Below, piece after piece: positions 1 through 64,000 of a DNA stretch of 64,000 nucleotides. The position numbers and the translations under genes were made by a program. Numbering within the stretch: position 1 is the first letter of the stretch; every line of letters begins with the position of its first letter. The stretch spans positions 16,779 to 80,778 of the forward strand of contig CAYTED010000007.1 in NCBI GenBank assembly GCA_964436855.1. Reading direction: 5' to 3'. The notes beneath the pieces were generated by a model. That model searched no databases. It saw only the letters and a list, made by a program, of their open reading frames with translations, and was not told the DNA's origin. This DNA is from an uncultured Bdellovibrionales bacterium. GTDB lineage: Bacteria; Patescibacteriota; Minisyncoccia; Moranbacterales; UBA1568.

Positions 1-377
1 TCATCCGCCGATATTTCCACCATCACCGTTTTCGGAAACCGATCCAGAAGTTCTCGAAGTGTTTTTTCCGCGCGCGCGGAACCGTATTCTTCAAGCGCCG
101 CCGATACCGCAACCATAAACGAAATCACCGCACCCACGAGCCACTCCCCAAGCCCCGCCGCGACAAAGAGCGTGAGCATCGCGATATAGTCAAGATTCCA
201 TTTCCCTCTTCGGATACGTTCAATCGACTCCCGGAGCAAGCGAACAAGCCCAACCGCAACGCTGACCTGCCAAAAAAATTCCCTGTCAAAAAACAACCCC
301 GCCACAAGAAAGCACAAAACCAGTGCCGGCAACACAAACGATCGATTCCAAAAAATTTCAAGCAATGCGAGTTTCAT
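1..377 (-). CDS. Heavy-metal-type (P1B) P-type ATPase, N-terminal fragment; start codon at 375-377, runs off window start
   Basis: Own translation of minus strand from ATG(377): MKLALLEIFWNRSFVLPALVLCFLVAG...LDYIAMLTLFVAAGLGEW...AALEEYGSARAEKTLRELLDRFPKTVMV; open to window edge. This TM1/TM2 plus ExxARxxxxxL segment is typical of P1B ATPases; not listed in ORF track because it is partial. Confidence 0.5.
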   Translation of the reverse strand, partial: MKLALLEIFWNRSFVLPALVLCFLVAGLFFDREFFWQVSVAVGLVRLLRESIERIRRGKWNLDYIAMLTLFVAAGLGEWLVGAVISFMVAVSAALEEYGSARAEKTLRELLDRFPKTVMVEISAD

Positions 378-422
378 TTTTTTGTTTCTTTGAGAGTCTG
401 CCCGAAAAGTCTCTTCTATTGT

Positions 423-448
423 ACCAAAAACCCCGACGAATGTCGGGG
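423..448 (-). terminator. Rho-independent terminator downstream of typA
   Basis: On minus strand: ccccgac-attc-gtcgggg hairpin (431-448) followed by tttttgg, ~50 nt after typA stop. Confidence 0.5.
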
Positions 449-499
449 CTTTCCATTTCTTCTGTCTGGTATCTGGTATCTACTATCCGTTATCCGATA

Positions 500-2287
500 T
501 TATTTTTTCCGCGCGTTTCGCGTGCGCTCCACTTCGGTCAAAAATTCTTTTCGCAAGCGAACCGACGCCGGTGTGATTTCAAGATACTCATCTTCGCCCA
601 TCGTTTCGAGTCCGCGTTCAATAGAGAGCTCCCACGGCGGCGTAAGTTTGATCGCATCGTCCGTTCCCGATGATCGCATATTGGTGAGCTGTTTTCCTTT
701 GATCGGATTTACCGCCATATCTTCGCCCTTCGCGGTATTCCCCAGCACCATTCCCTCATACACTTCCACTCCCGCTCCGATATAGAGAACGCCGCGCGTC
801 TGCAGATTATCAAGCGCGAACGCCGCGGTTTTTCCGGTCGCCATCGAAATCATCGATCCCGACTCGCGTTTCTTGATCTCTCCCGCATGCGGACGGAATC
901 CGATTACACGCGCGTAGAGCGTCCCCTCACCCTTGGTATCAATCGTAAATTCACCACGATACCCAAGGAGTCCGCGGGTCGGCACTTCGAAAAGCATTCG
1001 GACAAATCCGCCGTTTCCTTCTTTCATCTCCGTCATCATACCCTTTCGTTTGCCGAGTTTTTCGATCACCGTTCCCGACACCGCACTCGGACATTCAACC
1101 GTTACTTCTTCGAACGGTTCGGACTTCACGCCGTCAATATCTTTTACAATCACCTGCGGCTGTGATACCTGAATTTCATATCCTTCACGCCGCATGGTCT
1201 CGAGGAGTACCGCGATATGAAGTTCGCCGCGACCGTACACCTGATAGTATCCATCACAATCAAGATCGATTTTGAGCCCCACATTCACTTCGAGTTCTTT
1301 TTCGAGTCGTTCGCGAATTTGTTTGTTCGTGACGAATTTTCCTTCCCGTCCGGCAAACGGCGAATCATTGACAAGGAATCGCAGAGAAATCGTCGGCTCG
1401 TCGATCCCGATCGCGGGCAAAGTCTCCACGCTTGCATCATTCGTAATCGTATCGCCGATTTCCACTTCCGGAATTCCCGCGATCATCACAATATCCCCCG
1501 CCTCTATTTCCGGAGATTCCACTCGGTCGAGTCCCGAAAAAGAATACATCTTGACGATTTTCCCATTCACGGCCGTTCCGTTTTCCCGCTTCGCAACGAC
1601 TGTTTCGCCAACACGAACTTTTCCTTCGTATACCCGCGCGACCGCGAGCCGCCCAAGAAAATTATCGTACGCGAGATTGAACGGCTGTGCCCGAAACGGT
1701 TTTGTGAGATCGTGCGGCGCAGTCGGCACATGCGAGAGAATCGTATCAAGGAGCGGTGAAAGATCGCTCCATTCACCTTCAAGGGAGAGTTTCGTTTTTC
1801 CTTCGCGACCAATTGCGTACACAATCGGAAAATTGAGCTGCTCATCTGTCGCTCCAAGATCGAGGAAAAGTTCGTAAATCGCTTCCGCCGCTTCTTTCGG
1901 TTGCGCTGCTGGTTTATCGATCTTGTTCAATACGACAATCGGTTTCAAGCCGAGCTCAAGAGATTTTTTGAGTACAAATCGCGTCTGTGGCATCGGACCT
2001 TCCTGTGCATCTACCACGAGGAGTACACAGTCAATAGACCGAAGCACACGTTCTACTTCCGAACCGAAATCCGCGTGACCCGGTGTGTCCACAATATTCA
2101 CCTTCACGCCCTTGTATTCAAGCGATGCATTTTTCGCATAAATCGTAATTCCGCGCTCCTTCTCAAGCGCATTCGAATCCATAGAAAAACCCTCCGACAC
2201 AAAGCCGGTTTGTTTGAGGAGCGCATCCGTGAGTGTTGTCTTCCCGTGGTCAACGTGCGCAATAATGGCGATATTTCGAATGTCCAT
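500..2287 (-). CDS. typA: Translational GTPase TypA/BipA
   Basis: 595 aa; G1 motif AHVDHGKTTL, DTPGHADF, NKIDK; EF-G-like domain order, ~600 aa length and C-terminal region typical of BipA. Confidence 0.95.
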   Translation of the reverse strand: MDIRNIAIIAHVDHGKTTLTDALLKQTGFVSEGFSMDSNALEKERGITIYAKNASLEYKGVKVNIVDTPGHADFGSEVERVLRSIDCVLLVVDAQEGPMPQTRFVLKKSLELGLKPIVVLNKIDKPAAQPKEAAEAIYELFLDLGATDEQLNFPIVYAIGREGKTKLSLEGEWSDLSPLLDTILSHVPTAPHDLTKPFRAQPFNLAYDNFLGRLAVARVYEGKVRVGETVVAKRENGTAVNGKIVKMYSFSGLDRVESPEIEAGDIVMIAGIPEVEIGDTITNDASVETLPAIGIDEPTISLRFLVNDSPFAGREGKFVTNKQIRERLEKELEVNVGLKIDLDCDGYYQVYGRGELHIAVLLETMRREGYEIQVSQPQVIVKDIDGVKSEPFEEVTVECPSAVSGTVIEKLGKRKGMMTEMKEGNGGFVRMLFEVPTRGLLGYRGEFTIDTKGEGTLYARVIGFRPHAGEIKKRESGSMISMATGKTAAFALDNLQTRGVLYIGAGVEVYEGMVLGNTAKGEDMAVNPIKGKQLTNMRSSGTDDAIKLTPPWELSIERGLETMGEDEYLEITPASVRLRKEFLTEVERTRNARKK

Positions 2288-2551
2288 ATAGATTGAGAGA
2301 TACGAGATAAAAAGTAAGACTTATCGCGCCTCCCCTACTTTCCAAGAGGAGTGTACTTGCCGGCGAGACAGGAATTGGGAAGGGATTTTGAATCCGCCTT
2401 TTCCGCAAATCAAAAAGCGCTTCCCGCGCTCGATCATCAAAAAGTATTATAGGGAAAATTTCCGTTCTTGTCAAAACATGTTGCGAGAGAAAGCGGATGA
2501 CCCGCCAGCCTAGCAAAACCGCCATATGTGTGTACACATTACCTTTCAACA

Positions 2552-2580
2552 TTGACTTTTCCCTTTTTTTGGAGTATACT
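2552..2580 (+). promoter_or_regulatory. Near-consensus sigma70-like promoter (TTGACT - 17 nt - TATACT)
   Basis: ttgact at 2552-2557, tatact at 2575-2580, 17-nt spacer; would drive plus-strand transcription toward the small ORF at 2673. Confidence 0.4.
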
Positions 2581-2595
2581 GGGTATGTAACAGTG

Positions 2596-2636
2596 AAAAA
2601 CGGGTGGCGCACATTGCGCATATCCGTTTTTTCTTT
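2596..2636. terminator. Bidirectional hairpin with A-tract upstream and T-tract downstream (terminator/attenuator)
   Basis: aaaaacgg-gtggcgcacattgcgcatat-ccgttttttcttt; nested stem gcgca/tgcgc. Could terminate the minus-strand nrdDG transcript or act as an attenuator just after the plus promoter. Confidence 0.4.
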
Positions 2637-2672
2637 GTTATACTTAATCCGTAAGTCGTAAAACAAAACGCT

Positions 2673-2864
2673 ATGACCGAGGAAATCGTCAAGCAGGAGG
2701 GGGAGGAAGGTGTGTCGTCCGACGCAAGCTGCGGGGATCAAAACGGAGGAAGTTGTCCTCAATGCTCCGCACGAGAAGCGGAAGAGCATATGGCCTTTGC
2801 ATTCCTTCTCGCGCTGATGCCCGTCATCACGCTCACCCTTTTCGGCCAGGCAGGACTCTTGTAA
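2673..2864 (+). CDS. Small hypothetical protein (63 aa): acidic N-terminus, C-x8-CPQC motif, C-terminal hydrophobic helix
   Basis: ORF track: MTEEIVKQEGEEGVSSDASCGDQNGGSCPQCSAREAEEHMAFAFLLALMPVITLTLFGQAGLL. Flanked by promoter-like and terminator-like elements. No recognised family. Confidence 0.3.
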   Translation: MTEEIVKQEGEEGVSSDASCGDQNGGSCPQCSAREAEEHMAFAFLLALMPVITLTLFGQAGLL

Positions 2865-2897
2865 AAGAGTATTTATAAAACATCTGCCCGCCCCTCG

Positions 2898-2924
2898 CCT
2901 CCGACCCGTTTCGGAGGTTTTTTT
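2898..2924 (+). terminator. Rho-independent terminator (plus strand), T-tract overlapping nrdG stop
   Basis: cctccgac-ccgtt-tcggagg followed by ttttttt (2918-2924). Confidence 0.55.
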
Positions 2925-3840
2925 ATCCGCGAATTTCGGTGTGAATATTGTAGTTTGCAAGAATGGCTTTTATTTTTTCCAAATCCACTTTTTTTCCCTT
3001 CGCTTTATTTCGGACACTTGCATCAAATATATTGTCATCTCGAAATGGTTGAAGATAGTATCGTTTTGTTCCGCGAATCCACTCCCCGATCGCCCGGAAA
3101 TCTTCCTCTCTGTGAATCCCCGGAACAACCGTTGTTCGAAATTCATACGGAATCCCGCTTGCCTGAATCAACCGGACGCTTTCTTGTATTTTCTTCATAT
3201 CAACATCTACCCCCATTGCTTCGGCGTACTTCTCCGGCGTATGCTTGATATCCATCGCGACAAAGTCGGCGAGTTTTTGATCAAACACCTTCCGCAAGAT
3301 TTCCGGTCGCAAGCCATTCGAATCAAGCTTCACGAGAAATCCCATTTTTTTTATTTTCTTCAAGAACGGCAAGAGATCGGGTTGTACTGTCGGCTCCCCT
3401 CCCGTCACACAGACGCCGTCGAGCTTCCCCTTCCTTGTCTCAAGAAAATCGAAAAATGTTTTTTCATTTTCTCTCCCGAGCGCAATCATATGATCGTTTG
3501 GAATGATAAGGTCGGGATTGTGACAGAACGGACAACGGAAATTGCAACCAACCGTAAAAACGACCGTCGCTACTTTGCCGGGATAATCAATAAGCGTCAA
3601 TTTTTGGAAACCGCCGATGAGCACAGAATAGAGAATAAAGAATGGGGAATGAAGATTCTTCAAAGAAATCTTTGGGGCGACTTTTCGTCCGAAAGCAAGG
3701 TCTTTTTGCCTACAAAAAGTTTCGGACGAAACGTCAGTTTTTCGCGGCTGGGCGAAAAACGGCACCAAAGATTTATTTGAAGAAAAATCACCAAGGAGAG
3801 AAATCCCCGCGAAGGCGCGGGGACTTTCAATAACACTCAT
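2923..3840 (-). CDS. nrdG: Anaerobic ribonucleoside-triphosphate reductase activating protein (radical SAM)
   Basis: LIDYPGKVATVVFTVGCNFRCPFCHNPDL (CxxxCxxC radical-SAM cluster) and VCVTGGEPT. The ORF extends to 4080, but the first plausible start is ATG 3838-3840; the core domain begins near 3624, where an alternative GTG start is possible. Immediately downstream of the nrdD pieces. Confidence 0.85.
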   Translation of the reverse strand: MSVIESPRAFAGISLLGDFSSNKSLVPFFAQPRKTDVSSETFCRQKDLAFGRKVAPKISLKNLHSPFFILYSVLIGGFQKLTLIDYPGKVATVVFTVGCNFRCPFCHNPDLIIPNDHMIALGRENEKTFFDFLETRKGKLDGVCVTGGEPTVQPDLLPFLKKIKKMGFLVKLDSNGLRPEILRKVFDQKLADFVAMDIKHTPEKYAEAMGVDVDMKKIQESVRLIQASGIPYEFRTTVVPGIHREEDFRAIGEWIRGTKRYYLQPFRDDNIFDASVRNKAKGKKVDLEKIKAILANYNIHTEIRG

Positions 3841-3856
3841 TTCAAAGAAACACGCA

Positions 3857-4120
3857 TTAACATGCCGCGCACTCCGCGACCGCGTATTCGCGCCGATCAC
3901 CAAATTCCGCTTGCTTTCCCTTGTTCCACTGCGCGACCGGGCGAATGTACCCCACGACACGCGAGTATACTTCCATTTCCTGAAAATTTTTGAGTACCGG
4001 CTCCGCTTCGTGACACGAGCGACATTTCGCGTATTCCTTTCCATTCGCGCTATACGGCATATACTCCTCCCCGGAAACAAGAACCTTCTTGCAATCGTGA
4101 CAGCTTATTTTGTTTTGCAT
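3857..4120 (-). CDS. Stand-alone Zn-ribbon plus glycyl-radical domain of class III RNR (NrdD C-terminal domain as a separate ORF)
   Basis: 87 aa: CHDC-x22-CRSC Zn ribbon followed by RVVGYIRPV (RVxGY glycyl radical motif of NrdD) and WNKGKQAEFGDRREY. Same reading frame as the nrdD body, separated from it by one TAA and 19 codons. Confidence 0.75.
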   Translation of the reverse strand: MQNKISCHDCKKVLVSGEEYMPYSANGKEYAKCRSCHEAEPVLKNFQEMEVYSRVVGYIRPVAQWNKGKQAEFGDRREYAVAECAAC

Positions 4121-4177
4121 ACTTCTTTGTATCCCTTTCCGATCGCCGCCACCTCCCGGCTTCCGGAGCGGGTTTGA

Positions 4178-6421
4178 TTATGATGATTTTTTCTTGGAAA
4201 CGACTCCTCCGGTTTTTTTCCTGTCCGCCTTCGGAACGATCGCGTACTCCTTCGCTCCCTCCGCTACGCATTTCGGACAGAGATGGTGTTCGCCCGCGAT
4301 ATATCCGTGTGAGGGACAAATACTGAAGGTCGGCGTGAGTGTAAAATACGGCAGCGCGTAATTTTCGGAGATTTTTCGGACGAGATTTTTCGTCGCTTCC
4401 ACATCCCAGAGTCGCTCACCGAGAAATCCGTGGAGTACCGTCCCGCCCGTATACTTCGTCTGCAGTTTATCCTGAATATCAAGCGCTTCGAAAATATCGT
4501 CCGTGTAACCAACCGGGAGTTGCGAAGAATTCGTATAATACGGCTCCGCTTTCGCCGACCCCACCGACTCGTTATTCGCAAAAACAATATCGGTATACCG
4601 CTCACGATCAAGCCGCGCCAATCGATACGCCGTCCCTTCCGCTGGTGTCGCCTCAAGATTGTAAAGATTTCCCGTTTCTTTCTGATACCCCGTAATACGC
4701 TTTCGCATATATACGAGAATTTCTTCCGCGAGTTTCTGTCCCTCTTTGGTCGTAATACCTTTCTCAACAAGATTGAGAAGCGCTTCGTTCATCCCGACAA
4801 GACCAATCGTTGAGAAATGATTTGCCCAATATTCTCCGCGCCGCATTTTGATCGGAGCGAGATATGCCTTGGTATATGGATAGAGACCGCGATCCGTAAG
4901 TCCTTCGACGAGTTTCCGTTTGATCTCGAGACTTTCCTTCGCGAGATCCATCAGGTGATCGAGTCGCTTGAAAAACTCTTTCTTGTCTTTCGAGAGGTAT
5001 CCGAGTCGCGGAAGATTGATCGTTACAACACCAATTGATCCCGTAAGCGGATTCGCTCCGAAAAGTCCGCCGCCCCGCTTGTGAAGTTCTCTATTGTCGA
5101 GACGCAACCGACAGCACATCGAACGCGCGTCTTCCGGATCCATATCGGAATTCACGAAATTCGCGAAGTATGGGATACCGTATTTCGCCGTCATTTCCCA
5201 AATCGGCTGGAACCGATCATCGCCCCAATCGAAATCCTTTCCGATATTGTAGGTTGGAATCGGAAAGGTAAAGACCCGACCTTCGGCATCTCCCTCCATC
5301 ATCACTTCCGCAAACGCGCGATTAATCATATTCATTTCCTTTTGGAAATCGCCATAGGTTTCTTTTTGCGGCACTCCGCCGATCACGACCGCTTCTTTCG
5401 CCAGTGTTTTCGGAGGGACAATATCGAGCGTGATATTCGAAAACGGCGTCTGAAACCCGACGCGCGTCGATACATTCATATTGAACACAAAATTCTGAAT
5501 ATGCTGCTTGACTTCGGAAAAAGAGAGTTTGTCGAAACGAACAAATGGCGCGAGCAAAGTATCAAAATTTGAAAAAGCCTGCGCGCCAGCGACTTCTCCT
5601 TGCAAGGTGTAAATAAAATTCACCATTTGTCCGAGAATCGCCCCGAAATGTTTGGCGGGCCGACAGGACACCTTTCCGGGAACGCCATTGAAACCGCGAC
5701 GAATCAGGTCCTGCAAATCCCATCCGCAGCAGTACGCCGCCACAAGCTGCAAATCATGAATGTGAAAATCTCCTCCGTCATGCGCTTCCCTGATCTCCCG
5801 CGGATACACTCGATTCATCCAGTACCGCGAAGAAACGATCGAGGCGATGTAGTTGTTGAGCCCTTGAAGGGAATACGACATATTTGCATTCTCCTTCACC
5901 TTCCAGTCGCGCTCACCAATATATTTTTCCACCAAATCCGACGCGTCATCGAGCGACTTTTCCATCTCGCGAGTGCGCCTGCGTTGATCACGATACAAAA
6001 TATACCCCTTTGCCGTCTCTTCATAATCAAGCACCATGAGCACATGCTCGACCAAATCTTGGATATCTTCAATTTTCGGTACCGTACCGCGGTGTTTCTT
6101 CCACAGAAGAGTCGAGACTTTTCGCGCGACCTTTTCAGCGTCTCCTTTCGATCCTTCCCTCGTCGCAAGCAATGCTTTTTCAACCGCCTTTGCAATTTTT
6201 TGTTCGTCGAATCGCACGATTCGGCCGTCACGTTTTTCTACGCGCAGCGGCGACACCCCTCCGCTTGGGGCCGCTTTCTTTTTTTCCGTGGTCGAGACTT
6301 TTTTCACTCTCTTTCGCTTATCTTTTTTGGAGACTGTTTGTCTTTGTGTCGCCATATATACATGTCCTTTTCGGTGTGTTTTCGAGAGAAATATCTTGAC
6401 TCTTTTTTTCCTCTGTGTCAT
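4178..6421 (-). CDS. nrdD: Anaerobic ribonucleoside-triphosphate reductase (class III) catalytic body with ATP-cone; lacks the glycyl radical motif
   Basis: 747 aa; ATP cone LRVEKRDGRIVRFDEQKIAKAVEKA; class III core motifs; C-terminus CPSHGYIAGEHHLCPKC, then ends in TAA with no RVxGY motif. Real start may be Met23 (MATQRQ, AGGA 10 nt upstream, coordinate 6355). Confidence 0.9.
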   Translation of the reverse strand: MTQRKKRVKIFLSKTHRKGHVYMATQRQTVSKKDKRKRVKKVSTTEKKKAAPSGGVSPLRVEKRDGRIVRFDEQKIAKAVEKALLATREGSKGDAEKVARKVSTLLWKKHRGTVPKIEDIQDLVEHVLMVLDYEETAKGYILYRDQRRRTREMEKSLDDASDLVEKYIGERDWKVKENANMSYSLQGLNNYIASIVSSRYWMNRVYPREIREAHDGGDFHIHDLQLVAAYCCGWDLQDLIRRGFNGVPGKVSCRPAKHFGAILGQMVNFIYTLQGEVAGAQAFSNFDTLLAPFVRFDKLSFSEVKQHIQNFVFNMNVSTRVGFQTPFSNITLDIVPPKTLAKEAVVIGGVPQKETYGDFQKEMNMINRAFAEVMMEGDAEGRVFTFPIPTYNIGKDFDWGDDRFQPIWEMTAKYGIPYFANFVNSDMDPEDARSMCCRLRLDNRELHKRGGGLFGANPLTGSIGVVTINLPRLGYLSKDKKEFFKRLDHLMDLAKESLEIKRKLVEGLTDRGLYPYTKAYLAPIKMRRGEYWANHFSTIGLVGMNEALLNLVEKGITTKEGQKLAEEILVYMRKRITGYQKETGNLYNLEATPAEGTAYRLARLDRERYTDIVFANNESVGSAKAEPYYTNSSQLPVGYTDDIFEALDIQDKLQTKYTGGTVLHGFLGERLWDVEATKNLVRKISENYALPYFTLTPTFSICPSHGYIAGEHHLCPKCVAEGAKEYAIVPKADRKKTGGVVSKKKSS

Positions 6422-6437
6422 TCTTTTCTATCAAAAA

Positions 6438-6471
6438 ACACAACATATTGTGTTTATATGATATATTGTAG
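6438..6471 (-). promoter_or_regulatory. NrdR-box-like palindrome(s) upstream of nrdD
   Basis: acacaacatattgtgt (6438-6453) is a 16-bp palindrome matching the NrdR box consensus (acaCwAtATaTwGtgt). A weaker second box atatgatatattgtag lies at 6456-6471, overlapping the -10. Confidence 0.45.
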
Positions 6472-6492
6472 CACTAGTTCTTCTTCATGCAA
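6465..6492 (-). promoter_or_regulatory. Putative nrdD promoter (TTGCAT - 16 nt - TACAAT on minus strand)
   Basis: Plus strand atgcaa at 6487-6492 and attgta at 6465-6470, 16-nt spacer. NrdR-like boxes overlap the -10 and +1, the classic repression geometry. Confidence 0.45.
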
Positions 6493-6560
6493 GTTTGGCT
6501 TTTATTCCCGAAAAAGGACGTACCATGATACAATAAAACTATAATTTTGAAAGAAACTGT

Positions 6561-6986
6561 ATGGAATATCCACATTTTGAAGCAGTTGGCGACGGAGATG
6601 AATCTTCAAAAAATTCTCCATCCCTCGAAGGAAATAACTGGAAAGAAAAGATGAATCAAATCCCTTTTTTCTCTCGCGAAGATGGTCCATGGAGAGAAGA
6701 GATCATTCCGCGTGTCAATAAACTCATAGAAGGCGCTCAGCAGAATTTCCGGGAATCTCTTTCCGTTCATCCTCCGGCTCCTGATTTTGGGCGGGCATTT
6801 GATACCGACTCCGATCTTCGTCGAGCGGTGTATGAACGCTATCTTGGTCAAAAATGGGATCAACAACTCGCAAACGCCCAAGGAGAAGCCTACCAGCAAG
6901 CCTTTTCAACGATAGCAAGAAATGTGTTTGAGGTTTGGGACACATTTATAAAAAATGGTCTTCCTGAAAAACCACGCTTCAATTAA
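6561..6986 (+). CDS. Hypothetical protein (141 aa)
   Basis: Intact ORF followed by a bidirectional terminator; no recognisable motifs. Confidence 0.5.
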   Translation: MEYPHFEAVGDGDESSKNSPSLEGNNWKEKMNQIPFFSREDGPWREEIIPRVNKLIEGAQQNFRESLSVHPPAPDFGRAFDTDSDLRRAVYERYLGQKWDQQLANAQGEAYQQAFSTIARNVFEVWDTFIKNGLPEKPRFN

Positions 6987-7022
6987 AAAATACTACTTTC
7001 CTTCTTTGGAAAATATGTTTTG

Positions 7023-7058
7023 AAAAACGCGGCCATCCCTTTTGGATACCGCGTTTTT
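7023..7058. terminator. Bidirectional Rho-independent terminator
   Basis: aaaaacgcgg-ccatcccttttggata-ccgcgttttt; A-tract and T-tract flank a 6-bp GC-rich stem. Confidence 0.55.
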
Positions 7059-7449
7059 ACATTATTCCCTGCTTTCCTTTTTTTTGACAAGTAAGAGCGT
7101 GACAAATCCAGTCAGTAAGGATTATTCCTCTTAGGGCATCCTCCTCTGAAATACTCACCGAATACACTGCATACAAAAGTTCCGAAATTTTTCGGACAAC
7201 ATCGCAATGGGAATCCGCGAGATAGAGGTTACTGTAAACTGTCGCCGGACGCACTGGTTGTGTCGCTGCTTGTATCGCTGCTTGTATCGCTATATTTTTC
7301 ATATTCGAAGGAGAAATGTCCTCTTCATTGTCTCCGAATACACGAAGCAGCACTTGCCGCACTTTTTCCGAAAGATCTATCTCTTGCACTAAGTATCGAA
7401 TATGCGGAATGGTGTCCGCTTCTCCTTCCATTTCAATCATCATTTTCAT
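7057..7449 (-). CDS. Hypothetical protein (130 aa)
   Basis: ORF ending at the bidirectional terminator; no recognisable motifs. Confidence 0.45.
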   Translation of the reverse strand: MKMMIEMEGEADTIPHIRYLVQEIDLSEKVRQVLLRVFGDNEEDISPSNMKNIAIQAAIQAATQPVRPATVYSNLYLADSHCDVVRKISELLYAVYSVSISEEDALRGIILTDWICHALTCQKKGKQGIM

Positions 7450-7542
7450 TTTCTTCCCTTGGCAAAGAACAGAAAGAACACTTTGACATTTTTACTTCAA
7501 GAAGTCAATAGGGTTCTGACTTGGTCAGCAGATTTTCTGGGT

Positions 7543-8289
7543 TTATTCCTCAACAATCGTTACCGACTCGATGGTTACGGGATTGACCGGACGTGACCCT
7601 TCCCCGCCCGACTCGGTCGGTGCGGATGCAATGGTATCGACGGTTTCGATCCCTGAAAGTACCTCGCCGAAAATCACGTAGTTTTTCGGAAGCGGATAAT
7701 CCGCGTGCATGATGAAGAACTGGCTTCCATTGGTATCAGGTCCGGCATTGGCCATGGCGATTGTTCCACGTTTGTACTCTCCGGTGAATGGCTCATCAGG
7801 AAAACGATATCCCGGGCCGCCACTCCCTGTGCCTGTCGGGTCCCCTCCCTGGATCATAAACCCCGGGATGGTTCGATGAAAAATCACTCCGTTATAAAAA
7901 CCTTCCCGCGCAAGAAACACAAAATTATTCACTGTTTTCGGAGTATCTTTCGCGTTCAATGCGAGAGTCATTTCTCCTACTGAAGTTTTTACTGTCGCGG
8001 TGTACTTTTTTTCCGGATCAATATTCATCGCCGGATACGTTGGATATTGTTTGACATCTTTCATAGTGGTTTCATTCTTTTTTACTGGTTGATTTTTTAC
8101 TGACGATCGCTCGAGCGAAGATTCGCCCTTGTTTTGTTGCGTGGCGACATTCTCTTTTGACGCTTCTTTTGAAAAAGAGAGCTCCAGACCTTTCTCGGGC
8201 GCCTGACGAACTGCCTCATTGGCACACCCGGAAAGAAACACTACGGCGACGAGAAGCACTCCCCCTTTGATTCCTTGTTGTAGGCTCAT
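7543..8289 (-). CDS. Cyclophilin-type peptidyl-prolyl cis-trans isomerase, lipoprotein signal
   Basis: N-terminus [24 protein letters not shown] (lipobox LSGC); cyclophilin core [25 protein letters not shown]...[19 protein letters not shown]. Confidence 0.9.
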
Positions 8290-10700
8290 AATACGATTGA
8301 TACTTTTTCAACGTTTCTTAGTGTATCAGAAACTCCCCGATCCGTCTCCTTATCGTCCGAAGAAATATGCGCGAATTGGAAAAAAAGCACCCCAAAAAGA
8401 ATGATCATTCCTATTGGAGCGATCATTGATATCCAGTTCTTCTTTCCGGGTCGAAAGAATCGGAGTAAGAGCGAGTTTCCTACAACTGAAATTGAGGAGA
8501 GCGCCATCGCGAGTCCGGCGAGCTCCGGCCTCAGCACCAATCCATACTCGGCAAAGAGCCGTGCTGCGATCGGAATGCCCATCACATTGTAGAACAGTGC
8601 AAAAAACAGATTCTGCCGAATTTTCCCCATGGTTTCGCGAGAGAGCTCAAAAGCAACGACGACATCACGGAGATCGTTTTTAACAAGCACAATGCCCCCT
8701 GCTTCCATGGCAACATCCGTCCCGCTTCCAAGAACAATCCCCAAATCGGCCTGCGCGAGTGCCGGAGCATCATTGACGCCATCCCCTACCATCGCCACCT
8801 TTTTTGACCCATTCTTCTGAAGCTCTTTTACTTTGGCCGCCTTGTCCTGTGGCAATACTTCCGAAAGCACGTGATCAATCCCCAGTTCTTTCGCGATATA
8901 GGCGGCTGTCCTTGCATTGTCTCCCGTGATCATCCACACCTCGATACCGCGCTGCTTCAGACGATTCACTGCTTCTTTGGATGTCTCTTTGATCGTATCA
9001 GCCACAGCAATTATCAGTACCGGCTCTGTATCTTCGACAAGAATCATTACGGTTTTTCCCGCCTCCTCCCATTCTTTTGCCTGTCCGACGACCTCTTTAA
9101 AAGCATTTTCGGTGAGCATCTCTTTGGCAAATGCCTGATTCCCGAGTCGGTATCGCTTCCCATTAACTCCTCCTTCGACGCCTCGGCCTGCGATCGCCTG
9201 AAACTCACTCACCGGAAGAAGCGGTAAGGATTGCTTTTCTGCGTGACGGAAAATCGCCTCTCCCAATGGATGCTCCGAATATCGCTCCAGGCTCGCAGCA
9301 AGAGAAAAAAGCGCTTTCGCATCTCGATCGTCAAGGGAAATCATATCCGTTACTTCCGGTTTTCCGACCGTGAGCGTTCCTGTTTTGTCAAAGACAATGG
9401 TATCAATTGATTCGGTTGCCTCAAGCGGTTCTCCTCCCTTGATAAGAATTCCCTGCTCGGCTCCTCGACCCGTTCCCACGAGAAGCGCCGTCGGGGTCGC
9501 AAGCCCGAGCGCACACGGGCACGCAATCACAATGACCGAAGTGAAAGCCATAATGGCAAATGAAAAGGACGCGCCCAAAGCAGCGTACCAGACAAGAAAC
9601 GTGAGCCCTGCTAAACCGATCACGGACGGTACAAACCACGACGACACTCGATCTGCAAAGCCCTGTATCGGCGCTTTGGACCCTTGTGCCTCTTCGATCA
9701 AGCGAACGATATTTGCGAGTAGCGTTTCGCTTCCCACTCGAGTGGCACGGAACTCAAAACTTCCAAAAGCATTGATCGTCCCCCCGGTTACGGCATCTCC
9801 CGGTTTTTTCTCAACCGGCAAACTCTCACCGGTAATCATCGACTCATCAATAGACGAATTCCCCTGAGTTATAATCCCGTCGACCGGTACTCGCTCTCCC
9901 GGACGCACCAAAACAATATCGTCATGCGTTACCGATTCAATAGGAATATCCTCGACCACGCCATTGCGAGATACGCGGGCATCCTTGGGAGCAAGCTGGA
10001 CGAGACGCTCGATAGCATCCGACGTTCTCCCTTTCGCTCTCGCCTCAAGCCATTTTCCGAGCAAAACGAAGGTAATGAGAAATACCGCAGTTTCAAAATA
10101 AAGTTCCGGAATTTTTTCTCCATTGATGCCAAATAAAGAATGGTGCTCTGCGACAAAAAAACCATATTGAAAAAGACTATACAGAAATGCGGTCGTTGTC
10201 CCAATGGCAATCAGCGCATCCATATTGAATGACCGGGCCCGCAGTGCCGCCCACATCCCCCGATAAAACCCCGCACCAAGTACGAGCTGTACCGGAAGAG
10301 CAAGGAGGAGTGAGAGAAACCCCATCAATGGCATTATCAAGCCCCTTCCGGGAAGCGGAAAGAAATCAAGTAACATAAAGTACAATAGTGGAAGGGAGAA
10401 GAAAAATCCCAAAAGACATTTCTTTCGATACTCCGCCACGTTTTGCTCCCTTCTTTTTTGTTCAAAATTCGTATCGCTTTCTTTTTTTTCTGCCGCACCA
10501 TATCCGGCTTTTTTCACTACATCAATAAGTTCTTGCATCCCTACATGCTCTGAGTCAAAAGCAATCGTCGCTTTTTCAATCGCAAAATTAACATTTGCTT
10601 CTTGCACTCCAGAAACTTTCCGCAGTGATCGTTCAATAATCTGCGCGCACGACGCGCAGTGCATTCCGGTGATACTGAAAAACGCTTTTTCTCTTTTCAT
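8286..10700 (-). CDS. copA: Copper-translocating P1B-type ATPase
   Basis: 804 aa; N-terminal [12 protein letters not shown]; CPC motif [12 protein letters not shown]; DKTGTLT phosphorylation site; [10 protein letters not shown]. Start overlaps the PPIase gene by 4 nt. Confidence 0.95.
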
Positions 10701-10756
10701 AACTTTTTTATAAAAACTTGAGTGGAAAGCAGAAGAGAAAACAAAAACTCATACAG

Positions 10757-12103
10757 TTATTCCACCACTTCTATCACCCCCCGATACATCCCCATAGAAC
10801 AAGAGAAAGGGATATCGCCACTTTCTTTTGGTGTAAATTCAAACACATTTTCCCCTGGTTTCAAGGTTTTTCGGATACCTGCTTTCGGAACCGTAAAGCT
10901 CGCCGCACAACTGTATGATTCCTCCGAATCGACGATGAGCCTCACCGGTTCGCCCTTCTTCACGGTAATCCGATTCGGAAAGTATCCATTTACCTTTTGC
11001 GTGATGCGCACCACCTGCACTTCTTTACTTGACCCGTTCGACCCTTCACCGGATACAATCGAAGAAGCCGTCGATCCGAGCTTCACGAGCGCAAGGCCGT
11101 TTTCGAAATTAAAGAGACCAAGTGCAATGACGACAATACCCGCTACCTTGAAAAAGAATCGCCGAAATCCACCCTTCGCCGCCGCCGAAATTCCTCCGAT
11201 ACCAAGCAATCCGGGTGCCGTTCCAAGTGCAAAGGTTCCCATCGTGATCGCTCCGACAAACGGACTCCCTTGCGTAACGACAAAGAGCTGTACCGCCTGC
11301 GTAAACCCGCATGGCAGAAAAAAGGTGGCCGCACCAAGCAGCATCGCACGACTATGGCTGTATTCTTTTTTCGTGTGCGATTGAATGCCGAGTACTTTCG
11401 CAATCCCCTTCGGAAGCATTAATTTCCACGATGAAAGTCGCGGAAACAATTCGAGGAGTTGTATTCCAATCAGAACCATCACCACTCCAACGAGAATCGT
11501 GAGTGTTCCAATCGAGAACGATGAGAGTTGAAATGTCGATCCAAGCGCGCCAAGCACTCCACCAAACACTGCAAATCCTCCTATGCGACCGAGATTGAAA
11601 TACACGTTCGGAAGAAATTTTTGTCGGATACTCGCTTCCGGATGAAGCTCACTAAACCGTGCCGATACCGCAAGCACCATTCCACCCACAATCGCCATGC
11701 ACGTCGAAAGTCCGGCGACAATCCCTAAGAGAAGCACAAACGGAAGACTCGAAAAATTTTCCGTCGAGTTCGCTCCAAGGGAAAGATTAAATAGCCCAAA
11801 CCACTGCGCGAGCACAAAAAGAACAAAAACAATACCCCCTGCAAAAAGCGCTTCGACCCACTGTGAAATATCTTGCGAAAACCACGAGCGATTTTCCGTA
11901 CCGATATCGTACCCGGCTTTTCGAAGAGCCGACTTCAAAGACGCCTCGTTTGGCTCATCCCCTTCATAAAAAACCTCCGCCACTCCCTTACGAAAATTTG
12001 TCTTTACTTTGGCAACGCCCGAAACGCGACTCAATTCCTCCTCTGTGAGAATTTCACAAGATTTACAATGCATCCCGCGAATAAAAATCTGTTTTTTCTG
12101 CAT
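10757..12103 (-). CDS. HMA-domain membrane protein: HMA + multi-TM TauE/SafE-like permease + C-terminal cupredoxin-like domain
   Basis: N-terminus GMHCKSCE (HMA); central region of ~8 predicted TM helices, Gly-rich; C-terminus VVRITQKVNGYFPNRITVKKGEPVRLIV...YSCAASFTVP...FSCSMGMYRGVIEVVE (beta-sandwich, Cys/Met-containing). Family assignment is an inference. Confidence 0.65.
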   Translation of the reverse strand: MQKKQIFIRGMHCKSCEILTEEELSRVSGVAKVKTNFRKGVAEVFYEGDEPNEASLKSALRKAGYDIGTENRSWFSQDISQWVEALFAGGIVFVLFVLAQWFGLFNLSLGANSTENFSSLPFVLLLGIVAGLSTCMAIVGGMVLAVSARFSELHPEASIRQKFLPNVYFNLGRIGGFAVFGGVLGALGSTFQLSSFSIGTLTILVGVVMVLIGIQLLELFPRLSSWKLMLPKGIAKVLGIQSHTKKEYSHSRAMLLGAATFFLPCGFTQAVQLFVVTQGSPFVGAITMGTFALGTAPGLLGIGGISAAAKGGFRRFFFKVAGIVVIALGLFNFENGLALVKLGSTASSIVSGEGSNGSSKEVQVVRITQKVNGYFPNRITVKKGEPVRLIVDSEESYSCAASFTVPKAGIRKTLKPGENVFEFTPKESGDIPFSCSMGMYRGVIEVVE

Positions 12104-12105
12104 AG

Positions 12106-12375
12106 TTATTTCCCGTTTAGCTTTGTTACTTGAAGAATCTCTTTAATCACTTCTTTCTTTTTCTTTTCACTTCCGGACTCCATCACACTCTTGAAACAGT
12201 GGTTCAGGTGCCGCTCCAGAAGTTCTCCGTTCGCCGATTTGAGAAGGCCGATCGCCGCAAGATTCTGTTGCATAATATCGATACAGTACGCATCGCTCTC
12301 AATCATCGCAATGATTTTCCCGAGAAGCGAATGCGCTTTTTTATACCGAACGAGTAGATGTTTTTTCTCCTGCAT
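12106..12375 (-). CDS. csoR: CsoR/RcnR-family metal-sensing repressor
   Basis: 89 aa; CsoR family signature C-x-H-x-C geometry (YCIDIMQQ...H...C) and four-helix length; first gene of the copper operon. Confidence 0.85.
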   Translation of the reverse strand: MQEKKHLLVRYKKAHSLLGKIIAMIESDAYCIDIMQQNLAAIGLLKSANGELLERHLNHCFKSVMESGSEKKKKEVIKEILQVTKLNGK

Positions 12376-12407
12376 ATCCTCTTCTTAAATGAATGATTTG
12401 TTTTTCT

Positions 12408-12435
12408 ATTATACCTCCCCCATAGGTATCGTCAA
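12408..12435 (-). promoter_or_regulatory. csoR operon promoter (TTGACG - 16 nt - TATAAT) with embedded GC-rich pseudo-palindrome (candidate CsoR operator)
   Basis: Minus strand ttgacg-atacctatgggggaggtat-aat; inverted repeat ATACC...GGTAT around a G-tract, like described CsoR operators. Confidence 0.45.
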
Positions 12436-12480
12436 GAACAAAAAATCGCCCCTGTCGGAGCGATTGATAATTGAGATACG

Positions 12481-13182
12481 TTATAACTGCGTATGATCCG
12501 CCGTACTCTCTTCAAATTTTCGATAATAATATCCGACATCCGCAATCCACTTCTCGACGCTTTTCTCGCTGTGCCCATCGCACGAGTAGCCGCACTTCCA
12601 GACTACCATTTCTCGCGGCGTCACACGCTCGTATTCGTACACGAGCCGCTTGATCCGTTTCGAGATCGTATTCACCGCATCGGTACGATTATCAAAACAA
12701 GTATGCCCGCCTGTTCCCATACGCTCCCGTTCCGCCCGAAATCCCCAATAATTATAACAGTCCGATCCATCAAGCTTCGGCGAACGTTTTCCCCAGTTTG
12801 ATTCTTTTTTGGCGATGCTGATAATGTATGCCGCCACCATAGGATCTTGCCTCGCAATTTGAGACGCCATAGACGCTATCGGGTATCCCTTAACCATCTT
12901 CTCGATCTTTCGCTCAAAAGAAGTTTTCATCGGGATTGGTTCGGGAATCTGGGAGAGGAGACGATCATTTTCATTGATCGCAAAAAAGAGAACTCCCAAA
13001 CAAAAAGCGACTGAAAGCAAAATGACAAAATGGGCTCCGGTTGCTATTTTCGGCTCTTCCAATGCATTCCACGATGAAATATCTGGCATATGCGCTCGGA
13101 ATCCCTTTTGCAGAAATTTTGGTTTTTTGAGTCTCTTTTTCATACATTTTCCCCTAAAAAAAGCAAAAAAGCTGGTTTTCAC
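12481..13182 (-). CDS. Membrane-anchored glucosaminidase-like (FlgJ-type peptidoglycan hydrolase) domain protein
   Basis: TM helix; IAKKESNWGK...NYWGFRA resembles the glucosaminidase ESGWGK...NLFGIKA motifs. Weak, motif-level only. Confidence 0.45.
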   Translation of the reverse strand: MKTSFFAFFRGKCMKKRLKKPKFLQKGFRAHMPDISSWNALEEPKIATGAHFVILLSVAFCLGVLFFAINENDRLLSQIPEPIPMKTSFERKIEKMVKGYPIASMASQIARQDPMVAAYIISIAKKESNWGKRSPKLDGSDCYNYWGFRAERERMGTGGHTCFDNRTDAVNTISKRIKRLVYEYERVTPREMVVWKCGYSCDGHSEKSVEKWIADVGYYYRKFEESTADHTQL

Positions 13183-13257
13183 CCGCTTTTTTGTCCGTCT
13201 TTTCAGTTGATATATCCAGTATAGCAGTTTTTTTCGAGAAAATCAAGTATGTGTATC

Positions 13258-13779
13258 CTATTCGGACCATTGCTTTCGGATCGTCTTCCGTCCCATTGGC
13301 AGAAGAAAAAAGAAAGAAACGGAAAGAATAAGCAAGATGACATTCGGATAAAATATGTACGGATGCCCCCAGCTCACGCCATCAAAAGTATAGCTTGAGA
13401 TCGGCCAAAGAAACGGGGTCGGGAAAAACTTGGCATCGTGAAAGGGAATATCGAGGAGAATATGAAATCCCCATGCTCCGAGTGGCCAAAACATTTTTTC
13501 CCGAAAATAATAAAAAAGAAAAACGACTCCCAAAAAAATAATGAGGCTGTGAGTGATATCGTAGGCAATATGAGTAAAAAATGGGATTTCCAGCGATTCC
13601 GGATGCCGCCCGGACGACCAATCGGGATGTGGGAAAATCCCGAGCCATGTCCCCACAATATACGGACCGAATGAAAAAACATCGGGCGCCATCCCAATAA
13701 ACAGCGACCAAAAAAACGCCTCTTTGTCCGATCGCCCAAAAAGCACCGATCCCCACAGGCCATGCGAGATAAAGTCCAT
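13258..13779 (-). CDS. Membrane-bound metal-dependent hydrolase-like protein (YdjM/DUF457-like)
   Basis: 173 aa, about 4 TM helices, conserved His/Asp in loops (HGLWG, HIAYDITH, HILLD). Confidence 0.55.
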   Translation of the reverse strand: MDFISHGLWGSVLFGRSDKEAFFWSLFIGMAPDVFSFGPYIVGTWLGIFPHPDWSSGRHPESLEIPFFTHIAYDITHSLIIFLGVVFLFYYFREKMFWPLGAWGFHILLDIPFHDAKFFPTPFLWPISSYTFDGVSWGHPYIFYPNVILLILSVSFFFLLPMGRKTIRKQWSE

Positions 13780-13788
13780 AGTTTTCGT

Positions 13789-14028
13789 TTATGAGCCCGG
13801 GCTGTGCCGCTGAAGATAGGAAACGATATCGCCTACAGTTTCGATATGGATCAAATCCTCGTATTTCGCCCTCATCCCGAATTCTTTCTCAAATCGAGTT
13901 ACTATGGAAAAAAGACAGATGGAATCATCCGCGAGATCTTCGATTTTATCATTTATGCCAATGGATGCTTCCGACCTCCCGGTTTCCTCGGCAATCAGTG
14001 CGATAACTTTTTCATTGAGTGTATCCAT
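13789..14028 (-). CDS. Acyl carrier protein
   Basis: 79 aa; ACP fold length; DLADDSI motif with Ser for 4'-phosphopantetheine attachment. Confidence 0.75.
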   Translation of the reverse strand: MDTLNEKVIALIAEETGRSEASIGINDKIEDLADDSICLFSIVTRFEKEFGMRAKYEDLIHIETVGDIVSYLQRHSPGS

Positions 14029-14040
14029 ACACGAAGAGCA

Positions 14041-14610
14041 TTATTCGATTGTGAGAATAACGGCGACATACCCCTTTTTCTCTGCGAGAATTATACGCCC
14101 TTTTCCGGAAATTCCAAGGAGACCGTATACCCGCACCGATCGACGTTTCCAATCAATCGCGCAATGAACTTTTTTCGGATGAATCCGCAGCCCGACTCCG
14201 ATCATCTTGAGAAACGCTTCTTTTGCGCACCAATATGCCGTAATCCGGATATCGCGTTCTCTTCCGAAAACAGAACGCATCTCTCTTTGTTCAATCGGAG
14301 TCAGAAAACTCTCTCCCCATTCCTTATCATAGAATCGAATGTATTCAACATCCGCCCCGATAGGCACCGAGGATCGCGCAGCAAGACCGACTCCTTTTGT
14401 GTGGCTGATACTTACGAATATAGCGGGGATAAAAAACTTCGTGCGAGAAACGATCGTCGGCCTTCCATACGACGATCTAAAAATACCATAACCATCCCTG
14501 TCATATGAAGTAAAAAGTCGCCTGAAGGCGAATTCTTTTACTCGGCTTCCTTCTTTTTTCGAAGGATGACGATCCGGATTCTTCTTGTCTTGAATAATGA
14601 CAAATCGCAT
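14041..14610 (-). CDS. 4'-phosphopantetheinyl transferase (Sfp/EntD type)
   Basis: SISHTKG...GADVE...WCAKEAFLKMIG are PPTase motifs (GxD, WxxKEAxxK). Confidence 0.75.
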   Translation of the reverse strand: MRFVIIQDKKNPDRHPSKKEGSRVKEFAFRRLFTSYDRDGYGIFRSSYGRPTIVSRTKFFIPAIFVSISHTKGVGLAARSSVPIGADVEYIRFYDKEWGESFLTPIEQREMRSVFGRERDIRITAYWCAKEAFLKMIGVGLRIHPKKVHCAIDWKRRSVRVYGLLGISGKGRIILAEKKGYVAVILTIE

Positions 14611-14621
14611 TCAAAGAAGTA

Positions 14622-15287
14622 TTACGTCACATCGAACAATGATCGCATCTTCGAGGCGGTTATCTTTTCACCACCCCTCAATTCCAAAACCTCACCGAAA
14701 CGAAGACTATTGCTCATTCGAAACAGCGCTCGAAACGACCGCTCCAGGCCGTCAATCTGCACCACAACCACCTTTCGCCCCGGACCGACGAAAAATTCGA
14801 TTCCCCGCTTAAATTCACCCATTTGATTCCGGCAGATTTTTCCTTCCGGAAAGAGAAAGACCGTCGTTCTCTCATCAAGAAGCTCTTTCGTTCGCAGAAG
14901 CCCGAGCATCTTTTCCCGTGGCGTCGCCCCGATGTCGTACGAGCCAAGCAATCGGAGAGCAGGGCGCAGCCATTTTTTTTCCATAAAGTCATTGTCCGTC
15001 GGAAATCGAATCGGGAGAAGCTTGAGAAAGACCGGAAATGGCAGATACGCCAATACAACAAACGGGTCAATCTTCGATCGATGATTTGAGATGAGAAGCG
15101 ACCCTCGTTCAAGAGAATGAATATTTTCCGGAAGCGTCCGCTTTGCCAAATAAAAAAACCGGAGCGGTACTACCGAAATCAGATAGGCTCCAACTTGAGT
15201 GAGACTCAATAAGATATCCTTCGAGATTCTCTTTGTTTTTTTTCGCCATCTCATACACAACATGCTCTTTTTCCTTTTCTCTTCCAT
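14622..15287 (-). CDS. Lysophospholipid/1-acyl-glycerol-3-phosphate acyltransferase family protein (PlsC/OlsA-like)
   Basis: H(X)4D motif NHRSKIDP; FPEGKICRNQ (FPEG motif); N-terminal TM. Confidence 0.8.
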   Translation of the reverse strand: MEEKRKKSMLCMRWRKKTKRISKDILLSLTQVGAYLISVVPLRFFYLAKRTLPENIHSLERGSLLISNHRSKIDPFVVLAYLPFPVFLKLLPIRFPTDNDFMEKKWLRPALRLLGSYDIGATPREKMLGLLRTKELLDERTTVFLFPEGKICRNQMGEFKRGIEFFVGPGRKVVVVQIDGLERSFRALFRMSNSLRFGEVLELRGGEKITASKMRSLFDVT

Positions 15288-15388
15288 ACTACTTTATTAT
15301 ACAAGACAGCCTCACAAAGGCACAATATCGTTTTTTACAAGCGTTTTTGCTAAAATATCCTTTCCATCATAAAATCTTTACAAAGCCT

Positions 15389-16030
15389 ATGAAAAACGTC
15401 GACATTTTTCTTGCGACACAGAAAGAGGATTTTTCCTCCGCGTGGTCGCTTGTTGAAGGAGAGTTCCGAAAAAGTAAGTATATTACAGAAAGTGAACACC
15501 TCACTCCTATTCATGAGGAATATCCGCTCTCAAAGACTTTTATTATCAAAAATCCGACAGGCGAAGTCGTCGCAACGATTTCGTATATTCCCGATTCTGA
15601 TCACGGTCTTCCGCTTGATTCGTGTTTTCGAGATGAATTTACCGAGGCCGTTCGATCCAAAAATCTTCGTCTGGCGGAAATAAGTCGTCTCGCCGTTCAT
15701 CCTGATTATCGTTCACCGCTCAATGCTTTTCTTCCGGCGCTCTATAGTGTTGTACTGGCATATGGTGTGTTTGATCGGTGCGATGCGTTTGGTCTGACAG
15801 TGAACCCCAAACACTCTCTTCTCTATGACCGGTTTGGATTTTCATCGATCGGCGAAGAGAAAATGTACACGTTTTTTCATAATGTCCCCTCTCAAGCGAA
15901 GCTTCTTTTTCTTGATGAGAGCGTTAAAAGCGGTAAACGCGTACCATTTTTTATGAAAAGTCCTGATCCGAGTATCTTTACCGAAGCGTTTCTCTCCGGA
16001 AAAGAGCCTCATGCCTATTCCTTGTTCTAA
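15389..16030 (+). CDS. GNAT-fold N-acyl amino acid synthase-like protein (FeeM/OlsB family)
   Basis: The ~210-aa region from MKNVDIF... has the Acetyltransf_5-like pattern (AEISRLAVHPDYRS...). ORF-track start 15233 is probably an N-terminal over-extension; ATG at 15389 chosen. Confidence 0.6.
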   Translation: MKNVDIFLATQKEDFSSAWSLVEGEFRKSKYITESEHLTPIHEEYPLSKTFIIKNPTGEVVATISYIPDSDHGLPLDSCFRDEFTEAVRSKNLRLAEISRLAVHPDYRSPLNAFLPALYSVVLAYGVFDRCDAFGLTVNPKHSLLYDRFGFSSIGEEKMYTFFHNVPSQAKLLFLDESVKSGKRVPFFMKSPDPSIFTEAFLSGKEPHAYSLF

Positions 16031-16051
16031 AGCAGCGTTATCCAGTACCAT

Positions 16052-16792
16052 ATGTCGCTCAGCATGTTTGTCATCATCTTTGCGATTTTATTGATTCTTC
16101 TCTCTGAGGGAGTGAGGCTTTTTTTCCGGTGGCGTATTTCGCATCATATCGGCAATAAGGCTCGGCCTTTTGAGAGAAAGGACGCCTCACTTCCCTTTTC
16201 TCTGCTTATTCTCGGCGATAGCACGGCCTATGGAACGGGCGTCGACAATCCCACTCAATCTCTCGGAGGGAAAATCGGCGCATCTTTTCCTCATGTGGCG
16301 ATCTGGAATCGAGCGAAAAACGCCCTCTCTCTGAATGATCTCCCTTCAACTATAGATACCATTGCTTCTGAAAAAGGTCGTTTTGATGGCATCCTTATTG
16401 TTATTGGAGGGATCGACATGCTTCGTCTCACCCCTCCTTCGGTAGCGAGAAAAAAACTCCTCAGAACTCTTCGTATGGCAAAAAAGCTTTCTCCACACAT
16501 TGTCTTGGCACTTTCAAGCAATATTCGTTCGGCGACTTTTTTCCGCTTTCCTCTCAATCGAATTTTTGAATATGAACACCGTTCATTGGAAACCCTCTAC
16601 GGTCAAATAGCTCAGGAAGAACATATCGCGTATGTCTCCTTGTATGAACCAATTGATACTTGTCCATTCGCCAAAAATCCGGAAAAACTCTATGCTAATG
16701 ATGGGCTTCACCCAAATCACCTCGGATACGAAATTTGGTTCGAAAAAATAAAAGAACCACTGAAAAAGATTTTTCCTTCGAATATTTCATAA
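16052..16792 (+). CDS. SGNH/GDSL hydrolase (membrane-anchored)
   Basis: N-terminal TM; block I LILGDSTAYGTG; block V DGLHPNHLGY. Confidence 0.8.
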   Translation: MSLSMFVIIFAILLILLSEGVRLFFRWRISHHIGNKARPFERKDASLPFSLLILGDSTAYGTGVDNPTQSLGGKIGASFPHVAIWNRAKNALSLNDLPSTIDTIASEKGRFDGILIVIGGIDMLRLTPPSVARKKLLRTLRMAKKLSPHIVLALSSNIRSATFFRFPLNRIFEYEHRSLETLYGQIAQEEHIAYVSLYEPIDTCPFAKNPEKLYANDGLHPNHLGYEIWFEKIKEPLKKIFPSNIS

Positions 16793-16851
16793 ATGCCGTA
16801 TCACTCAGAAAAAATTTCTCCATTCCTCTTTTGTTCTTCACACTTCCTCGT

Positions 16852-17658
16852 ATGAGTTTTTTTGATATTTTACTCGAAAACTTTCTTTCTTTCGGAATTC
16901 TCCAGTGGATTGGATTCATCCTTATTTATTTTATTGTTGTTACCGTCCTCCGAATGATTTTTCTCCTCCTGATCAATCGGCATGTGTCGAGTCATGCCTT
17001 GCGCTATTCTCAGCCATTTCGAGGCGGGAAAAAGATTCTTGTTCTTGGTGATAGTATCGCCGTGGGAGCCGGTGCCGAAAAACCGGAACTCTCTATCGCC
17101 GGGAGACTCGGTCATGATCTCCCCACTTGCGAAATCCGAAACTTGGCCACTAACGGCGCACGTACTGTGGATGTTATTAAACAGCTGGAGCAAATAAAAA
17201 ATGAGACTTTTGACCTTATTATCATTTGCGTCGGAGGGAATGATATCTTTCAATTCACCCCTGTTCAGTCACTCCAAAAACCCCTCATATTGCTCACCGA
17301 TGAAGCCAATCGCTTGAGCGGAAATCAAACTATCTTCCTCGTCTATTCCAATATTGCTTTCGCACCTCTTTTCCCTGGATATTTTCGTCGTTTTTTGCAA
17401 AATCGAAACGAAAAAATCCTAAGTCTTTTTATGCACATTACCGGGGAGCGAGGAGCTTTTGCAATTGACTGCAGTCTCAGATGGAACCTCCACGAAACAA
17501 AAAAAGGCTCCCTGCGTTACTTTGCGGCAGATAAACTTCACCCAAGCGCGCTCGCGTATCAACAATGGTACAAAAAAATTTGGAAATATATTGCCAAAGA
17601 CAATCTCACTTGCGATATCGCCGATCGCCCCACCTACGCCCTTCAAGAAAAAAGCTAA
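16852..17658 (+). CDS. SGNH/GDSL hydrolase (membrane-anchored), paralog
   Basis: ILVLGDSIAVGAGA (GDS block); DKLHPSALAY (DxxH block). Start moved to ATG 16852 to avoid overlap with the upstream gene. Confidence 0.8.
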   Translation: MSFFDILLENFLSFGILQWIGFILIYFIVVTVLRMIFLLLINRHVSSHALRYSQPFRGGKKILVLGDSIAVGAGAEKPELSIAGRLGHDLPTCEIRNLATNGARTVDVIKQLEQIKNETFDLIIICVGGNDIFQFTPVQSLQKPLILLTDEANRLSGNQTIFLVYSNIAFAPLFPGYFRRFLQNRNEKILSLFMHITGERGAFAIDCSLRWNLHETKKGSLRYFAADKLHPSALAYQQWYKKIWKYIAKDNLTCDIADRPTYALQEKS

Positions 17659-17710
17659 GAGCTGCCTCTCGCTTTTCTTCTTCACAAACCAAAAAAATAT
17701 TTTTTCTCTT

Positions 17711-18595
17711 TTACTTTTTCGATGCCTTTCCGATTTTTCGTAAAAGAAAGAGTGCGACTTTCAATTTGATACGCTGTAACCATCCGCGATTTCCGAATGG
17801 CAGGTACGGTTTTTTGAGTTTTCCAACATATGGGTCAAAATGCAGTGATCGAGGAACTCTCGGGACACCCTCTTTCTTGAGCAAGAGTTTTACCACAAAG
17901 GTAAGCACTAGTCCTGCGGCAAAAAATGTCCCGATGACAAGAGAGGCGCCGGATTTTCCTTTAAAATCGACCTTATCTGGATGAAAATACGTTCGTTGCA
18001 ATAAACTCGGTGTCAGTCCAATGCCAAATTTCATGGCCATCATTTCTTCCGACATACCGTCTTGTATATCGAAGTATTCATCAAATGACATCCCTTTCGG
18101 ATCAAACACAAGCGATGCTGAACCAAATCCGATCGGCCCCGCACTGACAACAAATATCCCTTGCTTCCTCGCCTCTCCATAAAAAATGCGCCGCACTTCC
18201 GGCGAAAAGAAATCAATTCCATCTACCGCAATATCCGCTCCCGAAAGAAACGCCTCTACATTCCCCTCATCAATGGCAGGAAACACCTCCACCCGAGCAT
18301 ACGGGTTGATATCGAGAATCATCTTCTTCAGTGTTTCGGCTTTTGATTTTCCGATTGACTGCATGGTCGCTCCTATTTGTCGATTGAAATTTGCGAGTTC
18401 AAACGTATCCGGATCGGCAATGCGAAATCCACCGATTCCAAGTCTCGCCAAACCGACGACCTCAATCCCGCCGACCCCGCCCATTCCGGCGACAACGACC
18501 GTCGACTGTCGAAGTTTTTCTTGTTCTTTTTTTGAAAGTAGTCCGATATTTCGTGAGAAAGCTTCTCCAAAAAATTGTTGCTCGTTTATTTCCAT
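17711..18595 (-). CDS. ThiF/MoeB/HesA-family E1-like adenylyltransferase
   Basis: VVVAGMGGVGG Rossmann motif; E1-like fold length; no Zn CxxC; C-terminal TM-like helix. Confidence 0.8.
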   Translation of the reverse strand: MEINEQQFFGEAFSRNIGLLSKKEQEKLRQSTVVVAGMGGVGGIEVVGLARLGIGGFRIADPDTFELANFNRQIGATMQSIGKSKAETLKKMILDINPYARVEVFPAIDEGNVEAFLSGADIAVDGIDFFSPEVRRIFYGEARKQGIFVVSAGPIGFGSASLVFDPKGMSFDEYFDIQDGMSEEMMAMKFGIGLTPSLLQRTYFHPDKVDFKGKSGASLVIGTFFAAGLVLTFVVKLLLKKEGVPRVPRSLHFDPYVGKLKKPYLPFGNRGWLQRIKLKVALFLLRKIGKASKK

Positions 18596-19656
18596 ATGAT
18601 TATTGGCGCCCTTCTTGGCGAAGCTGGTGGTTTATTTCCTTTTGGGTATCCGACACGAAAAAGAATAATCGGGGTTTTCCCTTGAGATCTCGGGAAAAGT
18701 TCTTCAAGCTTTTCGATAGCCTCTTTTTGCCATTTTTGTTCTTGAAAGGACATCCTTCCGACTTTGAGCAACTCATTTATTTTTGTCCCTGCAAGACCGT
18801 ACAATGGCTGCACCGCCACTCCATTTTTTGCAAAAGAGAGCCAAATTCGCTCCAGCGCTCGCCCTCCGTCAATATAGGTTTTCCGAGCCGAGAAAGGCCC
18901 TTTCATCACAAGAAAGCCGATCGCTGAAGAATGCCTGACGAGATTTCGGCTATTTGACGACGAAATAAATCCCATCACTCGATACAATGCAGAAATTCTC
19001 TTTACGAGAGAAAAAAAGAAAGGGAAAAAATATTTTTTCCATCCAAGCCCCATGTGTTCCGGGTGAATGCCATCCTTTTCTTCATCATGAAAACGAAAAG
19101 AGTTCCCAATATGACGCCTGAGCGATATATTTCCCCACAAAAAGTTTTCAAACGAAGCTGCCAGTGAAGCAAAAGACTGTTTTTCTTTTTCGTGAATCAG
19201 CCACAGAATTTCTCCCTGAAAGGACTTGGCCTCGGTATCTGCAGCGGCAAGTATATCCTCCGAAACCTTTTCGTTTAAATATGCCCGGCGATCCGTTGAT
19301 CGTTTTCGAAGAGCCCCAAAAAGGGGGTCTTCCGGAACTCGCTTTTCACTTATACGAGCGGTAAACATTTTATCTCCTGTTTTTCCGGGGACAATATCGA
19401 CGTGTATGCCTCTTTCCGTTGCTGCAATTTTGAGATTCTCCGCCAGCGCTCCAAATGATATCGCATCACCCGGATAGAGCGGATTAATACGGAATAAGAC
19501 CCTATCCTCATCATCCTTGTCGACAAAAAAAACGTCTATTTTCTCCCGAGATACCTCGAAAATCCACGGATGCAAATTATCCCCGGATGGCGCGGTATTC
19601 GCAATTCGTATGATTCTTTCGTATGCATGCTTCCACTCCATATATTCTTTGGACAA
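18586..19656 (-). CDS. SagB-type dehydrogenase (nitroreductase superfamily)
   Basis: TAPSGDNLHPW matches the P-S-A/G-G-x-L-x-P signature of SagB-type dehydrogenases; C-terminal nitroreductase-like half (GGRALERIWLSFAKNGVAVQPL). Overlaps thiF-like gene by 10 nt. Confidence 0.65.
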   Translation of the reverse strand: MSKEYMEWKHAYERIIRIANTAPSGDNLHPWIFEVSREKIDVFFVDKDDEDRVLFRINPLYPGDAISFGALAENLKIAATERGIHVDIVPGKTGDKMFTARISEKRVPEDPLFGALRKRSTDRRAYLNEKVSEDILAAADTEAKSFQGEILWLIHEKEKQSFASLAASFENFLWGNISLRRHIGNSFRFHDEEKDGIHPEHMGLGWKKYFFPFFFSLVKRISALYRVMGFISSSNSRNLVRHSSAIGFLVMKGPFSARKTYIDGGRALERIWLSFAKNGVAVQPLYGLAGTKINELLKVGRMSFQEQKWQKEAIEKLEELFPRSQGKTPIILFRVGYPKGNKPPASPRRAPIIIWK

Positions 19657-19713
19657 TACAATCAGTATACGATAAAATACTTCTTCTGAAAAAAATACTC
19701 TTTCAGACTCCCA

Positions 19714-21135
19714 TTATACCATCCGGAAATTTTTAAATTGCCATGGATCCGTTGCGTCGATATCTTCGGGAAACAGCCGGCTTCTTCCTTCAAGCGGTGT
19801 CCAATCGGCATATTCGCCAAAAACTTTTCCAAGATACGGTTTTGCTATTCGCAGAATTTCATCGTGCGGCATCTCGTCTGGTTCCATAATGCCGCATGTT
19901 GGATTTTTCATCGCCCATATGACCCCGGCAAGCACTCCAATGGCCACCTGAAGCGCGGTTGCCGAATTGTGTGGTGCAAGGCGCCTTGCTTCTTCAACCG
20001 AAAGGCGCGATCCATACCAATAAGTACCTTTTTTGTGCCCCATAAGAAGCACGCCAAGTTCATCCACGCCCGAAATTACCTCATCAGCAATGACGCGTTT
20101 TTCTTTTTGCAGCTCAAAATTATTTCCCTCAAATTCATGGACCGAAAGCACTGCATCATCGCAAGGATGATACGCATAATGCACCGTCGGCCGGTATGCC
20201 GGACATTCTCCCGATCCGATCGTAAGGTAATCCGCGATTGAAATCGATTCTCCATGCGTAATAAGAAATGCGTCCTGCGATCCGGCAAGTGGCACCCAGC
20301 TCCGAACGCGCGTCGACGCGCCCGGTCGACCGAGATATATCGCCGATCGACACCCAAAATCGAAACGTCGGCCATCATGCGGGAAGTGCTTCTCATGCGA
20401 ACCCCATCCGAGTTCGGATGGCTGACTCCCCTCACCTGTAAAACCATCAACCGACCAGGTATTTACAAATTCTCCATTGCGTTTTCGCGGATTTGAAATC
20501 TGTGTATCACGTTCAGCAATATGGATAACTTTTATCCCGATCTCCCGAGCAAGTATCGCCCATTCGGAACGCGTCTTTGGCTTTTCCCATTGATACCCCA
20601 CATCCTCGGCGATATGAAGAAGCGCTTTTTTCACAAAATGCGACACGAGCCCCGGATTCGCCCCATGCGTCAACACCGCAGTCGGTGCATTCTGGCCGTA
20701 TTGTTTCCGGAGCGAAAGCGCTGCTTCGCGTAACGCATAATTCGTTCGTTTTGCTTCCGGAATGGCACTGTCGGTATATCCACCCTCCCAGGGCTCAATC
20801 ACCGTATCAAGATACATCGCACCAACTTTCGCACCATAAGCAATAAGATCGATCGTCGAAACATCAACCGAGAGATTGACAATAAAATCCCCTCGGCTTA
20901 CATATTTTTTCAGTACAGAAAGATAATTGTCTTTTTTGAGCGGCTCAATATGAAACTCGATGCCATATTCTTCCGCTACATCCCTCCCTCGCTTGTCACT
21001 CGTTACAATAACGATTTGTTCTTTTGAGATATCAATATGCCGAAGAAGAAGCGGGAGCACCCCTTGTCCAACCGACCCGCATCCGATCATCACAATTTTT
21101 CCATCAAAACGAACTTCTTTTTTGTATCGCTGCAT
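19714..21135 (-). CDS. hss: Homospermidine synthase
   Basis: 473 aa. Block-by-block similarity to bacterial HSS as I recall it: IVMIGCGSVGQG, NLSVDVST, HIAERDTQ, VNTWSVDGF, TRVRSW, THGESISIADYLT, YRPTVHYAYHPCDDAVLSVHE, VDELGVLLMGH, LFPEDIDATDPWQFKNF. Confidence 0.9.
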   Translation of the reverse strand: MQRYKKEVRFDGKIVMIGCGSVGQGVLPLLLRHIDISKEQIVIVTSDKRGRDVAEEYGIEFHIEPLKKDNYLSVLKKYVSRGDFIVNLSVDVSTIDLIAYGAKVGAMYLDTVIEPWEGGYTDSAIPEAKRTNYALREAALSLRKQYGQNAPTAVLTHGANPGLVSHFVKKALLHIAEDVGYQWEKPKTRSEWAILAREIGIKVIHIAERDTQISNPRKRNGEFVNTWSVDGFTGEGSQPSELGWGSHEKHFPHDGRRFDFGCRSAIYLGRPGASTRVRSWVPLAGSQDAFLITHGESISIADYLTIGSGECPAYRPTVHYAYHPCDDAVLSVHEFEGNNFELQKEKRVIADEVISGVDELGVLLMGHKKGTYWYGSRLSVEEARRLAPHNSATALQVAIGVLAGVIWAMKNPTCGIMEPDEMPHDEILRIAKPYLGKVFGEYADWTPLEGRSRLFPEDIDATDPWQFKNFRMV

Positions 21136-21391
21136 TATTTTTCAGAATTATCGTATTATTTTCAACCAAGAAGAGCTTAGGAGTCTGCTGGAAAAGCTAT
21201 TTTCGTCACAAAATTTTGGAATTGCAGTAGAAAGTGAACTTTTCAACAGGCCCTTAAACTTCCCTCTGTGCAGCATACGGAAATTGAAAATTTTTGCAAG
21301 ACCACCCGCAAGCGACGTGCCAAGAATCCTGATTCATTCTATGATTCCTTCAGGGATTCTCTCACTCTTCACTCTTCACCTCTTCAAAAAT

Positions 21392-21772
21392 ATGAAAATT
21401 TCCCTCTTCGGAAATCAGGATCTCGATTTCGACAACCTGCCCCATCGGCTCCAATCTGGACTCGAACAAGCATTTCCAAATCTCTCTTTCATCGAAGAAG
21501 ATCCTCACGAACTCGACCTCCCGATCCGCGACCAAAATTGGATTATTATAGATACTGTCCGCGGACTCTCAAGGGTCACAATGCTTTCCGTCGACGATAT
21601 CGCGAAGCCAAATACCCGTGTAACGGCGCACGACTTCGATCTTACCGCTTTTCTCCTTTTTGCGAAAAAACTCGATCCGGCTCTTTCCGTTCGTATTATC
21701 GGGATCCCAATGGGCTACGACGAACAAAAAGCCCTCGAAGAAACCATTTTTCTTCTGAAATCTTTCGTGTAG
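21392..21772 (+). CDS. [NiFe] hydrogenase maturation endopeptidase (HycI/HyaD family)
   Basis: 126 aa from MKISLFGN...; pattern IIDTVRG...TAHDFDL...IIGIP typical of hydrogenase maturation proteases. ORF-track upstream extension discarded. Confidence 0.7.
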   Translation: MKISLFGNQDLDFDNLPHRLQSGLEQAFPNLSFIEEDPHELDLPIRDQNWIIIDTVRGLSRVTMLSVDDIAKPNTRVTAHDFDLTAFLLFAKKLDPALSVRIIGIPMGYDEQKALEETIFLLKSFV

Positions 21773-22248
21773 TTCTTATTCTCTCCATCCTTTCTTTTCA
21801 CCGGAAAAGAAAGGATGCAAACCCGCCTGCAACGCCTGTGCGTAGCACTGCGGGCAGGGAAAACTCTCTCCCTGCACTGCGCTTTGAAGGATATCCTCCT
21901 TGCTCCATCCTCGAATCTCGTGGCGCTTCGCTTCTTCCTGTCGATTCGATCCCTCGATTCTGCTTCGGAGGATATCCGGACAAAGCCTCGCTTGCGGTCG
22001 ATTCTTTCTCTTTCTTTCTCTCGTCCGTAAGTGGAGCTTTGATACAGATGCGAGATGAAGTGAAGCGTTCTGAAAGACACCTTCCGTAAGCAGGAAGCGA
22101 AGCGGCTCACGGAAGGTGAGCGGAACGAATCCGCATCTTTCAAAGCGGAATGCAGGACGACGCTTTTCTTTTATTCCTTTCTTTGTGCGCACAAAGAAAG
22201 GGGAATGTTTTTATGGTTAAAAGAAAGAATGAATCAGAGTATTTGTTT

Positions 22249-22290
22249 AAAAAAAGAAAAAATCCCGAACCGTATCGGGATTTTTTCGTT
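22249..22290. terminator. Bidirectional Rho-independent terminator ending the hydrogenase operon
   Basis: aaaaaagaaaaa-atcccga-accgta-tcgggat-tttttcg, 20 nt after large-subunit stop. Confidence 0.6.
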
Positions 22291-22305
22291 ATTCAATATC
22301 CACTC

Positions 22306-23625
22306 TCACATCTCTCTATCCTTTTCCCCCTCCTTCCACTCTACATCGAGAAAGTGCGACGCGCAGCTCATACACGGATCGTATGCACGGATGATTCGTT
22401 CGCAGCCGAGCGCGAGCGCTTCGCGGTCCATCGAAAGATTATCATTGATATAATCTTTCAAGTCGTACTCGATCGTAATCTGATTCTGCCCCGTCGGAAC
22501 GATAATTTCTCCTTCAACCACGATGCCGTTTTCATCGACTTCGAGTTTGTGGTAAAGCGTTCCTCGAGGTGCCTCGATCACTCCAACGCCAATCCCTGCT
22601 TTTTTCGGGAGTGCGATCGGTTTTTCTTCGACAAAATTTGCACTTTCAAGAAGATCAATTGCCTGATCCACCGAATGGAGAATGGCGATTGCTTGGGCAA
22701 GATTATTATGAAACACATCGTCCGATGGGAATTTTTCCAACGCATCTTTCGCATCACGTTTCGTGTTCGAATGAAGCGCGTCGCGATTGAGGTTCATTCG
22801 CGCGAGCGCGCCTACTCGGTACGGCTTCCCCTTGTACGCATATCCGCTCGCTTCCGAATACGGGATCACCACGTGTTCAAGGTGCTTTCGATAGTCCGCT
22901 TCTTCCGCGACCAATCCTTCCGAGTCGTGAATTTTTCCTTCGAGATACGAGAAATCCGGCGACACGAGCGCAAAATAATTCGACTCGCGCACGAATGAGA
23001 GCGGACTATTCAGAAATACTTGGATAAGCCGAAGCACCGCCGGACGAATCGATTTTAATTCTTCGATAATCGCGCCTTTCCCATTCATATCCGGCGTTTT
23101 TGCAAATCCTCCCGCCATCACGAATGGCGCGTGTACCGATCGTCCGCCCGTATAAATCGCCAAGTGATTCCCCGCTGCTTTTACCGCAAACGCGTCGTGC
23201 AACAAGTCATGTTGAATCGGATCATTCTCATCGAATTCAAGAAAAGAATCCTTCCCAAACAAATCCGGCATCGCGAAGATATACAAGTGAAGCGCGTGAT
23301 CGCGAATAATAAGCCCATGATAGAGAAGGTTTCGGAGCAGCATCGTCTGATCCGACGGCGTTACGCCAAGCGTCCGCTCCACCGCTTCGACGGAGGCGAG
23401 GATATGCGCATTGGAACACGTACCGCAGACACGCGCCAAAAGCTGCGGAATCGTCGATACCGGTTTCCCCTTGATCGCCTCGGTATAGAACCGCTTGAAT
23501 TCCTTGATGGAAAATTTTACGGACTCGACCTTGCCGTCTTTCAATTCAACATCGAGTCCGGCGGCGCCTTCGACCTTGGTGATTTCTTCGATCGAAAATC
23601 GGCTCATTTCGGATATTTGGTGCAT
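22306..23625 (-). CDS. [NiFe] hydrogenase large subunit (group 3-like, cytoplasmic)
   Basis: 439 aa; N-terminal RVCGTCS and C-terminal DPCMSCASH Ni-Fe ligand motifs, followed by a 15-aa C-terminal tail consistent with protease processing. Confidence 0.9.
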   Translation of the reverse strand: MHQISEMSRFSIEEITKVEGAAGLDVELKDGKVESVKFSIKEFKRFYTEAIKGKPVSTIPQLLARVCGTCSNAHILASVEAVERTLGVTPSDQTMLLRNLLYHGLIIRDHALHLYIFAMPDLFGKDSFLEFDENDPIQHDLLHDAFAVKAAGNHLAIYTGGRSVHAPFVMAGGFAKTPDMNGKGAIIEELKSIRPAVLRLIQVFLNSPLSFVRESNYFALVSPDFSYLEGKIHDSEGLVAEEADYRKHLEHVVIPYSEASGYAYKGKPYRVGALARMNLNRDALHSNTKRDAKDALEKFPSDDVFHNNLAQAIAILHSVDQAIDLLESANFVEEKPIALPKKAGIGVGVIEAPRGTLYHKLEVDENGIVVEGEIIVPTGQNQITIEYDLKDYINDNLSMDREALALGCERIIRAYDPCMSCASHFLDVEWKEGEKDREM

Positions 23626-23666
23626 ATTTTTCGAATTTTTTGATTACGAATTTCGAATGGAAAAAT

Positions 23667-24173
23667 TTATTTTTTCACTTCCGGAAGCGGGATATTGAAT
23701 TCGACGAGTGCGTCGTTTACCACTTTCAAGAACGCTTCTTCCGCCATCGGACAACCCGGAACCGACGCATCGATCGTGATGATCTCGTCTAGCTTCTTCA
23801 CCTTTTCTCCGTAATGAAATTTATCGAGAATAAACGCGATATCTTCCCGCTGTTCCTCGCCAAACGAATTCCGATGCGCCGACGGCATCCCCGTAATCGC
23901 ACACGCGCCGATCGCGACGATTTTCTTCGCGAGCCGCCGAATTTCTTTCAATTTCTCTTCTTGCTCCGGCGCCGTAATCGCACCCTCGACAAACGCGACA
24001 TCCATCTCATCCATCACGTTCTTCGTTTTCAACACCCGCGCATTTCGAATATCAAGCACTTCCTTCCACACCATATAGTGATCGTTCAGAAGCTCCGTAA
24101 ACATCACCGTACTATCCTCACAACACGTGAACGAAAACCATCCAATCCGCAGTTTTTTCTTTTGTTCGGACAT
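23667..24173 (-). CDS. [NiFe] hydrogenase small subunit (group 3 delta-like)
   Basis: 168 aa; Cys ligands CCEDS, GACAITG, PGCP typical of the proximal FeS cluster region of short small subunits. Confidence 0.85.
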   Translation of the reverse strand: MSEQKKKLRIGWFSFTCCEDSTVMFTELLNDHYMVWKEVLDIRNARVLKTKNVMDEMDVAFVEGAITAPEQEEKLKEIRRLAKKIVAIGACAITGMPSAHRNSFGEEQREDIAFILDKFHYGEKVKKLDEIITIDASVPGCPMAEEAFLKVVNDALVEFNIPLPEVKK

Positions 24174-24444
24174 AGAAAAAAATTATCTCTTATTCACAAC
24201 TGCAGTATACCCTAAAAAAACCAAGAAAAAAAACCGCAGCATATCGTCGCGGATAAACCCAACTCGAAAGCACAAAAGAAAATGAACTTGGAAATAGTGT
24301 ATCAAATTAAAAGAGTGAATTTAAAAGACCCGCCCTTCCCGGACTGGTCTTCTTCATTTTCTAAAATTCTACTCTCTTATTTCTATACTCTCACCCGCCT
24401 ATATCCCTTCGGGAAGTATGGCGGACAAGCCTCTTACTTCCTTA

Positions 24445-25260
24445 CTATAACCGATCCTTTCCGAGAATCACAAGGATGTCCGCCTCCGGCTTCGGCTCAC
24501 CGTCCGGCAACGGCACAACTTCCGCGGCATACTCTGTCGCGAGCTTCTTCGCGAGTTCGGAAAATGCTCCGCTCACATCCACCACGATCGTTTTCTCATA
24601 CACCCCTTCGGCAATCACCTCCTCCTTCACCGACAATTCGCTCCCATATTTCACCGCAAGTTCTCCGTCGTATTGTTTCGCAAGACCTCGCTTTTCAGTG
24701 CCATTTGACACGACGATTTCGGCGATTTTGGAAACTTCTTCCGGAAGCGACGTATGTTCTTCCAAAACCTGCTCGTTTGTTGTACCGGCAACTTCTCCCG
24801 TTTCGGCGGGCGATAGACTTGGCGCTGTTTTACTATCGATATTTATAATCGTCATATCAACCACCTTCTTCGTACTCGGTCGATAGAGAAACGCTTTTCT
24901 TGCTTCGGGATACAAAAGCACCTTATCGCCGTTTTCCGCCTTTCGAAAAAAACTCTGTCCGGAAAGTTTTGTTTTATCGGTTACTGTCGCGATAGTCGGC
25001 GCCTCCCCTTCCGGAAGTTCGATAGACTTTCCAATCGTTTCCAGAATAATATTCGTATCGGACTTGGACGCTTCTGTCAGCACCTGCCGATACCGTGCAT
25101 AAAAATATCCGGACGAAACAACCGCGCCTCCCAAAAGAAGCAAGAAAAAAGACTTCCATACAATATTCACAGAAAATCCTCCCCGAATCTTCTCCGGAAC
25201 ATTTTCAACCATTTCAACCTCCTCTTTCTTTTTGAAAAACATAATCTTATATCTTTTCAA
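24445..25260 (-). CDS. Membrane-anchored LytR_C-domain protein
   Basis: N-terminal TM; ~45-aa middle domain; C-terminal LytR_C-like domain ending ADILVILGKD (consensus ends advvvvlGkD). One of four paralogs. Confidence 0.6.
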   Translation of the reverse strand: MKRYKIMFFKKKEEVEMVENVPEKIRGGFSVNIVWKSFFLLLLGGAVVSSGYFYARYRQVLTEASKSDTNIILETIGKSIELPEGEAPTIATVTDKTKLSGQSFFRKAENGDKVLLYPEARKAFLYRPSTKKVVDMTIINIDSKTAPSLSPAETGEVAGTTNEQVLEEHTSLPEEVSKIAEIVVSNGTEKRGLAKQYDGELAVKYGSELSVKEEVIAEGVYEKTIVVDVSGAFSELAKKLATEYAAEVVPLPDGEPKPEADILVILGKDRL

Positions 25261-25275
25261 TTACGTATATGCGAT

Positions 25276-26118
25276 TTATTGATTTCCGACAATCACCAAG
25301 ACGTCCGCATCGGGAGAAATTTCTCCTTCCGGAAGCGATGGCATCAGTGTTCCTCCGACTGTTTGCGCGATATTTTTCAGAATATCGTTCGCCATGTCGG
25401 AAAAGCCGATTACGAGAACTCCCTGATAATTGTCGTATGCCGCTTTTTCGCTCCTCCGAATGTTCCACTCCGGGTATGCTTGAGAAATCAAGTTCTCAAG
25501 CGAAGCGACGACGGAAGCGTCTTTGGCGCCGTTATAGATCGCAATGGTTGGCTTTTCTTTGTTTTCGGAAACACTTTTTTCCCCAAGAACCACTCCCTCG
25601 CTTGTCTGCGGTCGATCTTTCGCGATATCTTTCCCGGATTGAGCGGCGGCATTTTCCGTTTCGATATCAACTGTCGTTACATCGATTATTTTCCCTGTTG
25701 ATGGCCGATAGAGAACCGCCCGACCGCCATCGCCATAGAGAAGAATTTTATCACCATTCTCCGCACGCTTGAAAAAAGGCTGGTCATCGAGCTTATTTTT
25801 ATTTGTAACGGTGGCAACCGTAGGAATCCCGTTCGGCAATTCCATTATTCTACCGACCTTTTTCACGAGTTTTTCAAGTTCTTTCTCGTCCGAAACTTGT
25901 TTCGATTGATTCTGAAAATAAAAAATTGTTCCGATCGCAAGCAGAGACACAAACATAGCAAGTGCAACCAAACGCCCCTTCTTTTTTGAAAACGATCGAA
26001 AAGCAGTCGGCGGAAATTCGATAGGAGTCGCTTCCCGCAGAACATCGGATTGACCCAAAAGAGCGTCCTCTATCTTTTTTTTTCGACGAGAAGATTTTAT
26101 TTGTTTCTGTTCAGGCAT
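25276..26118 (-). CDS. Membrane-anchored LytR_C-domain protein (paralog)
   Basis: IAIYNGAKDASVVASLENLI...DADVLVIVGNQ; same architecture. Confidence 0.6.
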   Translation of the reverse strand: MPEQKQIKSSRRKKKIEDALLGQSDVLREATPIEFPPTAFRSFSKKKGRLVALAMFVSLLAIGTIFYFQNQSKQVSDEKELEKLVKKVGRIMELPNGIPTVATVTNKNKLDDQPFFKRAENGDKILLYGDGGRAVLYRPSTGKIIDVTTVDIETENAAAQSGKDIAKDRPQTSEGVVLGEKSVSENKEKPTIAIYNGAKDASVVASLENLISQAYPEWNIRRSEKAAYDNYQGVLVIGFSDMANDILKNIAQTVGGTLMPSLPEGEISPDADVLVIVGNQ

Positions 26119-26372
26119 AGTGTACGCCGCTAGAAAAAGAATATCGGAAGTATTCTCATGGAAATTCCGCTTACAAGAAACGCGAGCAGAAACGCCTGAT
26201 CAAAAAAGAGGAAGAAATTTCTATTTCCCGTCGATGCGGCCGCCGTGGAGAGGGCGATATCAAACGTCCCCGAACCATTGTCCCGAAGCTCAATATCCGC
26301 AAATGCCATACGTTATTTTCAGTTAAAACGCTTCTCTATGATACCACACCCCTTCAATCTCAAAGAAACTTT

Positions 26373-27137
26373 TCAATGCTCCGCGCTTCCAACGATCACC
26401 AGGATATCGGCATCTTCCGAGTTTATATTTTCTTCCGCGGGAAGCGTCGTAGCCGTCGCTCCAAGAAACGTCGAAAGATTTTTGACCGCCTTGTCGTTTT
26501 CTCCGGTAACGTCGACTACCATTGTATCGATATATGATGTGCTTGCTTTTTTCTCGAGTACGATATTGATCTTGGGAAAACGTTCTTCTAACGTCTTTTT
26601 TAGCGCATTCGCCCGTCCGTAAGAACCGTCAAATATCGCGATGCGTATCGATTTTGTAATCGCGCTTTCAAACGATTGAGCGACCTCTTGCGGATTCTCG
26701 GGCTGAAATTCCGGCGAACTTTCTTGATTGTTTACCGGCGTCACTTTCTTTTGAAACTCCCCCTCCGACGACGATACCGCGTTGATATTCACCGAAGAAA
26801 TATCTACCAACTTCCCCTTACTTGGACGATAAAGAAACGCTCGTCCCGCATTTCTATACACGAGCACCTGATCGCCGACTTCAGCTCGATCGAAAAAATT
26901 CTGTCCCGAAAACCGTTTCAAATCATCGATAGTAAAAAATAACGGGTCTTCTTCTGTCGGTATATCGACAATCTTTTTTATTTTTTCGGTCACGGTTCGG
27001 ATATTTCGCGCTTCGATTTCTTCCGGAAGCAATCGGTATTCCCTATAAAAATACCAGGCGCTCGCCGCCGCCGAAAAAAGAATGATTCCCTGCAAAAGCA
27101 GGCTTTTCCAAGCGCTTCCAAACATACCTTCTTTCAT
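26373..27137 (-). CDS. Membrane-anchored LytR_C-domain protein (paralog)
   Basis: IAIFDGSYGRANALKKTLEERFP...DADILVIVGSAEH. Confidence 0.6.
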   Translation of the reverse strand: MKEGMFGSAWKSLLLQGIILFSAAASAWYFYREYRLLPEEIEARNIRTVTEKIKKIVDIPTEEDPLFFTIDDLKRFSGQNFFDRAEVGDQVLVYRNAGRAFLYRPSKGKLVDISSVNINAVSSSEGEFQKKVTPVNNQESSPEFQPENPQEVAQSFESAITKSIRIAIFDGSYGRANALKKTLEERFPKINIVLEKKASTSYIDTMVVDVTGENDKAVKNLSTFLGATATTLPAEENINSEDADILVIVGSAEH

Positions 27138-27162
27138 AATTCAGATTTCTCTTTATCGGAAT

Positions 27163-29052
27163 TTATGCGGCGGTTCCATCGTCGGATCGACCCATATGCG
27201 TCCCATCTTCATAGGCTACCGCGTACATATCAGCGGTATCGTCATACCAGATAAACGAATACGATCCGTCCCCAACCCGCGAGGTTGTCCCGACGCGTTC
27301 ATCATCGGCAACACGAAAAATATCGATATTTACGGTACCTCCGCCCGAACCGGTAATAGATCCCGAGATACTGAAAGCAATGGAGTGGTATGTCATTAAA
27401 AAATCCAAGTGGTCAAACGTATTTGACGCATTCGCGGAAGCAAGCCTCCACCGACGTGATGTCTCGATATCGAGACGACTTAAAAGCGTATCTCCGGGCC
27501 ATCGGCTAAAAACCGAACGTGCGGTAAAGTACGCTTGTCGAACTCCAACTTCCGGATCGGTTGCCGATATATCGGTATAACAATTTTCCCATTTCAATCC
27601 CCCTTCTCCGGAAAGACGCTCCGTCTGCACGGTAACACCCGATGCGGTTCCCGTGCTTGTTGTCATATAAAAGTACCAACCGCCAATCGCGGTAAAAAAA
27701 TAATTCGTTTCCGGAATAACCGGTGCGGTAGCGGATATCGTTGAGCTGACCGCTGCTGCTGTTGTCGAGAAATTTTTCAAATTCCACCGAACCGTATGAT
27801 TGTGCGCTCCGACACCGTCGGTCGCTTTTCCGGAGGTATAGTTGATAATCCACAAACACGATACATTCAATCCCAGGTTTGTCGCGTCTGTCCGGTACGC
27901 ATCTGCCTGAAGCGTATTCGCTCCCCGGGAAAGTGTTGGCGTGAATGCTTCCATCAATCCCGCCCCACCGCCCATAATCGCGGCACCATCGGTGTATGTT
28001 TGAAAGGCTCCGGTACCAACCCGAAAATTTAATCCGGAAATCGCCGCCGTTTTATCGTAACAAACAAGCACCCCGGACTCCACTCCCGTAACCGTGTCCG
28101 GCTCTTCGATCCAAAGCGTTCGCTCGCCCCGCTGAAAATCCGCCGATGTCGTCCCTCCCATCGGAGAATCAAACTCCATTGGTAAAAGAAGAGAGTTCAG
28201 GATAGTGGTCGATGCGGACGGATCAAACTCGTAGGTTATAACCATATATACCTGCAAGTGCTCCGTAAAAGCCGACGACCCCCAAATATAAAACGAGTGC
28301 GAGGCATTCGTGGTAAAAGTCGGCTGATTCCACAAATAGGTAAACCAACGATCGGTAGCGAGTCCGGATTCGATACCGCCATTTGTATTGACGCCATTTG
28401 TGTCGATTTCCATCGAAATAGTCGGGTCGGTACCGGTGGTATCACTGTTCCCCTGAATGACAATATGCCAATCTCGAATCGTTTTTGATGACTCGGGAAG
28501 CCATGTATCAAGTGCCGGAATCGTCGCTATGGCCGTCCCCGGCTTCGTGGTCGCAAGCGCTCCGGACGGCGTATCAAGCGGCAAATAAACCGTCTTTATC
28601 TGTGTTGCCTGCGTATCGTCGTATTCATAGGTGATATACAGTCGTGCCGTAAGATCGCGCATCCCAAGCGTGGTACCGGTCGACTGATCCCAGTATGCCT
28701 GAATATCACAGGTCATATTTGTGCCAGACCAATTTGTAGAGAAGTGGGAAGTAAAATCAGCGGATACTTGATGTGAAACGTTCTCGCCGGAGTTTGCAAT
28801 ATCGTTCAGATTCGTATTCGTGGTATAGCCGGAAGCCCCAAGCTGCACCCCTATGCGCCATTCGGTAACCGTACCTCCGGTGTTCGTAATAATGTCGTTT
28901 GCCGTCATTACGCACAGAACACTCCGAAATGTAACCGTCCCACTCCCCTCCGGAATATATACCGTGAATTGGGTAAAGTTTGCCACCACTGCATCCGATG
29001 TCGAAGAAAGTGTCGGCGCTGAAAATTCGATAGTTTTGAGACGAGTAGCCAT
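27163..29052 (-). CDS. Large T/S/N/G-rich beta-type hypothetical protein (629 aa), no signal peptide
   Basis: Starts MATRLKTIEFSAPTLS with no N-terminal hydrophobic segment; paralog of 29814..31736 (shared blocks YITYEYDD(T/S)Q(A/T)TQIKTVY(L/I)PL, TIPALDT(W/E)LPE(S/T)SKT, ends RSD(D/N)GTA). Confidence 0.6.
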   Translation of the reverse strand: MATRLKTIEFSAPTLSSTSDAVVANFTQFTVYIPEGSGTVTFRSVLCVMTANDIITNTGGTVTEWRIGVQLGASGYTTNTNLNDIANSGENVSHQVSADFTSHFSTNWSGTNMTCDIQAYWDQSTGTTLGMRDLTARLYITYEYDDTQATQIKTVYLPLDTPSGALATTKPGTAIATIPALDTWLPESSKTIRDWHIVIQGNSDTTGTDPTISMEIDTNGVNTNGGIESGLATDRWFTYLWNQPTFTTNASHSFYIWGSSAFTEHLQVYMVITYEFDPSASTTILNSLLLPMEFDSPMGGTTSADFQRGERTLWIEEPDTVTGVESGVLVCYDKTAAISGLNFRVGTGAFQTYTDGAAIMGGGAGLMEAFTPTLSRGANTLQADAYRTDATNLGLNVSCLWIINYTSGKATDGVGAHNHTVRWNLKNFSTTAAAVSSTISATAPVIPETNYFFTAIGGWYFYMTTSTGTASGVTVQTERLSGEGGLKWENCYTDISATDPEVGVRQAYFTARSVFSRWPGDTLLSRLDIETSRRWRLASANASNTFDHLDFLMTYHSIAFSISGSITGSGGGTVNIDIFRVADDERVGTTSRVGDGSYSFIWYDDTADMYAVAYEDGTHMGRSDDGTAA

Positions 29053-29126
29053 TTATCGAATTATTAGTTAGAAAAGTATTCTCATTCTACCATAAAAAAC
29101 CGGGATATCTCCGGAAAATTTTTGTC

Positions 29127-29798
29127 TTATTTTTCTCCAACAATAACGAGAAGATCGGTTGACGGTATTTTTTCTCCTAAAGGAATCGTTTCTTCAAATA
29201 TTCCGTTCAGTCTTTCGGCCAAACGTTCTGAAATTTCACTCTGAAAATACGACGGATTGAAAATAAAAATCCCCCGGTAATCGGAATAATTGGCGTTTTC
29301 TCGAGCATTAATGGAGAGAAGAGGGAATTCTTCCTTTAAAATTCGTTCCACGTCCGCTACCCGTTCGGTATCGTGTGTCGCGATATACAACGAAAGCGTC
29401 AATGGGACCGTTGCGGCGGATTCATCATTCATTCCGGATAAAATTTCCGAATCGATACCCCCTCCCGACGGAAACGACGCGCTTTCGATAATTTTTCCGG
29501 TTTTCGGACGGAACAACAAAACCCACTTGTTCAATCGATACACCACCAATTGATCGCCATTGTCAACGCGATGAGGAAAAATTCTCGGATCAAGTTTTTT
29601 CACATCTTCAATCGTGAGCAAAATCGGCTCCTCATTTTTCGGAAGATCAACCAAGGCTCCGACAGACTCCTTGAATCGATCCGTTTCCTTGAGCTCGCCC
29701 CGTCGGTCGCGTTCCCATACTCGAAGTCCAAAAAAAACACTCCCTCCAATACAGGACAAAAGAATCGAAAAATAAAATATTTTTTGCCAGTACCTCAT
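29127..29798 (-). CDS. Membrane-anchored LytR_C-domain protein (paralog)
   Basis: C-terminal LTLSLYIATHDTERVADVERIL...STDLLVIVGEK. Confidence 0.6.
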   Translation of the reverse strand: MRYWQKIFYFSILLSCIGGSVFFGLRVWERDRRGELKETDRFKESVGALVDLPKNEEPILLTIEDVKKLDPRIFPHRVDNGDQLVVYRLNKWVLLFRPKTGKIIESASFPSGGGIDSEILSGMNDESAATVPLTLSLYIATHDTERVADVERILKEEFPLLSINARENANYSDYRGIFIFNPSYFQSEISERLAERLNGIFEETIPLGEKIPSTDLLVIVGEK

Positions 29799-29813
29799 GA
29801 AATACCGCTTCGC

Positions 29814-31736
29814 TTACGATGCCGTGCCATTGTCGGAACGCCCAATGAGTGTTGAACTCTCTCTCGCTTCCGTAAAGAGCGTTTCCGTATTATCGTACCA
29901 CGTAATGGAGTAACTCCCGTTTCCGGTACGAGAGGTTGTCGCCGCAAGCTCTTTATTGCTTGTACGCCACAAACTGATAGATACCGTCCCGCCGGATGAA
30001 CCGGTAATCTCACCCGAAACGGTGTACACAATGGAGTGGTAGGTCAACCAAAGATCCATATATATGAATCCCGTTCCGGCATTGGTATATGTCCACCACC
30101 AACGTCGCGTTCCTTCGGGATCAAGTGATCTCATAGGGTCGTTTGGGTACCTCTGAATATCATCGCGAACACCGGCAAAATGCTGATGCAACCCTTTTTC
30201 CGCGTCAGTATGTCCATTAATCGTATCAACCGTCAGCCATTCGCCTGCCGAATCGGTTTTTTCCATCATTAAAACAGCGCCGCCGAATGTTGTCGTGGTG
30301 TTTGTTACATGAGCGACATGGCATCCGAAACCGCTCAAGTAGTAGTCGGTGTCCGGAATACTGACCGCAAAGGCGGCTGTTTTTCGATTCGTCGCCGTCG
30401 CGCCATCAAATGTAAATCCGGCATTCCACTTGACCGTATGATTGGCGGCACCATATCCTTGTGTTGGCTTATCGGCGGTATAGTTCACAATCCAAAAACC
30501 AGAAATACCGGGACCGAAATCGGCCGTATCCGAACGATAGAAATCGGCCGTAAGATTGTTTTGACCACGATCAAGAGTAAAGGCGGAATCATTCCGAACC
30601 ATACAACCATTACCGCCGCAGAGAACGGCCGCCGCATCGGTATACGATACGAACGACCCTGTTCCCACGCGAAAATTCAATGTAGAAATAGCCGCAGCCT
30701 GTTCCCATACCGGGAAGAACGCTATCTGTTTGGTAGTAATGGTTCCCGGCTCTTCAATCCATAAGATCCGGCTTACTCGATCAAAATCCGTCGAAGCGGT
30801 ACCTCCCAATATGGATGCCTGCGAAACCATAAGCGTCGAGACAAAAACCCCGCTCGAAGCCGAAGCGTCAAACTCATATGTGACCACCATATACACCTGT
30901 TGGTGATTATGACGTGCCACGGATGCCCAAATATAAAATCCGTGTGTCGCGTTTGTTGTCATTCCAAGTCCCGCCGAAGATCCGCCCGAATCATAGTAAC
31001 GTGTCGTCCATACGAATTTTGCCCAATAATCCGATGTCGCGCCCATCTCAAGAGTCTGGCTCGTGTAAGCTGTGAGAGTATCAATCTGCATTGAAAGCGT
31101 GGAGTCAACCGTGGAAGCGGTATTGTTCACGTTACCCTGACAGACGATATACATACTTCGATACGTCTTCGACGTCTCGGGGAGCTCGGTATCGAGCGCG
31201 GGGATAGTATCGGTTGCCGTCCCCGGCTTCGCTGTTGCCAGTGTTCCAACCGGCGCATTGAGCGGGATGTAAACAGTTTTGATTTGCGTTGTCTGACTAT
31301 CGTCGTATTCGTAGGTAATGTATACCGTCGCCCCGACATTGTTCATAATAATACCCGATGCCGAAGCGTGGTCGACCAAAACAGAAACAGCGACCGTCTT
31401 GCTCGTGCCGGTTGTCCAGTTGGTCGTGAAGTGTGTCGTTGCATCCGCCGCATAAAAAAGCATTGTTTGTTCACCGGAGTTCGTTTCGAGGTTGGCATTG
31501 GTATACGATGTCGCCGTGGCACCACCCACCGACACATCGATACGCCGCGACGTATAGTTTCCAAGCGTCGTTGAGGCATCATTTACCTGAAGTTCCACGA
31601 CCGCTTTCTTGATCGTTACCGTTCCTGAAAATTCGGGAATATACGCGGTAATCACCGTCATCGCCGTAAGCGTATTGTCCGCAAGCGTATTGAGCTGCGG
31701 AATACCGTATTGAATGGTTTTCAGTCTTGTCGCCAT
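29814..31736 (-). CDS. Large T/S/N/G-rich beta-type hypothetical protein (640 aa), paralog, no signal peptide
   Basis: MATRLKTIQYGIPQLNT...; see 27163..29052. Confidence 0.6.
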   Translation of the reverse strand: MATRLKTIQYGIPQLNTLADNTLTAMTVITAYIPEFSGTVTIKKAVVELQVNDASTTLGNYTSRRIDVSVGGATATSYTNANLETNSGEQTMLFYAADATTHFTTNWTTGTSKTVAVSVLVDHASASGIIMNNVGATVYITYEYDDSQTTQIKTVYIPLNAPVGTLATAKPGTATDTIPALDTELPETSKTYRSMYIVCQGNVNNTASTVDSTLSMQIDTLTAYTSQTLEMGATSDYWAKFVWTTRYYDSGGSSAGLGMTTNATHGFYIWASVARHNHQQVYMVVTYEFDASASSGVFVSTLMVSQASILGGTASTDFDRVSRILWIEEPGTITTKQIAFFPVWEQAAAISTLNFRVGTGSFVSYTDAAAVLCGGNGCMVRNDSAFTLDRGQNNLTADFYRSDTADFGPGISGFWIVNYTADKPTQGYGAANHTVKWNAGFTFDGATATNRKTAAFAVSIPDTDYYLSGFGCHVAHVTNTTTTFGGAVLMMEKTDSAGEWLTVDTINGHTDAEKGLHQHFAGVRDDIQRYPNDPMRSLDPEGTRRWWWTYTNAGTGFIYMDLWLTYHSIVYTVSGEITGSSGGTVSISLWRTSNKELAATTSRTGNGSYSITWYDNTETLFTEARESSTLIGRSDNGTAS

Positions 31737-31821
31737 ACAATTATCTTATCCGACAAAAAGAGAACAGATCCCTGCCCTCTATGACAATACCTTGATCCAT
31801 GCCGGAATGTCGAAGGAAAAA

Positions 31822-32523
31822 TTATGTAAAATTATCGAGCTTCGCGAGAAGATCCCACTTATTATCGGTCGCGTTGTAGATAAATCCGAGATACATCGTT
31901 TTTGACACCACTGTCGTCGTCGGAAGCGCAAGGTCCGAACTCGCTCGATACCCACCCGTACCACTATTAAAAGCGAGTGTTTGCGCCGACGCATTGTCTT
32001 TGATTCGAATAATGAGTTGTTGCCCATGGGTCGGTGTCCCCGTTGGCGCACCAAAAGTCGCTCCGGCGGCGAGCGCAGTCAGAATATACACGTCCGTTGT
32101 ATCCACGTCGGGCGTTGGCGTAGCGGAAGATGTCGTCGATGTTACTCGCTTCGGCGCCTTTTTGGAAAATTTATATGAAAGACAAATCCAATTTCCACTC
32201 CCGAGCGAGAGGAATTCCGCCGTATCGTCCGCTACAGTCAAAATATCTTTGCCGCCGGGAAGAATGAGCGAGGTTCCGTTATAGGTCAGAGTGAGTGCTG
32301 CTGCAAAACGAACATTGCGCCGAATACCAGCCGAAACATTATCAAATGCGGTAATCGTCGTTGAACCGGTAATCCGAACACTATTTGATAGGGCTGCCCC
32401 GATATTGGTTGTTGTGCCGGATGCCACATCTACGCTCGCCGCCATATTGAGCGGAATAGAATCGAGCCGAACACTATTTTTTGATATACGGATTGGCATA
32501 ATCTCAAAACCCTTCCTTATCAA
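31822..32523 (-). CDS. Hypothetical T/S-rich protein (233 aa), no signal peptide
   Basis: Intact ORF immediately upstream of the large paralog pair; composition similar to them. Confidence 0.45.
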   Translation of the reverse strand: MIRKGFEIMPIRISKNSVRLDSIPLNMAASVDVASGTTTNIGAALSNSVRITGSTTITAFDNVSAGIRRNVRFAAALTLTYNGTSLILPGGKDILTVADDTAEFLSLGSGNWICLSYKFSKKAPKRVTSTTSSATPTPDVDTTDVYILTALAAGATFGAPTGTPTHGQQLIIRIKDNASAQTLAFNSGTGGYRASSDLALPTTTVVSKTMYLGFIYNATDNKWDLLAKLDNFT

Positions 32524-32983
32524 TAACTAAAAGTTCCCCGCCCTCATCATCCGTTACCCGCAATTGCTTTCCGGTTTCGGTAATCTTGAAATTTTCGAAA
32601 GTTTTCTCGGAAAGAACTGTTTCTCCGCGGAACATGTTCATAAGTGGGTTGAGGTATTTTCCTAAAAGAAACACTGCTCCACCGAAAACCGCATATTTGA
32701 GAAACGCTCGCCGACGGGCATTGAGAGGAAGTATCGCGTTTTTTCCTTGTACTGCTTTTTCGAGGCTTTCCTCAACGTCAAGCGCAGCTTTCCGCGAACT
32801 TCCAAAAAATCTTTTTATCCTCCGACAAAAAAAAGAAAACACTCTCCCTGATTCCTTACGTGTGTCAGAGAAGAATCTTTTTGATGATCGAACGGCTTCC
32901 TTTTCGATCAAAACGACTTTACCCTTGGTTATTTTCATTCCTTTTTGTTTCTTCACTCGCAATATCTTTGAGCTCCTCCTCAA
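32504..32983 (-). CDS. Hypothetical membrane protein
   Basis: One TM helix (YAVFGGAVFLLGKYL). ORF start overlaps the tatA 3' end, so the true start is probably an internal Met (about 32938). Confidence 0.35.
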   Translation of the reverse strand: MRRSSKILRVKKQKGMKITKGKVVLIEKEAVRSSKRFFSDTRKESGRVFSFFCRRIKRFFGSSRKAALDVEESLEKAVQGKNAILPLNARRRAFLKYAVFGGAVFLLGKYLNPLMNMFRGETVLSEKTFENFKITETGKQLRVTDDEGGELLVIDKEGF

Positions 32984-33122
32984 CCTCGCGTTTTCCTTTC
33001 TTAAATTCCCCCGTTACACGACCCAGTGAACGCGAAAACTCGACGATTTTTCCACTTCCGAAAAAAAGTACTGCCGCCACGAGAAGAATCACGATAACTT
33101 CCGGCAACCCAAGTCCAAACAT
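32919..33122 (-). CDS. tatA: Twin-arginine translocase subunit TatA/E
   Basis: 67 aa; MFGLGLPEVIVILLVAAVLFFGSGKIVEFSRSLG matches the TatA N-terminal TM plus amphipathic helix. Confidence 0.8.
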   Translation of the reverse strand: MFGLGLPEVIVILLVAAVLFFGSGKIVEFSRSLGRVTGEFKKGKREVEEELKDIASEETKRNENNQG

Positions 33123-33213
33123 ATGATTTCCATTAATGGTTCTCCGAGATTATATCACAAAAAAACGCACTGACAAAAATCAGCGCGCGTGGTTTATTGT
33201 ATGATTTGTCGTC

Positions 33214-34056
33214 TTACTGCTTCGGATTTTCTTCAACTACGGTCTCTTCTTCGGATGGTGATGCTTCTTGGTTGATAGTATCGTCTTTATTTGATGTCAT
33301 ATCCTCCCCTGCCGGAGGCGTATTTTCCGAAACCGTCCCTTCTGATTTATTTGTTGGCACATCGGTCGGCATACTCATATCAATCGCCAAGAAATCAGAA
33401 ACCGCCTGCACGACCATTTTATTAATCTCCTCTTTTGAAATAATCTGCGAGAGCGCCGGCGCCGGGATAGGACTTGGAGTGGATGCTCTTGTCGGCGAGA
33501 TCTCTTTCGGTTCGATTGTTTTTTTCGGAATCGCTTTTACATCCGATCCGACAAGCGAGGCGTACTGCCCATCAACCGATTTCTCCCTGTCTTTTTTTGT
33601 AAGCGATGCCTGTACTTCCGACAAATATACCACCTCCCGACCGATAACCTGCTCCGCCTGCTCGACGATATAGGTTCCGAGATCTCGTTTTCCAAGAAGC
33701 GTCTTCGGAATTTCCATTTTTGCCGTTTTGCGAATTTCTCTCCATGCATCGTCTAAAACTTCGAATGTTTGGTATGAATAAGCCACAAAATACGCTTCCT
33801 TATTCTCCGTTATCGAATCAATACGCATTTTAAGATCGTATGCTCCAAAATTTTTTCCCGCGATTTGAGAAACATCAGTTTTTTTTGGCAATACATCTGT
33901 TGGCTCGGTTTCACCGGGGGTAAAGACTGCTTCCCGTAACTTCGGACTCGACGCAAATGCTGCTCCGGCGCTCAAAATAATCACAAAGAGAAGAAATGGA
34001 ACGGCATTATTGTATTTGAGAAAATCGAGAAATACTTTCATATGTTTTCGCTTCAT
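33214..34056 (-). CDS. Hypothetical membrane-anchored protein with Pro/Ser/Thr/Glu-rich C-terminus
   Basis: N-terminal signal anchor; no recognised domain. Confidence 0.45.
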   Translation of the reverse strand: MKRKHMKVFLDFLKYNNAVPFLLFVIILSAGAAFASSPKLREAVFTPGETEPTDVLPKKTDVSQIAGKNFGAYDLKMRIDSITENKEAYFVAYSYQTFEVLDDAWREIRKTAKMEIPKTLLGKRDLGTYIVEQAEQVIGREVVYLSEVQASLTKKDREKSVDGQYASLVGSDVKAIPKKTIEPKEISPTRASTPSPIPAPALSQIISKEEINKMVVQAVSDFLAIDMSMPTDVPTNKSEGTVSENTPPAGEDMTSNKDDTINQEASPSEEETVVEENPKQ

Positions 34057-34076
34057 TGATTTTTATTATACCACAA

Positions 34077-34850
34077 TTACGAACGCTTTAACCTCCATCC
34101 GGCCGCACTAATACCAATCACGTAGAGACCAAAGAGCGGCAAGGCAAGAAATGCCATTGTTATTCCACTTCCATCCGGCGTAACAATCGCGGAAAAAAGA
34201 ACAATCACAAATACAGCTCCGCGAAAATGCCGTTTCCAAAATTCGGGAGGGATAACTCCGGAACACGACAATGCAGCCATTCCAATCGGAAGGAGAAACG
34301 CAAGCCCCACCGAAATTGTCAGGAAAAACACGGATGATACGAAGTCGTCGAGTGCAAAAAAAGGCGCGACTCCGATCGGGTCGGAGAAGGAATAGAGAAG
34401 CGCAAACGTTTGTGGAATGATGATAAAAAATCCGACGGCACAACCACAGTAAAAAAGAAATACTGATGGAAAAAGGAAGCGAAAAAAAGTTTTTCGTTCC
34501 GTCTCTTTCAAAGCCGGGCGAAGATACTGAAAAAAAAGAAGGAGTCCAACCGGAAAAACAACAAGGATGGCAGTGAGAAATGCCATCATAATCGGTGCGA
34601 GAAATGACGAAACCGGTCCGAGTGCAACGACCGAAATACCTTCGGGAAGCAAGGTTTCTCTTGTAAAAAGAAAAAGATTTGTAGCAAAGCTCACCGAAGA
34701 AAACGATACGAAAGGAACCGTAATATTTCCAATTGTTCTTTCACTCGGACCAAGAAAAAAGAGTCCAAAAAAAACCAAAAAAAGAACGATTGTCCCTCGA
34801 ATGACTAATCGTTTGAAAGCACTCAATTCACTTGCAAGATACTCTCGCAT
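34077..34850 (-). CDS. tatC: Twin-arginine translocase subunit TatC
   Basis: 257 aa, 6 TM; SAIVTPDGSGITMAFLALPLFGLY is the characteristic TatC C-terminal region. Confidence 0.8.
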   Translation of the reverse strand: MREYLASELSAFKRLVIRGTIVLFLVFFGLFFLGPSERTIGNITVPFVSFSSVSFATNLFLFTRETLLPEGISVVALGPVSSFLAPIMMAFLTAILVVFPVGLLLFFQYLRPALKETERKTFFRFLFPSVFLFYCGCAVGFFIIIPQTFALLYSFSDPIGVAPFFALDDFVSSVFFLTISVGLAFLLPIGMAALSCSGVIPPEFWKRHFRGAVFVIVLFSAIVTPDGSGITMAFLALPLFGLYVIGISAAGWRLKRS

Positions 34851-34852
34851 AA

Positions 34853-36778
34853 TTACAACTCATCAAATACAAGCATTGCATTGTTATCGTTATCGTAGAC
34901 ACCAAGCTCGGTTGCGGAATCATTTTTCAAATATACGCCATTGCCAAACTTGAGAACGTTTTCGATAAAAATATTCCCATCTCCCGTCAGCGTGAGCGCG
35001 GGGCATGCATCATTATCGCAAACCCAGAGATTCTCGGAAAGTGCCCGGATATCCGATCCGGTTGCCGCAATTTGCAGATCTCCAACCGAATCAACGGTCA
35101 TTTCGCTATAATTCGTAAGATCCTTGGAAAGTCGCACTTGCGGAGCACTCGCGGCCTGTACCACTTCAAGCACGCGTGCCGGTGAAGCAGTTCCGATACC
35201 GACATTCCCCGTACCATCAATCACAAACGGTGTTGTATCACTCACTGCGTCATCCACCCGAACCGCAAGATTATTGGTTCCGGTCGCGCGATGATCTACG
35301 AAAAGCGAGGTATTTGCATTGAGCGCGCCGATATTGGAAACCGAGAGAACATTTCCGGTATTTGAAGCGCTCGAACCACTCAAGGAAATTCCCGCCAAAT
35401 TTCCGGTAAATGTGGTTGAACTCGAAGCGACAGTCAGCCCAGATCCAGATGTCAGTCCATTGGTTGTTATCGCAAGACCCGTTTCGCCATCGATTGAATT
35501 CGCTGTAAGATTCGCACCGTTTGCCGCATTCGAACTCTGCACGAGATCAAGTACCGCGATCGCTGCCGTTGTATTGTCTTGACTCACTTGAAGCGTAAAC
35601 GCCGAAAGATCGTTTCCCCCAGACGATGGGTTCTTGATAACAAGACCATCATCCGCGGCCGTCAGTGAAATCGTCGCATTTCCTCCATCGGCATCATTCC
35701 CATACGTCGTTTGAAGATCGCTTGATCCGCCCGTCCCGCAACCGGCATTGGTTTCATTACAGAGTGTTTTTGTTGTTCCTCCTTCATTGATTTTAAATTT
35801 TCCAGCCGCGGAGTCATACCAGATATCTCCCGCGGCCGCGCCGGTCGTTCCGGAAACGATCACAGAAAGAAAGTCTCCGGTTGCAACGGATACCCGGCCG
35901 GAAGCAGAATCAAGAGTAAGTCCGGATGATCCTCCGGATGAAAGCGTTACCGCGCCTGCGCCGGTATAGCTTTGACCCGCGGCGATAGAAACACCGCCCG
36001 TATCGACCGTAATCGAATCAGCGGTAAGCGCATCTTGCACATCGACAATTCCGGATCCATTCGCGAGTAAAACCAGCGATTCATTGGTTCCGGTCGTGAT
36101 ATCGGTCGTTGCACCGGTAAATGTCAGTCCTGTTGAACCAATGATTTTATTTGTCAGCGTCTGTCCCGTCGTCAGGTCAGCAAGCGTTATCGTCCCCGAT
36201 GGAAGGGTCGCGACCGTCGTCGCTGTCGAAGTTAAGGTGAGAGGAAATGCTCCGGATGTCGTAAAAGCATCTGCGAAAGAAACTGTTTTGCCGTTCGCGA
36301 TCGTCAATGTTCCGGTCGTATCCGTTACGGAAAGCCCGTGAACCTTGTCGGCATTGAATGCATACGGAACGGCGGTAAAGCGAACGCGCGGCGACATTTC
36401 GCCATCGCTATTAAATTCGATACCGAGGTAAATATTGTCGGTATTGAAATCAACCGATCCGGGAAGTGCCGTATGCGTTCCGAGTGCCACTTGAAACACG
36501 CCATCGGTAACCGTCACCTGTGTCGTGCCACTATTCCACGTTTCCGTCCAAATCGCTGCGCCACCGGATGAGACGGAATAAAGCTTGAAAACAAAGTCGT
36601 AACTTCCGTTCGACACATTCGTTCCGTCCGAATTCACGACTTTTCCCTGAAAGTTGATTTGTTTGTTGATGCCGGTCGCAGCAAATACGGTTCCCGAAAA
36701 AGCAAAAATTCCCCCGAAAAGAGCAAGGGTGATAATCGAAGAAAGGGTGATATTTTTGATATTTCGGATCTGCCGCAT
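34853..36778 (-). CDS. Large secreted cell-surface protein (641 aa) with N-terminal INFQGK beta-rich module
   Basis: Signal peptide ITLALFGGIFAFSGTVFA; INFQGKVVNSDGTNVSNGSYDFVFKLYS...SPRVRFTAVPYAF recalls a module recurrent in giant extracellular proteins; G/T/S-rich remainder. Confidence 0.65.
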   Translation of the reverse strand: MRQIRNIKNITLSSIITLALFGGIFAFSGTVFAATGINKQINFQGKVVNSDGTNVSNGSYDFVFKLYSVSSGGAAIWTETWNSGTTQVTVTDGVFQVALGTHTALPGSVDFNTDNIYLGIEFNSDGEMSPRVRFTAVPYAFNADKVHGLSVTDTTGTLTIANGKTVSFADAFTTSGAFPLTLTSTATTVATLPSGTITLADLTTGQTLTNKIIGSTGLTFTGATTDITTGTNESLVLLANGSGIVDVQDALTADSITVDTGGVSIAAGQSYTGAGAVTLSSGGSSGLTLDSASGRVSVATGDFLSVIVSGTTGAAAGDIWYDSAAGKFKINEGGTTKTLCNETNAGCGTGGSSDLQTTYGNDADGGNATISLTAADDGLVIKNPSSGGNDLSAFTLQVSQDNTTAAIAVLDLVQSSNAANGANLTANSIDGETGLAITTNGLTSGSGLTVASSSTTFTGNLAGISLSGSSASNTGNVLSVSNIGALNANTSLFVDHRATGTNNLAVRVDDAVSDTTPFVIDGTGNVGIGTASPARVLEVVQAASAPQVRLSKDLTNYSEMTVDSVGDLQIAATGSDIRALSENLWVCDNDACPALTLTGDGNIFIENVLKFGNGVYLKNDSATELGVYDNDNNAMLVFDEL

Positions 36779-36818
36779 ATGCGGTTTTTTCTGTTTTTTG
36801 TTTCAAGCCTTCGGCTCA

Positions 36819-36853
36819 AAGAAAAAGCGGGTGCACATGCACCCGCTCTTTTA
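36819..36853. terminator. Bidirectional terminator-like palindrome
   Basis: aaagaaaaa-gcgggtgca-ca-tgcacccgc-tcttttatt. Confidence 0.45.
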
Positions 36854-37022
36854 TTAAGAACATATCCATTATAGCTTAAAATAAGCCTAAAGTCAAACCC
36901 TTCCATCATTTGACACCTTCTTTTTTACACACCTTTCTCAGACACAAAAGGAAAAGAAGTGTTCTATTTTCTTTTGCCTGTTTGAAGCCTCTTTGCAAGG
37001 GCTGTTCGAAAAATTCTCTGTT

Positions 37023-37682
37023 TCAATTTTTTTCGAAAATTTCAATGGAAGAGAGAATTTCTTGCCATTCAGCCTCCGAAAAATCTCGAGAAGAATTCTT
37101 GGCGACATACGATAGCGCGAGTATCCGATCGGGACGAACAGAATAGATCGTTCGTTCAAACCCTTCGGCATCGTTCGAAAAAACACTCACTCGAACGCCA
37201 GCAATCGTCTCTTTTGTGTCTTTGTATCGTTTTGGGTCCGATTCCCGAAGCTTGAGACCGGAAAGCCCCCGATCTCCGGAGGGAAAAACGATATATGAGA
37301 GAGTCCTTGTTCCCGATTCGGCATTTGCCTCAAAATACGCTTGTTCCAAAACATTTTTCATTTCTCGATTTCGCTCAAGAAAGTCGAATGGATATCGAAA
37401 AGAAACATATTCTCCGGAAAAAACCTTTTTCTCCGGGGATTCTTCTGGCATGAATTCTCCCGTGTTTTGATATGTAATCACCCCAAGCGACGGCCCATTC
37501 ATCATTTTCCAGAAAAAATATCCAATCGCGAAAATCGCAACAAAAATGAGAGCAATAAGAACTCTCAAAGAAACTTTCTTCTTCGATTTTTTTTCTTCAG
37601 TTCCGACTATGATTGTACTGGTCGACTTTTCCTCCATATAACAAAAAGAAATATACAAAGAATAACTCCTCCCCCGATACAC
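37023..37682 (-). CDS. Hypothetical membrane-anchored protein
   Basis: TM helix VLIALIFVAIFAIGYFFW; no recognised domain. Confidence 0.45.
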   Translation of the reverse strand: MYRGRSYSLYISFCYMEEKSTSTIIVGTEEKKSKKKVSLRVLIALIFVAIFAIGYFFWKMMNGPSLGVITYQNTGEFMPEESPEKKVFSGEYVSFRYPFDFLERNREMKNVLEQAYFEANAESGTRTLSYIVFPSGDRGLSGLKLRESDPKRYKDTKETIAGVRVSVFSNDAEGFERTIYSVRPDRILALSYVAKNSSRDFSEAEWQEILSSIEIFEKN

Positions 37683-38539
37683 ACAAAGGAAATTGGGACG
37701 ATGAAATATGCCATTTTTTGGCTCTCAAAAGCTTTTTTTCCATCATAACGAATATTTATTTCGATCGTATACTTCCCCGGAAAATATGCTCGGTTGGCAG
37801 GGAGAAAACGAATTGGATATGCTTTCTCACTTTTCGGAAGAAGGAGCGATGAATTCTCATTCACAGTTCCTTTCGCGATCAATCTCCCAAATGGATCCTT
37901 AATATCGATTCTCCCTCGCGGAACAATATGAACGTTTCCGGCGTTCCGAAACGAAAGTGTCAGTGTTTCTGGAAGACCAATGAGAGGGCGTTCGACAGAA
38001 ACAGGCCGAAGATTCATCTCGTATACTGCGCCGCCTTCTTTTCGGATAAACACGAGGGCGGCGATGCGCTCATCAATATTGACATTTGTCGGACCGACAT
38101 TTTCAACTGGTTTTTTTTCCTGAAAGAGAAGCGCTCCATAATGACCTCCTGGGGAGAGTGCTCCCGTGTTGATAATGGTTCCGGAAAGCGTTGCTGATTC
38201 TTTTGCGGCAATACGTATTGTTTCCACCTGAAGCTCGATCCAATCCGCCGGATCGAATTCCTTTTCAATATCCTGATCCGATCCAAGAAACGCGACCCCC
38301 GCCGAAGATTCCAACCCGCCAAAATCGATTGCCAAAATGGAAAATTCCCGAGATTCTCCAGAGTTATTCGAAAGCTCGACTGTAAAAGGAACTCTCTCCT
38401 CATTTTGAATGATAATATCGCTCAAGTATGGATGAATCGTGATACCGATACCTGATTCATCGGCCGCAAAAGCTTTTTGGGGGAAAAAACCAAGTGCGAA
38501 AAAAAGAAAAAATACCAAAACTCGGCTTACGGAAGTCAT
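37607..38539 (-). CDS. Cell-surface protein with signal peptide and C-terminal TM anchor (DUF916-like architecture)
   Basis: Signal peptide LVFFLFFALGFFPQKAFAADE; C-terminal TM ISFVCIGGGVILCIFLFVIW; diverged paralog of the next two genes. Confidence 0.5.
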   Translation of the reverse strand: MTSVSRVLVFFLFFALGFFPQKAFAADESGIGITIHPYLSDIIIQNEERVPFTVELSNNSGESREFSILAIDFGGLESSAGVAFLGSDQDIEKEFDPADWIELQVETIRIAAKESATLSGTIINTGALSPGGHYGALLFQEKKPVENVGPTNVNIDERIAALVFIRKEGGAVYEMNLRPVSVERPLIGLPETLTLSFRNAGNVHIVPRGRIDIKDPFGRLIAKGTVNENSSLLLPKSEKAYPIRFLPANRAYFPGKYTIEINIRYDGKKAFESQKMAYFIVPISFVCIGGGVILCIFLFVIWRKSRPVQS

Positions 38540-38560
38540 AATTTTGTTTCTGAAACCCTA

Positions 38561-39631
38561 TTATTCGCTCCGACGAAATCGACGGAGCATATTCCCGAGA
38601 GTCGATTTCATACCGACAAGTGCAAAGAGAAGAATCACTCCACCACCAATGAGAAGCCTCCACGGCATCACCCAAAATTCTACCACCCCCTCAATCGGAA
38701 CATCTCTCTTACCATCATCGTAGACCATGAGAAGTTTTGCTTGGTATTTGCCGAAGCGAAGATTGGAAGCATCTTTCCAATTCCAGGTAAGTTCTTTCAC
38801 GATATTTCCATGTTCATCGAGAACGGTTTGTCCATTTTCTTGTGTTTCGGTGTAGATCGGAAAGCCTTCAGCCCAGTCAGCACGGAAGGAACGGCTGGAA
38901 TCGGGGAGAATATTCCCCTTTCCCAAGTTCACTTCGATCGTTGAATCAGCCTTTTTCCCGGGACGTCCGATGAAGAGATTTCCCCGTGGAGCAACATGGA
39001 CATTCCCCGTATTTTTAAGTTTGACGGTGAAGGTTGTCGGGAGAAATTCATACCATTTCTTGTTAGATTCAAAGGAGGTGATAGAAACTTCACGTTTTGC
39101 ATTGGGAACTTTGACTTCAAGGAGAACAAGAACGGCCGTGCCTCCGGTGAGTTTTGTTTGTTGGGTTGATTCTTCTTTGTTGTGGTCATCGGCGCGAGAA
39201 AAGGTAACCGCGTAGTAGTAGCCAAGAGATGCGGTTTCGGGTGGTGTTACGGTGAGAGTAATCGTTTTCCATTCATTCGGAGCAATATCGAAAGTGGTGT
39301 CGGAGAAGGAAACGAAAGAAAGAGATTCGTCGCTTGGATCCGGATCGAGGAGCTCGGGAATACCGGTGTCTCCACTCGCGCGGAACTTGAGAAGCTCTAC
39401 TTTGAGCGTTTCTTTTTGAGTCCCTTCATTTCGAATACGAATGGGAGAAGAAACCGGATGACCCGGTTCGGTTACGAGGTTGATCGGAAGCGGTGAGGTG
39501 GTCAGACGGAGATCGGCGGTTTGGGCGGAGGCGGGAATGGAAAATGAAGAATAGAGAATGAGGAATGAAAAAACAGAGAAAAGAATTTTCTTGAGAAGGT
39601 GTTTCATTGTACTTGGGTGTCGAATCGGCAT
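38561..39631 (-). CDS. Cell-surface protein, signal peptide plus C-terminal TM anchor (DUF916-like), copy 1 of tandem pair
   Basis: Signal peptide ...ILYSSFSIPASAQTADL; C-terminal TM LIGGGVILLFALVGM. The central ~300 aa is identical to the next gene. Confidence 0.6.
   Translation of the reverse strand: MPIRHPSTMKHLLKKILFSVFSFLILYSSFSIPASAQTADLRLTTSPLPINLVTEPGHPVSSPIRIRNEGTQKETLKVELLKFRASGDTGIPELLDPDPSDESLSFVSFSDTTFDIAPNEWKTITLTVTPPETASLGYYYAVTFSRADDHNKEESTQQTKLTGGTAVLVLLEVKVPNAKREVSITSFESNKKWYEFLPTTFTVKLKNTGNVHVAPRGNLFIGRPGKKADSTIEVNLGKGNILPDSSRSFRADWAEGFPIYTETQENGQTVLDEHGNIVKELTWNWKDASNLRFGKYQAKLLMVYDDGKRDVPIEGVVEFWVMPWRLLIGGGVILLFALVGMKSTLGNMLRRFRRSE
38655..39575. repeat. Tandem direct repeat copy 1 (921 bp, 100% identical to 39742..40662)
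   Basis: Boundaries found by direct comparison of the two sequences. Identity starts at agcctccacgg and ends at gaatgaaaaaaca; period 1087 bp. Confidence 0.85.
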
Positions 39632-39644
39632 ACTTTTTTCTCTT

Positions 39645-40703
39645 TTATACCTGTCCCATTTTCAATTTTCGCATTTTTCGCTTCATCAGGAAGTACACAA
39701 ACAACGCCGGTACAACTGGAAGTGCGATACCAAAAAGAATCAGCCTCCACGGCATCACCCAAAATTCTACCACCCCCTCAATCGGAACATCTCTCTTACC
39801 ATCATCGTAGACCATGAGAAGTTTTGCTTGGTATTTGCCGAAGCGAAGATTGGAAGCATCTTTCCAATTCCAGGTAAGTTCTTTCACGATATTTCCATGT
39901 TCATCGAGAACGGTTTGTCCATTTTCTTGTGTTTCGGTGTAGATCGGAAAGCCTTCAGCCCAGTCAGCACGGAAGGAACGGCTGGAATCGGGGAGAATAT
40001 TCCCCTTTCCCAAGTTCACTTCGATCGTTGAATCAGCCTTTTTCCCGGGACGTCCGATGAAGAGATTTCCCCGTGGAGCAACATGGACATTCCCCGTATT
40101 TTTAAGTTTGACGGTGAAGGTTGTCGGGAGAAATTCATACCATTTCTTGTTAGATTCAAAGGAGGTGATAGAAACTTCACGTTTTGCATTGGGAACTTTG
40201 ACTTCAAGGAGAACAAGAACGGCCGTGCCTCCGGTGAGTTTTGTTTGTTGGGTTGATTCTTCTTTGTTGTGGTCATCGGCGCGAGAAAAGGTAACCGCGT
40301 AGTAGTAGCCAAGAGATGCGGTTTCGGGTGGTGTTACGGTGAGAGTAATCGTTTTCCATTCATTCGGAGCAATATCGAAAGTGGTGTCGGAGAAGGAAAC
40401 GAAAGAAAGAGATTCGTCGCTTGGATCCGGATCGAGGAGCTCGGGAATACCGGTGTCTCCACTCGCGCGGAACTTGAGAAGCTCTACTTTGAGCGTTTCT
40501 TTTTGAGTCCCTTCATTTCGAATACGAATGGGAGAAGAAACCGGATGACCCGGTTCGGTTACGAGGTTGATCGGAAGCGGTGAGGTGGTCAGACGGAGAT
40601 CGGCGGTTTGGGCGGAGGCGGGAATGGAAAATGAAGAATAGAGAATGAGGAATGAAAAAACAAGCCAAAAACAAATTTTTGAAGAAATCGAAAAAAAATT
40701 CAT
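39645..40703 (-). CDS. Cell-surface protein, signal peptide plus C-terminal TM anchor (DUF916-like), copy 2 of tandem pair
   Basis: Probable start MNFFSISSKICFWLVFSFLILYSSFSIPASA (ATG 40701-40703; ORF track extends to 40826); distinct C-terminal TM ILFGIALPVVPALFVYFLM. Confidence 0.6.
   Translation of the reverse strand: MNFFSISSKICFWLVFSFLILYSSFSIPASAQTADLRLTTSPLPINLVTEPGHPVSSPIRIRNEGTQKETLKVELLKFRASGDTGIPELLDPDPSDESLSFVSFSDTTFDIAPNEWKTITLTVTPPETASLGYYYAVTFSRADDHNKEESTQQTKLTGGTAVLVLLEVKVPNAKREVSITSFESNKKWYEFLPTTFTVKLKNTGNVHVAPRGNLFIGRPGKKADSTIEVNLGKGNILPDSSRSFRADWAEGFPIYTETQENGQTVLDEHGNIVKELTWNWKDASNLRFGKYQAKLLMVYDDGKRDVPIEGVVEFWVMPWRLILFGIALPVVPALFVYFLMKRKMRKLKMGQV
39742..40662. repeat. 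Tandem direct repeat copy 2 (921 bp)
   Basis: See copy 1. Confidence 0.85.
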
Positions 40704-40806
40704 AGAGTCATTTCGGTGAATACCCTTATTATACCGCTTGTTTTTCTTTTTTTCCACACAAAAGGAGGGCTTCCGCCCTCCGTAAAAATGTGTTTTGATA
40801 TTCTCC

Positions 40807-41847
40807 CTAGAAAACACCTGCCGCAATGACTGTAAGTGTATCGGTATAATCCGTCGCCGCCGCTTGAACAGCGCTAATTTTTGCCCGTTCGATAAGCGTC
40901 ATCACATCTCCATCAGTCGGACCGGCAGGGTTATCGGAAAGAGCCACCAGCTGGAACGATGTTGAAAGCGTTCCACCCTGTGTGGTATCACCATCATATT
41001 CCGGTTCAACCGTAAAATTCCCCGATCCGGACGAACCTTGTGTCGTTGCATCCACATCAAGCACATACCCGGTAACGGAATCAAGATCCGACGGCGTTCC
41101 ATCAACCGATCCCGCGGTCGCAATCGATGCTCCTGCGGCAACCGAACTCAACGCCGCATTCGCACTTTTCACCCATGCTGCCCAACCGGAACCGGCATTT
41201 GTCGCCATAGTCGCCGTTACACCGGATGAGGAAGAAATCGATGAAGATGACAATGTTCCGAGAGAATCGGTGTTTCCGCCAAGACTGAAGGTAAAGGTCG
41301 CCGGAACGGTCGCGGAAACAACAATCTGATCATTAGAAATGATAGAAAGGGCATATGAACCGGTATCAATCGTTGCCGGACCACTAGTCCGTGTCACCAC
41401 GGTCCCTGTCTTATCATTCCCGGCGGACGAAGTGGTCAGTGTCGTTGTTCCGCTAAAGTTAAAACAATAGAGCGTCCCGACTACAAGATCTCCCGAAGGA
41501 AAGGTAACGGTTTGACTTGATACACTCGTGGCCGTTCCAATACCAACCCATGCAGTCGCACTCAACGGAAGGTTGGTCGTGGTTACTGTCCAGTTGGACG
41601 CCGTACCATTCACTGTAAATCCGGTAGGAAATGTCACCTGAACATCCGCTTCCGTACTCGCAGTTGCCGGCTTGGCGCATACCGTACCCCCAGTGGCTGT
41701 CGATGCCTTCAGTCGATCGAGTCGTAGAACGGTTTGCGTCATACTGGCAGCTTGCGCAGTGCCTCCCCAAAGAAACAATGGAAAAAATAAAGAAAAAAAA
41801 GAGATGAGAAGCGTCGGTACTCCAATCGTTATCCTATATCGATACAT
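40807..41847 (-). CDS. Secreted T/S/G-rich protein with conserved C-terminal strand ...DYTDTLTVIAAGVF
   Basis: Signal peptide LLISFFSLFFPLFLWGGTAQAASM; C-terminus shared with the next gene; contains SFQLVALSDNPAGP, loosely WxL-like. Confidence 0.5.
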   Translation of the reverse strand: MYRYRITIGVPTLLISFFSLFFPLFLWGGTAQAASMTQTVLRLDRLKASTATGGTVCAKPATASTEADVQVTFPTGFTVNGTASNWTVTTTNLPLSATAWVGIGTATSVSSQTVTFPSGDLVVGTLYCFNFSGTTTLTTSSAGNDKTGTVVTRTSGPATIDTGSYALSIISNDQIVVSATVPATFTFSLGGNTDSLGTLSSSSISSSSGVTATMATNAGSGWAAWVKSANAALSSVAAGASIATAGSVDGTPSDLDSVTGYVLDVDATTQGSSGSGNFTVEPEYDGDTTQGGTLSTSFQLVALSDNPAGPTDGDVMTLIERAKISAVQAAATDYTDTLTVIAAGVF

Positions 41848-41920
41848 ACTTTTTTATTTTTTATTCCAATCTTTCTGTAATTATACTCCAGCTAAAAAAA
41901 CCGTCAAATATTTCCGCCTT

Positions 41921-42985
41921 TCAAAAGCTTCCGGAAGCAATAATGGTAATCGTCTCGGTATAATCCCCCGCAGCAGGAGTTACCGCTGATGATTTCGCTT
42001 TCAGAAGAAATGATGCTCGGCCGCCGGAAATCGGATTCGAGCTCGAAAAAATTTCCCGAATCGTCGTATCCGTTACTCCAACCGTATTCGAAGATCCGTC
42101 ATAGGGACTCACAATAGAAAACGGTCCGCCCGAAGACTGTGTTGCCGTCGACCCCTGTGCCCCAAATCCACTCGAGAACGCCGTCAAATTTCCGGAAGCA
42201 GAACTGATCGTATGATTCACGGTCGAACTATACAGTCCGGCATTGGCTGCACTCACATACACCTTTCCGCCCGATGCGCCATTCGTCGAAAAGTCCACCC
42301 ATATTTTTTCCGCACTATTCACCACGCTTCCCGCCGTCAAGTTTCCAAGGTCGATCGCTGTCACGCTATTGTCTTCATCGATCGCCGAGACGTCGATATC
42401 AAAAGTAAGCTGAGCGCTAACAGTCGCCGCAGTTGCAGTCGGCCCGTATCCGCTCTCGCTAAACTTTCCTTGCATCGCCTTCACCTTGATCTTATAGGTC
42501 GTGCTTGACGAAAGGCCAATCACATCGAATCCACTCGCTCCGCCCCATGCGGCATAGGTTTGATAATCCTCAATCCCAAGCGTCGCCCCAACAGTGTCAT
42601 CGCTCTGAATATAATTCGTCGTCACGAAGTTGTCCGTACTGATTGCGACTGCAAAAAGCGTGTCGCTCGGATTGCTTCCGGTATCCAGAACAATATGCAA
42701 TTTATTGTAATAATTACTCGGATTCGTAAACGTCGGCGCCGGAGGGACATTTGCCATTATTTCAAACGAAAGCCCCGCGCCAAGATCGTAATTTGTTCCT
42801 TGTAGCTCGTCTTCGCTCACCTCGCCCGCAAGTCCATCGATCGCATAATTCGACGACGTCATATTCTCCTTGCCGCCACCACCAAAACCATATCCTTCCA
42901 ACTGATAGTTCGTACTCGCGGGGAAAGCAAATAAAAACGCGAAACTCGCGGGGAAAAAAATCCTTGATCGTATTCGGCGAACCAT
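41921..42985 (-). CDS. Secreted T/S/G-rich protein with conserved C-terminal strand ...DYTETITIIASGSF
   Basis: Likely start MVRRIRSRIFFPASFAFLFAFPAST (ATG 42983-42985; ORF track extends to 43045). Confidence 0.5.
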   Translation of the reverse strand: MVRRIRSRIFFPASFAFLFAFPASTNYQLEGYGFGGGGKENMTSSNYAIDGLAGEVSEDELQGTNYDLGAGLSFEIMANVPPAPTFTNPSNYYNKLHIVLDTGSNPSDTLFAVAISTDNFVTTNYIQSDDTVGATLGIEDYQTYAAWGGASGFDVIGLSSSTTYKIKVKAMQGKFSESGYGPTATAATVSAQLTFDIDVSAIDEDNSVTAIDLGNLTAGSVVNSAEKIWVDFSTNGASGGKVYVSAANAGLYSSTVNHTISSASGNLTAFSSGFGAQGSTATQSSGGPFSIVSPYDGSSNTVGVTDTTIREIFSSSNPISGGRASFLLKAKSSAVTPAAGDYTETITIIASGSF

Positions 42986-43013
42986 ATCCGAACAAATGTA
43001 CATAAAAAAGAGA

Positions 43014-43490
43014 CTATCGGGATACCGACGCAATAGTCGTATCATTCGAATCGCATGCCTGAACCGTCACGATATTATTCGCATCCACCTGCACAGAATA
43101 CCGCGTGTGCGATGCGGATCCGTTCTCCGGATCATAAGGAATTGTTTTCAAATACCGCGCAAGCTCTCCCGAAAGATCGATACAATCACTTCCGCCAGAA
43201 ACACTACATACGTCCGTGCTTATGGCGCAGCCGGATCCGTCTGTCGATATTTCGCGCTCGGTCGTATCGAGGCCCGATGGCAACTCTCCACGATTATCCA
43301 CGATATACTGGTGAACCGCACTTAAAATGGATTGTATATCGGAAAGTCTGCGCGCGTCTCGAGCATCACGAAACCGCGTTGCTGGATCAAGCGATACGAT
43401 CACCACCGTTGCCAAAACCGCGATGATCCCAATCACGAGAAGAATTTCAAGAAGGGTAAAACCTTTTTTCTTTGTGTGTTTCGAAGTCAT
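43014..43490 (-). CDS. Type IV pilin (prepilin with class III signal)
   Basis: MTSKHTKKKG/FTLLEILLVIGIIAVLATVVIVSL: G-F-T-L-L-E prepilin peptidase site plus hydrophobic alpha1 helix; C-terminal Cys pair. Confidence 0.8.
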   Translation of the reverse strand: MTSKHTKKKGFTLLEILLVIGIIAVLATVVIVSLDPATRFRDARDARRLSDIQSILSAVHQYIVDNRGELPSGLDTTEREISTDGSGCAISTDVCSVSGGSDCIDLSGELARYLKTIPYDPENGSASHTRYSVQVDANNIVTVQACDSNDTTIASVSR

Positions 43491-43497
43491 ATATCAT

Positions 43498-43980
43498 TTA
43501 TTGTATCACATATTTCTCCGAAGAATCGCAAGCGCGAACCGTAATGCGATTTCCATTGCTCTCTCGCTCGATCGTATACCGAGTAAACTCGCTTGATCCG
43601 GATTCTGGATCTTCCGGAAGCGTCGGAAGATATGGTTTGAGTGCAGCGGAAAGATCGACGCAATCGGTCGTTCCGGAAACATGACAGACACTCGTCTCAA
43701 TTTCACATCCGGACTTTGCCGTTCCGATCTGACGCTCACGGGTATCGATACCATCCGGATATTTCCCCTTCTGGTCGATCAAATACTGATGTACCGCATT
43801 GGAAAGCGTTTGGATATCAGAGAGACGTCGCGACTCTCTCGCGTTTCGAAATCGCTCCGCCGGATCAAGTGTAATGACGATAATCGTCGCGAGAATAGCG
43901 ATAATCCCAACAACAATGAGAATTTCAAGCAATGTGAATCCTTGTTTTTTCCTCATATTTTTAGGTGTTATTATTTCCAA
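43498..43980 (-). CDS. Type IV pilin (paralog)
   Basis: MRKKQG/FTLLEILIVVGIIAILATIIVITL. Confidence 0.8.
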   Translation of the reverse strand: MEIITPKNMRKKQGFTLLEILIVVGIIAILATIIVITLDPAERFRNARESRRLSDIQTLSNAVHQYLIDQKGKYPDGIDTRERQIGTAKSGCEIETSVCHVSGTTDCVDLSAALKPYLPTLPEDPESGSSEFTRYTIERESNGNRITVRACDSSEKYVIQ

Positions 43981-44801
43981 AAAAAGAATCGCTTGATTGT
44001 TTTCGGCAAAGAATCCGAAAGATCGAGAATGGCGCGCTCTTTTCTGTATGGATGCGTATACGCGACACCGAAAATGGGATCGAGTGTTCTTGAAACGGTT
44101 TCGATATCAAGCGAGAGAGGCTTCAGCGTTTCTGCGTCGAATCCTGAGCAAATGATTTTCCGCGGCTCTTTTCCTTTTTTTTCCTTGCAAAAGCGCAGAA
44201 ACCCGGAGATATCGTCGACAGAAAAAGGTTTTCGCAGAAGGAGCGAAACGAGAATATTTCCCGATTCTGCGAATATCAAAAGAAGCGAATCTTCTGATTT
44301 TCGATGAAGAATCACAACAGATGCTTCTTCTTCCGTAAGCAGCGCGATCGCCGATGATTCGGGAATAATACTTTCAAATATTATCCCTTTTTCCATGTTC
44401 CATGCCAACAACTTGTCTGCCCAAGATTTTTTCAGTTCGGTTACCTCAAGAAGTGCTTGCGTCGTTCCAGAAGATACGACTTTGGAGTCCCAAAGGGTCG
44501 ACTCGCTTGATTCCGGAAAAAACGAATGGAGTTCATGCTTGAGAGTTTCAGGAGATCCCAACGAACTGTTTGGAAGCGTAACCGAAAACGTGTACACGCC
44601 TTCTTCGGAAACAACCAAGCGAATTCTTCTACCGAAATCAGAAACTAAGGAAAGCAGAGATTCATCTTCAAAACCGGATTGCACCGAATACGACTGCTCT
44701 CGAAAAACCGAGAGGTCTTTCGCATCCCGCGATACCACGGCCGCGCGAAGAGATGCTCCGTCAAAAAATCCCGCATTGTATTTTTTCTTTCCGAATATCA
44801 T
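43971..44801 (-). CDS. Putative pilus assembly protein (PilM-like actin-fold?)
   Basis: Position inside the pilus cluster; N-terminus GFFDGASLRAAVVSRDAKDLSVF weakly resembles the PilM N-terminal beta-hairpin; no strong motif. Confidence 0.35.
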   Translation of the reverse strand: MIFGKKKYNAGFFDGASLRAAVVSRDAKDLSVFREQSYSVQSGFEDESLLSLVSDFGRRIRLVVSEEGVYTFSVTLPNSSLGSPETLKHELHSFFPESSESTLWDSKVVSSGTTQALLEVTELKKSWADKLLAWNMEKGIIFESIIPESSAIALLTEEEASVVILHRKSEDSLLLIFAESGNILVSLLLRKPFSVDDISGFLRFCKEKKGKEPRKIICSGFDAETLKPLSLDIETVSRTLDPIFGVAYTHPYRKERAILDLSDSLPKTIKRFFFWK

Positions 44802-44815
44802 ACCTTCATTGTACC

Positions 44816-45202
44816 CTATGACGATTGTTCAATCCACGACCCAAGCACCAATCCGGTTGGCGTGATTGTTAGCACGACACGGATCGTCCGCTCATATCCA
44901 TCGCGGTTTGCCGTTACAAGAACCGTTCGCTCATCTCCATTCGATGCAATCGACACATCGCAATCTCCCTCCGGAAGATTCACGATCGATGCCGAGTATC
45001 CGGAGTCGTTTCGAAGTCGAAGAATTACGTCTTCCGTGCAGCTCTCGGAAAGAAGCAAAGAAGAGTATCCCTTTTCCAAAGCAAGGTCCGTTCGCCCGCC
45101 CTCAACCGAAAGCATCAAGGCCGCCAAAGAAAGCGGGATAGAAATCGCAAGTAAAAGACCGACAACAAGAAATGTGGAAAATCCGCGAAACACTTTGTTC
45201 AT
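44816..45202 (-). CDS. Hypothetical bitopic membrane protein in pilus cluster (PilN/O-like role possible)
   Basis: N-terminal TM FSTFLVVGLLLAISIPLSLAAL; context only. Confidence 0.35.
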   Translation of the reverse strand: MNKVFRGFSTFLVVGLLLAISIPLSLAALMLSVEGGRTDLALEKGYSSLLLSESCTEDVILRLRNDSGYSASIVNLPEGDCDVSIASNGDERTVLVTANRDGYERTIRVVLTITPTGLVLGSWIEQSS

Positions 45203-45220
45203 ACAAGATACATACTGATT

Positions 45221-45745
45221 TTATTCGGGCAAATGAGAACTTCGGGTATCTGCGGCTCCACGAAACAGCATACTCGTCTGAAATACCGATTCACCCCCGG
45301 ATACTCCCCGATCCGGCTCAAAAACAATCTGATACCCTATCCCATCCGAACGATTACTTGAAAGCGAATAGTCTTCAAATTGAAGACTGGTAACTCGAAT
45401 ATCCGTACTCGAGAGCGCAACCTCGCCCGTCCCGTCATCGAGAAACATACGCTCATCTCGGAGAAAAATCGCCATCGTACCGCTTGCGCCGACTTTCCCC
45501 AATTCGATTCGATCCACCGCAACCGAATCGACACTTTCCGCGTTTCGGATAACATACTCTATTCGTTCGGTTATCGCCCTCCCTTCTTGGGAGGTGGAAT
45601 GAATAAGAAGTCTTTTGAGATTTTGTTCGGAAACAGTCAGCGCAAACGAAATAATGGTCGTCAAAACGATCGACAAAAGCCCGATAACCAAAAGAATCTC
45701 GATAAGAGTGAATCCCCCGGAAAATCGGGGTTGTTTCGTTTTCAT
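45221..45745 (-). CDS. Minor pilin / pseudopilin
   Basis: G/FTLIEILLVIGLLSIVLTTIISF prepilin N-terminus. Confidence 0.7.
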   Translation of the reverse strand: MKTKQPRFSGGFTLIEILLVIGLLSIVLTTIISFALTVSEQNLKRLLIHSTSQEGRAITERIEYVIRNAESVDSVAVDRIELGKVGASGTMAIFLRDERMFLDDGTGEVALSSTDIRVTSLQFEDYSLSSNRSDGIGYQIVFEPDRGVSGGESVFQTSMLFRGAADTRSSHLPE

Positions 45746-46212
45746 AGCGGTTCATCCCAATACGTAAAGTACGTCGAAAACTGAATATTTTCCGTTTCTC
45801 CGTAAAACGTATTCCAATCAACGGCGACGGTTACTTTTTTTGTTTTTTCATCACTCGTATTTCCGCTTTCCACAATATCCCCTCCGTCTCGATACGCATC
45901 TTCAATGGTAATAGTCCGCGAATATTTGTCGAAATAATCCCCGCCGCCGCCCAACACAAAGGTTCCGTCGGAAAACCGAATACCTTCGCCGGAAACCGAC
46001 CCGACTTCTGCAAACTGATCTCGAAGAATGAGTCGTGTCATCTCCATTCCCTCGCGGGCATAGGCGATTGCTCCCGAAAACTCGGCGTTTCTTCGTTCAT
46101 TTGAAAGAGTTTGCACGAGAATGCCAACAACGGCCGATGAAAAAACGGCGAATATTGCTATTAAGAAAATCACTTCGATCAAAGAGAACCCCCGATGATT
46201 GTTTGCGCACAT
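45742..46212 (-). CDS. Minor pilin / pseudopilin
   Basis: G/FSLIEVIFLIAIFAVFSSAVVG; 4-nt overlap with downstream gene. Confidence 0.7.
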   Translation of the reverse strand: MCANNHRGFSLIEVIFLIAIFAVFSSAVVGILVQTLSNERRNAEFSGAIAYAREGMEMTRLILRDQFAEVGSVSGEGIRFSDGTFVLGGGGDYFDKYSRTITIEDAYRDGGDIVESGNTSDEKTKKVTVAVDWNTFYGETENIQFSTYFTYWDEPL

Positions 46213-46215
46213 ATA

Positions 46216-46659
46216 TTACTCTTCAATAAAAGCCCCCTCTTCATTGAAAGAAAAATTTTTCGTTTTTCCGAAACCGGAAATGTGGAGATTGGCAATCGTA
46301 CCGCTCACCTTCCCTGTGTCGCGCGCCGCGACCACCTCATCGAAACCGGATATCGTCACGCCATACGGAAGATCATATACCGCATCAAGCGCCGCCATAC
46401 GCGCATCGTAGCTTGATCCCTGAAAAAAAACGAGAGAATCATCCCGAAGTGCGACTCCCCACTGCGAATCATTTCGTCCCTCCATCGAAAAGAGCTGCGC
46501 TTCACGAATATCTGACCGCAGGGTTTCAAAAGCGATATCCGTTCCTTGTCCGAAAAAAAAATTTCCGGAAAGAAGGGCAGTAAGAACTCCAATCGTCGAT
46601 ACGATCGCAAGAACGAGAATTATTTCAATAAACGTAAATCCTTTTTCTTTCGATATCAT
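46216..46659 (-). CDS. Minor pilin / pseudopilin
   Basis: G/FTFIEIILVLAIVSTIGVLTALL. Confidence 0.7.
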   Translation of the reverse strand: MISKEKGFTFIEIILVLAIVSTIGVLTALLSGNFFFGQGTDIAFETLRSDIREAQLFSMEGRNDSQWGVALRDDSLVFFQGSSYDARMAALDAVYDLPYGVTISGFDEVVAARDTGKVSGTIANLHISGFGKTKNFSFNEEGAFIEE

Positions 46660-46671
46660 ACAACAACCCCC

Positions 46672-47715
46672 TTATCGGCGAACCGCCCCGGTCAACGAAT
46701 AAATTGGCGAGAGAATCGCAAGCGCGATGAATACCACTACCGATGCAATGACAATAAGCAGCACCGGCTCAAGCACCACCGTGAAATTCTTCGCACTTCG
46801 ATCCACCTCGTCATCAAGAAAATTACTCAAATAGAGAAACGTATCCGAAAGTTTTCCCGATTGTTCCCCGGCGGCGATCATTTTCACAACAACCGACGGC
46901 ACGAGAAACGAATACTGCGCCGAAAGTTCTTCCGAAACCGACTTTCCCTCCAGTACCGCCCGATGGATATTTCTCGCCATATCGGAAAAAGCGAGATTCA
47001 TCATTGATCGCTCCTCCACAAAAAGCGCCTGCGAAAGTGGAAGCCCGCTCGAAAGCATTACTCCCATATCTCGAAAAAATTGCGCCAAATATACACTTCG
47101 AAGAAACCCCCCAAGAAGCGGCAGGCGGAGCAGCAATCGATGCCAGTGTGGACGGATAATCGGAAGAAGCGTAGCAATTCGAATACCGATCAGTATTGCG
47201 ATACCCGAAATAAAAATCGCGATTCCATGCGCTTTCATCAGCGCCGCAAACCACAAAAGCGCCTGCGTTGAGAGCGGAAGTCCGGTTTCAAACGAATCAA
47301 AGAGTTTGACGAGTTTTGGAAGAATGAACACACTAATCAAGCTCGCAAGCGTGACGGCGGTCAGGAAAACTATCGTCGGATAGAGAAGAATGCTTTCAAT
47401 CTTTTTTCGCAATTGATACGATTTTTCCAGCTGTAAAGCGAGAAATTCGAGATTTTTCGAAAGTGTTCCGGACTGTTCACCGATAACGATCAAATTGATA
47501 TAGAGATGACTAAACACTTTCGGATGCCGCTTCAGCGCGTGTGCGAGCATCTGACCGTTTTCGACATCACCGATAATGGCGGTAATGATTTTTCGCATTG
47601 CGGAAAACTGTGATTGTTCGTACAAGGAGCTTAACGCTTCCCGAAGCGAAACACCGCTCTTCAAAAGAACGGCAAGTTCCCGCGTAAATAAAAGTCGCTC
47701 GACATTTTGAATCAT
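46672..47715 (-). CDS. pilC: Type IV pilus inner-membrane platform protein (GspF/PilC family)
   Basis: 347 aa; two GspF-type repeats; 3 TM segments; operon position after pilB. Confidence 0.9.
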   Translation of the reverse strand: MIQNVERLLFTRELAVLLKSGVSLREALSSLYEQSQFSAMRKIITAIIGDVENGQMLAHALKRHPKVFSHLYINLIVIGEQSGTLSKNLEFLALQLEKSYQLRKKIESILLYPTIVFLTAVTLASLISVFILPKLVKLFDSFETGLPLSTQALLWFAALMKAHGIAIFISGIAILIGIRIATLLPIIRPHWHRLLLRLPLLGGFLRSVYLAQFFRDMGVMLSSGLPLSQALFVEERSMMNLAFSDMARNIHRAVLEGKSVSEELSAQYSFLVPSVVVKMIAAGEQSGKLSDTFLYLSNFLDDEVDRSAKNFTVVLEPVLLIVIASVVVFIALAILSPIYSLTGAVRR

Positions 47716-47733
47716 AAAAAATCGTACGTTCGT

Positions 47734-49434
47734 CTATTCTCGGGAGACTCGGATCACCTCTTCAAGCGTCGTCAATCCGTTTTTCACCTTCAAGAGTCCA
47801 TCTTCGAGCATAGTGCGCATTCCGTTTTCCCGCGCAAGTGATTCGATATCGTTGGAATTTTTCCGATCAACAATTGCCCTTCGGATATCATCGTCCAACA
47901 AAAGCACCTCAAAAATACCCGTCCGCCCCTGAAACCCTGTTCCATGACACGCGTCGCACCCTTTCCCATAATACATCCGGACTGTATCGGTTTTCTCCTG
48001 AATTCCGAATGCCTCGTTTATACTCTTTAGGTCAATCTCCCGATAAAGTTCCCGTGCCGAAACTTCCTTGCTGACCCGGCATCCCTCGTGAATTTTTCGA
48101 ACCAGACGCTGCGCAATAATTGCGTTTACGGTCGTCGTTACAAGAAATGGCTCGATGCCAAGATCGAGCAGTCGAGGAATCGACGTTGCAGCGTTGTTTG
48201 TATGAAGCGTCGAAAGTACGAGATGACCCGTCATCGCAAGGTTTACCGCGATTCCTGCGGTTTCATCATCACGCACTTCTCCAACTAAAATAATATTCGG
48301 ATCCTGACGAAGAATACTTCGAAGCCCCGTCGCAAAGGTGAGATTTGCGTCGATATTCACTTGAATCTGATTCACGCCTTCGACATCGTATTCAACCGGA
48401 TCCTCGATCGTCATAATATTTACGTTTCGACGATTGAGAAGTTTTAAAAATGAATACAACGTTGTCGTCTTTCCGCACCCTGTCGGTCCTGTTACGAGTA
48501 CCATACCGTATGGTTTCTGATACGCCTCTTGAATTTTCAAGAGATCCTCGGATCCAATACCAAGATTCGAGAGCGAGAATTGCCGGGACCGATCCGAAAG
48601 AAGCCGCAAAACTACCTTCTCTCCATTCGTAATCGGGATGATTGAGACACGAATATCAATCGACTCTTCTTCGATGGTTACTTGCAATTTTCCATCCTGT
48701 GGCACTTGATGTTCGTCTGTCCGGAGATTCGCGAGAACCTTGATTCGTGATACCACTTGCGGGTGCAATTCTGATGGAAGTTTGGCGATGTCGTGCAACA
48801 CACCATCGATACGAAAACGGATCAGCGCGTCATGATCGCGAGGTTCCAAGTGAATATCCGACGCCTTGTTCTGAAACGCATACCCGAAAAGTGCGTCTAC
48901 CACGCGAATAATCGGCGGATCAATATCAGAAATAACGCTTTTCCTGGCGGCTTCCAAATTGTCTTTCAGAATATCCTCGAATGCCTCCGAAGCGCTTTTT
49001 CGATAGAGGCTGATCACTTCCGAAATATCGCGCTCCGTCGCATAGAATCTCCGGATAATACATCCGGTTTTCCGCTCAAGAAAGTTAAAAAATTCAAGAT
49101 TCTCCGGATCTGAAGTCGCTACGCTCACATTTTCCTTTTCAATCGCAAACACCATGGCGTGACTTTTCCGCGCCACCAGTTCGGGAAGAGTTCGAAAAAC
49201 CGATTCGGGAATCGTTTTATTCCGAAGATTTACAAACGGTATCTTGAAATGCTCGGCAATCAATTTCCCCAATTCTTCATCGGAAAGGAAATTATGCCAC
49301 AAAATTGCTTCTCGGAGCGTCGTCTCTTCAAGATCGGCACGCTCAACGGCAATATCGATATTTTCCTTGGAAACAAGACCATAGCCGAGAAGCATTCCTT
49401 CGAGCGCTTCCCGAGAAATAATATCCACTTTCAT
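47734..49434 (-). CDS. pilB: Type IV pilus assembly ATPase (GspE/PilB family)
   Basis: 566 aa; Walker A VTGPTGCGKTTTL; Asp box; His box; tetracysteine CDACHGTG near C-terminus. Confidence 0.95.
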   Translation of the reverse strand: MKVDIISREALEGMLLGYGLVSKENIDIAVERADLEETTLREAILWHNFLSDEELGKLIAEHFKIPFVNLRNKTIPESVFRTLPELVARKSHAMVFAIEKENVSVATSDPENLEFFNFLERKTGCIIRRFYATERDISEVISLYRKSASEAFEDILKDNLEAARKSVISDIDPPIIRVVDALFGYAFQNKASDIHLEPRDHDALIRFRIDGVLHDIAKLPSELHPQVVSRIKVLANLRTDEHQVPQDGKLQVTIEEESIDIRVSIIPITNGEKVVLRLLSDRSRQFSLSNLGIGSEDLLKIQEAYQKPYGMVLVTGPTGCGKTTTLYSFLKLLNRRNVNIMTIEDPVEYDVEGVNQIQVNIDANLTFATGLRSILRQDPNIILVGEVRDDETAGIAVNLAMTGHLVLSTLHTNNAATSIPRLLDLGIEPFLVTTTVNAIIAQRLVRKIHEGCRVSKEVSARELYREIDLKSINEAFGIQEKTDTVRMYYGKGCDACHGTGFQGRTGIFEVLLLDDDIRRAIVDRKNSNDIESLARENGMRTMLEDGLLKVKNGLTTLEEVIRVSRE

Positions 49435-49448
49435 AACGGAAGAAATCG

Positions 49449-49832
49449 TTACGCGAGATAATTCTTAATTTTCACTACGAGATCATTGATCGGCACATTC
49501 GACTTGATGATATATTCCTTCGCGCCAAGATTCATAACTCGTTTCACATCTTCTTCTTGGCTTAGATTCGAAAGAACAATAACCGGAACATCTTTCAGGG
49601 TTTCATTTTTCTTCATTTCCTCCAGTGTCTGGAAGCCGTCTTTTCCCGGCATAATGAGATCAAGCACGACGAGTGCGGGTTTCTTTTCCGTAGCTATCTT
49701 CAGCGCCTTGTCGCCATCTCCGGCGAGTGCCGCCGCCAAACCTTCTTTCTCAATCTTCGTTTTATAAATACTCGAATAAAACGGATCATCTTCAACGATC
49801 AGTACGTATTTTTCTTCGCTCATATGTTTCAA
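49449..49832 (-). CDS. Single-domain response regulator (CheY-like receiver)
   Basis: 127 aa; VLIVEDD, phospho-acceptor D in VLDLIMPGKDG, conserved K. Confidence 0.85.
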   Translation of the reverse strand: MKHMSEEKYVLIVEDDPFYSSIYKTKIEKEGLAAALAGDGDKALKIATEKKPALVVLDLIMPGKDGFQTLEEMKKNETLKDVPVIVLSNLSQEEDVKRVMNLGAKEYIIKSNVPINDLVVKIKNYLA

Positions 49833-49843
49833 TTAATGCTGAA

Positions 49844-52186
49844 TTACTCTTCCTTCAGAGGAAATCTCATTGTAAAAGTCGTTCCAACGTTCTCCTCGCT
49901 CTTGAATGAAATTTCTCCGTTACTTTCTTCCACATACGATTTTACCACAAAAAGTCCAAGTCCGCTTCCATCGGTAAATGATCGAATTGCATTTGATGCT
50001 CGGAAAAATTTCGCGAATATTTTTGATTGATCTTCCTTTGGAATACCAATGCCGTCATCAGAAACGGAAAGAACAATATATCCCTTTTCCTTCTCCACCT
50101 TCCCGATAACAACCCCCTTTTCTTTGCCATATCGAATCGCGTTCGCCACCAGGTTTTCCACCGCTTCAGATATATGTTTTTTCACAATGGAAATTTTTGG
50201 AAGAGGTTTTTTCGGAATATCAAGCTTGATTTGAATGTGCTTTTTTTTCGCATCACCTTCCAATACCCTTACCGCTTCCGAAAGAATCGATTCAAGATCG
50301 GTATTTTCCGGTGATTCCCTGATCGCCGCCTGATCGATACGGAAAACACTCAATAAATCACGTACGAGTATCATCATCCTATTGCTGTTTCTGCGCAGCT
50401 CTTCTACGGCCGCGAGCGCTTGTTTCGGTAACTTCCCGAAATCCCCACTTTCAAGAAGTTCCATGCTCCACCGCATGCTTCCAAGTGGTGTCCGCAACTG
50501 ATGCGCCGCAATGGAAAGGAAGCGGTCTTTCATTTGTTCAAGTTCGTATCGTTCGGTAATATCTTGAAACACGACAATCGCTCCCGCTATGTGTCTGACC
50601 TCAATAATCGGCGAAAGTGTTCCCGCGACCGGAATCGGATGCTGCTTCCCAATCAGAAAAGTTTTCGAATTAAATGAGAGGGATTTTTTTATTTTTATCG
50701 CCTCATAAAAGGGTAAAAAGTCACACGTTTTGTCATCCGTTCCGATACAAAACCGGAACAAAGTTCGACTATCCGCACCAAGAACATCTTCCGGCGTCCG
50801 CCCGATCATTTCAGCCGCTGTTGTATTACAGAATATTATCGTTCCGTTTCGGTCCGTCGCGTATATACCCTCACCGATCGACTGGAGGTATCGAAAAATT
50901 CCTTCCGCACGAATTTTTTCCTCCGTTACTTTTCGATTGACCGCTTCCAACTCGAGAAGATACTCCCTTTCCATTTCCTCCTGCTTTCTTTTTTCAGTAA
51001 CGTCTTGCTCAACACCAACAAAAAATCGAACATTGTTCTCATCATCCAAAATAGGAGAAACACGAACAATCGCAGTATACATCGTCCCGTCTTTTCGTTT
51101 ATTCTTCACTTCCCCGGAGTAGGGTTTCTTTTCGATCTTGATGATTTTCCAAAATTCCTCATAAAAAGACGCTGGCATTTGCTTTCCCCATAATGCTGGC
51201 GTTTCCCCGTTCATTTCTTGAAATGAAAACCCCGTCATTCTTTCAGCGGCAGTATTTGCATACAATATACTCCCGTCCGGGTCCGTTATAATCACATGGT
51301 CAAAAGAATTATCCACCGCTTGCTTGAATTTTTGGAGCTCTTCTTTTTCGGTGGCTATTTTTTTATTCGCAATGCGTTCCAGTTTTTCCGCATGTTCAGC
51401 GGCTTCACGTTTTTTCCGAAGTTCGGAAATGTTTGCCTTCAGATGATCCCGCATTCGAATAAACACTCGAGCGAGCGATCCGATTTCATCTTTCGCCTGC
51501 ACGCTCACCGGTACGTCAAAATTTCCAGTGCCGATTTTTTCCGAGGCGACGGTAATAACCCGTATCGGATCAATAATCACCCTTCGCACTACGAAGATCA
51601 TCGCAAAAACAAGAACGAAGCCTGTCATAATCAACAATCCGGCAAGCGAATATACGCTCTTCGCGATCGTTTCTTCGATAATTGCATTCGACGCCATGTG
51701 GACCTCCACAACTCCGAGAAAATCGTTATCCAAAAACAGGGGGATAAGCACGATACGCACTGGACTGATTGACGATTGCAGCGGTTCGTTATTGTCAAAT
51801 TTCTTTTCCAAAAACAATGGCTTTCTGGCATTGTATACGGAAAAAAGTTCGGGGTGATGAGTAGCCTTTTCCCCTATAATAGAGGTAAGATCAGACGCAA
51901 GAATCATTCCGTTTGTATCCCAGATTGTCAATCTCACGACATCTCCGGAACGAAGATTCTCTATATACTTATCGAATTTTTCTTTCGATTCTTCGGTTTC
52001 CGGATGCTCAAACATCGAACGATTGAGCAATACCTTTGAGGTGCGAATCACATCGTCCTTCCGTTCGAGATACACCTCATTGGAAAGAGAGCGCTTCAAA
52101 TGCCAGTTCGAAAAGAACGCAACCAGCACCACGGCGGCGATAATCACCAAAGAAACCGGCAAAGAAATCTTTGTAAAGACTCTCAT
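49844..52186 (-). CDS. Sensor histidine kinase with N-terminal membrane/sensor region, HAMP, PAS domains, HisKA and HATPase
   Basis: 780 aa; N-terminal TM; H-box AAHQLRTPL; G boxes in C-terminus (DDGIGIP, GSGLGL). Confidence 0.9.
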   Translation of the reverse strand: MRVFTKISLPVSLVIIAAVVLVAFFSNWHLKRSLSNEVYLERKDDVIRTSKVLLNRSMFEHPETEESKEKFDKYIENLRSGDVVRLTIWDTNGMILASDLTSIIGEKATHHPELFSVYNARKPLFLEKKFDNNEPLQSSISPVRIVLIPLFLDNDFLGVVEVHMASNAIIEETIAKSVYSLAGLLIMTGFVLVFAMIFVVRRVIIDPIRVITVASEKIGTGNFDVPVSVQAKDEIGSLARVFIRMRDHLKANISELRKKREAAEHAEKLERIANKKIATEKEELQKFKQAVDNSFDHVIITDPDGSILYANTAAERMTGFSFQEMNGETPALWGKQMPASFYEEFWKIIKIEKKPYSGEVKNKRKDGTMYTAIVRVSPILDDENNVRFFVGVEQDVTEKRKQEEMEREYLLELEAVNRKVTEEKIRAEGIFRYLQSIGEGIYATDRNGTIIFCNTTAAEMIGRTPEDVLGADSRTLFRFCIGTDDKTCDFLPFYEAIKIKKSLSFNSKTFLIGKQHPIPVAGTLSPIIEVRHIAGAIVVFQDITERYELEQMKDRFLSIAAHQLRTPLGSMRWSMELLESGDFGKLPKQALAAVEELRRNSNRMMILVRDLLSVFRIDQAAIRESPENTDLESILSEAVRVLEGDAKKKHIQIKLDIPKKPLPKISIVKKHISEAVENLVANAIRYGKEKGVVIGKVEKEKGYIVLSVSDDGIGIPKEDQSKIFAKFFRASNAIRSFTDGSGLGLFVVKSYVEESNGEISFKSEENVGTTFTMRFPLKEE

Positions 52187-52835
52187 TGCTTTTCAACATT
52201 CACCCTATCATGAAACAACATCTTGATTCATCTCTCGGAAAAAACGATACAGGAGAATTGTACATACTCCGTAAAATCACAAAAAGAACGATGTTCGTCG
52301 AGCAGGGGCATCCGTAACACGATCCATCTCGCCATTTTCCGAGAAGCGCTTCTTGATTCATTCCTTTCAATCAGCCCGGGCAGCATAAAATCGTTTTAAA
52401 TCTTTATTCAGATATACTCCAGGGACTGGATCAATGCCCAATTTTGCAAAGATCTTATCTTGTTTTTCAAAGTTTTTGTGACTGAAAAATCTCTCTGTCA
52501 CTCGCACCAACAAACTTGCCCAGCAAGTAAGTACTCCATAATACGCTCCTTTCCTCTATTTTTCGCAACCGCAAGTATGTCTGACTCTTTTTTTTGACAC
52601 AAACCACCACCCGTCCCTCAAAAAAACAAATAAAAAAACATTGCTTATTCAGTACTTTTATATATTGTTTTTGCTTTTTATGATGCTTGCATATCCTGAC
52701 TCTTTTCATCGCAATAATACCACATTTTTTTTCTCTTGCCTATTGATATTCGAAAGAAATCAGGATCTTCGAAGAAAAAATTCCGTACTTTTTTCTTTGG
52801 GAATTTCTCGCTGCAAAAAAATAATGACGGGGGAG

Positions 52836-53237
52836 CTATTTTTGATTGTTTGACTCAAAAAACGCGATTCCTTTTGCATATGCCGCGTTTACCTTTGGAA
52901 GCAATTTTTCTCTGATAAGCTGATTCGGTTCATTGTTGAGTTGATAAAGGACACCATTAATACTCTCAAGAAATCCGTTGTGATCACGCGTCATAACATA
53001 TTGAATTGATCGCTGAAGATCAAAAACATATCGCCACACTCGAGACGCATCGGTATTGCCGTAAGAATCACAACGATTCTCCCAATATAACGTCCACGCG
53101 AGAACAGCTTTTTGCGCTTCAGAGTTCTCTTTGTACGGATCCCCCTTTTTTACCCGAATCTGGTCATTCATGCCCCGAAAAAGGTCTTGTTCCGGTGTCT
53201 TTGTTTTTTCCGGTTTTTGCATCGGTTCCTCAAGCAT
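52836..53237 (-). CDS. Hypothetical protein (133 aa)
   Basis: Intact ORF; no recognised motifs. Confidence 0.4.
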   Translation of the reverse strand: MLEEPMQKPEKTKTPEQDLFRGMNDQIRVKKGDPYKENSEAQKAVLAWTLYWENRCDSYGNTDASRVWRYVFDLQRSIQYVMTRDHNGFLESINGVLYQLNNEPNQLIREKLLPKVNAAYAKGIAFFESNNQK

Positions 53238-53407
53238 AGTTCGTAAAATATATAACTCGTCTTGATATCAAGTACATATCTTTCCTCTTCCCATAGTGTA
53301 CACCAAAAGTTCTCCCCTCTCTACGGAAAGAGTTCCTTTCAGGAAAAACTGGTCAAATATCGCTTTTCGTTATATACTCCGAACATAATTCGTGATACCT
53401 ATGCCAT

Positions 53408-53578
53408 ATGGCAGATGAAGTTATGGTCGCAGAAACCGGGCACTGCATGAAGTGCAAGGAGAAGCGGGAAATGAAAGATGCCGAAGAAGTCGAAATGAAG
53501 AACGGTCGGAAGGCAAAAAAGGGCGTTTGCACCGTTTGCGGAACCAAGATGTTCAAGATTCTCGGCAAGCAAGGCTAA
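53408..53578 (+). CDS. Small zinc-ribbon protein (56 aa), absent from ORF track
   Basis: Own translation: MADEVMVAETGHCMKCKEKREMKDAEEVEMKNGRKAKKGVCTVCGTKMFKILGKQG; CxxC...CxxC; followed by a terminator. Resembles a small family of ~50-aa CxxC proteins (DUF5679-like), memory-based. Confidence 0.5.
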   Translation: MADEVMVAETGHCMKCKEKREMKDAEEVEMKNGRKAKKGVCTVCGTKMFKILGKQG

Positions 53579-53602
53579 AAACAGCCGCGTCTCTGCAAAA
53601 AA

Positions 53603-53628
53603 CAGCTCCTCTTGCGGGGGCTGTTTTT
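53603..53628 (+). terminator. Rho-independent terminator after the small zinc-ribbon gene
   Basis: cagctcc-tcttgcg-ggggctg (one G-U pair) followed by ttttt. Confidence 0.5.
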
Positions 53629-53980
53629 ATTGTTCCATATCGTATGTCCATCCATATGGAGAACATTTCTTGAAAGAATGGAGGCGCTCCTATTCCCCAC
53701 GAACCGCAGATGTGTTTCTTGCCGAAAAAAAACCAAAGCATTGTTTCATATTCTTCTTCTCGTTCAGTATGAACCACTACCTCGACAGTGCCGAGTATTG
53801 ATTCGCCGGGAAGCTCCCTTTTGTTTGAAAGCCAATCGAAACTTGTCATATAATCGGTTGTTTTTAGCCCACTTTCAAGGAAAAGCAAGGAAAGAAACAT
53901 CAAAAAATAAAAACACCCCCGCAAGGAGGCTTTTTCCCCACAACTCTATTCACGACACAACGCCTGCACCATGAGTGCAA

Positions 53981-55726
53981 TCAACCGAAGGTAAAGGCGT
54001 AGAGCTCCGCATTCCCATCAAGAAACTCGAGCTTCAAAACGTGCCGTCCCGGAACGGGCAATCGAACCAATTTATAGAGTTGATCCCCCTTCACCGTTAC
54101 AACGCCGTTTTCGACATCCGATCCAAGGCCGGAAAGTTCGCCATCGACAGAGACTTTGATAGAAGCTTCTTCGGCTCCCGACTTGGGACGCATGACGAGA
54201 AACACTTCTTTTGCCTCAAAATCAATTTCGAGTGCGGCACCTTTTCCGGGATGCGCATATTCACCCGCCACCGTCCAACTTCCTATATACGCAAGATCGT
54301 TTCTTCCAAGATTTTTTGGCGCGGAATATGACGTCTCCTTGTCATGAACAATCCGCTCGGGCGAAGCAAGTCGGGCGAGACGCTCGTAGCCAAGATAGCT
54401 TTCGGGAGTTCGCACATAACTTGCTTCTGTCTTGGAATTTTCAATGACTTGTGAAACCCCCTCTGCACCGGTTTCGGAAAGCAGCTCCTGGATCACCTTT
54501 TCACTCTCATCATAGGCGCCTTCGCCGAAGTGAGTGTATCGCACATATCCATCTTTATCGATGAAATATTTGGCCGGCCAGAAACGGTTGGAATACGCTC
54601 TCCATGTAGCAAAATCATTGTCCTGAACAATCGGATACTTCAGATCAAAATCAGCTACTGCCTTTCTGAGATTTTTTTCACTTTTCTCAAACTCGAATTC
54701 CGGCGCGTGAACACCGATAATCACGAGTCCCTTGTCTGCATATTTCTCGTACCACTTTTTGAGATATGGCAGAGTTCGCTGACAATTGATACATGAATAT
54801 GTCCAGAAGTCGACAATAACAACTTTTCCCTTGAGTTCCTCGAGTGTGAGTGGCTCACTATTGATCCAAACACCGCCCGGAATGAGCTCGGGAGCCTTTG
54901 GTCCCTTTGGCAAGAGATCAAACATTGGCTTTCCTGTTTCCATATTTTTATTCCCCTGTTTACCCTCCTCACCACGCAATCTGGATAACTCTTTTTGAAT
55001 AGAAGTGTTTTCTTCGAATTTTGTCAGTCCTGCACCATACTTCGGGAAGATGTTGATAATAAAGGTTTGAAAGCTTCGATCAAGATTACTCACTATCGCG
55101 AGCGCGGTCAGAATCATCAATACACCAAAAGCCTTCTGAATATTTCCGGTATTTCGAAGAAGCCACGGAACCCGACTAAGCAGTGTCCGGCCACCGATCA
55201 TAATCGCGAGCATCGGAATGGCGGTTCCCAGAGCGTATGCGAGCGTGATAAAAAATGTCGCAAGACTCACATCACCCGAAAGTGCCAACGAAATAACCGA
55301 GGCAAGAATCGGACCAACACATGGCGTCCAAAGGAGTCCGAGCGACAATCCGATCACAAATCCTGGTCCGAATCCCTTTTTATTTGTATTTTTCGGCACC
55401 AATACTGAAAACTTTGAAAATGCCTGCTCGAGCCATACCTGAAAGCGAGGTACTAAAAGGGAGACTCCAAAGAGTGCAATCACCACGACTGAAAGCGTCC
55501 GCAATGTATTGGCAGAAATACCAAATGACTGAACAATCGCGGAGAGAAACAACGTAAAAAATGTAAAACTCGCAATAAATCCCACCACCACTCCGAGCGG
55601 CCGAGACTTTCCGATATTCTCTCCCCCAAGAGTGGAGGAGAGAATAAGCGGAAGCACCGGGAGAATACACGGCGAAAGCACCGTGACCACTCCTGCGAGA
55701 AATGCGAATCCAATAAGAAGAATCAT
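53981..55726 (-). CDS. Thiol:disulfide interchange protein: DsbD/CcdA-type membrane domain fused to TlpA/ResA-like thioredoxin domain plus C-terminal beta domain
   Basis: CcdA-like TMs with Cys (VLSPCILPVLP, LLWTPCVGPIL); thioredoxin motif WTYSCINCQ. Confidence 0.85.
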   Translation of the reverse strand: MILLIGFAFLAGVVTVLSPCILPVLPLILSSTLGGENIGKSRPLGVVVGFIASFTFFTLFLSAIVQSFGISANTLRTLSVVVIALFGVSLLVPRFQVWLEQAFSKFSVLVPKNTNKKGFGPGFVIGLSLGLLWTPCVGPILASVISLALSGDVSLATFFITLAYALGTAIPMLAIMIGGRTLLSRVPWLLRNTGNIQKAFGVLMILTALAIVSNLDRSFQTFIINIFPKYGAGLTKFEENTSIQKELSRLRGEEGKQGNKNMETGKPMFDLLPKGPKAPELIPGGVWINSEPLTLEELKGKVVIVDFWTYSCINCQRTLPYLKKWYEKYADKGLVIIGVHAPEFEFEKSEKNLRKAVADFDLKYPIVQDNDFATWRAYSNRFWPAKYFIDKDGYVRYTHFGEGAYDESEKVIQELLSETGAEGVSQVIENSKTEASYVRTPESYLGYERLARLASPERIVHDKETSYSAPKNLGRNDLAYIGSWTVAGEYAHPGKGAALEIDFEAKEVFLVMRPKSGAEEASIKVSVDGELSGLGSDVENGVVTVKGDQLYKLVRLPVPGRHVLKLEFLDGNAELYAFTFG

Positions 55727-55756
55727 AAACTCAATTGAATAACAATATTTTTTCGC

Positions 55757-56353
55757 TTATTTCACGTTCTTTTGCAATTCAGCAAGCGCTCCTCCGTTCC
55801 ACTTGGTAACGACATTGCCTGATGCATCGATCTGAACGTATGTGTGCTGATAGGTTACCCCGTACTTTGCTGCAAGCGCTTTTTCTTCGGCATCGGTCTG
55901 CGGGTCATTGTAATTCACCCGAATCACCGTCACATCACTCGGAATTTCAGCCTTTTTTGCCTGAAATGCGGCATCGGCCGGTTTACAGATTGGGCACCAG
56001 CTCGCATAAAAGAAAAGTACGCGACGGGTATTTTTTGCTCCATCAAACGCTGCCTTTGAATACTCGACATATCGGTCCGATGACTTCACCATAGCATCAT
56101 CCTTCTTCATCATCTTGTCATCGTCATCTTTTTTTATCATCGCATCGTCTTCTTCTTTCACTGTTTTTTCATCCTCCTTCATCATTTTTTCATCTTCTTC
56201 TTTTTTTATCATTGCCTTCTCTTCTTCCTCCTTTATCATCTTTTCATCCTTCTGCTTCTGCATCATGGCATCGTCTTTTGAACCTGATTGGGTCAAGATC
56301 CATGCTCCTCCCAGGACAACAATGGCCCCGATAATAATTACTAATAACTTCAT
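55757..56353 (-). CDS. Secreted thioredoxin-like protein with Met/Asp/Glu/Lys-rich repetitive linker
   Basis: Signal anchor; linker DDAMMQKQKDEKMIKEEEEKAMIKKEEDEKMMKEDEK...DDAMIKKDDDDKMMKKDDAMVK; catalytic SWCPICK. Confidence 0.75.
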   Translation of the reverse strand: MKLLVIIIGAIVVLGGAWILTQSGSKDDAMMQKQKDEKMIKEEEEKAMIKKEEDEKMMKEDEKTVKEEDDAMIKKDDDDKMMKKDDAMVKSSDRYVEYSKAAFDGAKNTRRVLFFYASWCPICKPADAAFQAKKAEIPSDVTVIRVNYNDPQTDAEEKALAAKYGVTYQHTYVQIDASGNVVTKWNGGALAELQKNVK

Positions 56354-56394
56354 ACGTTTTTTTGATTAATGATTACGTATGTCTTCATGAAAAT

Positions 56395-56766
56395 TTAGTA
56401 TCGCCTCTGTGCATACCATCGCCCCACAATCTTTGCAAACACCATGGCAGCAAGTGCCACCGGAAGCCATGGATCCAACGTGTGATGTATCGATTGGATA
56501 AAAGTTCCGAGAAGCAAGACTACTCCAACAACAATCGACGCCAATCTCGCTGCGACAAATCGGTGCAACTGCTCCCGCTCGTCTTGGATCACCTCTTTCC
56601 ATGTCAGCATGACAAAAAAAGCAAAACATGCGACCCCTAAACCGAGAAGAGTCATCTGTACCATATCACTCATCCAGAAATGAAACGGGTTGATATATCC
56701 TATCAGCAAAACAATCAGCAAAATAGAAACTGTTTGTTCGGAGAAAATTTTTTTCCACTCGTTCAT
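56395..56766 (-). CDS. Hypothetical small membrane protein (3-4 TM)
   Basis: Overlaps upstream XRE gene by 4 nt (co-transcribed pair). Confidence 0.45.
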   Translation of the reverse strand: MNEWKKIFSEQTVSILLIVLLIGYINPFHFWMSDMVQMTLLGLGVACFAFFVMLTWKEVIQDEREQLHRFVAARLASIVVGVVLLLGTFIQSIHHTLDPWLPVALAAMVFAKIVGRWYAQRRY

Positions 56767-56990
56767 AGGTTCTCTTTCTGAATTTTAAAAATATCTTCCA
56801 CTGATACCCGAAATGTTTTTGCAATTTTGAGCGCAAGTAAAACTGATGGAATATAATTCCCCTTTTCGAGAGCAATAATCGTCTGGCGGGTTACCCCGAC
56901 AGATTCAGCAAGTGCCTCCTGTGTCACCTGTCTTTTTCTTCGCTCATGCTCGACCATATTCCGTACGGTTTGTGTCATACGTGAAAACAC
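56763..56990 (-). CDS. XRE-family helix-turn-helix transcriptional regulator
   Basis: 75 aa; QEALAESVGVTRQTIIALEKGNYIPSVLLALKIAKTF is a canonical Cro/C1 HTH. Confidence 0.8.
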   Translation of the reverse strand: MFSRMTQTVRNMVEHERRKRQVTQEALAESVGVTRQTIIALEKGNYIPSVLLALKIAKTFRVSVEDIFKIQKENL

Positions 56991-57073
56991 GTCAAGTTAA
57001 CTTTACATACCCAGTATACTTTTTCAGAAAATAATGTCAAGTTAACTTTACATAAGGGAAAATTCCCTCTCGA

Positions 57074-59299
57074 ATGGCTTCAGTATCTTATCTAAGTAAA
57101 GAAAGGCGACGGCTATGTTACGATAGGGAAATGAAATCCTATTCGCAATTTACACTGACCGGTGTCGTCCAAGGAGTCGGTTTTCGTCCGTATATTTGTC
57201 ATGCTTGCACACAGGCAGGTCTGACCGGATATGTCCAAAATATCGGAACGGGCGTCATCGTGGTTGTCGATCAAGAAAACATTTTTCGAAACATTCTCGA
57301 TCATCTTCCGAAGCATATTCGCATCGATACGATTCGCACGGAGCCCATCTCCGGTGAGTATCACGACTTCTCCATCCGTGAGAGCTCCGGAACAGGCTTT
57401 GCAGAAATCCCCCCTGACCTTTTTCTCTGCGATCAATGTCAGGCCGAGCTTTCTGATGCAAACAATCGTCGACACGGATATTTTTTTCTTACCTGCACCG
57501 AGTGTGGGCCGCGCTATACGATTACTTCATCCACCCCCTATGATCGCGAGACGACGACCATGCGAGCATTCCCCTTGTGTGAAGCATGTCGCTCCGAATA
57601 TACGCGTCCGGATAACCGCCGTTTCCACGCGCAAACAATCGCTTGCCATGATTGCGGACCGACGCTTAGTTTGTTTGTCGATCAGGTGCTCGCATCTCTT
57701 TCTTCGGATGAGGCGAAGATTGCGGTCGTTGCCGATGCGCTTGAAAAGGGAATTATCGTCTCCGTAAAAGGCATCGGCGGATTTCATCTTCTTTGTGATG
57801 CCACCGAAAAAAATATTCGCGCTCTCGACACTTTTACCAAAAGAGCCGGGAAACCCTATGCTCTCCTCTGCCAAGATCTCGTCATGGCACGCTCGATCGC
57901 CGATATCACCGAAAAAGAAGCGGAAATACTCACTTCGCCCGCCCGCCCCATTGTCCTCTGTAAGAAAAAAAAATCCGCCCCGCCGGTAAGCGAGCTTGAT
58001 ACGATCGGCATTATGCTCTCCTATACCGCGCTTCACGAGCTGCTCTTCCAAAAATTTCCCCGACCACTCGTCTGCACATCGTCCAATCGATCCGATGCTC
58101 CACTTTCGTATGAAAGAAAAAATGAAACTGCTCGAGTCATCCTCGATCACGATCGAGAGATTTGCCATCCGATTGACGACTCAATCGTCAAAGTGATTCA
58201 CGAAACGCCGCTTTTTATCCGGAGAAGTCGCGGATACGTCCCCCGATCTATTCCGGTCAACCTTCCTGCATCGAAGCCTATCCTCGCCCTCGGCGCAGAA
58301 ATGAATCATACCTTCGCGCTTTTTGACGGACGAGATCACATCATTCTTTCGCCACATCTCGGCAATACTTCCGATCCTGATAGTTTCACGCGATTCACCG
58401 ACACTCTGGAAAGCTTTCTCGCATTTACCGGTATTCAACCCGAGACTATCGTGATCGATGCACACCCGGGATACCGAACGTCGGAGTATGGTGTCGAACT
58501 CGCCGACCAATGGAATATTCCCCTCAAAAAAATCCAACATCATCGAGCACACGCCTTCGGTGTCGCGCTCGAGCACGGACTCAAGGATTTTTCTGCTATT
58601 GTCTGCGACGGTCTCGGATTTGGAGATGACGGAACGATTTGGGGAGGAGAAGTATTTGAAAACGCCCAACGTATCGGACACCTTGAAGCACATCCGCAGC
58701 TCGGAGGAGACAGCGCCACACGATTTCCCGACAAAATGCTCTATTCCTTCCTCCGATCATTTTTACCTTCTGATCAAGCGGCTTCATTTGTCCAGAATCA
58801 ATTTTCACAAAACGCACTCTCGCTTCTTGAAAAACAGTATCAAGAAAAATTTCACGCGCCACTGACTTCGAGCTGTGGGCGCGTGCTCGATGCCGCCGCA
58901 GCACTTCTTGGACTCTGCCACGAACGAACCTATGATGGACGCCCGGCTATGCTCCTTGAAGCACACTCGACCGAGCCATACTCTCTTCAACCTGTTTTCA
59001 AAGGCAATATTCTTCTCACTGCGCCCCTCTTTGCCTTCCTCATAGAGCACCTCAACGACGATCGTTCCCGACTCGCCGCAACGGTCGAGCACTATCTCGC
59101 GGAAGGACTGTATACGATCGCCGAGCAAACAAAAAAGCCCGTTGTCTGGGCTGGAGGATGTGCGTATAACCGTCTGATGACAACCTATTTTCTCGAGCGT
59201 GGCGTGCTCGTCAACAAAGAAGTTCCATCCGGAGACGGCGGGATCAGCTTCGGTCAAATCGCAGCATTACTAGCAGATGCGGGGCACGATATTGCCTGA
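57074..59299 (+). CDS. hypF: [NiFe] hydrogenase maturation carbamoyltransferase HypF
   Basis: 741 aa; acylphosphatase-like N-terminus (GVVQGVGFR), two CxxC-x18-CxxC zinc fingers, YrdC-like and Kae1-like domains. Alternative start ATG 57131. Confidence 0.9.
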   Translation: MASVSYLSKERRRLCYDREMKSYSQFTLTGVVQGVGFRPYICHACTQAGLTGYVQNIGTGVIVVVDQENIFRNILDHLPKHIRIDTIRTEPISGEYHDFSIRESSGTGFAEIPPDLFLCDQCQAELSDANNRRHGYFFLTCTECGPRYTITSSTPYDRETTTMRAFPLCEACRSEYTRPDNRRFHAQTIACHDCGPTLSLFVDQVLASLSSDEAKIAVVADALEKGIIVSVKGIGGFHLLCDATEKNIRALDTFTKRAGKPYALLCQDLVMARSIADITEKEAEILTSPARPIVLCKKKKSAPPVSELDTIGIMLSYTALHELLFQKFPRPLVCTSSNRSDAPLSYERKNETARVILDHDREICHPIDDSIVKVIHETPLFIRRSRGYVPRSIPVNLPASKPILALGAEMNHTFALFDGRDHIILSPHLGNTSDPDSFTRFTDTLESFLAFTGIQPETIVIDAHPGYRTSEYGVELADQWNIPLKKIQHHRAHAFGVALEHGLKDFSAIVCDGLGFGDDGTIWGGEVFENAQRIGHLEAHPQLGGDSATRFPDKMLYSFLRSFLPSDQAASFVQNQFSQNALSLLEKQYQEKFHAPLTSSCGRVLDAAAALLGLCHERTYDGRPAMLLEAHSTEPYSLQPVFKGNILLTAPLFAFLIEHLNDDRSRLAATVEHYLAEGLYTIAEQTKKPVVWAGGCAYNRLMTTYFLERGVLVNKEVPSGDGGISFGQIAALLADAGHDIA

Positions 59300-60301
59300 T
59301 GGCGTCGACAGGATTTTTTTTCCATATTCGGTTTGGACGATGACGCCCGAACCTTCGACGATAGTCCCGATAGACGCCGCCTTCTCGTGAAACTTTTTCA
59401 AAGAAGAGAGCACTTCATCTCCATGCTCCGGCGCGACGATCGCCACAAATCGCCCCTCGCAAGCAAGGCTATACACATCGATCCCGAGGATTTCCGTGAG
59501 CGCACGAACTTCTTCTTCGAGAGGGAGTTTCATCTCGTCAATTTCCATTCCTATCGAATTTTTTTCGGCGAGCTCATTTGCAATCGCGGCGAGTCCACCT
59601 CGCGTAATGTCTTTGCACTGCTTCACCCACGGAGCGATGGCTGCGAGTTCTTCGTGAAGCGGTTTGCTATCGGTTTCAAGCGCTGTTTCGAGCTCAAATC
59701 GCTTGGCGAGAAGTGCTGCACCATGCTCGCCAATTCCTCCCGAGACAATAATATGGTCTCCCGGGACAATGGTTTTCTCGAAAATATGTTTCGAGAGACC
59801 GATACCACTGGTTGTAATAATCAGTTTGTCGACACTGCCGCGCTCGACTACTTTGGTATCGCCCGTAACAATCGGAATGCCCGTTTCTTTGGAAAGCGCT
59901 CCGATCGTCTCTACAATTTTTTCAAACTCTTCCTTTGCTAATCCTTCTTCGAGAACAAAAGAAAGCGAGAGACCGATCGGCGTCGCGCCCATCACCGAAA
60001 GATCATTCACCGTTCCACAAAACGCAATCTTTCCGATATTTCCACCCGGGAAAAAAATCGGTGTTACGACATAGGCGTCCGTCGTAAACACCAATTGCTC
60101 TCCGTTTGAAAGCGCATAACTTGCGGCATCGTCTTCGGTATGCGACCATTTTTCCGATGATGGGAAATGTTCCCGAAAGGAGTCAATGAGCTTTTGCATT
60201 TCGCGTCCGCCGCTTCCTTCGCTCAATTTGATCGTATTCATTTCTCGCTCCACCGGCACCGGACATTCGCCGGTCAGGCAGTCGGCTTTTTCATCTTTCA
60301 T
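59270..60301 (-). CDS. hypE: Hydrogenase maturation protein HypE
   Basis: 343 aa; PurM-like fold; C-terminal ...PRIC motif diagnostic of HypE. Confidence 0.9.
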   Translation of the reverse strand: MKDEKADCLTGECPVPVEREMNTIKLSEGSGGREMQKLIDSFREHFPSSEKWSHTEDDAASYALSNGEQLVFTTDAYVVTPIFFPGGNIGKIAFCGTVNDLSVMGATPIGLSLSFVLEEGLAKEEFEKIVETIGALSKETGIPIVTGDTKVVERGSVDKLIITTSGIGLSKHIFEKTIVPGDHIIVSGGIGEHGAALLAKRFELETALETDSKPLHEELAAIAPWVKQCKDITRGGLAAIANELAEKNSIGMEIDEMKLPLEEEVRALTEILGIDVYSLACEGRFVAIVAPEHGDEVLSSLKKFHEKAASIGTIVEGSGVIVQTEYGKKILSTPSGNIVPRIC

Positions 60302-60304
60302 AAT

Positions 60305-61327
60305 TTATTCCGTTTCCGCTAAACTTTTTCCGTATTTATACGCGATCGCGCACGCGCCCTCCGATTCGCTCACCATGCAGGCGCCCTGCGGATTTTGCGG
60401 CGTACATACCACTCCAAAAAGCGGGCAATCCTTCGGCTCCACCAGCCCGCGAACAATTTCTCCACAACGACATTGCGGATTTTCCTTGCTCTCAATATTT
60501 TTGAAAAGATCCGCATAAATCAATCGCGCGTCGAGCGACTCATCTCGTGGCACCAAACCGGAAAGCGGGATGGTACCGATCCCTCGCCACTCCGCATCGG
60601 CGGGTTTGAGGGTTTGCTCGATAAGCGATTGTGCGATCGTATTTCCTTTGGGGAAAACTACTTCGGGATAATCATTGATAATTTTTACTTCTTTTTTCTT
60701 GATCATTTGTAATAGTAAAAGAATCGCATGCAACAACTGATCCGGCTTGAACCCAGAAATTACCTGCGGCAAGGGAATATCCATCTTTCCCCAAATGTCG
60801 CTTCCGATAATGGTCGAGACATGTCCGGGATCGATAAACCCGTCGAGTCGCATTTCGCTCGTGAGTACCCGCATTGCCGGCGGCATAACTTTGTGTGCGC
60901 AAAATACTTTGATACCGGCAGCGAGTAACTTCGCTGTCATTGGAGTGGTCGTTTCAAAACCAACCGCAAAAAAAACGCGATCCTTTTCGTCAATAATCTG
61001 ATCGATCGAATACACCATTCGCACGTCAGCGCCACGATTGACCGCATCGGCGAGACTCATTTTGGTCCCCGGAACATTGATCATGTCACCATACGTCGCA
61101 ACCGGAACGCCCGAGAGGGCGAGCTCGACCATGGAGTCGATATCCCGCTGTGATGTGACACACACCGGACACCCTGGGCCGGAGATCAGCTTGATATTTT
61201 TTGGCAACACTTCCCGCAATCCGTAGCGCATCACGGTATTGGTATGACCGCCGCACACTTCCATAAGCCGTACCTCCCCCATATCCCGCGCAACCAACTC
61301 TATTTCTTCGAGTAAGGCGTGTTTCAT
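60305..61327 (-). CDS. hypD: Hydrogenase maturation protein HypD
   Basis: 340 aa; CGGHT, GPGCPVCV and C-terminal CxxC-rich motifs of HypD. Confidence 0.9.
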   Translation of the reverse strand: MKHALLEEIELVARDMGEVRLMEVCGGHTNTVMRYGLREVLPKNIKLISGPGCPVCVTSQRDIDSMVELALSGVPVATYGDMINVPGTKMSLADAVNRGADVRMVYSIDQIIDEKDRVFFAVGFETTTPMTAKLLAAGIKVFCAHKVMPPAMRVLTSEMRLDGFIDPGHVSTIIGSDIWGKMDIPLPQVISGFKPDQLLHAILLLLQMIKKKEVKIINDYPEVVFPKGNTIAQSLIEQTLKPADAEWRGIGTIPLSGLVPRDESLDARLIYADLFKNIESKENPQCRCGEIVRGLVEPKDCPLFGVVCTPQNPQGACMVSESEGACAIAYKYGKSLAETE

Positions 61328-61578
61328 ACCGATGACTTCAATTCGTTTATTTCTCGATCGAGCGCTTCTTTGTCCATTTTTGCGAGGAGGTGATAGGTCT
61401 CATAGGCTGACTTTTCATCGACCTTTTGAATGGCAAATCCCACGTGCACGAGCACCCACTCGCCGATACGAGCATCCGCAAGGAACGACAAATCGACTTG
61501 ACGCTTCACTCCGCCAAAGTTGACCACTGCTTTTTTGTCTTCAATGGAGACGATTTTTCCGGGAAGCGCGAGACACAT
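61324..61578 (-). CDS. hypC: Hydrogenase maturation chaperone HypC
   Basis: 84 aa; N-terminal MCLALPGKIV (MC(L/I)(A/G)(L/I)P signature). Confidence 0.85.
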   Translation of the reverse strand: MCLALPGKIVSIEDKKAVVNFGGVKRQVDLSFLADARIGEWVLVHVGFAIQKVDEKSAYETYHLLAKMDKEALDREINELKSSV

Positions 61579-61642
61579 AGATGATTCATCCTATCAGGAC
61601 TTCTGACATCAAACAAGAAAAGGGGTTTTCCGAGTCTTTGTA

Positions 61643-62152
61643 CTATTCTTCGTCCGGAATAAAATAGAGTACCACGCCGTTTATACAGTATCGAAGTCCC
61701 GTCGGTTTGGGTCCATCAGGGAAAACGTGTCCCAAGTGTCCGCCGGAAGGAGAAGCAATAGCGGTTCTTTCCATACCAAAAAGTGAGGTGTCTTGTTTTT
61801 CTTGTACCGCATCCGGCGTGATCGGCTTGGTAAAACTCGGCCACCCCGTCCCCGAATCAAATTTGTCTTCGGAGCGAAAAACCGGCGTTTTGGTATCAAC
61901 CGCGTAGTAAGTCCCTTTTCTTTTTTCGTGCAAAAGATCGCTTGTAAACGGACGCTCGGTCCCGTCTCGATAGAGAATGTCTTCCTGCAAAGCAGATAGT
62001 CCGTTTTCAGATTTTTTGGATGATTGTTCGGCGGGCGGAGAAGACTGATTTTTCCAAAAGAAAAAACTTGCGCCGAGAAGTACGATCGGAAGTGTAAGAA
62101 GTAGGGAAAAATTTTTCATGGAGCGTATATTCATTGTGGAAAAGTCCTTCAT
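61643..62152 (-). CDS. msrB: Peptide methionine-(R)-S-oxide reductase MsrB, membrane-anchored/secreted, non-zinc form
   Basis: N-terminal TM; GTGWPSF, HLGHVFPDGP, RYCINGV catalytic Cys motif. The usual CxxC zinc pairs are absent (YAVD..TPVFRS). Confidence 0.85.
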   Translation of the reverse strand: MKDFSTMNIRSMKNFSLLLTLPIVLLGASFFFWKNQSSPPAEQSSKKSENGLSALQEDILYRDGTERPFTSDLLHEKRKGTYYAVDTKTPVFRSEDKFDSGTGWPSFTKPITPDAVQEKQDTSLFGMERTAIASPSGGHLGHVFPDGPKPTGLRYCINGVVLYFIPDEE

Positions 62153-62157
62153 ATCTG

Positions 62158-62610
62158 TTAGGCGAAAAAATTTGCAATCACTGCGATCACCAGAACCGTA
62201 ACGAGATTGACCAAGTTATCCGAAGCAAATTTCTTCCACACGATACTTCGATCGACATTGCTCCAGAGAATATTTGTCCCGACGATCGGCACCATGAAGC
62301 ACAGCCAGTTGAAGACGACAAAACCGAAAGCCATTGATGCTGGCACGCCATTGCGAACACTCATAATAATCACGGTCGTTACGGCAAAGGAAGTGAGGAG
62401 CGACAATGCCATCTGCCCCGCATACAGCTTCGGCATCATGGACTTTCCTTCTTCCATTTTTCTTTTTCGCTCCTCTTCTGAGAGCTTGTCCATTCCAAGA
62501 TATTTGAGATGAATCTTCCCCATTGGCGTCGACGGAGCGTACCAGAGCGTACCGATCACTGCCGAGATCACCACTCCAAGAAGGGAAACTAAAATAAATG
62601 TCCCGATCAT
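62158..62610 (-). CDS. Hypothetical 4-TM membrane protein (DUF1761-like?)
   Basis: 150 aa; hydropathy only. Family name is a guess. Confidence 0.4.
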   Translation of the reverse strand: MIGTFILVSLLGVVISAVIGTLWYAPSTPMGKIHLKYLGMDKLSEEERKRKMEEGKSMMPKLYAGQMALSLLTSFAVTTVIIMSVRNGVPASMAFGFVVFNWLCFMVPIVGTNILWSNVDRSIVWKKFASDNLVNLVTVLVIAVIANFFA

Positions 62611-62929
62611 ACTATTTTTCTATTACCTTTTAGTTCTTTTATTATACACCTCCGCTCCATAGAGCTGATTAGAACCTGTTTGATGGGAAGATACGCTTAC
62701 CCCACCCCTTGAAAAACTATTTCTTCTCTCGTTTTCTTGAAGGATTCCTCGATTGGATAGACTAGTGGGGACGAAAATGATTTCCCTCCCGACAATTGGC
62801 GCAATTTCGGAAAAGTCCACCTACCCCCAAAGTGCCGGTTCCCCGACAAACTTATCATCATTTCTCCCTAGTTGTTTCACAGAGAGCAGAGATCTCAGGA
62901 AATAGTCGGACAACTTAGCCACTATAACT

Positions 62930-63298
62930 TTACCTCCTATTTCTTTTTTTCTTTTTCATATGCAAGTCCTTGCAATATGACTCCGTATTCCCATCCTGTT
63001 GACATTTGAGAACCCTCTTCTCTCTTTTAGAAAGTTTTGGTGATGAAACCGAATACCCCCAGGGATAGTATGAGAAGTAGTCACCATAAGTACCCGTTCC
63101 CACTGTTCCTGTATAGGGATTCACATTACCTTTATAGCTCCAATTGTCATACACTGAATTATTGGGATTGCTTCTATAATGCGGGGATACATAAGTGCCA
63201 TTACTTCGATAATGTCCCTTTACATAAACCGAAGCACTTGCCCCCAATGGAAGCACGAGGATGGCAACCATCAGACAACTCGCTATTATCCTAACCAT
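62930..63298 (-). CDS. Secreted hypothetical protein, Tyr/Gly/Asn-rich
   Basis: Signal peptide CLMVAILVLPLGASASV; basic C-terminus. Confidence 0.45.
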   Translation of the reverse strand: MVRIIASCLMVAILVLPLGASASVYVKGHYRSNGTYVSPHYRSNPNNSVYDNWSYKGNVNPYTGTVGTGTYGDYFSYYPWGYSVSSPKLSKREKRVLKCQQDGNTESYCKDLHMKKKKRNRR

Positions 63299-63310
63299 AA
63301 GGAATGTTGA

Positions 63311-63694
63311 TTAATAGTAATAGTCGTCGTCATAATAACCACCCCCCTGCATTGCTTCCACATAACTTTGGCATCCTTCGATAAATGAATCGGAGTTGCC
63401 ACCACAACCATCCATATCTTCAATTCCGTGCATTTCTGCCCATTCATACCCTGCCTCATGTCCAGAACAGTCATCTGAGCACCCATACCCATTGAACGTG
63501 GGATATGCCTCCGGTTCATCCTCTTGAAAATATCCCGTATTCAAAGAAGGTAATGGTTTTTGTGCGGGTATAGCCGTCTCCCGAGATCCCGATTCCAACG
63601 GCTGAGACTGGTTATATCCCGGGCTAGAATCCCCCTCATCAAATGCCAAGACAAGCAGTGAGCCCAGAGCAATTATTAGAAGCCACTTTCCCAT
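63311..63694 (-). CDS. Secreted hypothetical protein, acidic Cys-containing, ends DDDYYY
   Basis: Signal peptide LLIIALGSLLVLAF; 6 Cys. Confidence 0.45.
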   Translation of the reverse strand: MGKWLLIIALGSLLVLAFDEGDSSPGYNQSQPLESGSRETAIPAQKPLPSLNTGYFQEDEPEAYPTFNGYGCSDDCSGHEAGYEWAEMHGIEDMDGCGGNSDSFIEGCQSYVEAMQGGGYYDDDYYY

Positions 63695-63757
63695 ATAATT
63701 TATCTGCTATCGGAATCCAACCCAACACCCGCATTATCAAACGGCAGGATGAGGGCG

Positions 63758-64000
63758 TCATTTTTTCAGCACCTCAATCCGTTCTATATCGACGGTAGGA
63801 GCACATTTTCCACCAAACAAAGTAACTGAGTATCCGTCATCGATACTCACCCACTTCCCGGTTATCTTCACAATCGTTTCCTCACTAATTAGTCCGGCGT
63901 CCAGCATCTCTATAATCATCTTCTCGTTACCAACAGGATATCCGGAGAAGCGCGGGTACTTCTCGTCTTTTCCTGTTTTAGTGAAATGCGCTCCATAGCA
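63758..64000 (-). CDS. Hypothetical protein, C-terminal fragment (runs off window end)
   Basis: Own translation ...AHFTKTGKDEKYPRFSGYPVGNEKMIIEMLDAGLISEETIVKITGKWVSIDDGYSVTLFGGKCAPTVDIERIEVLKK*; stop at 63758-63760. Confidence 0.35.
   Translation of the reverse strand, partial: CYGAHFTKTGKDEKYPRFSGYPVGNEKMIIEMLDAGLISEETIVKITGKWVSIDDGYSVTLFGGKCAPTVDIERIEVLKK

What the first reader, a model, noticed from the sequence alone, without database searches (positions are those of the whole stretch)
3857..6421. Class III ribonucleotide reductase split by a single in-frame TAA into catalytic body and stand-alone Zn-ribbon/glycyl-radical mini-subunit
The 747-aa nrdD ORF (ATP cone plus barrel) ends in TAA at 4178-4180 without the RVxGY glycyl-radical motif. 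Nineteen codons later, in the same frame, a good ATG opens an 87-aa ORF carrying a complete CxxC-x22-CxxC Zn ribbon and RVVGYIRPV...WNKGKQAEF, the NrdD C-terminal radical domain. nrdG follows directly.

Three readings are possible: (a) a genuine two-piece NrdD, with the radical domain supplied in trans, analogous to the GrcA/YfiD spare part for pyruvate formate-lyase; (b) nonsense pseudogenisation or a sequencing error; (c) stop-codon readthrough. A trans-acting radical domain for RNR would be notable.
Basis: partly seen in the sequence, partly recalled or inferred. Interest (0 to 1): 0.6.

Follow-up and report, generated by a model that had tools for sequence, protein, structure and literature searches.

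The report
Two-piece anaerobic RNR with detached radical domain
This candidate-phylum bacterium makes its anaerobic ribonucleotide reductase from two proteins: a large catalytic body that has lost its radical-bearing tail, and a separate 87-residue protein that carries that tail and belongs to a large, apparently undescribed family of stand-alone "spare-part" radical domains for this enzyme.

Summary
On the minus strand, a 747-aa NrdD (ATP-cone plus barrel) stops at TAA 4178-4180 without a glycyl-radical motif. Fifty-seven bases later an 87-aa ORF carries a 4-Cys zinc ribbon and EVYSRVVGYIRPV. nrdG follows.

It is not a gene cut by one stop codon.
- The body keeps its own CxxH...CxxC ribbon, so the small ORF's ribbon is a second one.
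- In 14 related loci the same small ORF sits behind a complete NrdD that still has its own radical domain, a spare-part layout.
- In 29 of the 121 closest NrdD clusters, this one included, the body's radical loop has decayed. The remnants are visible, and the small protein is then the only radical domain at the locus.

Sequencing error, pseudogene and readthrough are excluded.
- An independent assembly (89% identical) has the same truncated end, a frame-shifted 67-nt spacer and extra in-frame stops.
- Spacers run from 1 to 136 nt and only 7 of 24 are in frame.
- dN/dS is 0.05 for the body and 0.16 for the small ORF.

Orphan homologues occur in Desulfobacterota, Saccharibacteria, ANME-1 archaea and viral contigs. 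A June 2026 review says spare parts are known only for formate lyases. Docking, activation and activity are inferred, not shown.

The parts
4178..6421 (-). nrdD catalytic body ORF, 747 aa. The true start is probably Met23 at 6355, which matches the N-terminus 'MAT..' of relative P0123. It has no glycyl-radical motif.
   Evidence: (PF13597 E = 1.1e-183; PRK08270 positions 4-650 of 684)
5978..6244 (-). ATP-cone domain (residues 60-148)
   Evidence: PF03477, E = 7e-22
4262..5893 (-). NrdD barrel (residues 177-720; Pfam NRDD profile positions 1-529 of 562)
   Evidence: PDB relatives 8p23 and 4coi/4u3e
5111..5116 (-). Cys436-Cys437 in the motif RSMCCRLRLD, taken to be the finger loop. It is invariant in 43 relatives, and it places the enzyme in the double-cysteine subclass.
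   Evidence: the subclass definition comes from PMC9669993
4268..4318 (-). The body's own zinc ribbon, CPSHGYIAGEHHLCPKC (Cys/His/Cys/Cys), retained in all truncated bodies
4181..4267 (-). Decayed remnant of the beta-strand that normally leads to the radical glycine (VAEGAKEYAIVP, compared with V.EQKTEVYSRVVGY in full-length relatives), followed by a Lys-rich tail
   Evidence: (graded series of remnants)
4178..4180 (-). TAA stop codon of the body. TAA is the commonest stop codon in this window (25 of 36 long ORFs).
4121..4177 (-). 57-nt spacer. It is in frame and stop-free here, but it is not conserved in length, frame or sequence in relatives.
3857..4120 (-). 87-aa stand-alone glycyl-radical-domain protein. 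It is the only radical domain in the window.
4013..4102 (-). Second zinc ribbon, C7-H-D-C10...C33-R-S-C36. The four Cys and Asp9 are invariant in 36 homologues. CHDC is the signature of the family.
3893..3973 (-). Glycyl-radical loop EVYSRVVGYIRPVAQWNKGKQAEFGDR. The predicted radical glycine is Gly57 (codon 3950-3952).
3860..3871 (-). C-terminal CAAC cysteine pair. Two or more Cys follow the radical loop in 96 of 121 small proteins, but in only 3 of 92 full-length NrdDs of the clade.
3805..3822 (-). GC-rich hairpin CCCCGCG-CCUU-CGCGGGG, followed by a U-rich stretch, between the small ORF and nrdG. It could be an attenuator or partial terminator.
   Evidence: 61 nt fold at -20.9 kcal/mol, z = -4.3
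2923..3624 (-). nrdG activase (radical SAM, NrdG2 type), 233 aa from GTG 3624
   Evidence: TIGR02495, E = 4e-63; relatives are 233 aa

Best explanation
The locus encodes a class III ribonucleotide reductase made of two polypeptides.

The large subunit has an ATP-cone, a barrel with a double-cysteine finger loop, and its own Cys/His zinc ribbon. It has lost the C-terminal glycyl-radical loop and ends at about the position of the radical glycine, much like an oxygen-cleaved enzyme.

The radical domain is supplied by the 87-aa protein encoded 57 nt downstream. That protein has a 4-Cys ribbon, the EVYSRVVGY loop, a helix and a C-terminal CxxC. It belongs to a large family of stand-alone NrdD-type glycyl-radical proteins.

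In most related Moranbacteria and Parcubacteria this small gene sits between a complete nrdD and nrdG, which is a spare-part layout. In this lineage the cis copy decayed, so the small protein became the obligatory radical subunit.

Inferred mechanism: NrdG installs the radical on Gly57 of the small protein, and its loop docks into the barrel of the truncated body. There it generates the thiyl radical on the finger loop, as GrcA/YfiD does with oxygen-cleaved pyruvate formate-lyase. After oxygen damage only the 10-kDa subunit would need replacing.

Shown here: the gene architecture, its conservation, purifying selection, the absence of readthrough, and lineage-matched cis and trans loops.

Inferred, not shown: docking, activation by NrdG, and catalytic activity.
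For: 1. The small ORF has 285 homologue clusters, and the best 120 are all 80-113 aa. In a library clustered at 50% identity, the best 150 representatives are all 42-159 aa.
2. The gene order (nrdR-)nrdD-small-nrdG is conserved.
3. In 14 loci the upstream NrdD is complete with its own radical loop. In the window and 7 further loci it is truncated right after the ribbon.
4. Of the 121 nearest NrdD clusters, 92 have the Gly motif and 29 lack it. The tails form a decay series: EQKTETYSKVI*, EQKTEVFLKVGE.., AEGAKEYAIVP...
5. Truncated forms fall in at least 2-3 subclades of an NJ tree of the barrel (no support values).
6. An independent assembly, P0123 (89% identical), ends CPKCVAEGAKEYAIVP.. like the window.
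7. Window against L003: dN/dS is 0.05 for the body and 0.16 for the small ORF, with synonymous sites near saturation.
8. The catalytic motifs are invariant across truncated and complete forms.
9. The trans loop is most similar to its own genome's cis loop in 13 of the 15 locus entries that have both, counting ties for first place. L001 and L002 carry the same gene pair. Rare variants are shared, such as WNGGK, KKTEFGDR and QFNLGK.
10. Two other Patescibacteria loci (L062, L076) show a plain fission between ribbon and Gly loop, so a trans radical loop has arisen more than once.
11. There is no terminator or known RNA element between the body and the small ORF.
12. In PFL, the residues left in front of the cleaved Gly are required for YfiD binding (PMC8683613). 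The truncated NrdD bodies retain the equivalent segment.
Against: - There is no biochemical, proteomic or transcript evidence.
- The small protein alone folds with low confidence (pLDDT 64.7).
- The body alone gave a poor model from a shallow alignment (pLDDT 58).
- Only 64 kb of the genome is visible, so a second, complete nrdD or another RNR elsewhere cannot be excluded.
- The body keeps its own ribbon and strand remnant. How two ribbons are accommodated is unknown.
- The similarity between cis and trans loops could come from gene conversion between neighbouring copies rather than from a shared binding site.
Confidence: 0.75

Rival explanations
1. The small protein is only a repair or spare part, or serves some other function. 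The truncated NrdD in this window would then be a non-catalytic leftover or regulatory paralogue, with a complete NrdD or another RNR class elsewhere in the genome doing the real work.
For: In most relatives the small ORF accompanies a complete NrdD. Orphan copies exist far from any nrdD, and one genome (Olavius Delta 3 symbiont) has an orphan copy plus a complete NrdD on another contig. Only 64 kb of this genome could be inspected.
Against: The truncated body is under strong purifying selection (dN/dS 0.05). Its ATP-cone, finger loop, ribbon and all barrel motifs are invariant. It stays in an operon with nrdG and, in 4 of the 6 truncated-body loci that were checked, with nrdR. Truncated bodies are common (29 of 121 clusters). 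No other RNR was seen among the eight large ORFs (566 aa and above) scanned in the window.
Confidence: 0.12
2. The small protein is not a radical donor for NrdD. It would instead act as a regulator or decoy substrate of NrdG, as a radical store, or as a redox partner through its C-terminal Cys pair.
For: Of 121 small proteins, 96 carry two or more Cys after the radical loop, against 3 of 92 cis NrdD tails. That suggests a function beyond simple redundancy. Orphan and viral copies have no NrdD or NrdG neighbour.
Against: The Gly loop is invariant at every position that defines the NrdD radical loop. It co-varies with the cognate cis loop. In truncated-body genomes no other radical loop is present at the locus.
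Confidence: 0.08
3. Stop-codon readthrough or recoding of TAA 4178-4180 gives a single fused NrdD.
For: In this window the spacer is in frame and free of stops.
Against: The closest relative (89% identical) has TAA-TGA-CGG-TAA and a 67-nt, frame-shifted spacer. The next relative has TAG, 107 nt, frame-shifted, with a further stop. Across 24 loci, 7 are in frame, about the one-third expected by chance, and spacers run from 1 to 136 nt. TAA is the main stop codon of the window (25 of 36 long ORFs) and all three stops are used. No fused homologue exists among the 120 listed hits. No Rfam element is present.
Confidence: 0.02
4. A recent nonsense mutation (pseudogene), or a sequencing or assembly error, at 4178-4180.
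For: Nothing beyond the in-frame layout.
Against: The residues in front of the stop are not a radical loop, so removing the stop would not restore a normal NrdD. The same truncated end appears in an independent assembly and in many diverged relatives. Both genes are under purifying selection.
Confidence: 0.02

Closest known systems
GrcA/YfiD of E. coli and Y06I of phage T4, the autonomous glycyl radical cofactors (spare parts) of pyruvate formate-lyase
   Same: Each is a small stand-alone protein whose C-terminal part copies the strand, Gly loop and helix of the big enzyme's radical domain, and each has an N-terminal part of its own. Phage-encoded versions exist. The partner enzyme, once cleaved or truncated at the Gly, keeps the segment in front of the Gly, and in PFL that segment is needed for YfiD binding (PMC8683613).
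   Different: The enzyme family is different: NrdD, not PFL. Pfam finds only PF13597 and no PFL-type Gly_radical domain at E up to 0.01. The N-terminal part is a folded 4-Cys zinc ribbon rather than a disordered segment. The gene sits inside the nrdD-nrdG operon. In this lineage the big enzyme has genetically lost its own radical loop, so the small protein would be obligatory rather than a repair part. A June 2026 review states that spare parts are known only for formate lyases (PMC13450708).
Split class II RNR NrdJa/NrdJb of Pseudomonas aeruginosa
   Same: It is an RNR expressed as two polypeptides. The small C-terminal piece carries a zinc-finger domain and a cysteine pair, and both pieces are required for function (PMC4520616; PMC9669993).
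   Different: That enzyme is B12-dependent and has no glycyl radical. NrdJb handles reductive dithiol exchange, not radical generation. It is a plain fission, not the loss of a cis copy next to a stand-alone duplicate.
Canonical single-chain NrdD with NrdG (phage T4, E. coli, Thermotoga maritima, Prevotella copri)
   Same: The ATP-cone, barrel, finger-loop cysteines, C-terminal zinc ribbon, radical loop sequence and adjacent radical-SAM activase are all present.
   Different: The radical loop lies on a separate polypeptide that has a second ribbon. The large chain stops at about the position of the radical Gly.
Genes-in-pieces class I NrdA of Aeromonas phage Aeh1, split by a homing-endonuclease insertion (recalled from memory: Friedrich et al. 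2007; not checked here)
   Same: It is an RNR large subunit that works as two polypeptides.
   Different: It is class I, is split within the catalytic domain by a mobile endonuclease gene, and involves no radical-domain duplication.

Membership tests
Class III ribonucleotide reductase NrdD (Pfam PF13597; NCBIfam PRK08270/TIGR02487) | Ten-stranded alpha/beta barrel with finger-loop cysteine(s) | tested here: met
   The body matches PF13597 at E = 1.1e-183 and PRK08270 at 1041 bits, above the 548-bit cut-off. The CC motif is invariant. PDB NrdDs match.
Class III ribonucleotide reductase NrdD (Pfam PF13597; NCBIfam PRK08270/TIGR02487) | C-terminal zinc ribbon on the catalytic chain | tested here: met
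   CPSH..CPKC at residues 702-718 of the body.
Class III ribonucleotide reductase NrdD (Pfam PF13597; NCBIfam PRK08270/TIGR02487) | Glycyl-radical loop RVxGY on the same polypeptide as the barrel | tested here: not met
   The body ends ..KEYAIVPKADRKK.. without the motif. The motif lies on the separate 87-aa ORF. The enzyme is a member as a two-chain assembly, not as a single chain.
Class III ribonucleotide reductase NrdD (Pfam PF13597; NCBIfam PRK08270/TIGR02487) | Adjacent radical-SAM activase NrdG | tested here: met
   TIGR02495 NrdG2 matches at E = 4e-63 with 212 bits, above the 131-bit cut-off.
Class III ribonucleotide reductase NrdD (Pfam PF13597; NCBIfam PRK08270/TIGR02487) | NTP reduction dependent on a glycyl radical | not testable with these tools
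   This needs anaerobic reconstitution, EPR and an activity assay.
[quoted passage not shown] | Small stand-alone protein carrying a glycyl-radical loop | tested here: met
   The ORF is 87 aa, and all listed homologues are 80-113 aa.
[quoted passage not shown] | Sequence homology to the PFL C-terminal domain (Pfam Gly_radical) | tested here: not met
   Pfam and NCBIfam scans at E up to 0.01 return only NrdD models. It works like GrcA but is not a member of that family.
[quoted passage not shown] | Coexists with a complete cognate enzyme whose radical domain it duplicates | tested here: inconclusive
   This is met in 14 related loci. It is not met in this window, where the cognate enzyme lacks its own loop.
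[quoted passage not shown] | Activated by the cognate activase and restores activity to the cleaved enzyme | not testable with these tools
   This is a biochemical property.
Split RNR of the NrdJa/NrdJb type | Simple fission of one ancestral chain into two adjacent genes with no duplicated segment | tested here: not met
   Both the body and the small ORF carry a ribbon, and relatives have a complete NrdD plus the small ORF. Plain fissions do exist in L062 and L076, but they have a different architecture.

The most novel reading that the evidence does not exclude
A widespread, so far undescribed family of autonomous NrdD-type glycyl-radical proteins exists in bacteria, archaea and their viruses. 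Its signature is a CHDC zinc ribbon followed by the EVYSRVVGY loop, and ribbon-less mini versions also occur. These proteins would serve as exchangeable radical cofactors for class III RNR: the first spare parts for any glycyl radical enzyme other than formate lyases. In several candidate-phylum lineages, including this one, the spare part would have become the only radical subunit. That would be the first natural glycyl radical enzyme whose radical sits on a separate, obligatory small subunit. Its C-terminal Cys pair may also deliver reducing equivalents.
Probability: 0.55. Interest if true: 0.85.

Novelty: new variant of a known kind. Interest (0 to 1): 0.77.

Why it matters
Glycyl radical enzymes are destroyed by oxygen through cleavage at the radical glycine. 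The only known remedy is the GrcA/YfiD spare part of pyruvate formate-lyase.

Specialists have asked in print whether other glycyl radical enzymes have spare parts (PMC8683613). A June 2026 review still lists formate lyases as the only case (PMC13450708).

This locus and its relatives supply concrete candidates for the enzyme that makes DNA precursors in anaerobes, and three natural states to compare:
- a complete enzyme plus a spare part;
- a truncated enzyme plus an obligatory small subunit;
- orphan and viral copies.

If confirmed, the finding would:
- show that the radical domain of an RNR can work in trans;
- offer a natural system for studying how the activase reaches the glycine loop;
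- explain how small-genome, oxygen-exposed groundwater bacteria keep an oxygen-sensitive RNR running cheaply;
- suggest that phages carry such domains to sustain host dNTP synthesis.

It also matters for annotation. These ORFs are currently named 'anaerobic ribonucleoside-triphosphate reductase' or left unnamed, and truncated bodies could be mistaken for pseudogenes.

Tried and rejected
- **Structure of the complex.** No docking model exists.
- **Small protein alone with 36 homologues.** Mean pLDDT was 64.7. The ribbon scored 72-79 and the radical loop 52-66.
- **Foldseek of that model against the PDB.** It gave only weak generic zinc-finger hits (best E = 0.23). This is uninformative.
- **Body alone with 43 close homologues.** Mean pLDDT was 58 because the alignment is shallow. 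This is uninformative.
- **phmmer of the small ORF against PDB sequences.** It found no NrdD chain at E up to 1.
- **Rfam at E up to 1, and promoter/terminator scans around the junction.** No recoding or regulatory RNA appeared, and there is no terminator between the body and the small ORF.
- **Exact look-up of the small protein's contig.** It found nothing.
- **A conserved partner gene next to orphan copies.** None was found in Saccharibacteria or in a Desulfobacterales-type locus. There is no NrdG or NrdD within 4 kb.
- **PHROGs.** It has no dedicated family for the small proteins.
- **Literature.** Seven searches and eight papers gave no description of a split NrdD or an NrdD spare part. 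The library does not cover all subscription journals.
- **Rejected readings.** Sequencing error, pseudogene, readthrough, and a simple one-stop fission.
Full report
**1. What is in the sequence**

On the minus strand, ORF 6421..4178 encodes 747 aa. It has an ATP-cone (residues 60-148) and the NrdD barrel (Pfam PF13597 profile positions 1-529 of 562; NCBIfam PRK08270 at 1041 bits, positions 4-650 of 684). It ends in TAA at 4180..4178.

Fifty-seven bases later (19 sense codons, same frame, no stop), ATG 4120 opens an 87-aa ORF (4120..3857). This ORF carries CHDC-x22-CRSC and EVYSRVVGYIRPVAQWNKGKQAEF, and it ends in CAAC. It matches the last 50 positions of the NrdD profile at E = 1.2e-12.

nrdG (NrdG2 type, E = 4e-63) follows after 232 nt, probably starting at GTG 3624.

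One thing was missed. The body keeps its own zinc ribbon (CPSHGYIAGEHHLCPKC, residues 702-718). After it come the segment VAEGAKEYAIVP and a Lys-rich tail. The small ORF's ribbon is therefore a second ribbon, not the one cut off the body. The small ORF carries the only glycyl-radical motif in the whole 64-kb window.

**2. The small ORF is a conserved stand-alone gene**

It has 285 homologue clusters. The best 120 (57-100% identity) are all 80-113 aa long and come from Moranbacteria and Parcubacteria assemblies. The four ribbon cysteines, Asp9 and the whole Gly loop are invariant in 36 of them.

A profile search of 1.84 billion representatives clustered at 50% identity returned 3819 hits. The best 150 are all 42-159 aa. 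No fused version appears among the close homologues.

**3. Relatives change the interpretation**

I fetched 80 loci from species-level genomes and read the ORFs around each match. Four layouts appear.

- **Class A, complete NrdD plus small ORF.** Fourteen loci (L001, 6, 7, 8, 10, 11, 12, 13, 16, 22, 23, 32, 38, 42) have a complete NrdD with its own ..EQKTEVYSRVVGYIRPV.. loop. It is followed by the small CHDC-ribbon ORF and then nrdG.
- **Class B, truncated NrdD plus small ORF.** The window and L003, 4, 5, 9, 14, 15 and 17 have an NrdD that stops just after its ribbon, then the small ORF, then nrdG. (nrdG was not seen in L003, whose sequence ends about 40 nt after the small ORF.)
- **Class C, orphan small ORFs.** About 28 loci have neither an NrdD nor an NrdG within 4 kb. 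They come from Desulfobacterales, Thermodesulfobacteriota, Syntrophales, Saccharibacteria, Nealsonbacteria and a Methanophagales archaeon. One genome, the Olavius Delta 3 symbiont, has an orphan (L021) and a complete NrdD on another contig (L081).
- **Ordinary single-chain NrdD.** One of these is a Moranbacteria example without a small ORF (L051).

Two more Patescibacteria loci (L062, L076) show a plain fission between ribbon and Gly loop. Their small pieces have no ribbon: about 50 aa in L062 and 44 aa in L076.

**4. The body's radical loop decayed; it was not cut off by one mutation**

Among the 121 NrdD clusters closest to the window's body, 92 have the Gly motif and 29 lack it. One of the 29 looks like a frameshift.

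The truncated tails form a graded series of remnants of 'EQKTEVYSRVVGY':
- ..EQKTETYSKVI*
- ..EQKTEVFLKVGE..
- ..AEQSSTVYLKVVMED*
- ..AEGAKEYAIVP.. (this window)

All end at or near the place where the radical glycine would be. All keep the CxxH..CxxC ribbon.

In an NJ tree of the barrel, truncated forms sit in at least two or three separate subclades among the complete forms. This suggests repeated loss, but the tree has no support values.

The likely history is this. A stand-alone radical-domain gene was already present next to nrdD. The cis copy was then lost in some lineages, including this one.

**5. Error, pseudogene and readthrough are excluded**

- An independent assembly from another sample (P0123, 89% identical) ends CPKCVAEGAKEYAIVP.. 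like the window. Its small ORF differs by a few residues.
- In that closest relative the body stop is followed by TGA-CGG-TAA. The spacer is 67 nt and frame-shifted.
- In the next relative the stop is TAG. The spacer is 107 nt and frame-shifted, and it contains another stop in the body frame.
- Over 24 loci the stop is TAA or TAG, spacers run from 1 to 136 nt, and 7 are in frame. That is about the one-third expected by chance.
- TAA is the commonest stop codon of the window (25 of 36 long ORFs) and all three stops are used.
- No Rfam element and no terminator lie at the junction.
- Window against L003: dN/dS is 0.05 for the body and 0.16 for the small ORF, with synonymous sites near saturation.
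- Barrel motifs, including RSMCCRLRLD, are invariant in truncated and complete forms alike.

**6. A link between the small protein and its NrdD**

There are 15 locus entries with both a cis and a trans loop. L001 and L002 are two captures of the same gene pair. In 13 of the 15, the trans loop is most similar to its own genome's cis loop among 46 cis loops, counting ties for first place. Rare variants are shared, such as WNGGK, KKTEFGDR, KAAEYQDRKEFV and QFNLGK.

This fits a shared binding pocket, or gene conversion between neighbouring copies. Either way, the two are tied together.

**7. Mechanism**

Shown: the large chain lacks the radical loop, the small chain has it, and an activase gene is adjacent.

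Inferred from the established chemistry of NrdD/NrdG and from the PFL-YfiD precedent:
- NrdG abstracts hydrogen from Gly57 of the small protein.
- The loop inserts into the barrel of the truncated body and generates the thiyl radical on the finger loop.

In PFL, the residues that remain in front of the cleaved glycine are required for YfiD binding, and YfiD's N-terminal half helps recognition (PMC8683613). Here the truncated body keeps the equivalent ribbon and strand remnant, and the small protein has its own N-terminal ribbon. The analogy is therefore close.

A detachable 10-kDa radical subunit would make oxygen damage cheap to repair.

I could not test docking.

**8. Comparison with what is known**

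*GrcA/YfiD and T4 Y06I.* The small protein works like these, but it is not a member of that family. Pfam and NCBIfam find only NrdD models.

*Split RNR precedent.* The closest one is NrdJa/NrdJb of class II. [quoted passage not shown] There the small piece handles dithiol exchange, not the radical (PMC4520616; PMC9669993).

*Literature.* A June 2026 review states that formate lyases are the only glycyl radical enzymes with identified spare parts (PMC13450708). Andorfer et al. 2021 raise the possibility for other enzymes as an open question. Seven full-text searches found no description of a split NrdD or an NrdD spare part. Neither PHROGs nor NCBIfam has a dedicated family. The library does not hold all subscription journals, so an earlier mention cannot be fully excluded.

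**9. Wider family**

The CHDC-ribbon radical proteins of all layouts align as one family.

IMG/VR viral contigs hold dozens of orphan mini-ORFs of 43-133 aa with the NrdD loop, some with the ribbon and some without. Nearly all have no NrdD or NrdG within 4 kb.

The deposited ANMV-1 archaeal virus has a 144-aa member annotated simply as 'anaerobic ribonucleoside triphosphate reductase'. This parallels T4's Y06I for PFL.

**10. Verdict**

- The trans-acting reading is supported. The 'single stop codon split' origin is not.
- The locus is best described as a class III RNR whose radical domain has moved to an obligatory small subunit, recruited from a family of NrdD-type spare parts.
- It is a new variant of known kinds (class III RNR; autonomous glycyl radical cofactors).
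- Confidence that the architecture is real and under selection is about 0.95. Confidence that it works as a two-subunit enzyme is about 0.75.

Noticed in passing
L083-L162 (IMG/VR viral contigs); L163:4857-5291 (ANMV-1 virus KP703175, protein AJP62049.1): Dozens of orphan mini-ORFs (43-133 aa) on viral contigs carry the NrdD glycyl-radical loop. Some have the CHDC ribbon and some have only the loop. Nearly all have no NrdD or NrdG within 4 kb. They may be phage-encoded NrdD spare parts, analogous to T4 Y06I for PFL.
   Followed up: partly
L018-L052 (for example L021:3740-4273, L029:3917-4273, L052:3926-4288): Orphan CHDC-ribbon radical proteins occur in Desulfobacterales, Thermodesulfobacteriota, Syntrophales, Saccharibacteria, Nealsonbacteria and a Methanophagales archaeon. 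Many have a conserved N-terminal helix such as MTVERLHELFDE. The Olavius Delta 3 symbiont has an orphan copy (L021) plus a complete NrdD on another contig (L081).
   Followed up: partly
L062:1729-4111 and L076:1701-4126: Two Patescibacteria loci show a plain fission of NrdD between the zinc ribbon and the Gly loop. The small pieces have no ribbon (44 aa in L076, about 50 aa in L062). This looks like an independent route to a two-piece NrdD.
   Followed up: partly
window 3860-3871 (-), and the C-termini of P0001-P0121: Of 121 small proteins, 96 have two or more Cys after the radical loop (CxxC, CxC or CC at the very end). Only 3 of 92 complete NrdDs of the same clade do. The NrdD here is of the double-cysteine finger-loop subclass, so this tail might act as a redox shuttle. 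That idea is untested.
   Followed up: partly
window 3805-3822 (-), within the 232-nt gap 3625-3856: A 7-bp GC-rich hairpin (CCCCGCG-CCUU-CGCGGGG) followed by a U-rich stretch lies between the small ORF and nrdG. The 61-nt region folds at -20.9 kcal/mol with z = -4.3. It could be an attenuator that sets a lower level of nrdG than of nrdD and the small ORF.
   Followed up: partly
window 6422-7500, compared with L001:3084-3530: nrdR, which lies directly upstream of nrdD in many relatives, is absent from the window. It was also not found in L003 or L014, the closest truncated-body relatives in the tree. It is present in L005, L009, L015 and L017.
   Followed up: partly
window 27163-29052, 29814-31736 and 34853-36778 (-): Three ORFs of about 630-640 aa have no Pfam match. 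The first two are paralogues (44% identity over their full length).
   Followed up: no
window 6355-6421 (-), and the N-termini of P0123-P0242: The NrdD bodies of this clade carry long Lys-rich N-terminal extensions in front of the ATP-cone, and Lys-rich C-terminal tails. The window's annotated start (6421) is probably 22 codons too early, since Met23 aligns with the start of P0123.
   Followed up: partly

Follow-up and report, generated by a model that had tools for sequence, protein, structure and literature searches.

An eight-gene cluster that probably joins a dedicated acyl carrier protein to the formation of an acyl-oxazolone lipid

The enzymology of acyl-oxazolone formation has been established with OxzAB, TyzACB and TrzAS (PMC10404671; bioRxiv 10.1101/2020.06.11.147165; PMC12856293). 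OxzAB of Pseudoalteromonas rubra and TrzAS (Rv1356c/Rv1355c) combine an N-acyltransferase, a ThiF cyclodehydratase and an FDO desaturase to give 2-alkyl-4-arylidene-oxazol-5-ones (bioRxiv 10.1101/2020.06.11.147165; PMC12856293). TyzACB, encoded by Mycobacterium tuberculosis Rv2336, Rv2337c and Rv2338c, is responsible for N-acyl tyrazolone biosynthesis (PMC10404671). Adjacency of FeeM, ThiF and nitroreductase genes is a published criterion for oxazolone clusters (PMC12856293). The locus described here contains this triad, and we think it probable that the cluster specifies an ACP-dependent route from N-acyl amino acid to oxazolone lipid with its own acyl-supply module. On balance we regard the core as the known acyl-oxazolone pathway and the private ACP feeding that core as the new part.

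The cluster, probably a lipid biosynthetic unit, has eight genes (13789-19656) within the window, the whole 64,000-nucleotide stretch of DNA that was analysed. The sequence-only reading had proposed a unit of six genes. All six are real, with agreeing coordinates, and the identity given to each is upheld by a match above the Pfam gathering score, which served as their threshold; the divergent arrangement of the two operons was also correctly described. The proposed extent was two genes short, however, as ThiF and nitroreductase genes lie directly downstream and take the unit to 19656. The features are as follows.

13258-13779, minus strand: 173-aa membrane protein with hydrophobic helices, at the end of the ACP operon, peripheral
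13789-14028, minus strand: ACP (PF00550, 36.4 bits)
14041-14610, minus strand: PPTase (PF01648, 42.8 bits)
14622-15254, minus strand: PlsC/LPLAT acyltransferase (PF01553, 37.9 bits)
15255-15388, no strand: divergent intergenic region between the acyltransferase-PPTase-ACP and FeeM-SGNH-SGNH operons
15389-16030, plus strand: GNAT of the FeeM family (PF21926, 100.8 bits)
16052-16792, plus strand: SGNH1 hydrolase (PF13472, 54.9 bits)
16852-17658, plus strand: SGNH2 hydrolase (PF13472, 60.5 bits)
17711-18595, minus strand: ThiF/E1-like adenylating enzyme (PF00899, 127.5 bits; NF006077, 331 bits)
18586-19656, minus strand: Acg/FDO-type nitroreductase (NF011424, 117.7 bits; NF047509, 118 bits)

Promoter-like hexamer pairs are present on both strands of the intergenic region (plus strand, 15334-15375; minus strand, 15395-15366) as consensus matches alone, and an Rfam search of the region matched no family. 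The 173-aa membrane protein has two to three hydrophobic helices, gave no match in Pfam and NCBIfam searches and is kept in the closest relatives L001 and L002 only (76% identity); it is peripheral and lies outside the core. Inspection of the sequences found complete catalytic motifs in the ACP, the LPLAT, the PPTase and both SGNH proteins. Assignments that go past domain identity are predictions from homology and gene context.

The GNAT (213 aa) scores 79 bits higher against PF21926 (FeeM) than against the OlsB-type model PF13444, for which it falls just under the 22.4-bit threshold (22.1 bits, E = 2.6e-4). Its sole PDB sequence match is FeeM 2g0b (E = 1.2e-12 over 134 residues), and Glu97 of its LAE motif is invariant in 19 homologues. 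No match to AHL-synthase models was observed. NF011425, a FeeM-ThiF-nitroreductase fusion family of 989 aa, aligns in that order with the FeeM, ThiF and nitroreductase proteins of the window, the GNAT corresponding to its N-terminal domain. The 100.8-bit match bears out the suggestion that the GNAT is a FeeM-family N-acyl amino acid synthase. The ornithine-lipid (OlsB/OlsA) analogy around which the sequence-only reading was organised fares differently: the PF13444 score is below threshold, and both the NF011425 fusion and the conserved neighbourhood tie the GNAT to the adjacent ThiF and nitroreductase. The FeeM-ThiF-nitroreductase triad is an experimentally defined acyl-oxazolone pathway, and the analogy is unsupported.

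The ThiF protein (294 aa) exceeds the cutoff of NF006077, and its next-best matches are the fusion families NF011424 (295 bits) and NF011425 (206 bits), far ahead of the ThiF, MoeB and TcdA models (63-87 bits). Residues of the ATP motif are invariant; the protein contains no cysteine and its subfamily no conserved CxxC. The intact ATP site together with the missing cysteine argues against sulfur-relay or E1 thioester chemistry, and the C-terminal hydrophobic helix (217-235) fits a lipid substrate. The nitroreductase (351-356 aa), whose gene overlaps the ThiF start by 10 nt, matches NF011424 at profile positions 329-663 of 679, that 679-aa fusion family aligning to ThiF plus nitroreductase. It also matches the Acg family NF047509 and the Rv1355c family (85 bits). 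Against the TrzS family model ThiF reaches 64.5 bits and the nitroreductase 85 bits, both modest scores. The top PDB match of the AF2 model of the nitroreductase (pLDDT 75) is 2ymv, an M. smegmatis Acg homologue (E = 4.5e-11, TM 0.68/0.72), which is likewise the nearest solved structure to the TrzS desaturase domain (PMC12856293). We predict that ThiF is an ATP-dependent cyclodehydratase resembling TyzB/OxzB, and that the nitroreductase, judged by family scores and the structural model, is a TyzC-like N-acyl amino acid alpha,beta-desaturase.

The stand-alone ACP (79 aa, with the D-S-I serine at about residue 36) reaches 46.7 bits against the best NCBIfam ACP model, whose cutoff is 66, and is divergent from housekeeping AcpP. 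The PPTase (189 aa) contains GADVE and WCAKEAFLK motifs and is closest among NCBIfam models to the Sfp-type HetI, AusB and EntD. The LPLAT is 210 aa long, in an ORF that can extend to 15287, and has H58-X4-D and FPEG motifs. Among NCBIfam models it is closest to the acyltransferase domain of Aas (NF006386), the acyl-ACP:phospholipid O-acyltransferase; the 52.6 bits come from a domain of ~140 residues only (profile positions 417-554 of 1147), where the whole model has a cutoff of 1221 bits. Against the canonical PlsC model TIGR00530 the score is 30.5 bits (cutoff 103). SGNH1 (246 aa; GDS and DGLH motifs) and SGNH2 (268 aa from the ATG at 16852 in an ORF that opens at 16735; GDS, GGND and DKLH motifs) are paralogues with about 30% identity. 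Each has a single N-terminal hydrophobic helix, at residues 3-21 in SGNH1, where positive charges follow in a pattern kept in orthologues, and at residues 23-41 in SGNH2; both are predicted to be membrane-anchored.

Neighbourhoods of the ThiF subfamily were compared across 80 GTDB genome loci, mostly non-CPR, of which 40 have full flanks. FeeM lies within 10 kb at 60 of the 80 (34 of the 40 with full flanks), a nitroreductase is nearby at 59 (31 of the 40), and one or both adjoin ThiF at 72. ThiF-nitroreductase fusions of 672-701 aa account for 20 loci. The ACP/PPTase/LPLAT set appears at only two of the 80, in a Saccharibacteria MAG and in the unclassified MAG SZUA-486. It is only in CPR-type contigs (14 loci, gene order shuffled) that the ACP, PPTase and dedicated LPLAT accompany the triad, together with SGNH or alpha/beta hydrolases and often a MacB-type exporter. 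Across these 14 loci the counts are PPTase 14, ACP 14, LPLAT 13, ThiF 12, FeeM 11, MacB permease 9, nitroreductase 8 and SGNH, conserved as a pair, 7. The three genes stand alongside the triad in the window and in L002, L003-5, L008-9, L013 and L014; L008 and L014 have an ACP gene that overlaps the start of FeeM. The linkage was found independently from the LPLAT side, where 11 of the 13 closest metagenomic homologues adjoin PPTase, ACP, FeeM or ThiF genes, and the LPLAT is a subfamily dedicated to this cluster. We note that a MacB-type ABC exporter belongs to the cluster in most relatives.

The same genes thus recur in at least 13 other contigs, in shuffled order and with protein identity down to about 25-30%, as the predicted conservation required; chance does not explain the grouping. 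The suggestion that acyl transfer here draws on a private ACP and PPTase has held, as has the small-genome context, the nearest relatives being Candidatus Moranbacteria and Saccharibacteria MAGs. CPR-type organisms are reported to be unable to make their own lipids, which the near confinement of the ACP/PPTase/LPLAT set to CPR-type loci fits (bioRxiv 10.1101/465690). Some CPR loci, L014 among them, have no nitroreductase even though their flanks are complete, and the end product may thus not always be an unsaturated oxazolone.

In the pathway we favour, the PPTase, which has an Sfp-like domain, would convert the dedicated ACP to its holo form. A fatty acyl group would be loaded onto the ACP, and here the cluster-specific LPLAT is the preferred, low-confidence candidate because it resembles the acyl-ACP-using domain of Aas. 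Together with the membrane-tethered SGNH hydrolases it could draw on glycerolipids that already exist and probably come from a host, a similarly tentative suggestion. With acyl-ACP as donor, the FeeM-family synthase would acylate the alpha-amino group of an amino acid that is probably aromatic, yielding an N-acyl amino acid. By homology and gene context, the ThiF-like enzyme would adenylate the carboxylate, with the amide oxygen closing the 5(4H)-oxazolone ring, and the FDO-type flavoenzyme would make the C-alpha=C-beta double bond. The product would be a membrane-associated or exported lipid or signal. We infer the amino acid used, the ACP loading route and the acyltransferase and hydrolase roles; what we propose for the LPLAT and for both SGNH enzymes is guesswork. 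The PlsC-type enzyme might conceivably perform an O-acylation like that of OlsA, a speculative notion.

Some observations count against this pathway. OxzA, TyzA and TrzA use acyl-CoA and not acyl-ACP (PMC10404671; bioRxiv 10.1101/2020.06.11.147165; PMC12856293), and characterised acyl-oxazolone desaturases need O2 (PMC10404671; bioRxiv 10.1101/2020.06.11.147165). The contig carries anaerobe-type genes (NrdD, NiFe hydrogenase), and genes for peroxiredoxin, thioredoxin and MsrB are present too. A scan of the cluster and of about 50 window ORFs revealed no acyl-ACP synthetase, no fab gene and no other ACP loader.

Other explanations deserve weighing. It seems unlikely that the cluster is a two-step ornithine-lipid-like pathway, with the GNAT N-acylating as OlsB and the PlsC-type enzyme O-acylating as OlsA, both from acyl-ACP, to give a membrane aminolipid remodelled by the SGNH pair. 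Both Ols steps use acyl-ACP, and the LPLAT, with its HX4D and FPEG motifs, resembles an acyl-ACP-using domain; the LPLAT-PPTase-ACP gene order is conserved, and the GNAT shares a broad clan with OlsB, with a marginal match to PF13444. That match is nevertheless below the gathering score, with FeeM far higher. ThiF and the nitroreductase, accessory or unrelated on such a scheme, would be left without a role although both are fused to FeeM domains elsewhere and occur at 12 and 8 of the 14 CPR-type loci. OlsA also needs a 3-hydroxyacyl chain from FAS II, and the scanned ORFs include no fab genes; ols loci are not known to carry a private ACP or PPTase. Distinctly improbable, to our minds, is an ACP that carries an N-acyl-aminoacyl group and not a fatty acid. 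ThiF would adenylate the N-acyl amino acid, the holo-ACP thiol would capture the adenylate or oxazolone, and the LPLAT would transfer the group to a lipid or glycan hydroxyl, forming an ester-linked lipoamino acid conjugate that SGNH or alpha/beta hydrolases edit or release and MacB exports. This would make a separate fatty-acyl-ACP loader unnecessary and would suit the ACP, PPTase, LPLAT and ThiF as the most constant members, the single ThiF-LPLAT-PPTase-ACP run in L013, and the dispensable nitroreductase, which fits ThiF as an activating, not a terminal heterocycle-forming, enzyme. Enzymes of the ThiF family adenylate a carboxylate, which varied nucleophiles then attack (PMC12596934). A ThiF-like enzyme that loads a phosphopantetheine arm has no known precedent. 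FeeM is itself ACP-dependent, its gene overlaps that of the ACP in L008 and L014, and its acyl donor would go unexplained in an organism possibly without acyl-CoA and FAS.

We are equally doubtful that two separate systems merely travel together, an Aas-like salvage module (ACP, PPTase, LPLAT and SGNH lipases) that rebuilds phospholipids from scavenged lysolipids and a FeeM-ThiF-nitroreductase module for a signalling lipid. In favour, the part of Aas that acylates lysophospholipids is the best family match of the LPLAT, CPR cells have been reported as lysolipid-enriched and unable to make lipids (bioRxiv 10.1101/465690), and outside CPR the triad is without ACP, PPTase or LPLAT at 78 of the 80 loci. 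Yet the linkage survives extensive shuffling across the 14 loci, the closest LPLAT homologues almost never lack partner genes, translation of the ACP gene is coupled to that of FeeM in two lineages (L008 and L014), and an Aas-type cycle would be without the AMP-forming ligase it needs. ThiF-like and nitroreductase-fold proteins also serve RiPP pathways and sulfur-carrier chemistry (PMC12596934). That the pair here modifies a ribosomal peptide (TOMM-like azoline oxidation) or activates a ThiS/MoaD-type carrier, unrelated to the lipid genes, is hardly credible and already disfavoured: no YcaO gene, small precursor or GG-ended carrier ORF was found around the pair, where there is virtually no free intergenic space, ThiF has neither a cysteine nor a subfamily CxxC, the nitroreductase is Acg/FDO-type, and the dominant neighbour of the ThiF subfamily is FeeM.

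Set beside known systems, the window LPLAT finds its best family match in Aas (acyl-ACP:lysophospholipid acyltransferase/acyl-ACP synthetase), whose acyltransferase handles an ACP-bound acyl group at the membrane; the match is confined to one domain far below the cutoff, and the ACP-loading AMP-forming ligase half is absent from the window cluster. OlsB/OlsA likewise pairs an acyl-ACP-dependent N-acyltransferase with an LPLAT-family O-acyltransferase and makes an amino-acid-containing lipid. OlsB belongs to PF13444, however, whose threshold the window GNAT misses; Ols uses housekeeping AcpP and 3-hydroxyacyl-ACP from FAS II, and is not known to include a ThiF, an FDO, a private ACP/PPTase, an SGNH pair or an exporter. 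FeeM/FeeL (eDNA fee cluster, PDB 2g0b) is of the same Pfam family, PF21926, and FeeM, an N-acyl amino acid synthase, is supplied with its acyl group by a dedicated ACP encoded in the cluster. Its identity to the window GNAT is low (E = 1e-12 over 134 residues), and the fee cluster tailors N-acyl tyrosine with other enzymes and has no ThiF-FDO pair.

TyzACB, likened here by description, also has three separate genes, which encode an N-acyltransferase of the FeeM/AHL-synthase fold, a single-domain nitroreductase of the FDO type (~350 aa) and a ThiF-like protein (~300 aa). FDO and ThiF lie in one operon, divergent from or adjoining the acyltransferase, often with a lipid exporter gene nearby (MmpL9 there, MacB-type in the CPR relatives). 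It differs in that TyzA, which has no more than about 41 homologues, depends on acyl-CoA and bears no detectable sequence resemblance to FeeM. The system lacks ACP, PPTase, LPLAT and SGNH genes, and it belongs to an aerobic actinobacterium whose lipid synthesis is complete. In OxzAB and TrzAS, where acyl-CoA is the donor, O2 accepts the electrons and two genes in total stand against eight or more here, ThiF and FDO are fused, whereas in the window they are separate with overlapping genes. The window ThiF and nitroreductase nevertheless score strongly on the ThiF-nitroreductase fusion model NF011424, fusions of this kind make up 20 of the 80 closest genome homologues, and 2ymv is the nearest solved structure in both.

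The sequence-only reading had named six genes between 13789 and 17658, and the ORF map and the Pfam/NCBIfam scans agree with its identities and coordinates for each of them. Motif inspection indicated intact catalytic motifs. The cluster extends beyond the last of these genes to 19656 by a ThiF-like protein and a nitroreductase-fold protein.

Genes of the cluster (window coordinates, strand, protein)
13789-14028, minus: acyl carrier protein (ACP); PF00550, 36.4 bits
14041-14610, minus: Sfp-like PPTase; PF01648, 42.8 bits; top NCBIfam matches HetI, AusB and EntD
14622-15254, minus: PlsC/LPLAT acyltransferase; PF01553, 37.9 bits
15389-16030, plus: GNAT, 213 aa; PF21926 (FeeM), 100.8 bits
16052-16792, plus: SGNH hydrolase 1; divergent from the ACP-PPTase-LPLAT genes
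16852-17658, plus: SGNH hydrolase 2; divergent from the ACP-PPTase-LPLAT genes
17711-18595, minus: ThiF-like protein; PF00899, 127.5 bits
18586-19656, minus: nitroreductase-fold protein, 351-356 aa; NF011424 C-terminal domain, 117.7 bits

The ThiF and nitroreductase genes share a 10-nt overlap and the GNAT gene lies 1.7 kb from that of ThiF (ORF map). Only weak promoter-like sites, divergent in orientation, were found in the promoter/terminator scan, and the Rfam scan of the window returned no RNA element. A 173-aa membrane protein and a homospermidine-synthase-like gene were rejected as cluster members, each being conserved in the closest relative (locus L002) only. The latter gene (19714-21135, minus strand) abuts that of the nitroreductase and encodes a 473-aa member of the saccharopine-dehydrogenase family that has the size and architecture of a homospermidine synthase (PF03435 + PF16653). 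It has a counterpart of 87% identity at the equal position in L002, is missing from the other CPR-type loci (14 contigs in which the ACP/PPTase/LPLAT set accompanies GNAT, ThiF or nitroreductase genes) and probably lies outside the cluster. The idea that a polyamine serves as acyl-group acceptor, raised by this gene, was considered.

The GNAT had been read as an OlsB/FeeM-family, N-acyl amino acid synthase-like protein; the FeeM-type synthase call holds, the OlsB analogy is not supported. The protein scores 100.8 bits against the FeeM profile PF21926, covering 151 of 158 positions, versus 22.1 bits over 60 residues against PF13444 (Acetyltransf_5, OlsB-type), short of the gathering score of 22.4. 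Its sole sequence relative in the PDB is FeeM itself (2g0b, E = 1.2e-12). Profile and PDB match both place the GNAT among the N-acyl amino acid synthases of the FeeM family. A word-indexed search for homologues recovered a single relative, and exhaustive HMMER gave 1416 matches, the best after L002 at 37% identity. Among 1.84 billion representatives one relative exceeds 50% identity and the next stands at 37%; the GNAT sequence thus branches off in isolation within a large family. A LuxI-type acyl-homoserine lactone synthase was rejected, as Pfam (E <= 0.01) gave no Autoind_synth match and NCBIfam none of LuxI type. The PEP-CTERM/exosortase-associated acyltransferase family TIGR03694 was also rejected (19.1 bits versus a cutoff of 111.95). 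No exosortase genes were seen in the window; they flank related triads of FeeM-family GNAT, ThiF and nitroreductase in L011 and L012. In these two loci (an Omnitrophota MAG and a 1.17-Mb contig, respectively) FeeM/ThiF(/nitroreductase) genes sit amid PEP-CTERM/exosortase genes, with MMPL or MacB transporters, which suggests that oxazolone-type clusters are tied to exosortase systems in diderm bacteria.

A single fusion family, NF011425 (989 aa), spans the three triad enzymes, which are thus linked by gene fusion elsewhere. The GNAT matches its N-terminal part (positions 31-194; NCBIfam), the ThiF-like protein positions 313-585 (206 bits) and the nitroreductase-fold protein its C-terminal part (positions 872-968). 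ThiF and nitroreductase also match NF011424, a 679-aa ThiF-nitroreductase fusion family, with 295 and 118 bits. On NF006077, NF011424 and NF011425 the ThiF-like protein scores far above its scores on the ThiF, MoeB and TcdA models (NCBIfam). Its ATP site (GxGxxG, D61, R72, K85, D125 and D128) is invariant across 36 homologues; one of its aspartates would be the equivalent of TrzS D217, a correspondence read from the motif. Solved relatives include TcdA, likewise oxazolone ring-forming. The protein has zero cysteines and a C-terminal hydrophobic helix, features that argue against sulfur-carrier or E1-thioester chemistry and fit a membrane-proximal small-molecule substrate. A RiPP or sulfur-carrier role for ThiF and nitroreductase was rejected on the family scores and the lack of cysteine in ThiF.

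The nitroreductase-fold protein scores 118 bits on NF047509 (Acg), below the cutoff of 199, and 85 bits on the Rv1355c family. Its AlphaFold model (pLDDT 75, pTM 0.79) has a clearly best PDB match in 2ymv, the Acg homologue of M. smegmatis (E = 4.5e-11, TM 0.68/0.72). The structure nearest to the desaturase domain of TrzS is also reported to be 2ymv (PMC12856293). With 351-356 aa and a 2ymv-like model, the protein agrees with the flavin-dependent oxidase (FDO) subgroup, characterised as monomeric, ~340 aa and of Acg-like fold; its placement in FDO-A versus FDO-B would follow from ThiF adjacency only.

GTDB genomes were scanned with the ThiF alignment, and 80 listed loci, 40 of them with full flanks, were searched by jackhmmer. 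Among the matches listed, a FeeM-family gene lies within 10 kb of ThiF in 60 of 80 (34 of the 40 with full flanks) and a nitroreductase in 59 of 80 (31 of 40); ThiF-nitroreductase fusions of 672-701 aa account for 20 of the 80 loci listed. Adjacency of FeeM, ThiF and nitroreductase is the published criterion for oxazolone clusters (PMC12856293). In L042 (Undibacterium pigrum DSM 19792, 8860-11966) FeeM-like, ThiF and nitroreductase genes follow one another as distinct ORFs that overlap, and the ThiF is 45% identical to that of the window. The oxzAB genes of U. pigrum make oxazolones by experiment (bioRxiv 10.1101/2020.06.11.147165), and L042 is either this oxzAB locus or another system. L010, a contig labelled Nanoarchaeota (6083-16312), has a member of the ThiF subfamily (49% identity) with neither FeeM nor nitroreductase. 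The neighbours of this ThiF are a patatin phospholipase, two alpha/beta hydrolases (DUF915/palmitoyl-thioesterase-like), an AMP-forming ligase with an 82-aa ORF, a B12-radical SAM enzyme and a VTT/DedA protein; here, in a DPANN archaeon, the ThiF subfamily may be put to another use, in lipid scavenging.

The private ACP and PPTase proposed earlier are borne out by the CPR-type loci, all 14 of which carry both families alongside triad genes. The cluster is also conserved as a set: L002 is colinear with the window (protein identity 55-85%), and the other CPR-type contigs have the genes reordered. The ACP/PPTase/LPLAT set accompanies triad genes in shuffled order in L003-L005 (Candidatus Moranbacteria MAGs), L008, L009, L013 and L014 (a Saccharibacteria MAG).

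Gene families in the 14 CPR-type loci, by de novo ORF clustering; contig ends coincide with most absences
PPTase: 14 of 14
ACP: 14 of 14
LPLAT: 13 of 14
ThiF: 12 of 14
FeeM: 11 of 14
MacB/FtsX permease: 9 of 14
ABC ATPase: 9 of 14
Nitroreductase: 8 of 14
SGNH, as pairs: 7 of 14
HlyD-like adaptor: 7 of 14
VTT/DedA: 4 of 14
DHO-dehydrogenase-like: 3 of 14
Alpha/beta hydrolase: 3 of 14

The nitroreductase is truly missing from at least one CPR-type locus with full flanks (L014), and a MacB exporter was not found anywhere in the window. Scanning metagenomes from the LPLAT side with a narrow LPLAT alignment gave 33 loci. PPTase, ACP, FeeM, ThiF or nitroreductase genes flank 11 of the 13 closest LPLAT homologues, and 1 of the 20 weaker matches has such partners.

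The LPLAT contains HX4D and FPEG motifs, features of the whole LPLAT superfamily; a PDB sequence search with it gave no match. Its top family match is the Aas domain. Aas itself (LPLAT plus AMP-forming ligase) was rejected, the LPLAT domain only being matched at 52.6 bits versus a cutoff of 1221; no AMP-binding gene is present in the window cluster or in the CPR-type loci. PDB sequence searches with the SGNH proteins returned weak generic lipase/esterase matches only. Both SGNH proteins carry a single hydrophobic helix near the N-terminus, preceded by an N-region devoid of positive charge and followed by basic residues, a pattern conserved in the orthologues. By the positive-inside rule, this pattern tentatively predicts membrane-tethered enzymes with catalytic domains facing the cytoplasm, as opposed to secreted lipases. 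A palmitoyl-thioesterase-like alpha/beta hydrolase takes the place of the SGNH pair in L006 and L013, thus lipase/thioesterase activity of any fold appears to be required. We note that a dihydroorotate-dehydrogenase-like flavoenzyme (PF01180) lies beside FeeM in L006 (12638-13726), L013 (18222-19346) and L096 (1513-2676). Its insertion marks a cluster variant with the alpha/beta hydrolase instead of the SGNH pair, and it may provide a second redox tailoring step.

Among the matches listed, the nearest ThiF homologues are labelled Candidatus Moranbacteria, and HypF, HypE and HypD of the window are 61-89% identical to their counterparts beside the L003 cluster, from a Moranbacteria MAG. The remaining content (type IV pilus genes, NrdD, a NiFe hydrogenase and many ORFs without a family) fits an ultra-small, mostly anaerobic CPR bacterium, although a peroxiredoxin, a thioredoxin and MsrB are encoded as well. 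At its ACP end L002 has a membrane fatty acid desaturase (45-992; PF00487, an O2-dependent family), which the window lacks there, a hint that acyl chains are tailored and that oxygen is met at least occasionally. A copper module (8286-12375, minus strand) lies immediately upstream of the cluster and comprises a CopA-type P-type ATPase, a CsoR-like repressor and a 448-aa protein with an unusual HMA-DsbD_2-cupredoxin fusion; L003 has a similar metal module next to its cluster. At 12481-13182 (minus strand) a 233-aa membrane-anchored protein is weakly similar to FlgJ/glucosaminidase-type proteins (E about 2e-4); it may hydrolyse peptidoglycan, and the related loci yielded no homologue. Further away, adjacent minus-strand genes at 38561-39631 and 39645-40826 are 98% identical over 317 aa, indicating a very recent tandem duplication, and have weak Fn3-like matches only. 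This pair lies just upstream of the type IV pilus block (43014-49434), and the neighbours at 40807-41847 and 41921-43045 share 32% identity. Paralogues of ~630-640 aa at 27163-29052 and 29814-31736 (minus strand; 44% identity) have no Pfam match, nor does a third ORF of 641 aa at 34853-36778.

The description that suits the cluster best is that of a probable ACP-dependent form of the acyl-oxazolone pathway, specific to CPR bacteria, with TyzB, TyzC and OxzB compared by description. What is observed are the domain identities, the intact motifs, the fusions of these genes elsewhere and their conserved linkage; homology supplies the putative chemistry. FeeM would convert acyl-ACP and an amino acid to an N-acyl amino acid, which ThiF would adenylate and then cyclise and which the FDO would desaturate. 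The product would be a 2-alkyl-4-ylidene-oxazol-5-one or close derivative, exported in most relatives by a MacB-type pump. With low confidence, we propose that the ACP is loaded by the LPLAT, which would shuttle acyl chains between glycerolipids and the cluster's own ACP and may do so in the direction that yields lysolipids. The LPLAT is favoured for this role because there is no ligase, because it resembles the acyl-ACP-using domain of Aas and because the order LPLAT-PPTase-ACP is almost constant around its gene.

The sequence-only reading had instead framed the cluster as ornithine-lipid-like, with OlsA-like O-acylation by the LPLAT. The subthreshold PF13444 score does not sustain this frame, and the GNAT is linked by fusion and neighbourhood to ThiF and nitroreductase instead. 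The Ols route needs 3-hydroxyacyl-ACP from FAS II; no fab genes, acyl-CoA/acyl-ACP ligase or housekeeping AcpP/AcpS were found in the ~50 ORFs scanned in the 64-kb window, which covers part of the genome. O-acylation of the OlsA type is kept as an unlikely alternative. Another, also unlikely, has ThiF loading the N-acyl-aminoacyl group on the ACP, from which the LPLAT would transfer it, and a third has two independent modules that travel together. The ACP/PPTase/LPLAT set occurs in only 2 of the 80 ThiF loci listed, which are mostly from proteobacterial and planctomycete genomes. FeeM-family and dedicated ACP genes (PF21926, PF00550) are both in the window cluster, the pair is kept in 11 of the 14 CPR-type loci, and the ACP gene overlaps the FeeM start in L008 and L014; we infer that the cluster ACP serves the cluster FeeM synthase.

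CPR bacteria are reported to be unable to make membrane lipids and to be enriched in lysolipids (bioRxiv 10.1101/465690). The ACP-dependent oxazolone pathway could be extended by an ATP- and ligase-free acyl-scavenging front end in a lipid-auxotrophic CPR cell, in which the LPLAT, working in the lysolipid-forming direction with or without SGNH, would pass acyl groups from host glycerolipid to holo-ACP and on to FeeM, ThiF/FDO and MacB. We consider this extension unlikely. Were it true, the cluster would explain part of the lysolipid enrichment, and a reactive oxazolone lipid would be an episymbiont-to-host signal or acylating agent delivered to the surface or host.

CPR/Patescibacteria are regarded as making next to no lipids or secondary metabolites of their own and as relying on their hosts for lipids. 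To our knowledge acyl-oxazolones were discovered only in 2020-2023, and we know of no description of their function, even in M. tuberculosis. Our literature search found no paper tying Patescibacteria to oxazolone or N-acyl amino acid clusters. The conserved cluster of 8-11 genes joins oxazolone enzymes to an ACP and a PPTase of their own, an acyltransferase subfamily dedicated to the cluster, an exporter and hydrolases. It thus provides a specific candidate, amenable to cloning, for a lipid or signal made by CPR bacteria, and a tractable entry to the source of activated acyl groups in CPR cells.

Acyl-oxazolone pathways are known from OxzA/OxzB of Pseudoalteromonas rubra (bioRxiv 10.1101/2020.06.11.147165), TyzA/TyzC/TyzB of M. 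tuberculosis (PMC10404671) and TrzA/TrzS (PMC12856293). There, an N-acyl aromatic amino acid is formed by the acyltransferase, cyclised by the ThiF-like enzyme at the expense of ATP and desaturated at Cα–Cβ by the FDO-type nitroreductase (bioRxiv 10.1101/2020.06.11.147165; PMC10404671; PMC12856293). The window resembles them in that a GNAT of FeeM/AHL-synthase fold is encoded close to the ThiF and FDO genes, and in that a ThiF with intact ATP/Mg motif is adjacent or fused to the FDO, the genes here overlapping. All characterised homologues use an acyl-CoA donor and O2 as acceptor, whereas the window has a private ACP and PPTase in an apparently largely anaerobic host. This comparison suggests a donor different from the acyl-CoA of the known systems; it would extend the oxazolone pathway to an ACP-dependent form, and the pathway may operate in low-oxygen organisms too.

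Follow-up and report, generated by a model that had tools for sequence, protein, structure and literature searches.

A divergent ThiF/FDO gene pair next to a patescibacterial homospermidine synthase gene probably belongs to an N-acyl amino acid lipid pathway

Beside hss, the gene for homospermidine synthase, the window (the whole 64,000-nt stretch of patescibacterial DNA analysed here) encodes a ThiF-family enzyme and an FDO-type flavoenzyme that are probably the cyclase and desaturase of an N-acyl amino acid lipid pathway of the oxazolone synthetase kind, with hss a lineage-specific neighbour inserted upstream. All three genes have strong homologues and so are not chance ORFs (Table 1). ThiF, FDO and an acyltransferase together are the published machinery for acyl-oxazolones and N-acyl-dehydroamino acids, as in OxzAB, TyzABC, TrzAS and the stieleriacine clusters (PMC10404671, PMC12856293, bioRxiv 10.1101/2020.06.11.147165, PMC12479983), a triad defined as an acyl-oxazolone or N-acyl-dehydrotyrosine pathway in Pseudomonadota, Actinomycetota and Planctomycetota. 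The cluster in the window is a divergent, extended variant of this pathway.

Table 1. Features of the cluster, in coordinates of the window.
Feature	Position	Strand	Size	Remarks	Basis
Polytopic membrane protein, conserved	13258..13779	(-)	173 aa	cluster membership tentative	hydrophobic segments
Dedicated acyl carrier protein (ACP)	13789..14028	(-)	79 aa	DSI serine motif	PP-binding
4'-phosphopantetheinyl transferase (PPTase)	14041..14610	(-)	189 aa		Pfam ACPS PF01648
PlsC-like acyltransferase	14622..15254	(-)	210 aa	divergent from FeeM gene	PF01553
FeeM-type N-acyl amino acid synthase	15389..16030	(+)	213 aa		PF21926, 2G0B
GDSL/SGNH hydrolase 1	16064..16792	(+)	242 aa	N-terminal membrane anchor	Pfam Lipase_GDSL_2
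GDSL/SGNH hydrolase 2	16735..17658	(+)		convergent with ThiF gene; N-terminal membrane anchor	Pfam Lipase_GDSL_2
ThiF-family enzyme	17711..18595	(-)	294 aa		PF00899, NCBIfam, motifs, AF2
FDO-type flavoenzyme	18586..19641	(-)	351 aa		NCBIfam, AF2/Foldseek, motifs, NJ tree
hss-FDO intergenic region	19642..19713	(-)	72 nt	promoter-like element	consensus scan, direct reading
hss, homospermidine synthase	19714..21135	(-)	473 aa		PDB and Pfam matches

The E1-like identity given to the ThiF protein in a preliminary description of this DNA is upheld by PF00899 (127.5 bits), and the protein scores above the cutoff of NCBIfam PRK08223 (331 against 266 bits). It also scores 295 and 206 bits over the ThiF portions of PRK14851 and PRK14852, both fusion models, and matches the Rv1355c model weakly (64.5 bits). 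The nucleotide-binding and catalytic motifs are all intact, with the invariant residues G37xG39G40xG42G43, D61, D63, N69, R72, Q73, K85, D125 and D128 present, and the AF2 model (pLDDT 93.9) has a ThiF/MoeB/PaaA/MccB/TcdA-like fold. We predict an ATP-dependent N-acyl amino acid cyclase that would adenylate the carboxylate and then close the oxazolone ring. Its ATG and the FDO stop share 10 nt (...ATA TGG AAA TAA over ATG GAA ATA A), an overlap that suggests translational coupling and paired action of the two enzymes, which are one fused protein in other lineages.

The FDO matches ThiF-FDO fusion models in their C-terminal halves, at 117.7 bits for PRK14851 and 85 bits for the Rv1355c family, and falls below the cutoffs of the curated families (85 against 476 bits for Rv1355c, 118 against 199 bits for Acg). 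It carries the conserved motifs APSGDNxxPW and R114-S-T-D-R118. For its AF2 model (pLDDT 87), the best Foldseek match in the PDB is MsAcg (2YMV, TM 0.72/0.77), which is also the closest solved homologue reported for TrzS (PMC12856293), and the modelled fold is that of a monomeric, Acg-like tandem nitroreductase. In neighbour-joining bootstraps the protein grouped with FDOs from ThiF/FeeM clusters in 198 of 200 replicates and was never sister to the Acg type. Its identity to the ThiF-fused FDOs compared is 22-29%; with this low identity and the sub-cutoff scores, orthology of the window proteins with TyzB, TyzC, OxzB and TrzS is not established. The FDO is predicted to desaturate the C-alpha/C-beta bond of an N-acyl amino acid or oxazolone.

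On the opposite strand, 1.7 kb from the pair and separated from it by two GDSL genes, lies the gene for a synthase that by sequence belongs to the FeeM family (Pfam PF21926, E = 1.5e-28; PDB 2G0B, FeeM, E = 1.2e-12); its acyl donor and amino acid are ones that we infer. In NCBIfam, the synthase aligns near the N-terminus (positions 31-194) of PRK14852, a 989-aa triple-fusion model whose three successive parts are matched by FeeM, ThiF and FDO of the window. The preliminary description had overlooked this gene.

Further genes flank the synthase and recur in related loci, including L001 (the same sequence as the window), L002 (a close relative, with HSS, FDO and ThiF 87%, 64% and 77% identical) and L086. 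The PlsC-like protein has NCBIfam acyl-[ACP]-phospholipid O-acyltransferase and AGPAT domain matches, and its gene is kept in L002, L004, L005, L007-L009, L014, L015, L032 and L086. GDSL hydrolase 2, whose probable start at ATG 16852 gives a protein of about 268 aa, adjoins ThiF also in L002, L004, L007, L009, L011, L014, L015, L032 and L086; hydrolase 1 is a called gene in L001 and occurs in the same loci as hydrolase 2, and both have a hydrophobic N-terminal segment. The ACP matches NCBIfam ACP models (E = 3e-12) and is 65% identical to that of L086, and the PPTase gene, with weak NCBIfam PPTase matches, is kept in related loci. The membrane protein has no match in Pfam or NCBIfam and a 76% identical counterpart at the same position in L002.

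The survey covered 80 species-representative genome loci that encode a related ThiF; they span many phyla, and 79 were scorable. FDO was fused to ThiF in 17, adjacent in 30 (thus fused or adjacent in 47 of 79) and within 10 kb in 11, and the full triad of ThiF, FDO and FeeM-type gene was present in 43. Many related loci came from Planctomycetota (Pirellulales), the phylum of Stieleria, and many from Desulfobacterota and Omnitrophota.

In the proposed pathway, the PPTase would prime the dedicated ACP, and the FeeM-type synthase would place an acyl chain on the alpha-amine of an amino acid, yielding an N-acyl amino acid. ThiF would then adenylate the free carboxylate with ATP, and the amide oxygen would close a 5(4H)-oxazolone ring, a step that we infer because of homology to OxzB, TyzB and TrzS. 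By homology, the FMN-dependent FDO would take two hydrogens across C-alpha/C-beta; the resulting unsaturated acyl-oxazolone may be stable as such or have its ring opened to an N-acyl-2,3-dehydroamino acid. For the PlsC-like acyltransferase and the two GDSL hydrolases with membrane anchors, a part in tailoring or moving the lipid is probable. Against this scheme stand the place of the acyltransferase gene on the other strand, beyond two GDSL genes, and the ACP-dependence described for its family. In addition, FDOs known so far use O2, whereas genes for an anaerobic ribonucleotide reductase and a NiFe hydrogenase also lie in the window and Desulfobacterota and Omnitrophota supply many of the related loci; its FDO may need another electron acceptor.

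The layout of the window recurs in TyzABC of Mycobacterium tuberculosis (Rv2336, Rv2338c, Rv2337c; Grigg et al. 2023, PMC10404671), likewise three separate proteins. One is an acyltransferase with a FeeM/AHL-synthase-like fold that makes the N-acyl amino acid; the other two are an unfused ThiF-type cyclase dependent on ATP and an unfused monomeric FDO, ~350 aa long and Acg-like in fold. The genes for FDO and ThiF adjoin each other within one operon, and the acyltransferase is encoded close by on the other strand. TyzB and TyzC are likened to the window proteins by description; the window proteins are divergent and do not reach the cutoff of the Rv1355c family, which is related. TyzA, however, takes acyl-CoA, as do OxzA and TrzA, whereas the FeeM family is described as ACP-dependent; TyzABC has no dedicated ACP or PPTase and no hss, and PlsC-like or GDSL genes are not described for it. 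The oxazolone synthetase OxzAB of Pseudoalteromonas rubra (de Rond et al., bioRxiv 10.1101/2020.06.11.147165) and TrzAS of M. tuberculosis and M. smegmatis (Rv1356c/Rv1355c; Kleetz et al. 2025, PMC12856293) also combine ThiF cyclase and FDO desaturase domains with an N-acyltransferase, and need ATP for cyclisation and FMN for desaturation; Rv1355c, or TrzS, is an experimentally characterised ThiF-cyclase/FDO-desaturase. FDO and ThiF of the window each match their own half of the Rv1355c-family model in NCBIfam (E = 4e-24 and 6e-18), but are split (FDO, then ThiF) rather than fused into ~700 aa, and are nearer the PRK14851/PRK14852/PRK08223 type.

[quoted passage not shown] Unlike the window, they carry methyltransferases, and neither the PlsC/ACP/PPTase/GDSL set nor hss is reported. 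Their isolated products are open-chain N-acyl-2,3-dehydrotyrosines, not oxazolones (PMC12479983), and by analogy an open-chain N-acyl-2,3-dehydro product is equally possible for the window cluster. The environmental-DNA fee cluster (source of 2G0B) has a FeeM-family synthase as well, and in the window the ACP is encoded by the cluster. Synthesis of the OlsB/OlsA and GlsB/GlsA type is a two-step route to acyloxyacyl aminolipids, which the pairing of an N-acyltransferase with a PlsC-family O-acyltransferase in the window resembles. The fee cluster and the Ols/Gls systems have no ThiF or FDO.

As the preliminary description held, hss encodes a bona fide homospermidine synthase, matching solved enzymes over its full length (2PH5, E = 8e-159; 4PLP, E = 1e-157) and containing Sacchrp_dh_NADP and Sacchrp_dh_C in Pfam; its product, sym-homospermidine, belongs to general polyamine metabolism. 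The FDO/ThiF pair adjoins hss in L001 and L002 only and, these being the same sequence and a close relative, the linkage has not been observed twice independently. No hss occurred at any of the 80 loci with a related ThiF, nor in L084-L088, including the syntenic relative L086/L087, which shares HypE/F, FDO, ThiF, two GDSL genes, FeeM, PlsC, PPTase, ACP and CsoR with the window and has other genes at the position of hss. Conversely, 25 metagenome loci with genes for HSS relatives showed neither ThiF nor FDO nearby. Judged by these comparisons, hss is a lineage-specific neighbour and not a conserved component of the ThiF/FDO system.

The gene order, strand and overlap described previously hold, while the 57-nt gap between hss and FDO depends on a TTG start at 19656 (ORF 18586-19656, minus strand); from the ATG at 19641, the start in gene callers and in the 64%-identical homologue, it is 72 nt. 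No terminator-like hairpin was found in these 72 nt, and transcription from hss may read through into the pair. A consensus scan placed a candidate promoter-like element (TTTTCA, 17 nt, TATACT) at 19692-19664, directly upstream of the FDO gene. Its aligned counterparts are TTTTCA/TATACT in L002 and, ahead of the FDO gene of L086, CTTTCG/TAGACT, so that the element is kept with or without hss.

Co-transcription and functional coupling are left room by the shared strand, the short hairpin-free gap and the hss-FDO-ThiF order that L002 retains despite its divergent FDO and ThiF. Were hss to function in the pathway, a primary amine of homospermidine would capture the ThiF-activated carboxylate (acyl-adenylate or electrophilic azlactone), giving an N-acyl-(dehydro)aminoacyl-homospermidine, a polyamine-capped lipoamino acid. 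Azlactone ring opening by amines is standard chemistry. Acyl-oxazolones are readily opened by nucleophiles, with alcoholysis and hydrolysis reported (PMC12856293), and acylated homospermidines occur naturally: in Myxococcus xanthus the hsl cluster gives homospermidine lipids (cited in PMC9548883). That cluster, not reported to contain ThiF or FDO genes, is a precedent relevant solely to this coupling and is likened by product rather than gene homology. Against it stand the distribution of hss and the hss-independent promoter-like element, and no paper in the literature searched links homospermidine synthase with ThiF. Coupling of the pair to polyamine synthesis is therefore unproven and, while chemically plausible, unlikely. 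Of the modified-polyamine or small-molecule pathway suggested earlier, the part that survives is an ATP-dependent adenylating enzyme and a flavin dehydrogenase acting on a small molecule to form a five-membered heterocycle without YcaO; the polyamine part has no comparative support, hss being linked to the pair in the window's own lineage only.

We consider it more doubtful still that ThiF and FDO act on something other than an N-acyl amino acid, by chemistry other than oxazolone formation. The substrate would then be, for example, a different lipid with a carboxylate, or a metabolite that the PlsC/ACP/GDSL genes make or scavenge. The low identity and sub-cutoff scores of the FDO would fit such a substrate, and FDOs have been proposed to desaturate various lipid species (PMC10404671). 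In addition, the clade nearest the window always carries the extra PlsC-like, ACP, PPTase and two GDSL genes, which the characterised systems lack, and some surveyed loci have ThiF and FeeM without a detectable FDO, others no FeeM. However, 50 of the 79 loci have a FeeM-type gene no more than 10 kb from ThiF, and this co-occurrence and the PRK14852 fusion suggest that the intermediate in common is an N-acyl amino acid.

A housekeeping origin, with an adenylyltransferase that activates ThiS/MoaD for making thiamine or molybdopterin, and with a generic nitroreductase, both placed behind hss by chance, is very improbable. Homologues are annotated 'molybdopterin/thiamine biosynthesis adenylyltransferase' in public records, and the Rossmann part of ThiF does match ThiF/MoeB models, but at 55-87 bits, with ThiF/MoeB/MoeZ equivalog scores far below cutoffs, in contrast to PRK08223. 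The protein contains no cysteine, and therefore neither Zn-binding CxxC motifs nor a Cys for acyl-persulfide chemistry; no ORF of 40-130 aa ending in Gly-Gly was found anywhere in the window, and in 17 loci an FDO is fused to such a ThiF. The three-gene arrangement is essentially unique to this lineage, but its two downstream genes do not belong to ordinary ThiS/MoaD-activation or nitroreductase families.

Least credible, to the point of being negligible, is a remnant or variant of azoline/azole peptide (TOMM) machinery: the window pair shares superfamilies with the E1-like C protein and the nitroreductase-fold FMN dehydrogenase (B protein, SagB) and an analogous cyclodehydration then dehydrogenation to a five-membered heterocycle, but TIGR03605 (SagB-type) and ocin_ThiF_like gave no match at E <= 0.01, which refutes the assignment at family level, Pfam Nitroreductase barely touches the FDO (23.9 bits), and the putative nitroreductase 3EO7 (487 residues) ranks only 31st among the Foldseek matches of the FDO (TM 0.43/0.32), whose fold is of the monomeric tandem Acg type. 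As noted previously, there is no YcaO among the Pfam-scanned ORFs of the window and no plausible precursor, the sole Cys/Ser/Thr-rich small ORF in 12-24 kb lying antisense inside hss. TOMM enzymes act on a ribosomal peptide, whereas the predicted substrate here is a small N-acyl amino acid and ThiF itself the predicted catalyst, via carboxylate adenylation. The pair first described as E1 and dehydrogenase of peptide-antibiotic (TOMM) machinery is instead homologous to the cyclase and desaturase of acyl-oxazolone and N-acyl-dehydroamino-acid synthesis, a divergent copy of a known pair of oxazolone/dehydro-amino-acid lipid enzymes.

The gene cluster that includes the homospermidine synthase gene (hss) most likely encodes a divergent and enlarged form of a lipid-heterocycle pathway known from other bacteria, preceded by a polyamine gene that is specific to the lineage. 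Three same-strand ORFs lie where the preliminary description placed them, namely hss, the gene of a tandem-nitroreductase flavoenzyme (FDO) and that of an E1-like adenylating enzyme (ThiF). The 10-nt overlap described for the second and third genes was confirmed, as the FDO gene ends in ATA TGG AAA TAA with the ThiF ATG embedded. The 57-nt gap proposed behind hss holds only if FDO starts at a TTG; we take the gap as 72 nt because the ATG at 19641 is the start in the gene calls of two public copies and in a 64%-identical homologue. The identity of hss was borne out by full-length homology of its product to solved homospermidine synthases (PDB 2PH5, E = 8.4e-159, residues 5-472; PDB 4PLP, E = 1.3e-157) and by matches to two saccharopine-dehydrogenase-type domains, one NAD(P)-binding (PF03435) and one C-terminal (PF16653). 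Neither ThiF nor FDO contains a cysteine.

Features of the cluster and its surroundings (window positions)
Feature	Position	Strand	Details
PlsC-like acyltransferase, PPTase, ACP and conserved membrane protein genes	13258-15254	-	divergent from FeeM-type gene
FeeM-type N-acyl amino acid synthase gene	15389-16030	+	PF21926, E = 1.5e-28; PDB 2G0B, E = 1.2e-12
GDSL/SGNH hydrolase gene	16064-16792	+	convergent with ThiF gene; N-terminal hydrophobic anchor
GDSL/SGNH hydrolase gene	16735-17658	+	convergent with ThiF gene; N-terminal hydrophobic anchor
ThiF gene	17711-18595	-	294 aa
FDO gene	18586-19641	-	351 aa from ATG; 18586-19656, 356 aa, if TTG start
hss	19714-21135	-	473 aa
Gene divergent from hss	21341-21772	+	143 aa; no Pfam or NCBIfam match
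NiFe hydrogenase large subunit gene	22306-23625	-	beyond the 143-aa gene, upstream of hss

The third gene had been read correctly as a ThiF-family, E1-like enzyme (PF00899, 127.5 bits). PRK08223 was the sole NCBIfam model whose cutoff the protein exceeded (331 bits; cutoff 266), and next in rank came the ThiF portions of two fusion models, PRK14851 with 295 bits and PRK14852 with 206 bits; the score against the Rv1355c-family equivalog was 64.5 bits (cutoff 476). Motifs G37xGGxGG43, D61/D63, N69-x-x-R72-Q73, K85 and D125-x-x-D128 are invariant across 25 homologues, and the ATP-binding and catalytic motifs of the enzyme are intact. Its AF2 model (pLDDT 93.9) resembles Escherichia coli ThiF (TM up to 0.70/0.86), with MoeB similar, and the closest solved structure by both sequence and fold was PDB 9EGB, "AclA from Tenacibaculum discolor". 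Structures 9EGB and 9EGC, released in 2025, are titled as AclA "in complex with substrate"; no description of AclA function was found in a literature search or in the ThiF review. Solved structures fail to separate ThiF functions. Orthology to ThiF, MoeB, MoeZ or TcdA was rejected, with every such NCBIfam score far under its cutoff (best ThiF/MoeB equivalog PRK08644, 86.9 bits, cutoff 159; TIGR02356, 75.5 bits, cutoff 275; TIGR02355, 58.1 bits, cutoff 377). An anti-phage Cap2/E1-E2 role was likewise discarded, since PADLOC and NCBIfam matches were confined to the generic Rossmann part of about 100 residues and reached at most 47 bits (for example, 34 bits for the 6A-MBL cap2_3 model, cutoff 320).

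FDO barely matched the Pfam Nitroreductase family (23.9 bits), and its matches to PRK14851 (117.7 bits) and the Rv1355c family (85 bits; cutoff 476) both fell in the C-terminal half of the model. A confident AF2 model (pLDDT 87) had one outstanding neighbour in the PDB, 2YMV, the Mycobacterium smegmatis Acg protein (TM 0.72/0.77), and ordinary dimeric nitroreductases spanned only half of the model. Together these comparisons identify it as a monomeric tandem-nitroreductase flavoenzyme of the group named FDO in PMC10404671. The conserved APSGDNxxPW and R-S-T-D-R motifs are kept. The FDO family is large, with 14,209 cluster representatives (E <= 1e-3). Among the best matches in the representative library were three long proteins with one or two FDO modules each (P0207, 1593 aa; P0208, 1062 aa; P0209, 750 aa). 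In neighbour-joining bootstraps, with distances capped for saturated pairs, the window FDO grouped with FDOs of ThiF/FeeM clusters in 198 of 200 replicates, and two Acg-family sequences that both exceed the family cutoff (P0195 and P0200) formed their own clade in 191 of 200, never sister to the window clade. Membership of the Acg family (FDO-B) was therefore rejected, on the basis of this separate clade, a score under the cutoff of NF047509 (118.1 bits; cutoff 199) and a gene that overlaps that of ThiF. One compared locus (L003, 840-2210) encodes an FDO homologue of 456 aa, 44% identical and extended at its N-terminus by about 100 residues that are missing from the window FDO; a ThiF gene (68% identity) follows, and hss is not in front.

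About 1.7 kb separate the FeeM-type gene, which is upstream of both GDSL genes, from the stop codon of the ThiF gene. In PRK14852, the N-terminal part matches the window FeeM-type protein, the middle ThiF and the C-terminal part FDO; therefore, this curated 989-aa family, annotated in NCBIfam as "hypothetical protein", fuses all three activities. The same trio of gene families, ThiF, a nitroreductase-fold FDO and an N-acyltransferase, has been described as an oxazolone synthetase system, in which Pseudoalteromonas rubra OxzAB yields acyl-tyrazolones and phenazolones (bioRxiv 10.1101/2020.06.11.147165). In Mycobacterium tuberculosis, TyzA N-acylates Tyr or Phe, the ThiF homologue TyzB carries out an ATP-driven cyclisation and the FDO TyzC an O2-using desaturation (PMC10404671), and TrzAS (Rv1356c/Rv1355c) produces acyl-tryptazolones (PMC12856293). 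The closest solved homologue of the TrzS FDO is again 2YMV; the TrzS D217A variant lost cyclase activity and R540A was impaired in desaturation (PMC12856293). From its motif position, D128 of the window ThiF is probably the equivalent of TrzS D217. These three gene families are also the proposed source of N-acyl-dehydrotyrosines in Stieleria (Planctomycetota), Thalassotalea and Massilia (PMC12479983). A 2025 review names OxzB as the sole ThiF-like enzyme with a known small-molecule substrate (PMC12596934).

Acyl-oxazolone machinery is recognised by a ThiF with intact motifs, an FDO of Acg-like fold fused or adjacent to it, and an acyltransferase forming N-acyl amino acids in the same cluster. 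The window holds a ThiF with these motifs, an FDO whose gene overlaps the ThiF gene by 10 nt, and the FeeM-type gene. From these observed family assignments and gene linkage we infer the chemistry. The PPTase would prime the ACP, and FeeM would move an acyl group onto an amino acid; ThiF would then adenylate the carboxylate, allowing the amide oxygen to close a 5(4H)-oxazolone (azlactone), which FDO would desaturate between C-alpha and C-beta. The product may stay an unsaturated azlactone or open to an N-acyl-dehydroamino acid. Tailoring or transfer could, as a guess, be the task of the PlsC-like acyltransferase and the anchored GDSL hydrolases. The window cluster nevertheless differs from the characterised systems in several respects: its FDO and ThiF are split genes in that order, its synthase is of the FeeM type (an ACP-dependent family) with its own ACP and PPTase, and it carries extra lipid genes. 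Moreover, the window FDO is only 22-29% identical by BLAST to the ThiF-fused FDOs at hand and scores under the family cutoffs. The uncultured host also differs, being probably anaerobic because the window encodes the anaerobic ribonucleotide reductase NrdD and a NiFe hydrogenase, and O2 as the electron acceptor of FDO is therefore in doubt.

We assessed how widely this arrangement occurs with a profile of 25 ThiF homologues, which retrieved 80 loci in species-representative genomes, 79 of them scorable by HMM searches of their ORFs. These loci carry the labels Patescibacteria (Moraniibacteriota, Saccharibacteria), Planctomycetota, Desulfobacterota, Omnitrophota, Bdellovibrionales, Nitrospirota, Rokubacteria, Thioalkalivibrio and others, and public records conflict over the nearest relatives of the window organism, with labels of Patescibacteria (Moranbacteria) or Bdellovibrionales. 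FDO was fused to ThiF in 17 of the 79 loci (proteins of about 680 aa), adjacent in 30 and within 10 kb in 11; the HMM search found none within 10 kb in the other 21, many of which are truncated contigs. FeeM-type genes occurred in 50 loci, and 43 had the complete triad of ThiF, FDO and FeeM-type synthase. PlsC-like, PPTase, ACP and paired GDSL genes also occurred in the loci closest to the window, and other repeated neighbours were MacB-type ABC/HlyD exporters, MMPL, LolA-like, DUF1302 and exosortase/PEP-CTERM genes. Five loci from Omnitrophota MAGs (L017, L018, L019, L020 and L083) have a PRK08223-type ThiF, with a FeeM-type gene in four of the five, next to exosortase EpsH, PEP-CTERM protein, MMPL, LolA-like and DUF1302 genes; FDO was undetected within 10 kb, and these loci may represent a ThiF plus acyltransferase version lacking the desaturase. 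The FDO-ThiF pair is duplicated in tandem in a Pirellulales locus (L040, 8702-14505), whereas in a Rokubacteria locus (L074, 10713-16115) two FDO genes lie near a single ThiF.

The association of hss with the pair is far narrower. It was found only in a read-archive assembly of the same sequence (L001) and in one close relative (L002), in which the whole region is kept (identity of 87% for HSS, 77% for ThiF and 64% for FDO). None of the 80 genome loci, nor any of the loci L084-L088, has hss. Conversely, of 25 metagenome loci that encode relatives of HSS (52-72% identity), none had ThiF, FDO or any further gene of the cluster in its flanks. A syntenic relative (L086/L087) shares HypE/HypF, FDO (46%), ThiF (67%), both GDSL genes, FeeM, PlsC, PPTase, ACP and CsoR with the window, and carries HAD, GlpD-like and UbiA genes plus a small divergent gene at the place of hss. 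Upstream of FDO/ThiF, the hss-less loci L084 (119-5043) and L086/L087 (4913-8209) encode FAD_binding_4, HAD, GlpD-like DAO/DAO_C and UbiA prenyltransferase proteins, a set suggestive of ether or isoprenoid lipid metabolism. The 143-aa gene, taken as a 270-aa ORF (20960-21772), did not resemble the 201-aa product of the small divergent gene at the equivalent place, upstream of FDO, in L086. HypF, HypE and HypD are 61-69% identical between the window (57074-61327) and L086 (1-3326), and their distance from the FDO gene is about 36 kb in the window against only about 5 kb in L086; therefore, the segment with hss, hydrogenase genes, secretion genes and unassigned ORFs varies between relatives. Runs of large minus-strand ORFs (271-641 aa) lacking Pfam matches at 1e-3 or 1e-4 (24445-31736, 34853-36778 and 40807-43045) sit between hydrogenase genes, TatC and type II/IV secretion genes. 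Scans of the window for tRNAs and Rfam families returned no match.

The 72-nt spacer between hss and FDO contains no terminator-like hairpin and holds a promoter-like TTTTCA-17-TATACT element, whose counterparts in the alignment are identical elements in L002 and, in front of FDO in the hss-less L086, CTTTCG/TAGACT. Most simply, an FDO-ThiF unit with a promoter of its own would have existed first and hss would have been inserted upstream of it, with read-through from hss possible. An uncharacterised modified-polyamine pathway, as the preliminary description suggested, is unlikely given this distribution, and a literature search found no paper tying homospermidine synthase to ThiF. A specific form of such coupling would be the recruitment of hss in this lineage, in which homospermidine would open the unsaturated azlactone or attack the acyl-adenylate made by ThiF, giving N-acyl-dehydroaminoacyl-homospermidine, a cationic polyamine-capped lipid. 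This is chemically reasonable, since nucleophiles readily open oxazolones, which do not survive acid or alcohol (PMC12856293), and homospermidine lipids exist in Myxococcus according to PMC9548883. However, support comes from one lineage only, and we consider the recruitment doubtful. If true, no earlier case would be known in biology of an azlactone donating its acyl group to a polyamine; a functional linkage would imply a new class of polyamine-conjugated lipids, which the comparative evidence makes unlikely.

Still less probable is that the pair acts on a different substrate. Two other readings of the pair both fail their defining tests. The pair had been taken for the E1 and dehydrogenase of azoline-forming (TOMM-type) machinery. 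We rejected this assignment: the SagB-type model TIGR03605 was absent among the NCBIfam matches of the second gene at E <= 0.01, its fold being of the tandem-nitroreductase Acg type, and no TOMM or ocin_ThiF_like model was among the 19 NCBIfam families matching ThiF at the same threshold. The lack of YcaO and of a precursor peptide was upheld, with no YcaO Pfam match among all window ORFs of at least 250 aa save two antisense within scanned genes, and with the sole Cys/Ser/Thr-rich small ORF between 12 and 24 kb lying antisense inside hss. ThiS/MoaD activation combined with a nitroreductase was excluded by the ThiF scores under cutoff, the absence of cysteine from ThiF and the absence of any Gly-Gly-ended ORF of 40-130 aa from the whole 64-kb window.

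Assignment to the oxazolone pathway thus corrects a tempting mis-annotation, because ThiF-family and nitroreductase-fold neighbours without YcaO are best taken as oxazolone or dehydro-N-acyl-amino-acid lipid machinery, neither an orphan TOMM fragment nor the thiamine or molybdopterin genes as which public records label homologues. The triad had been described for Pseudomonadota, Actinomycetota and Planctomycetota (bioRxiv 10.1101/2020.06.11.147165, PMC10404671, PMC12856293, PMC12479983), and the survey places it also in MAGs labelled Patescibacteria, Omnitrophota, Desulfobacterota, Bdellovibrionales and others. Since many of the lineages added in this way are likely anaerobic, their FDO may depend on an electron acceptor other than O2. 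A conserved, extended form of the cluster also emerged from the survey, in which a dedicated ACP and its PPTase are joined by a PlsC-like acyltransferase and a pair of membrane-anchored GDSL hydrolases. The value of the finding lies not in a new kind of system but in the annotation and spread of oxazolone machinery in uncultured and anaerobic phyla.
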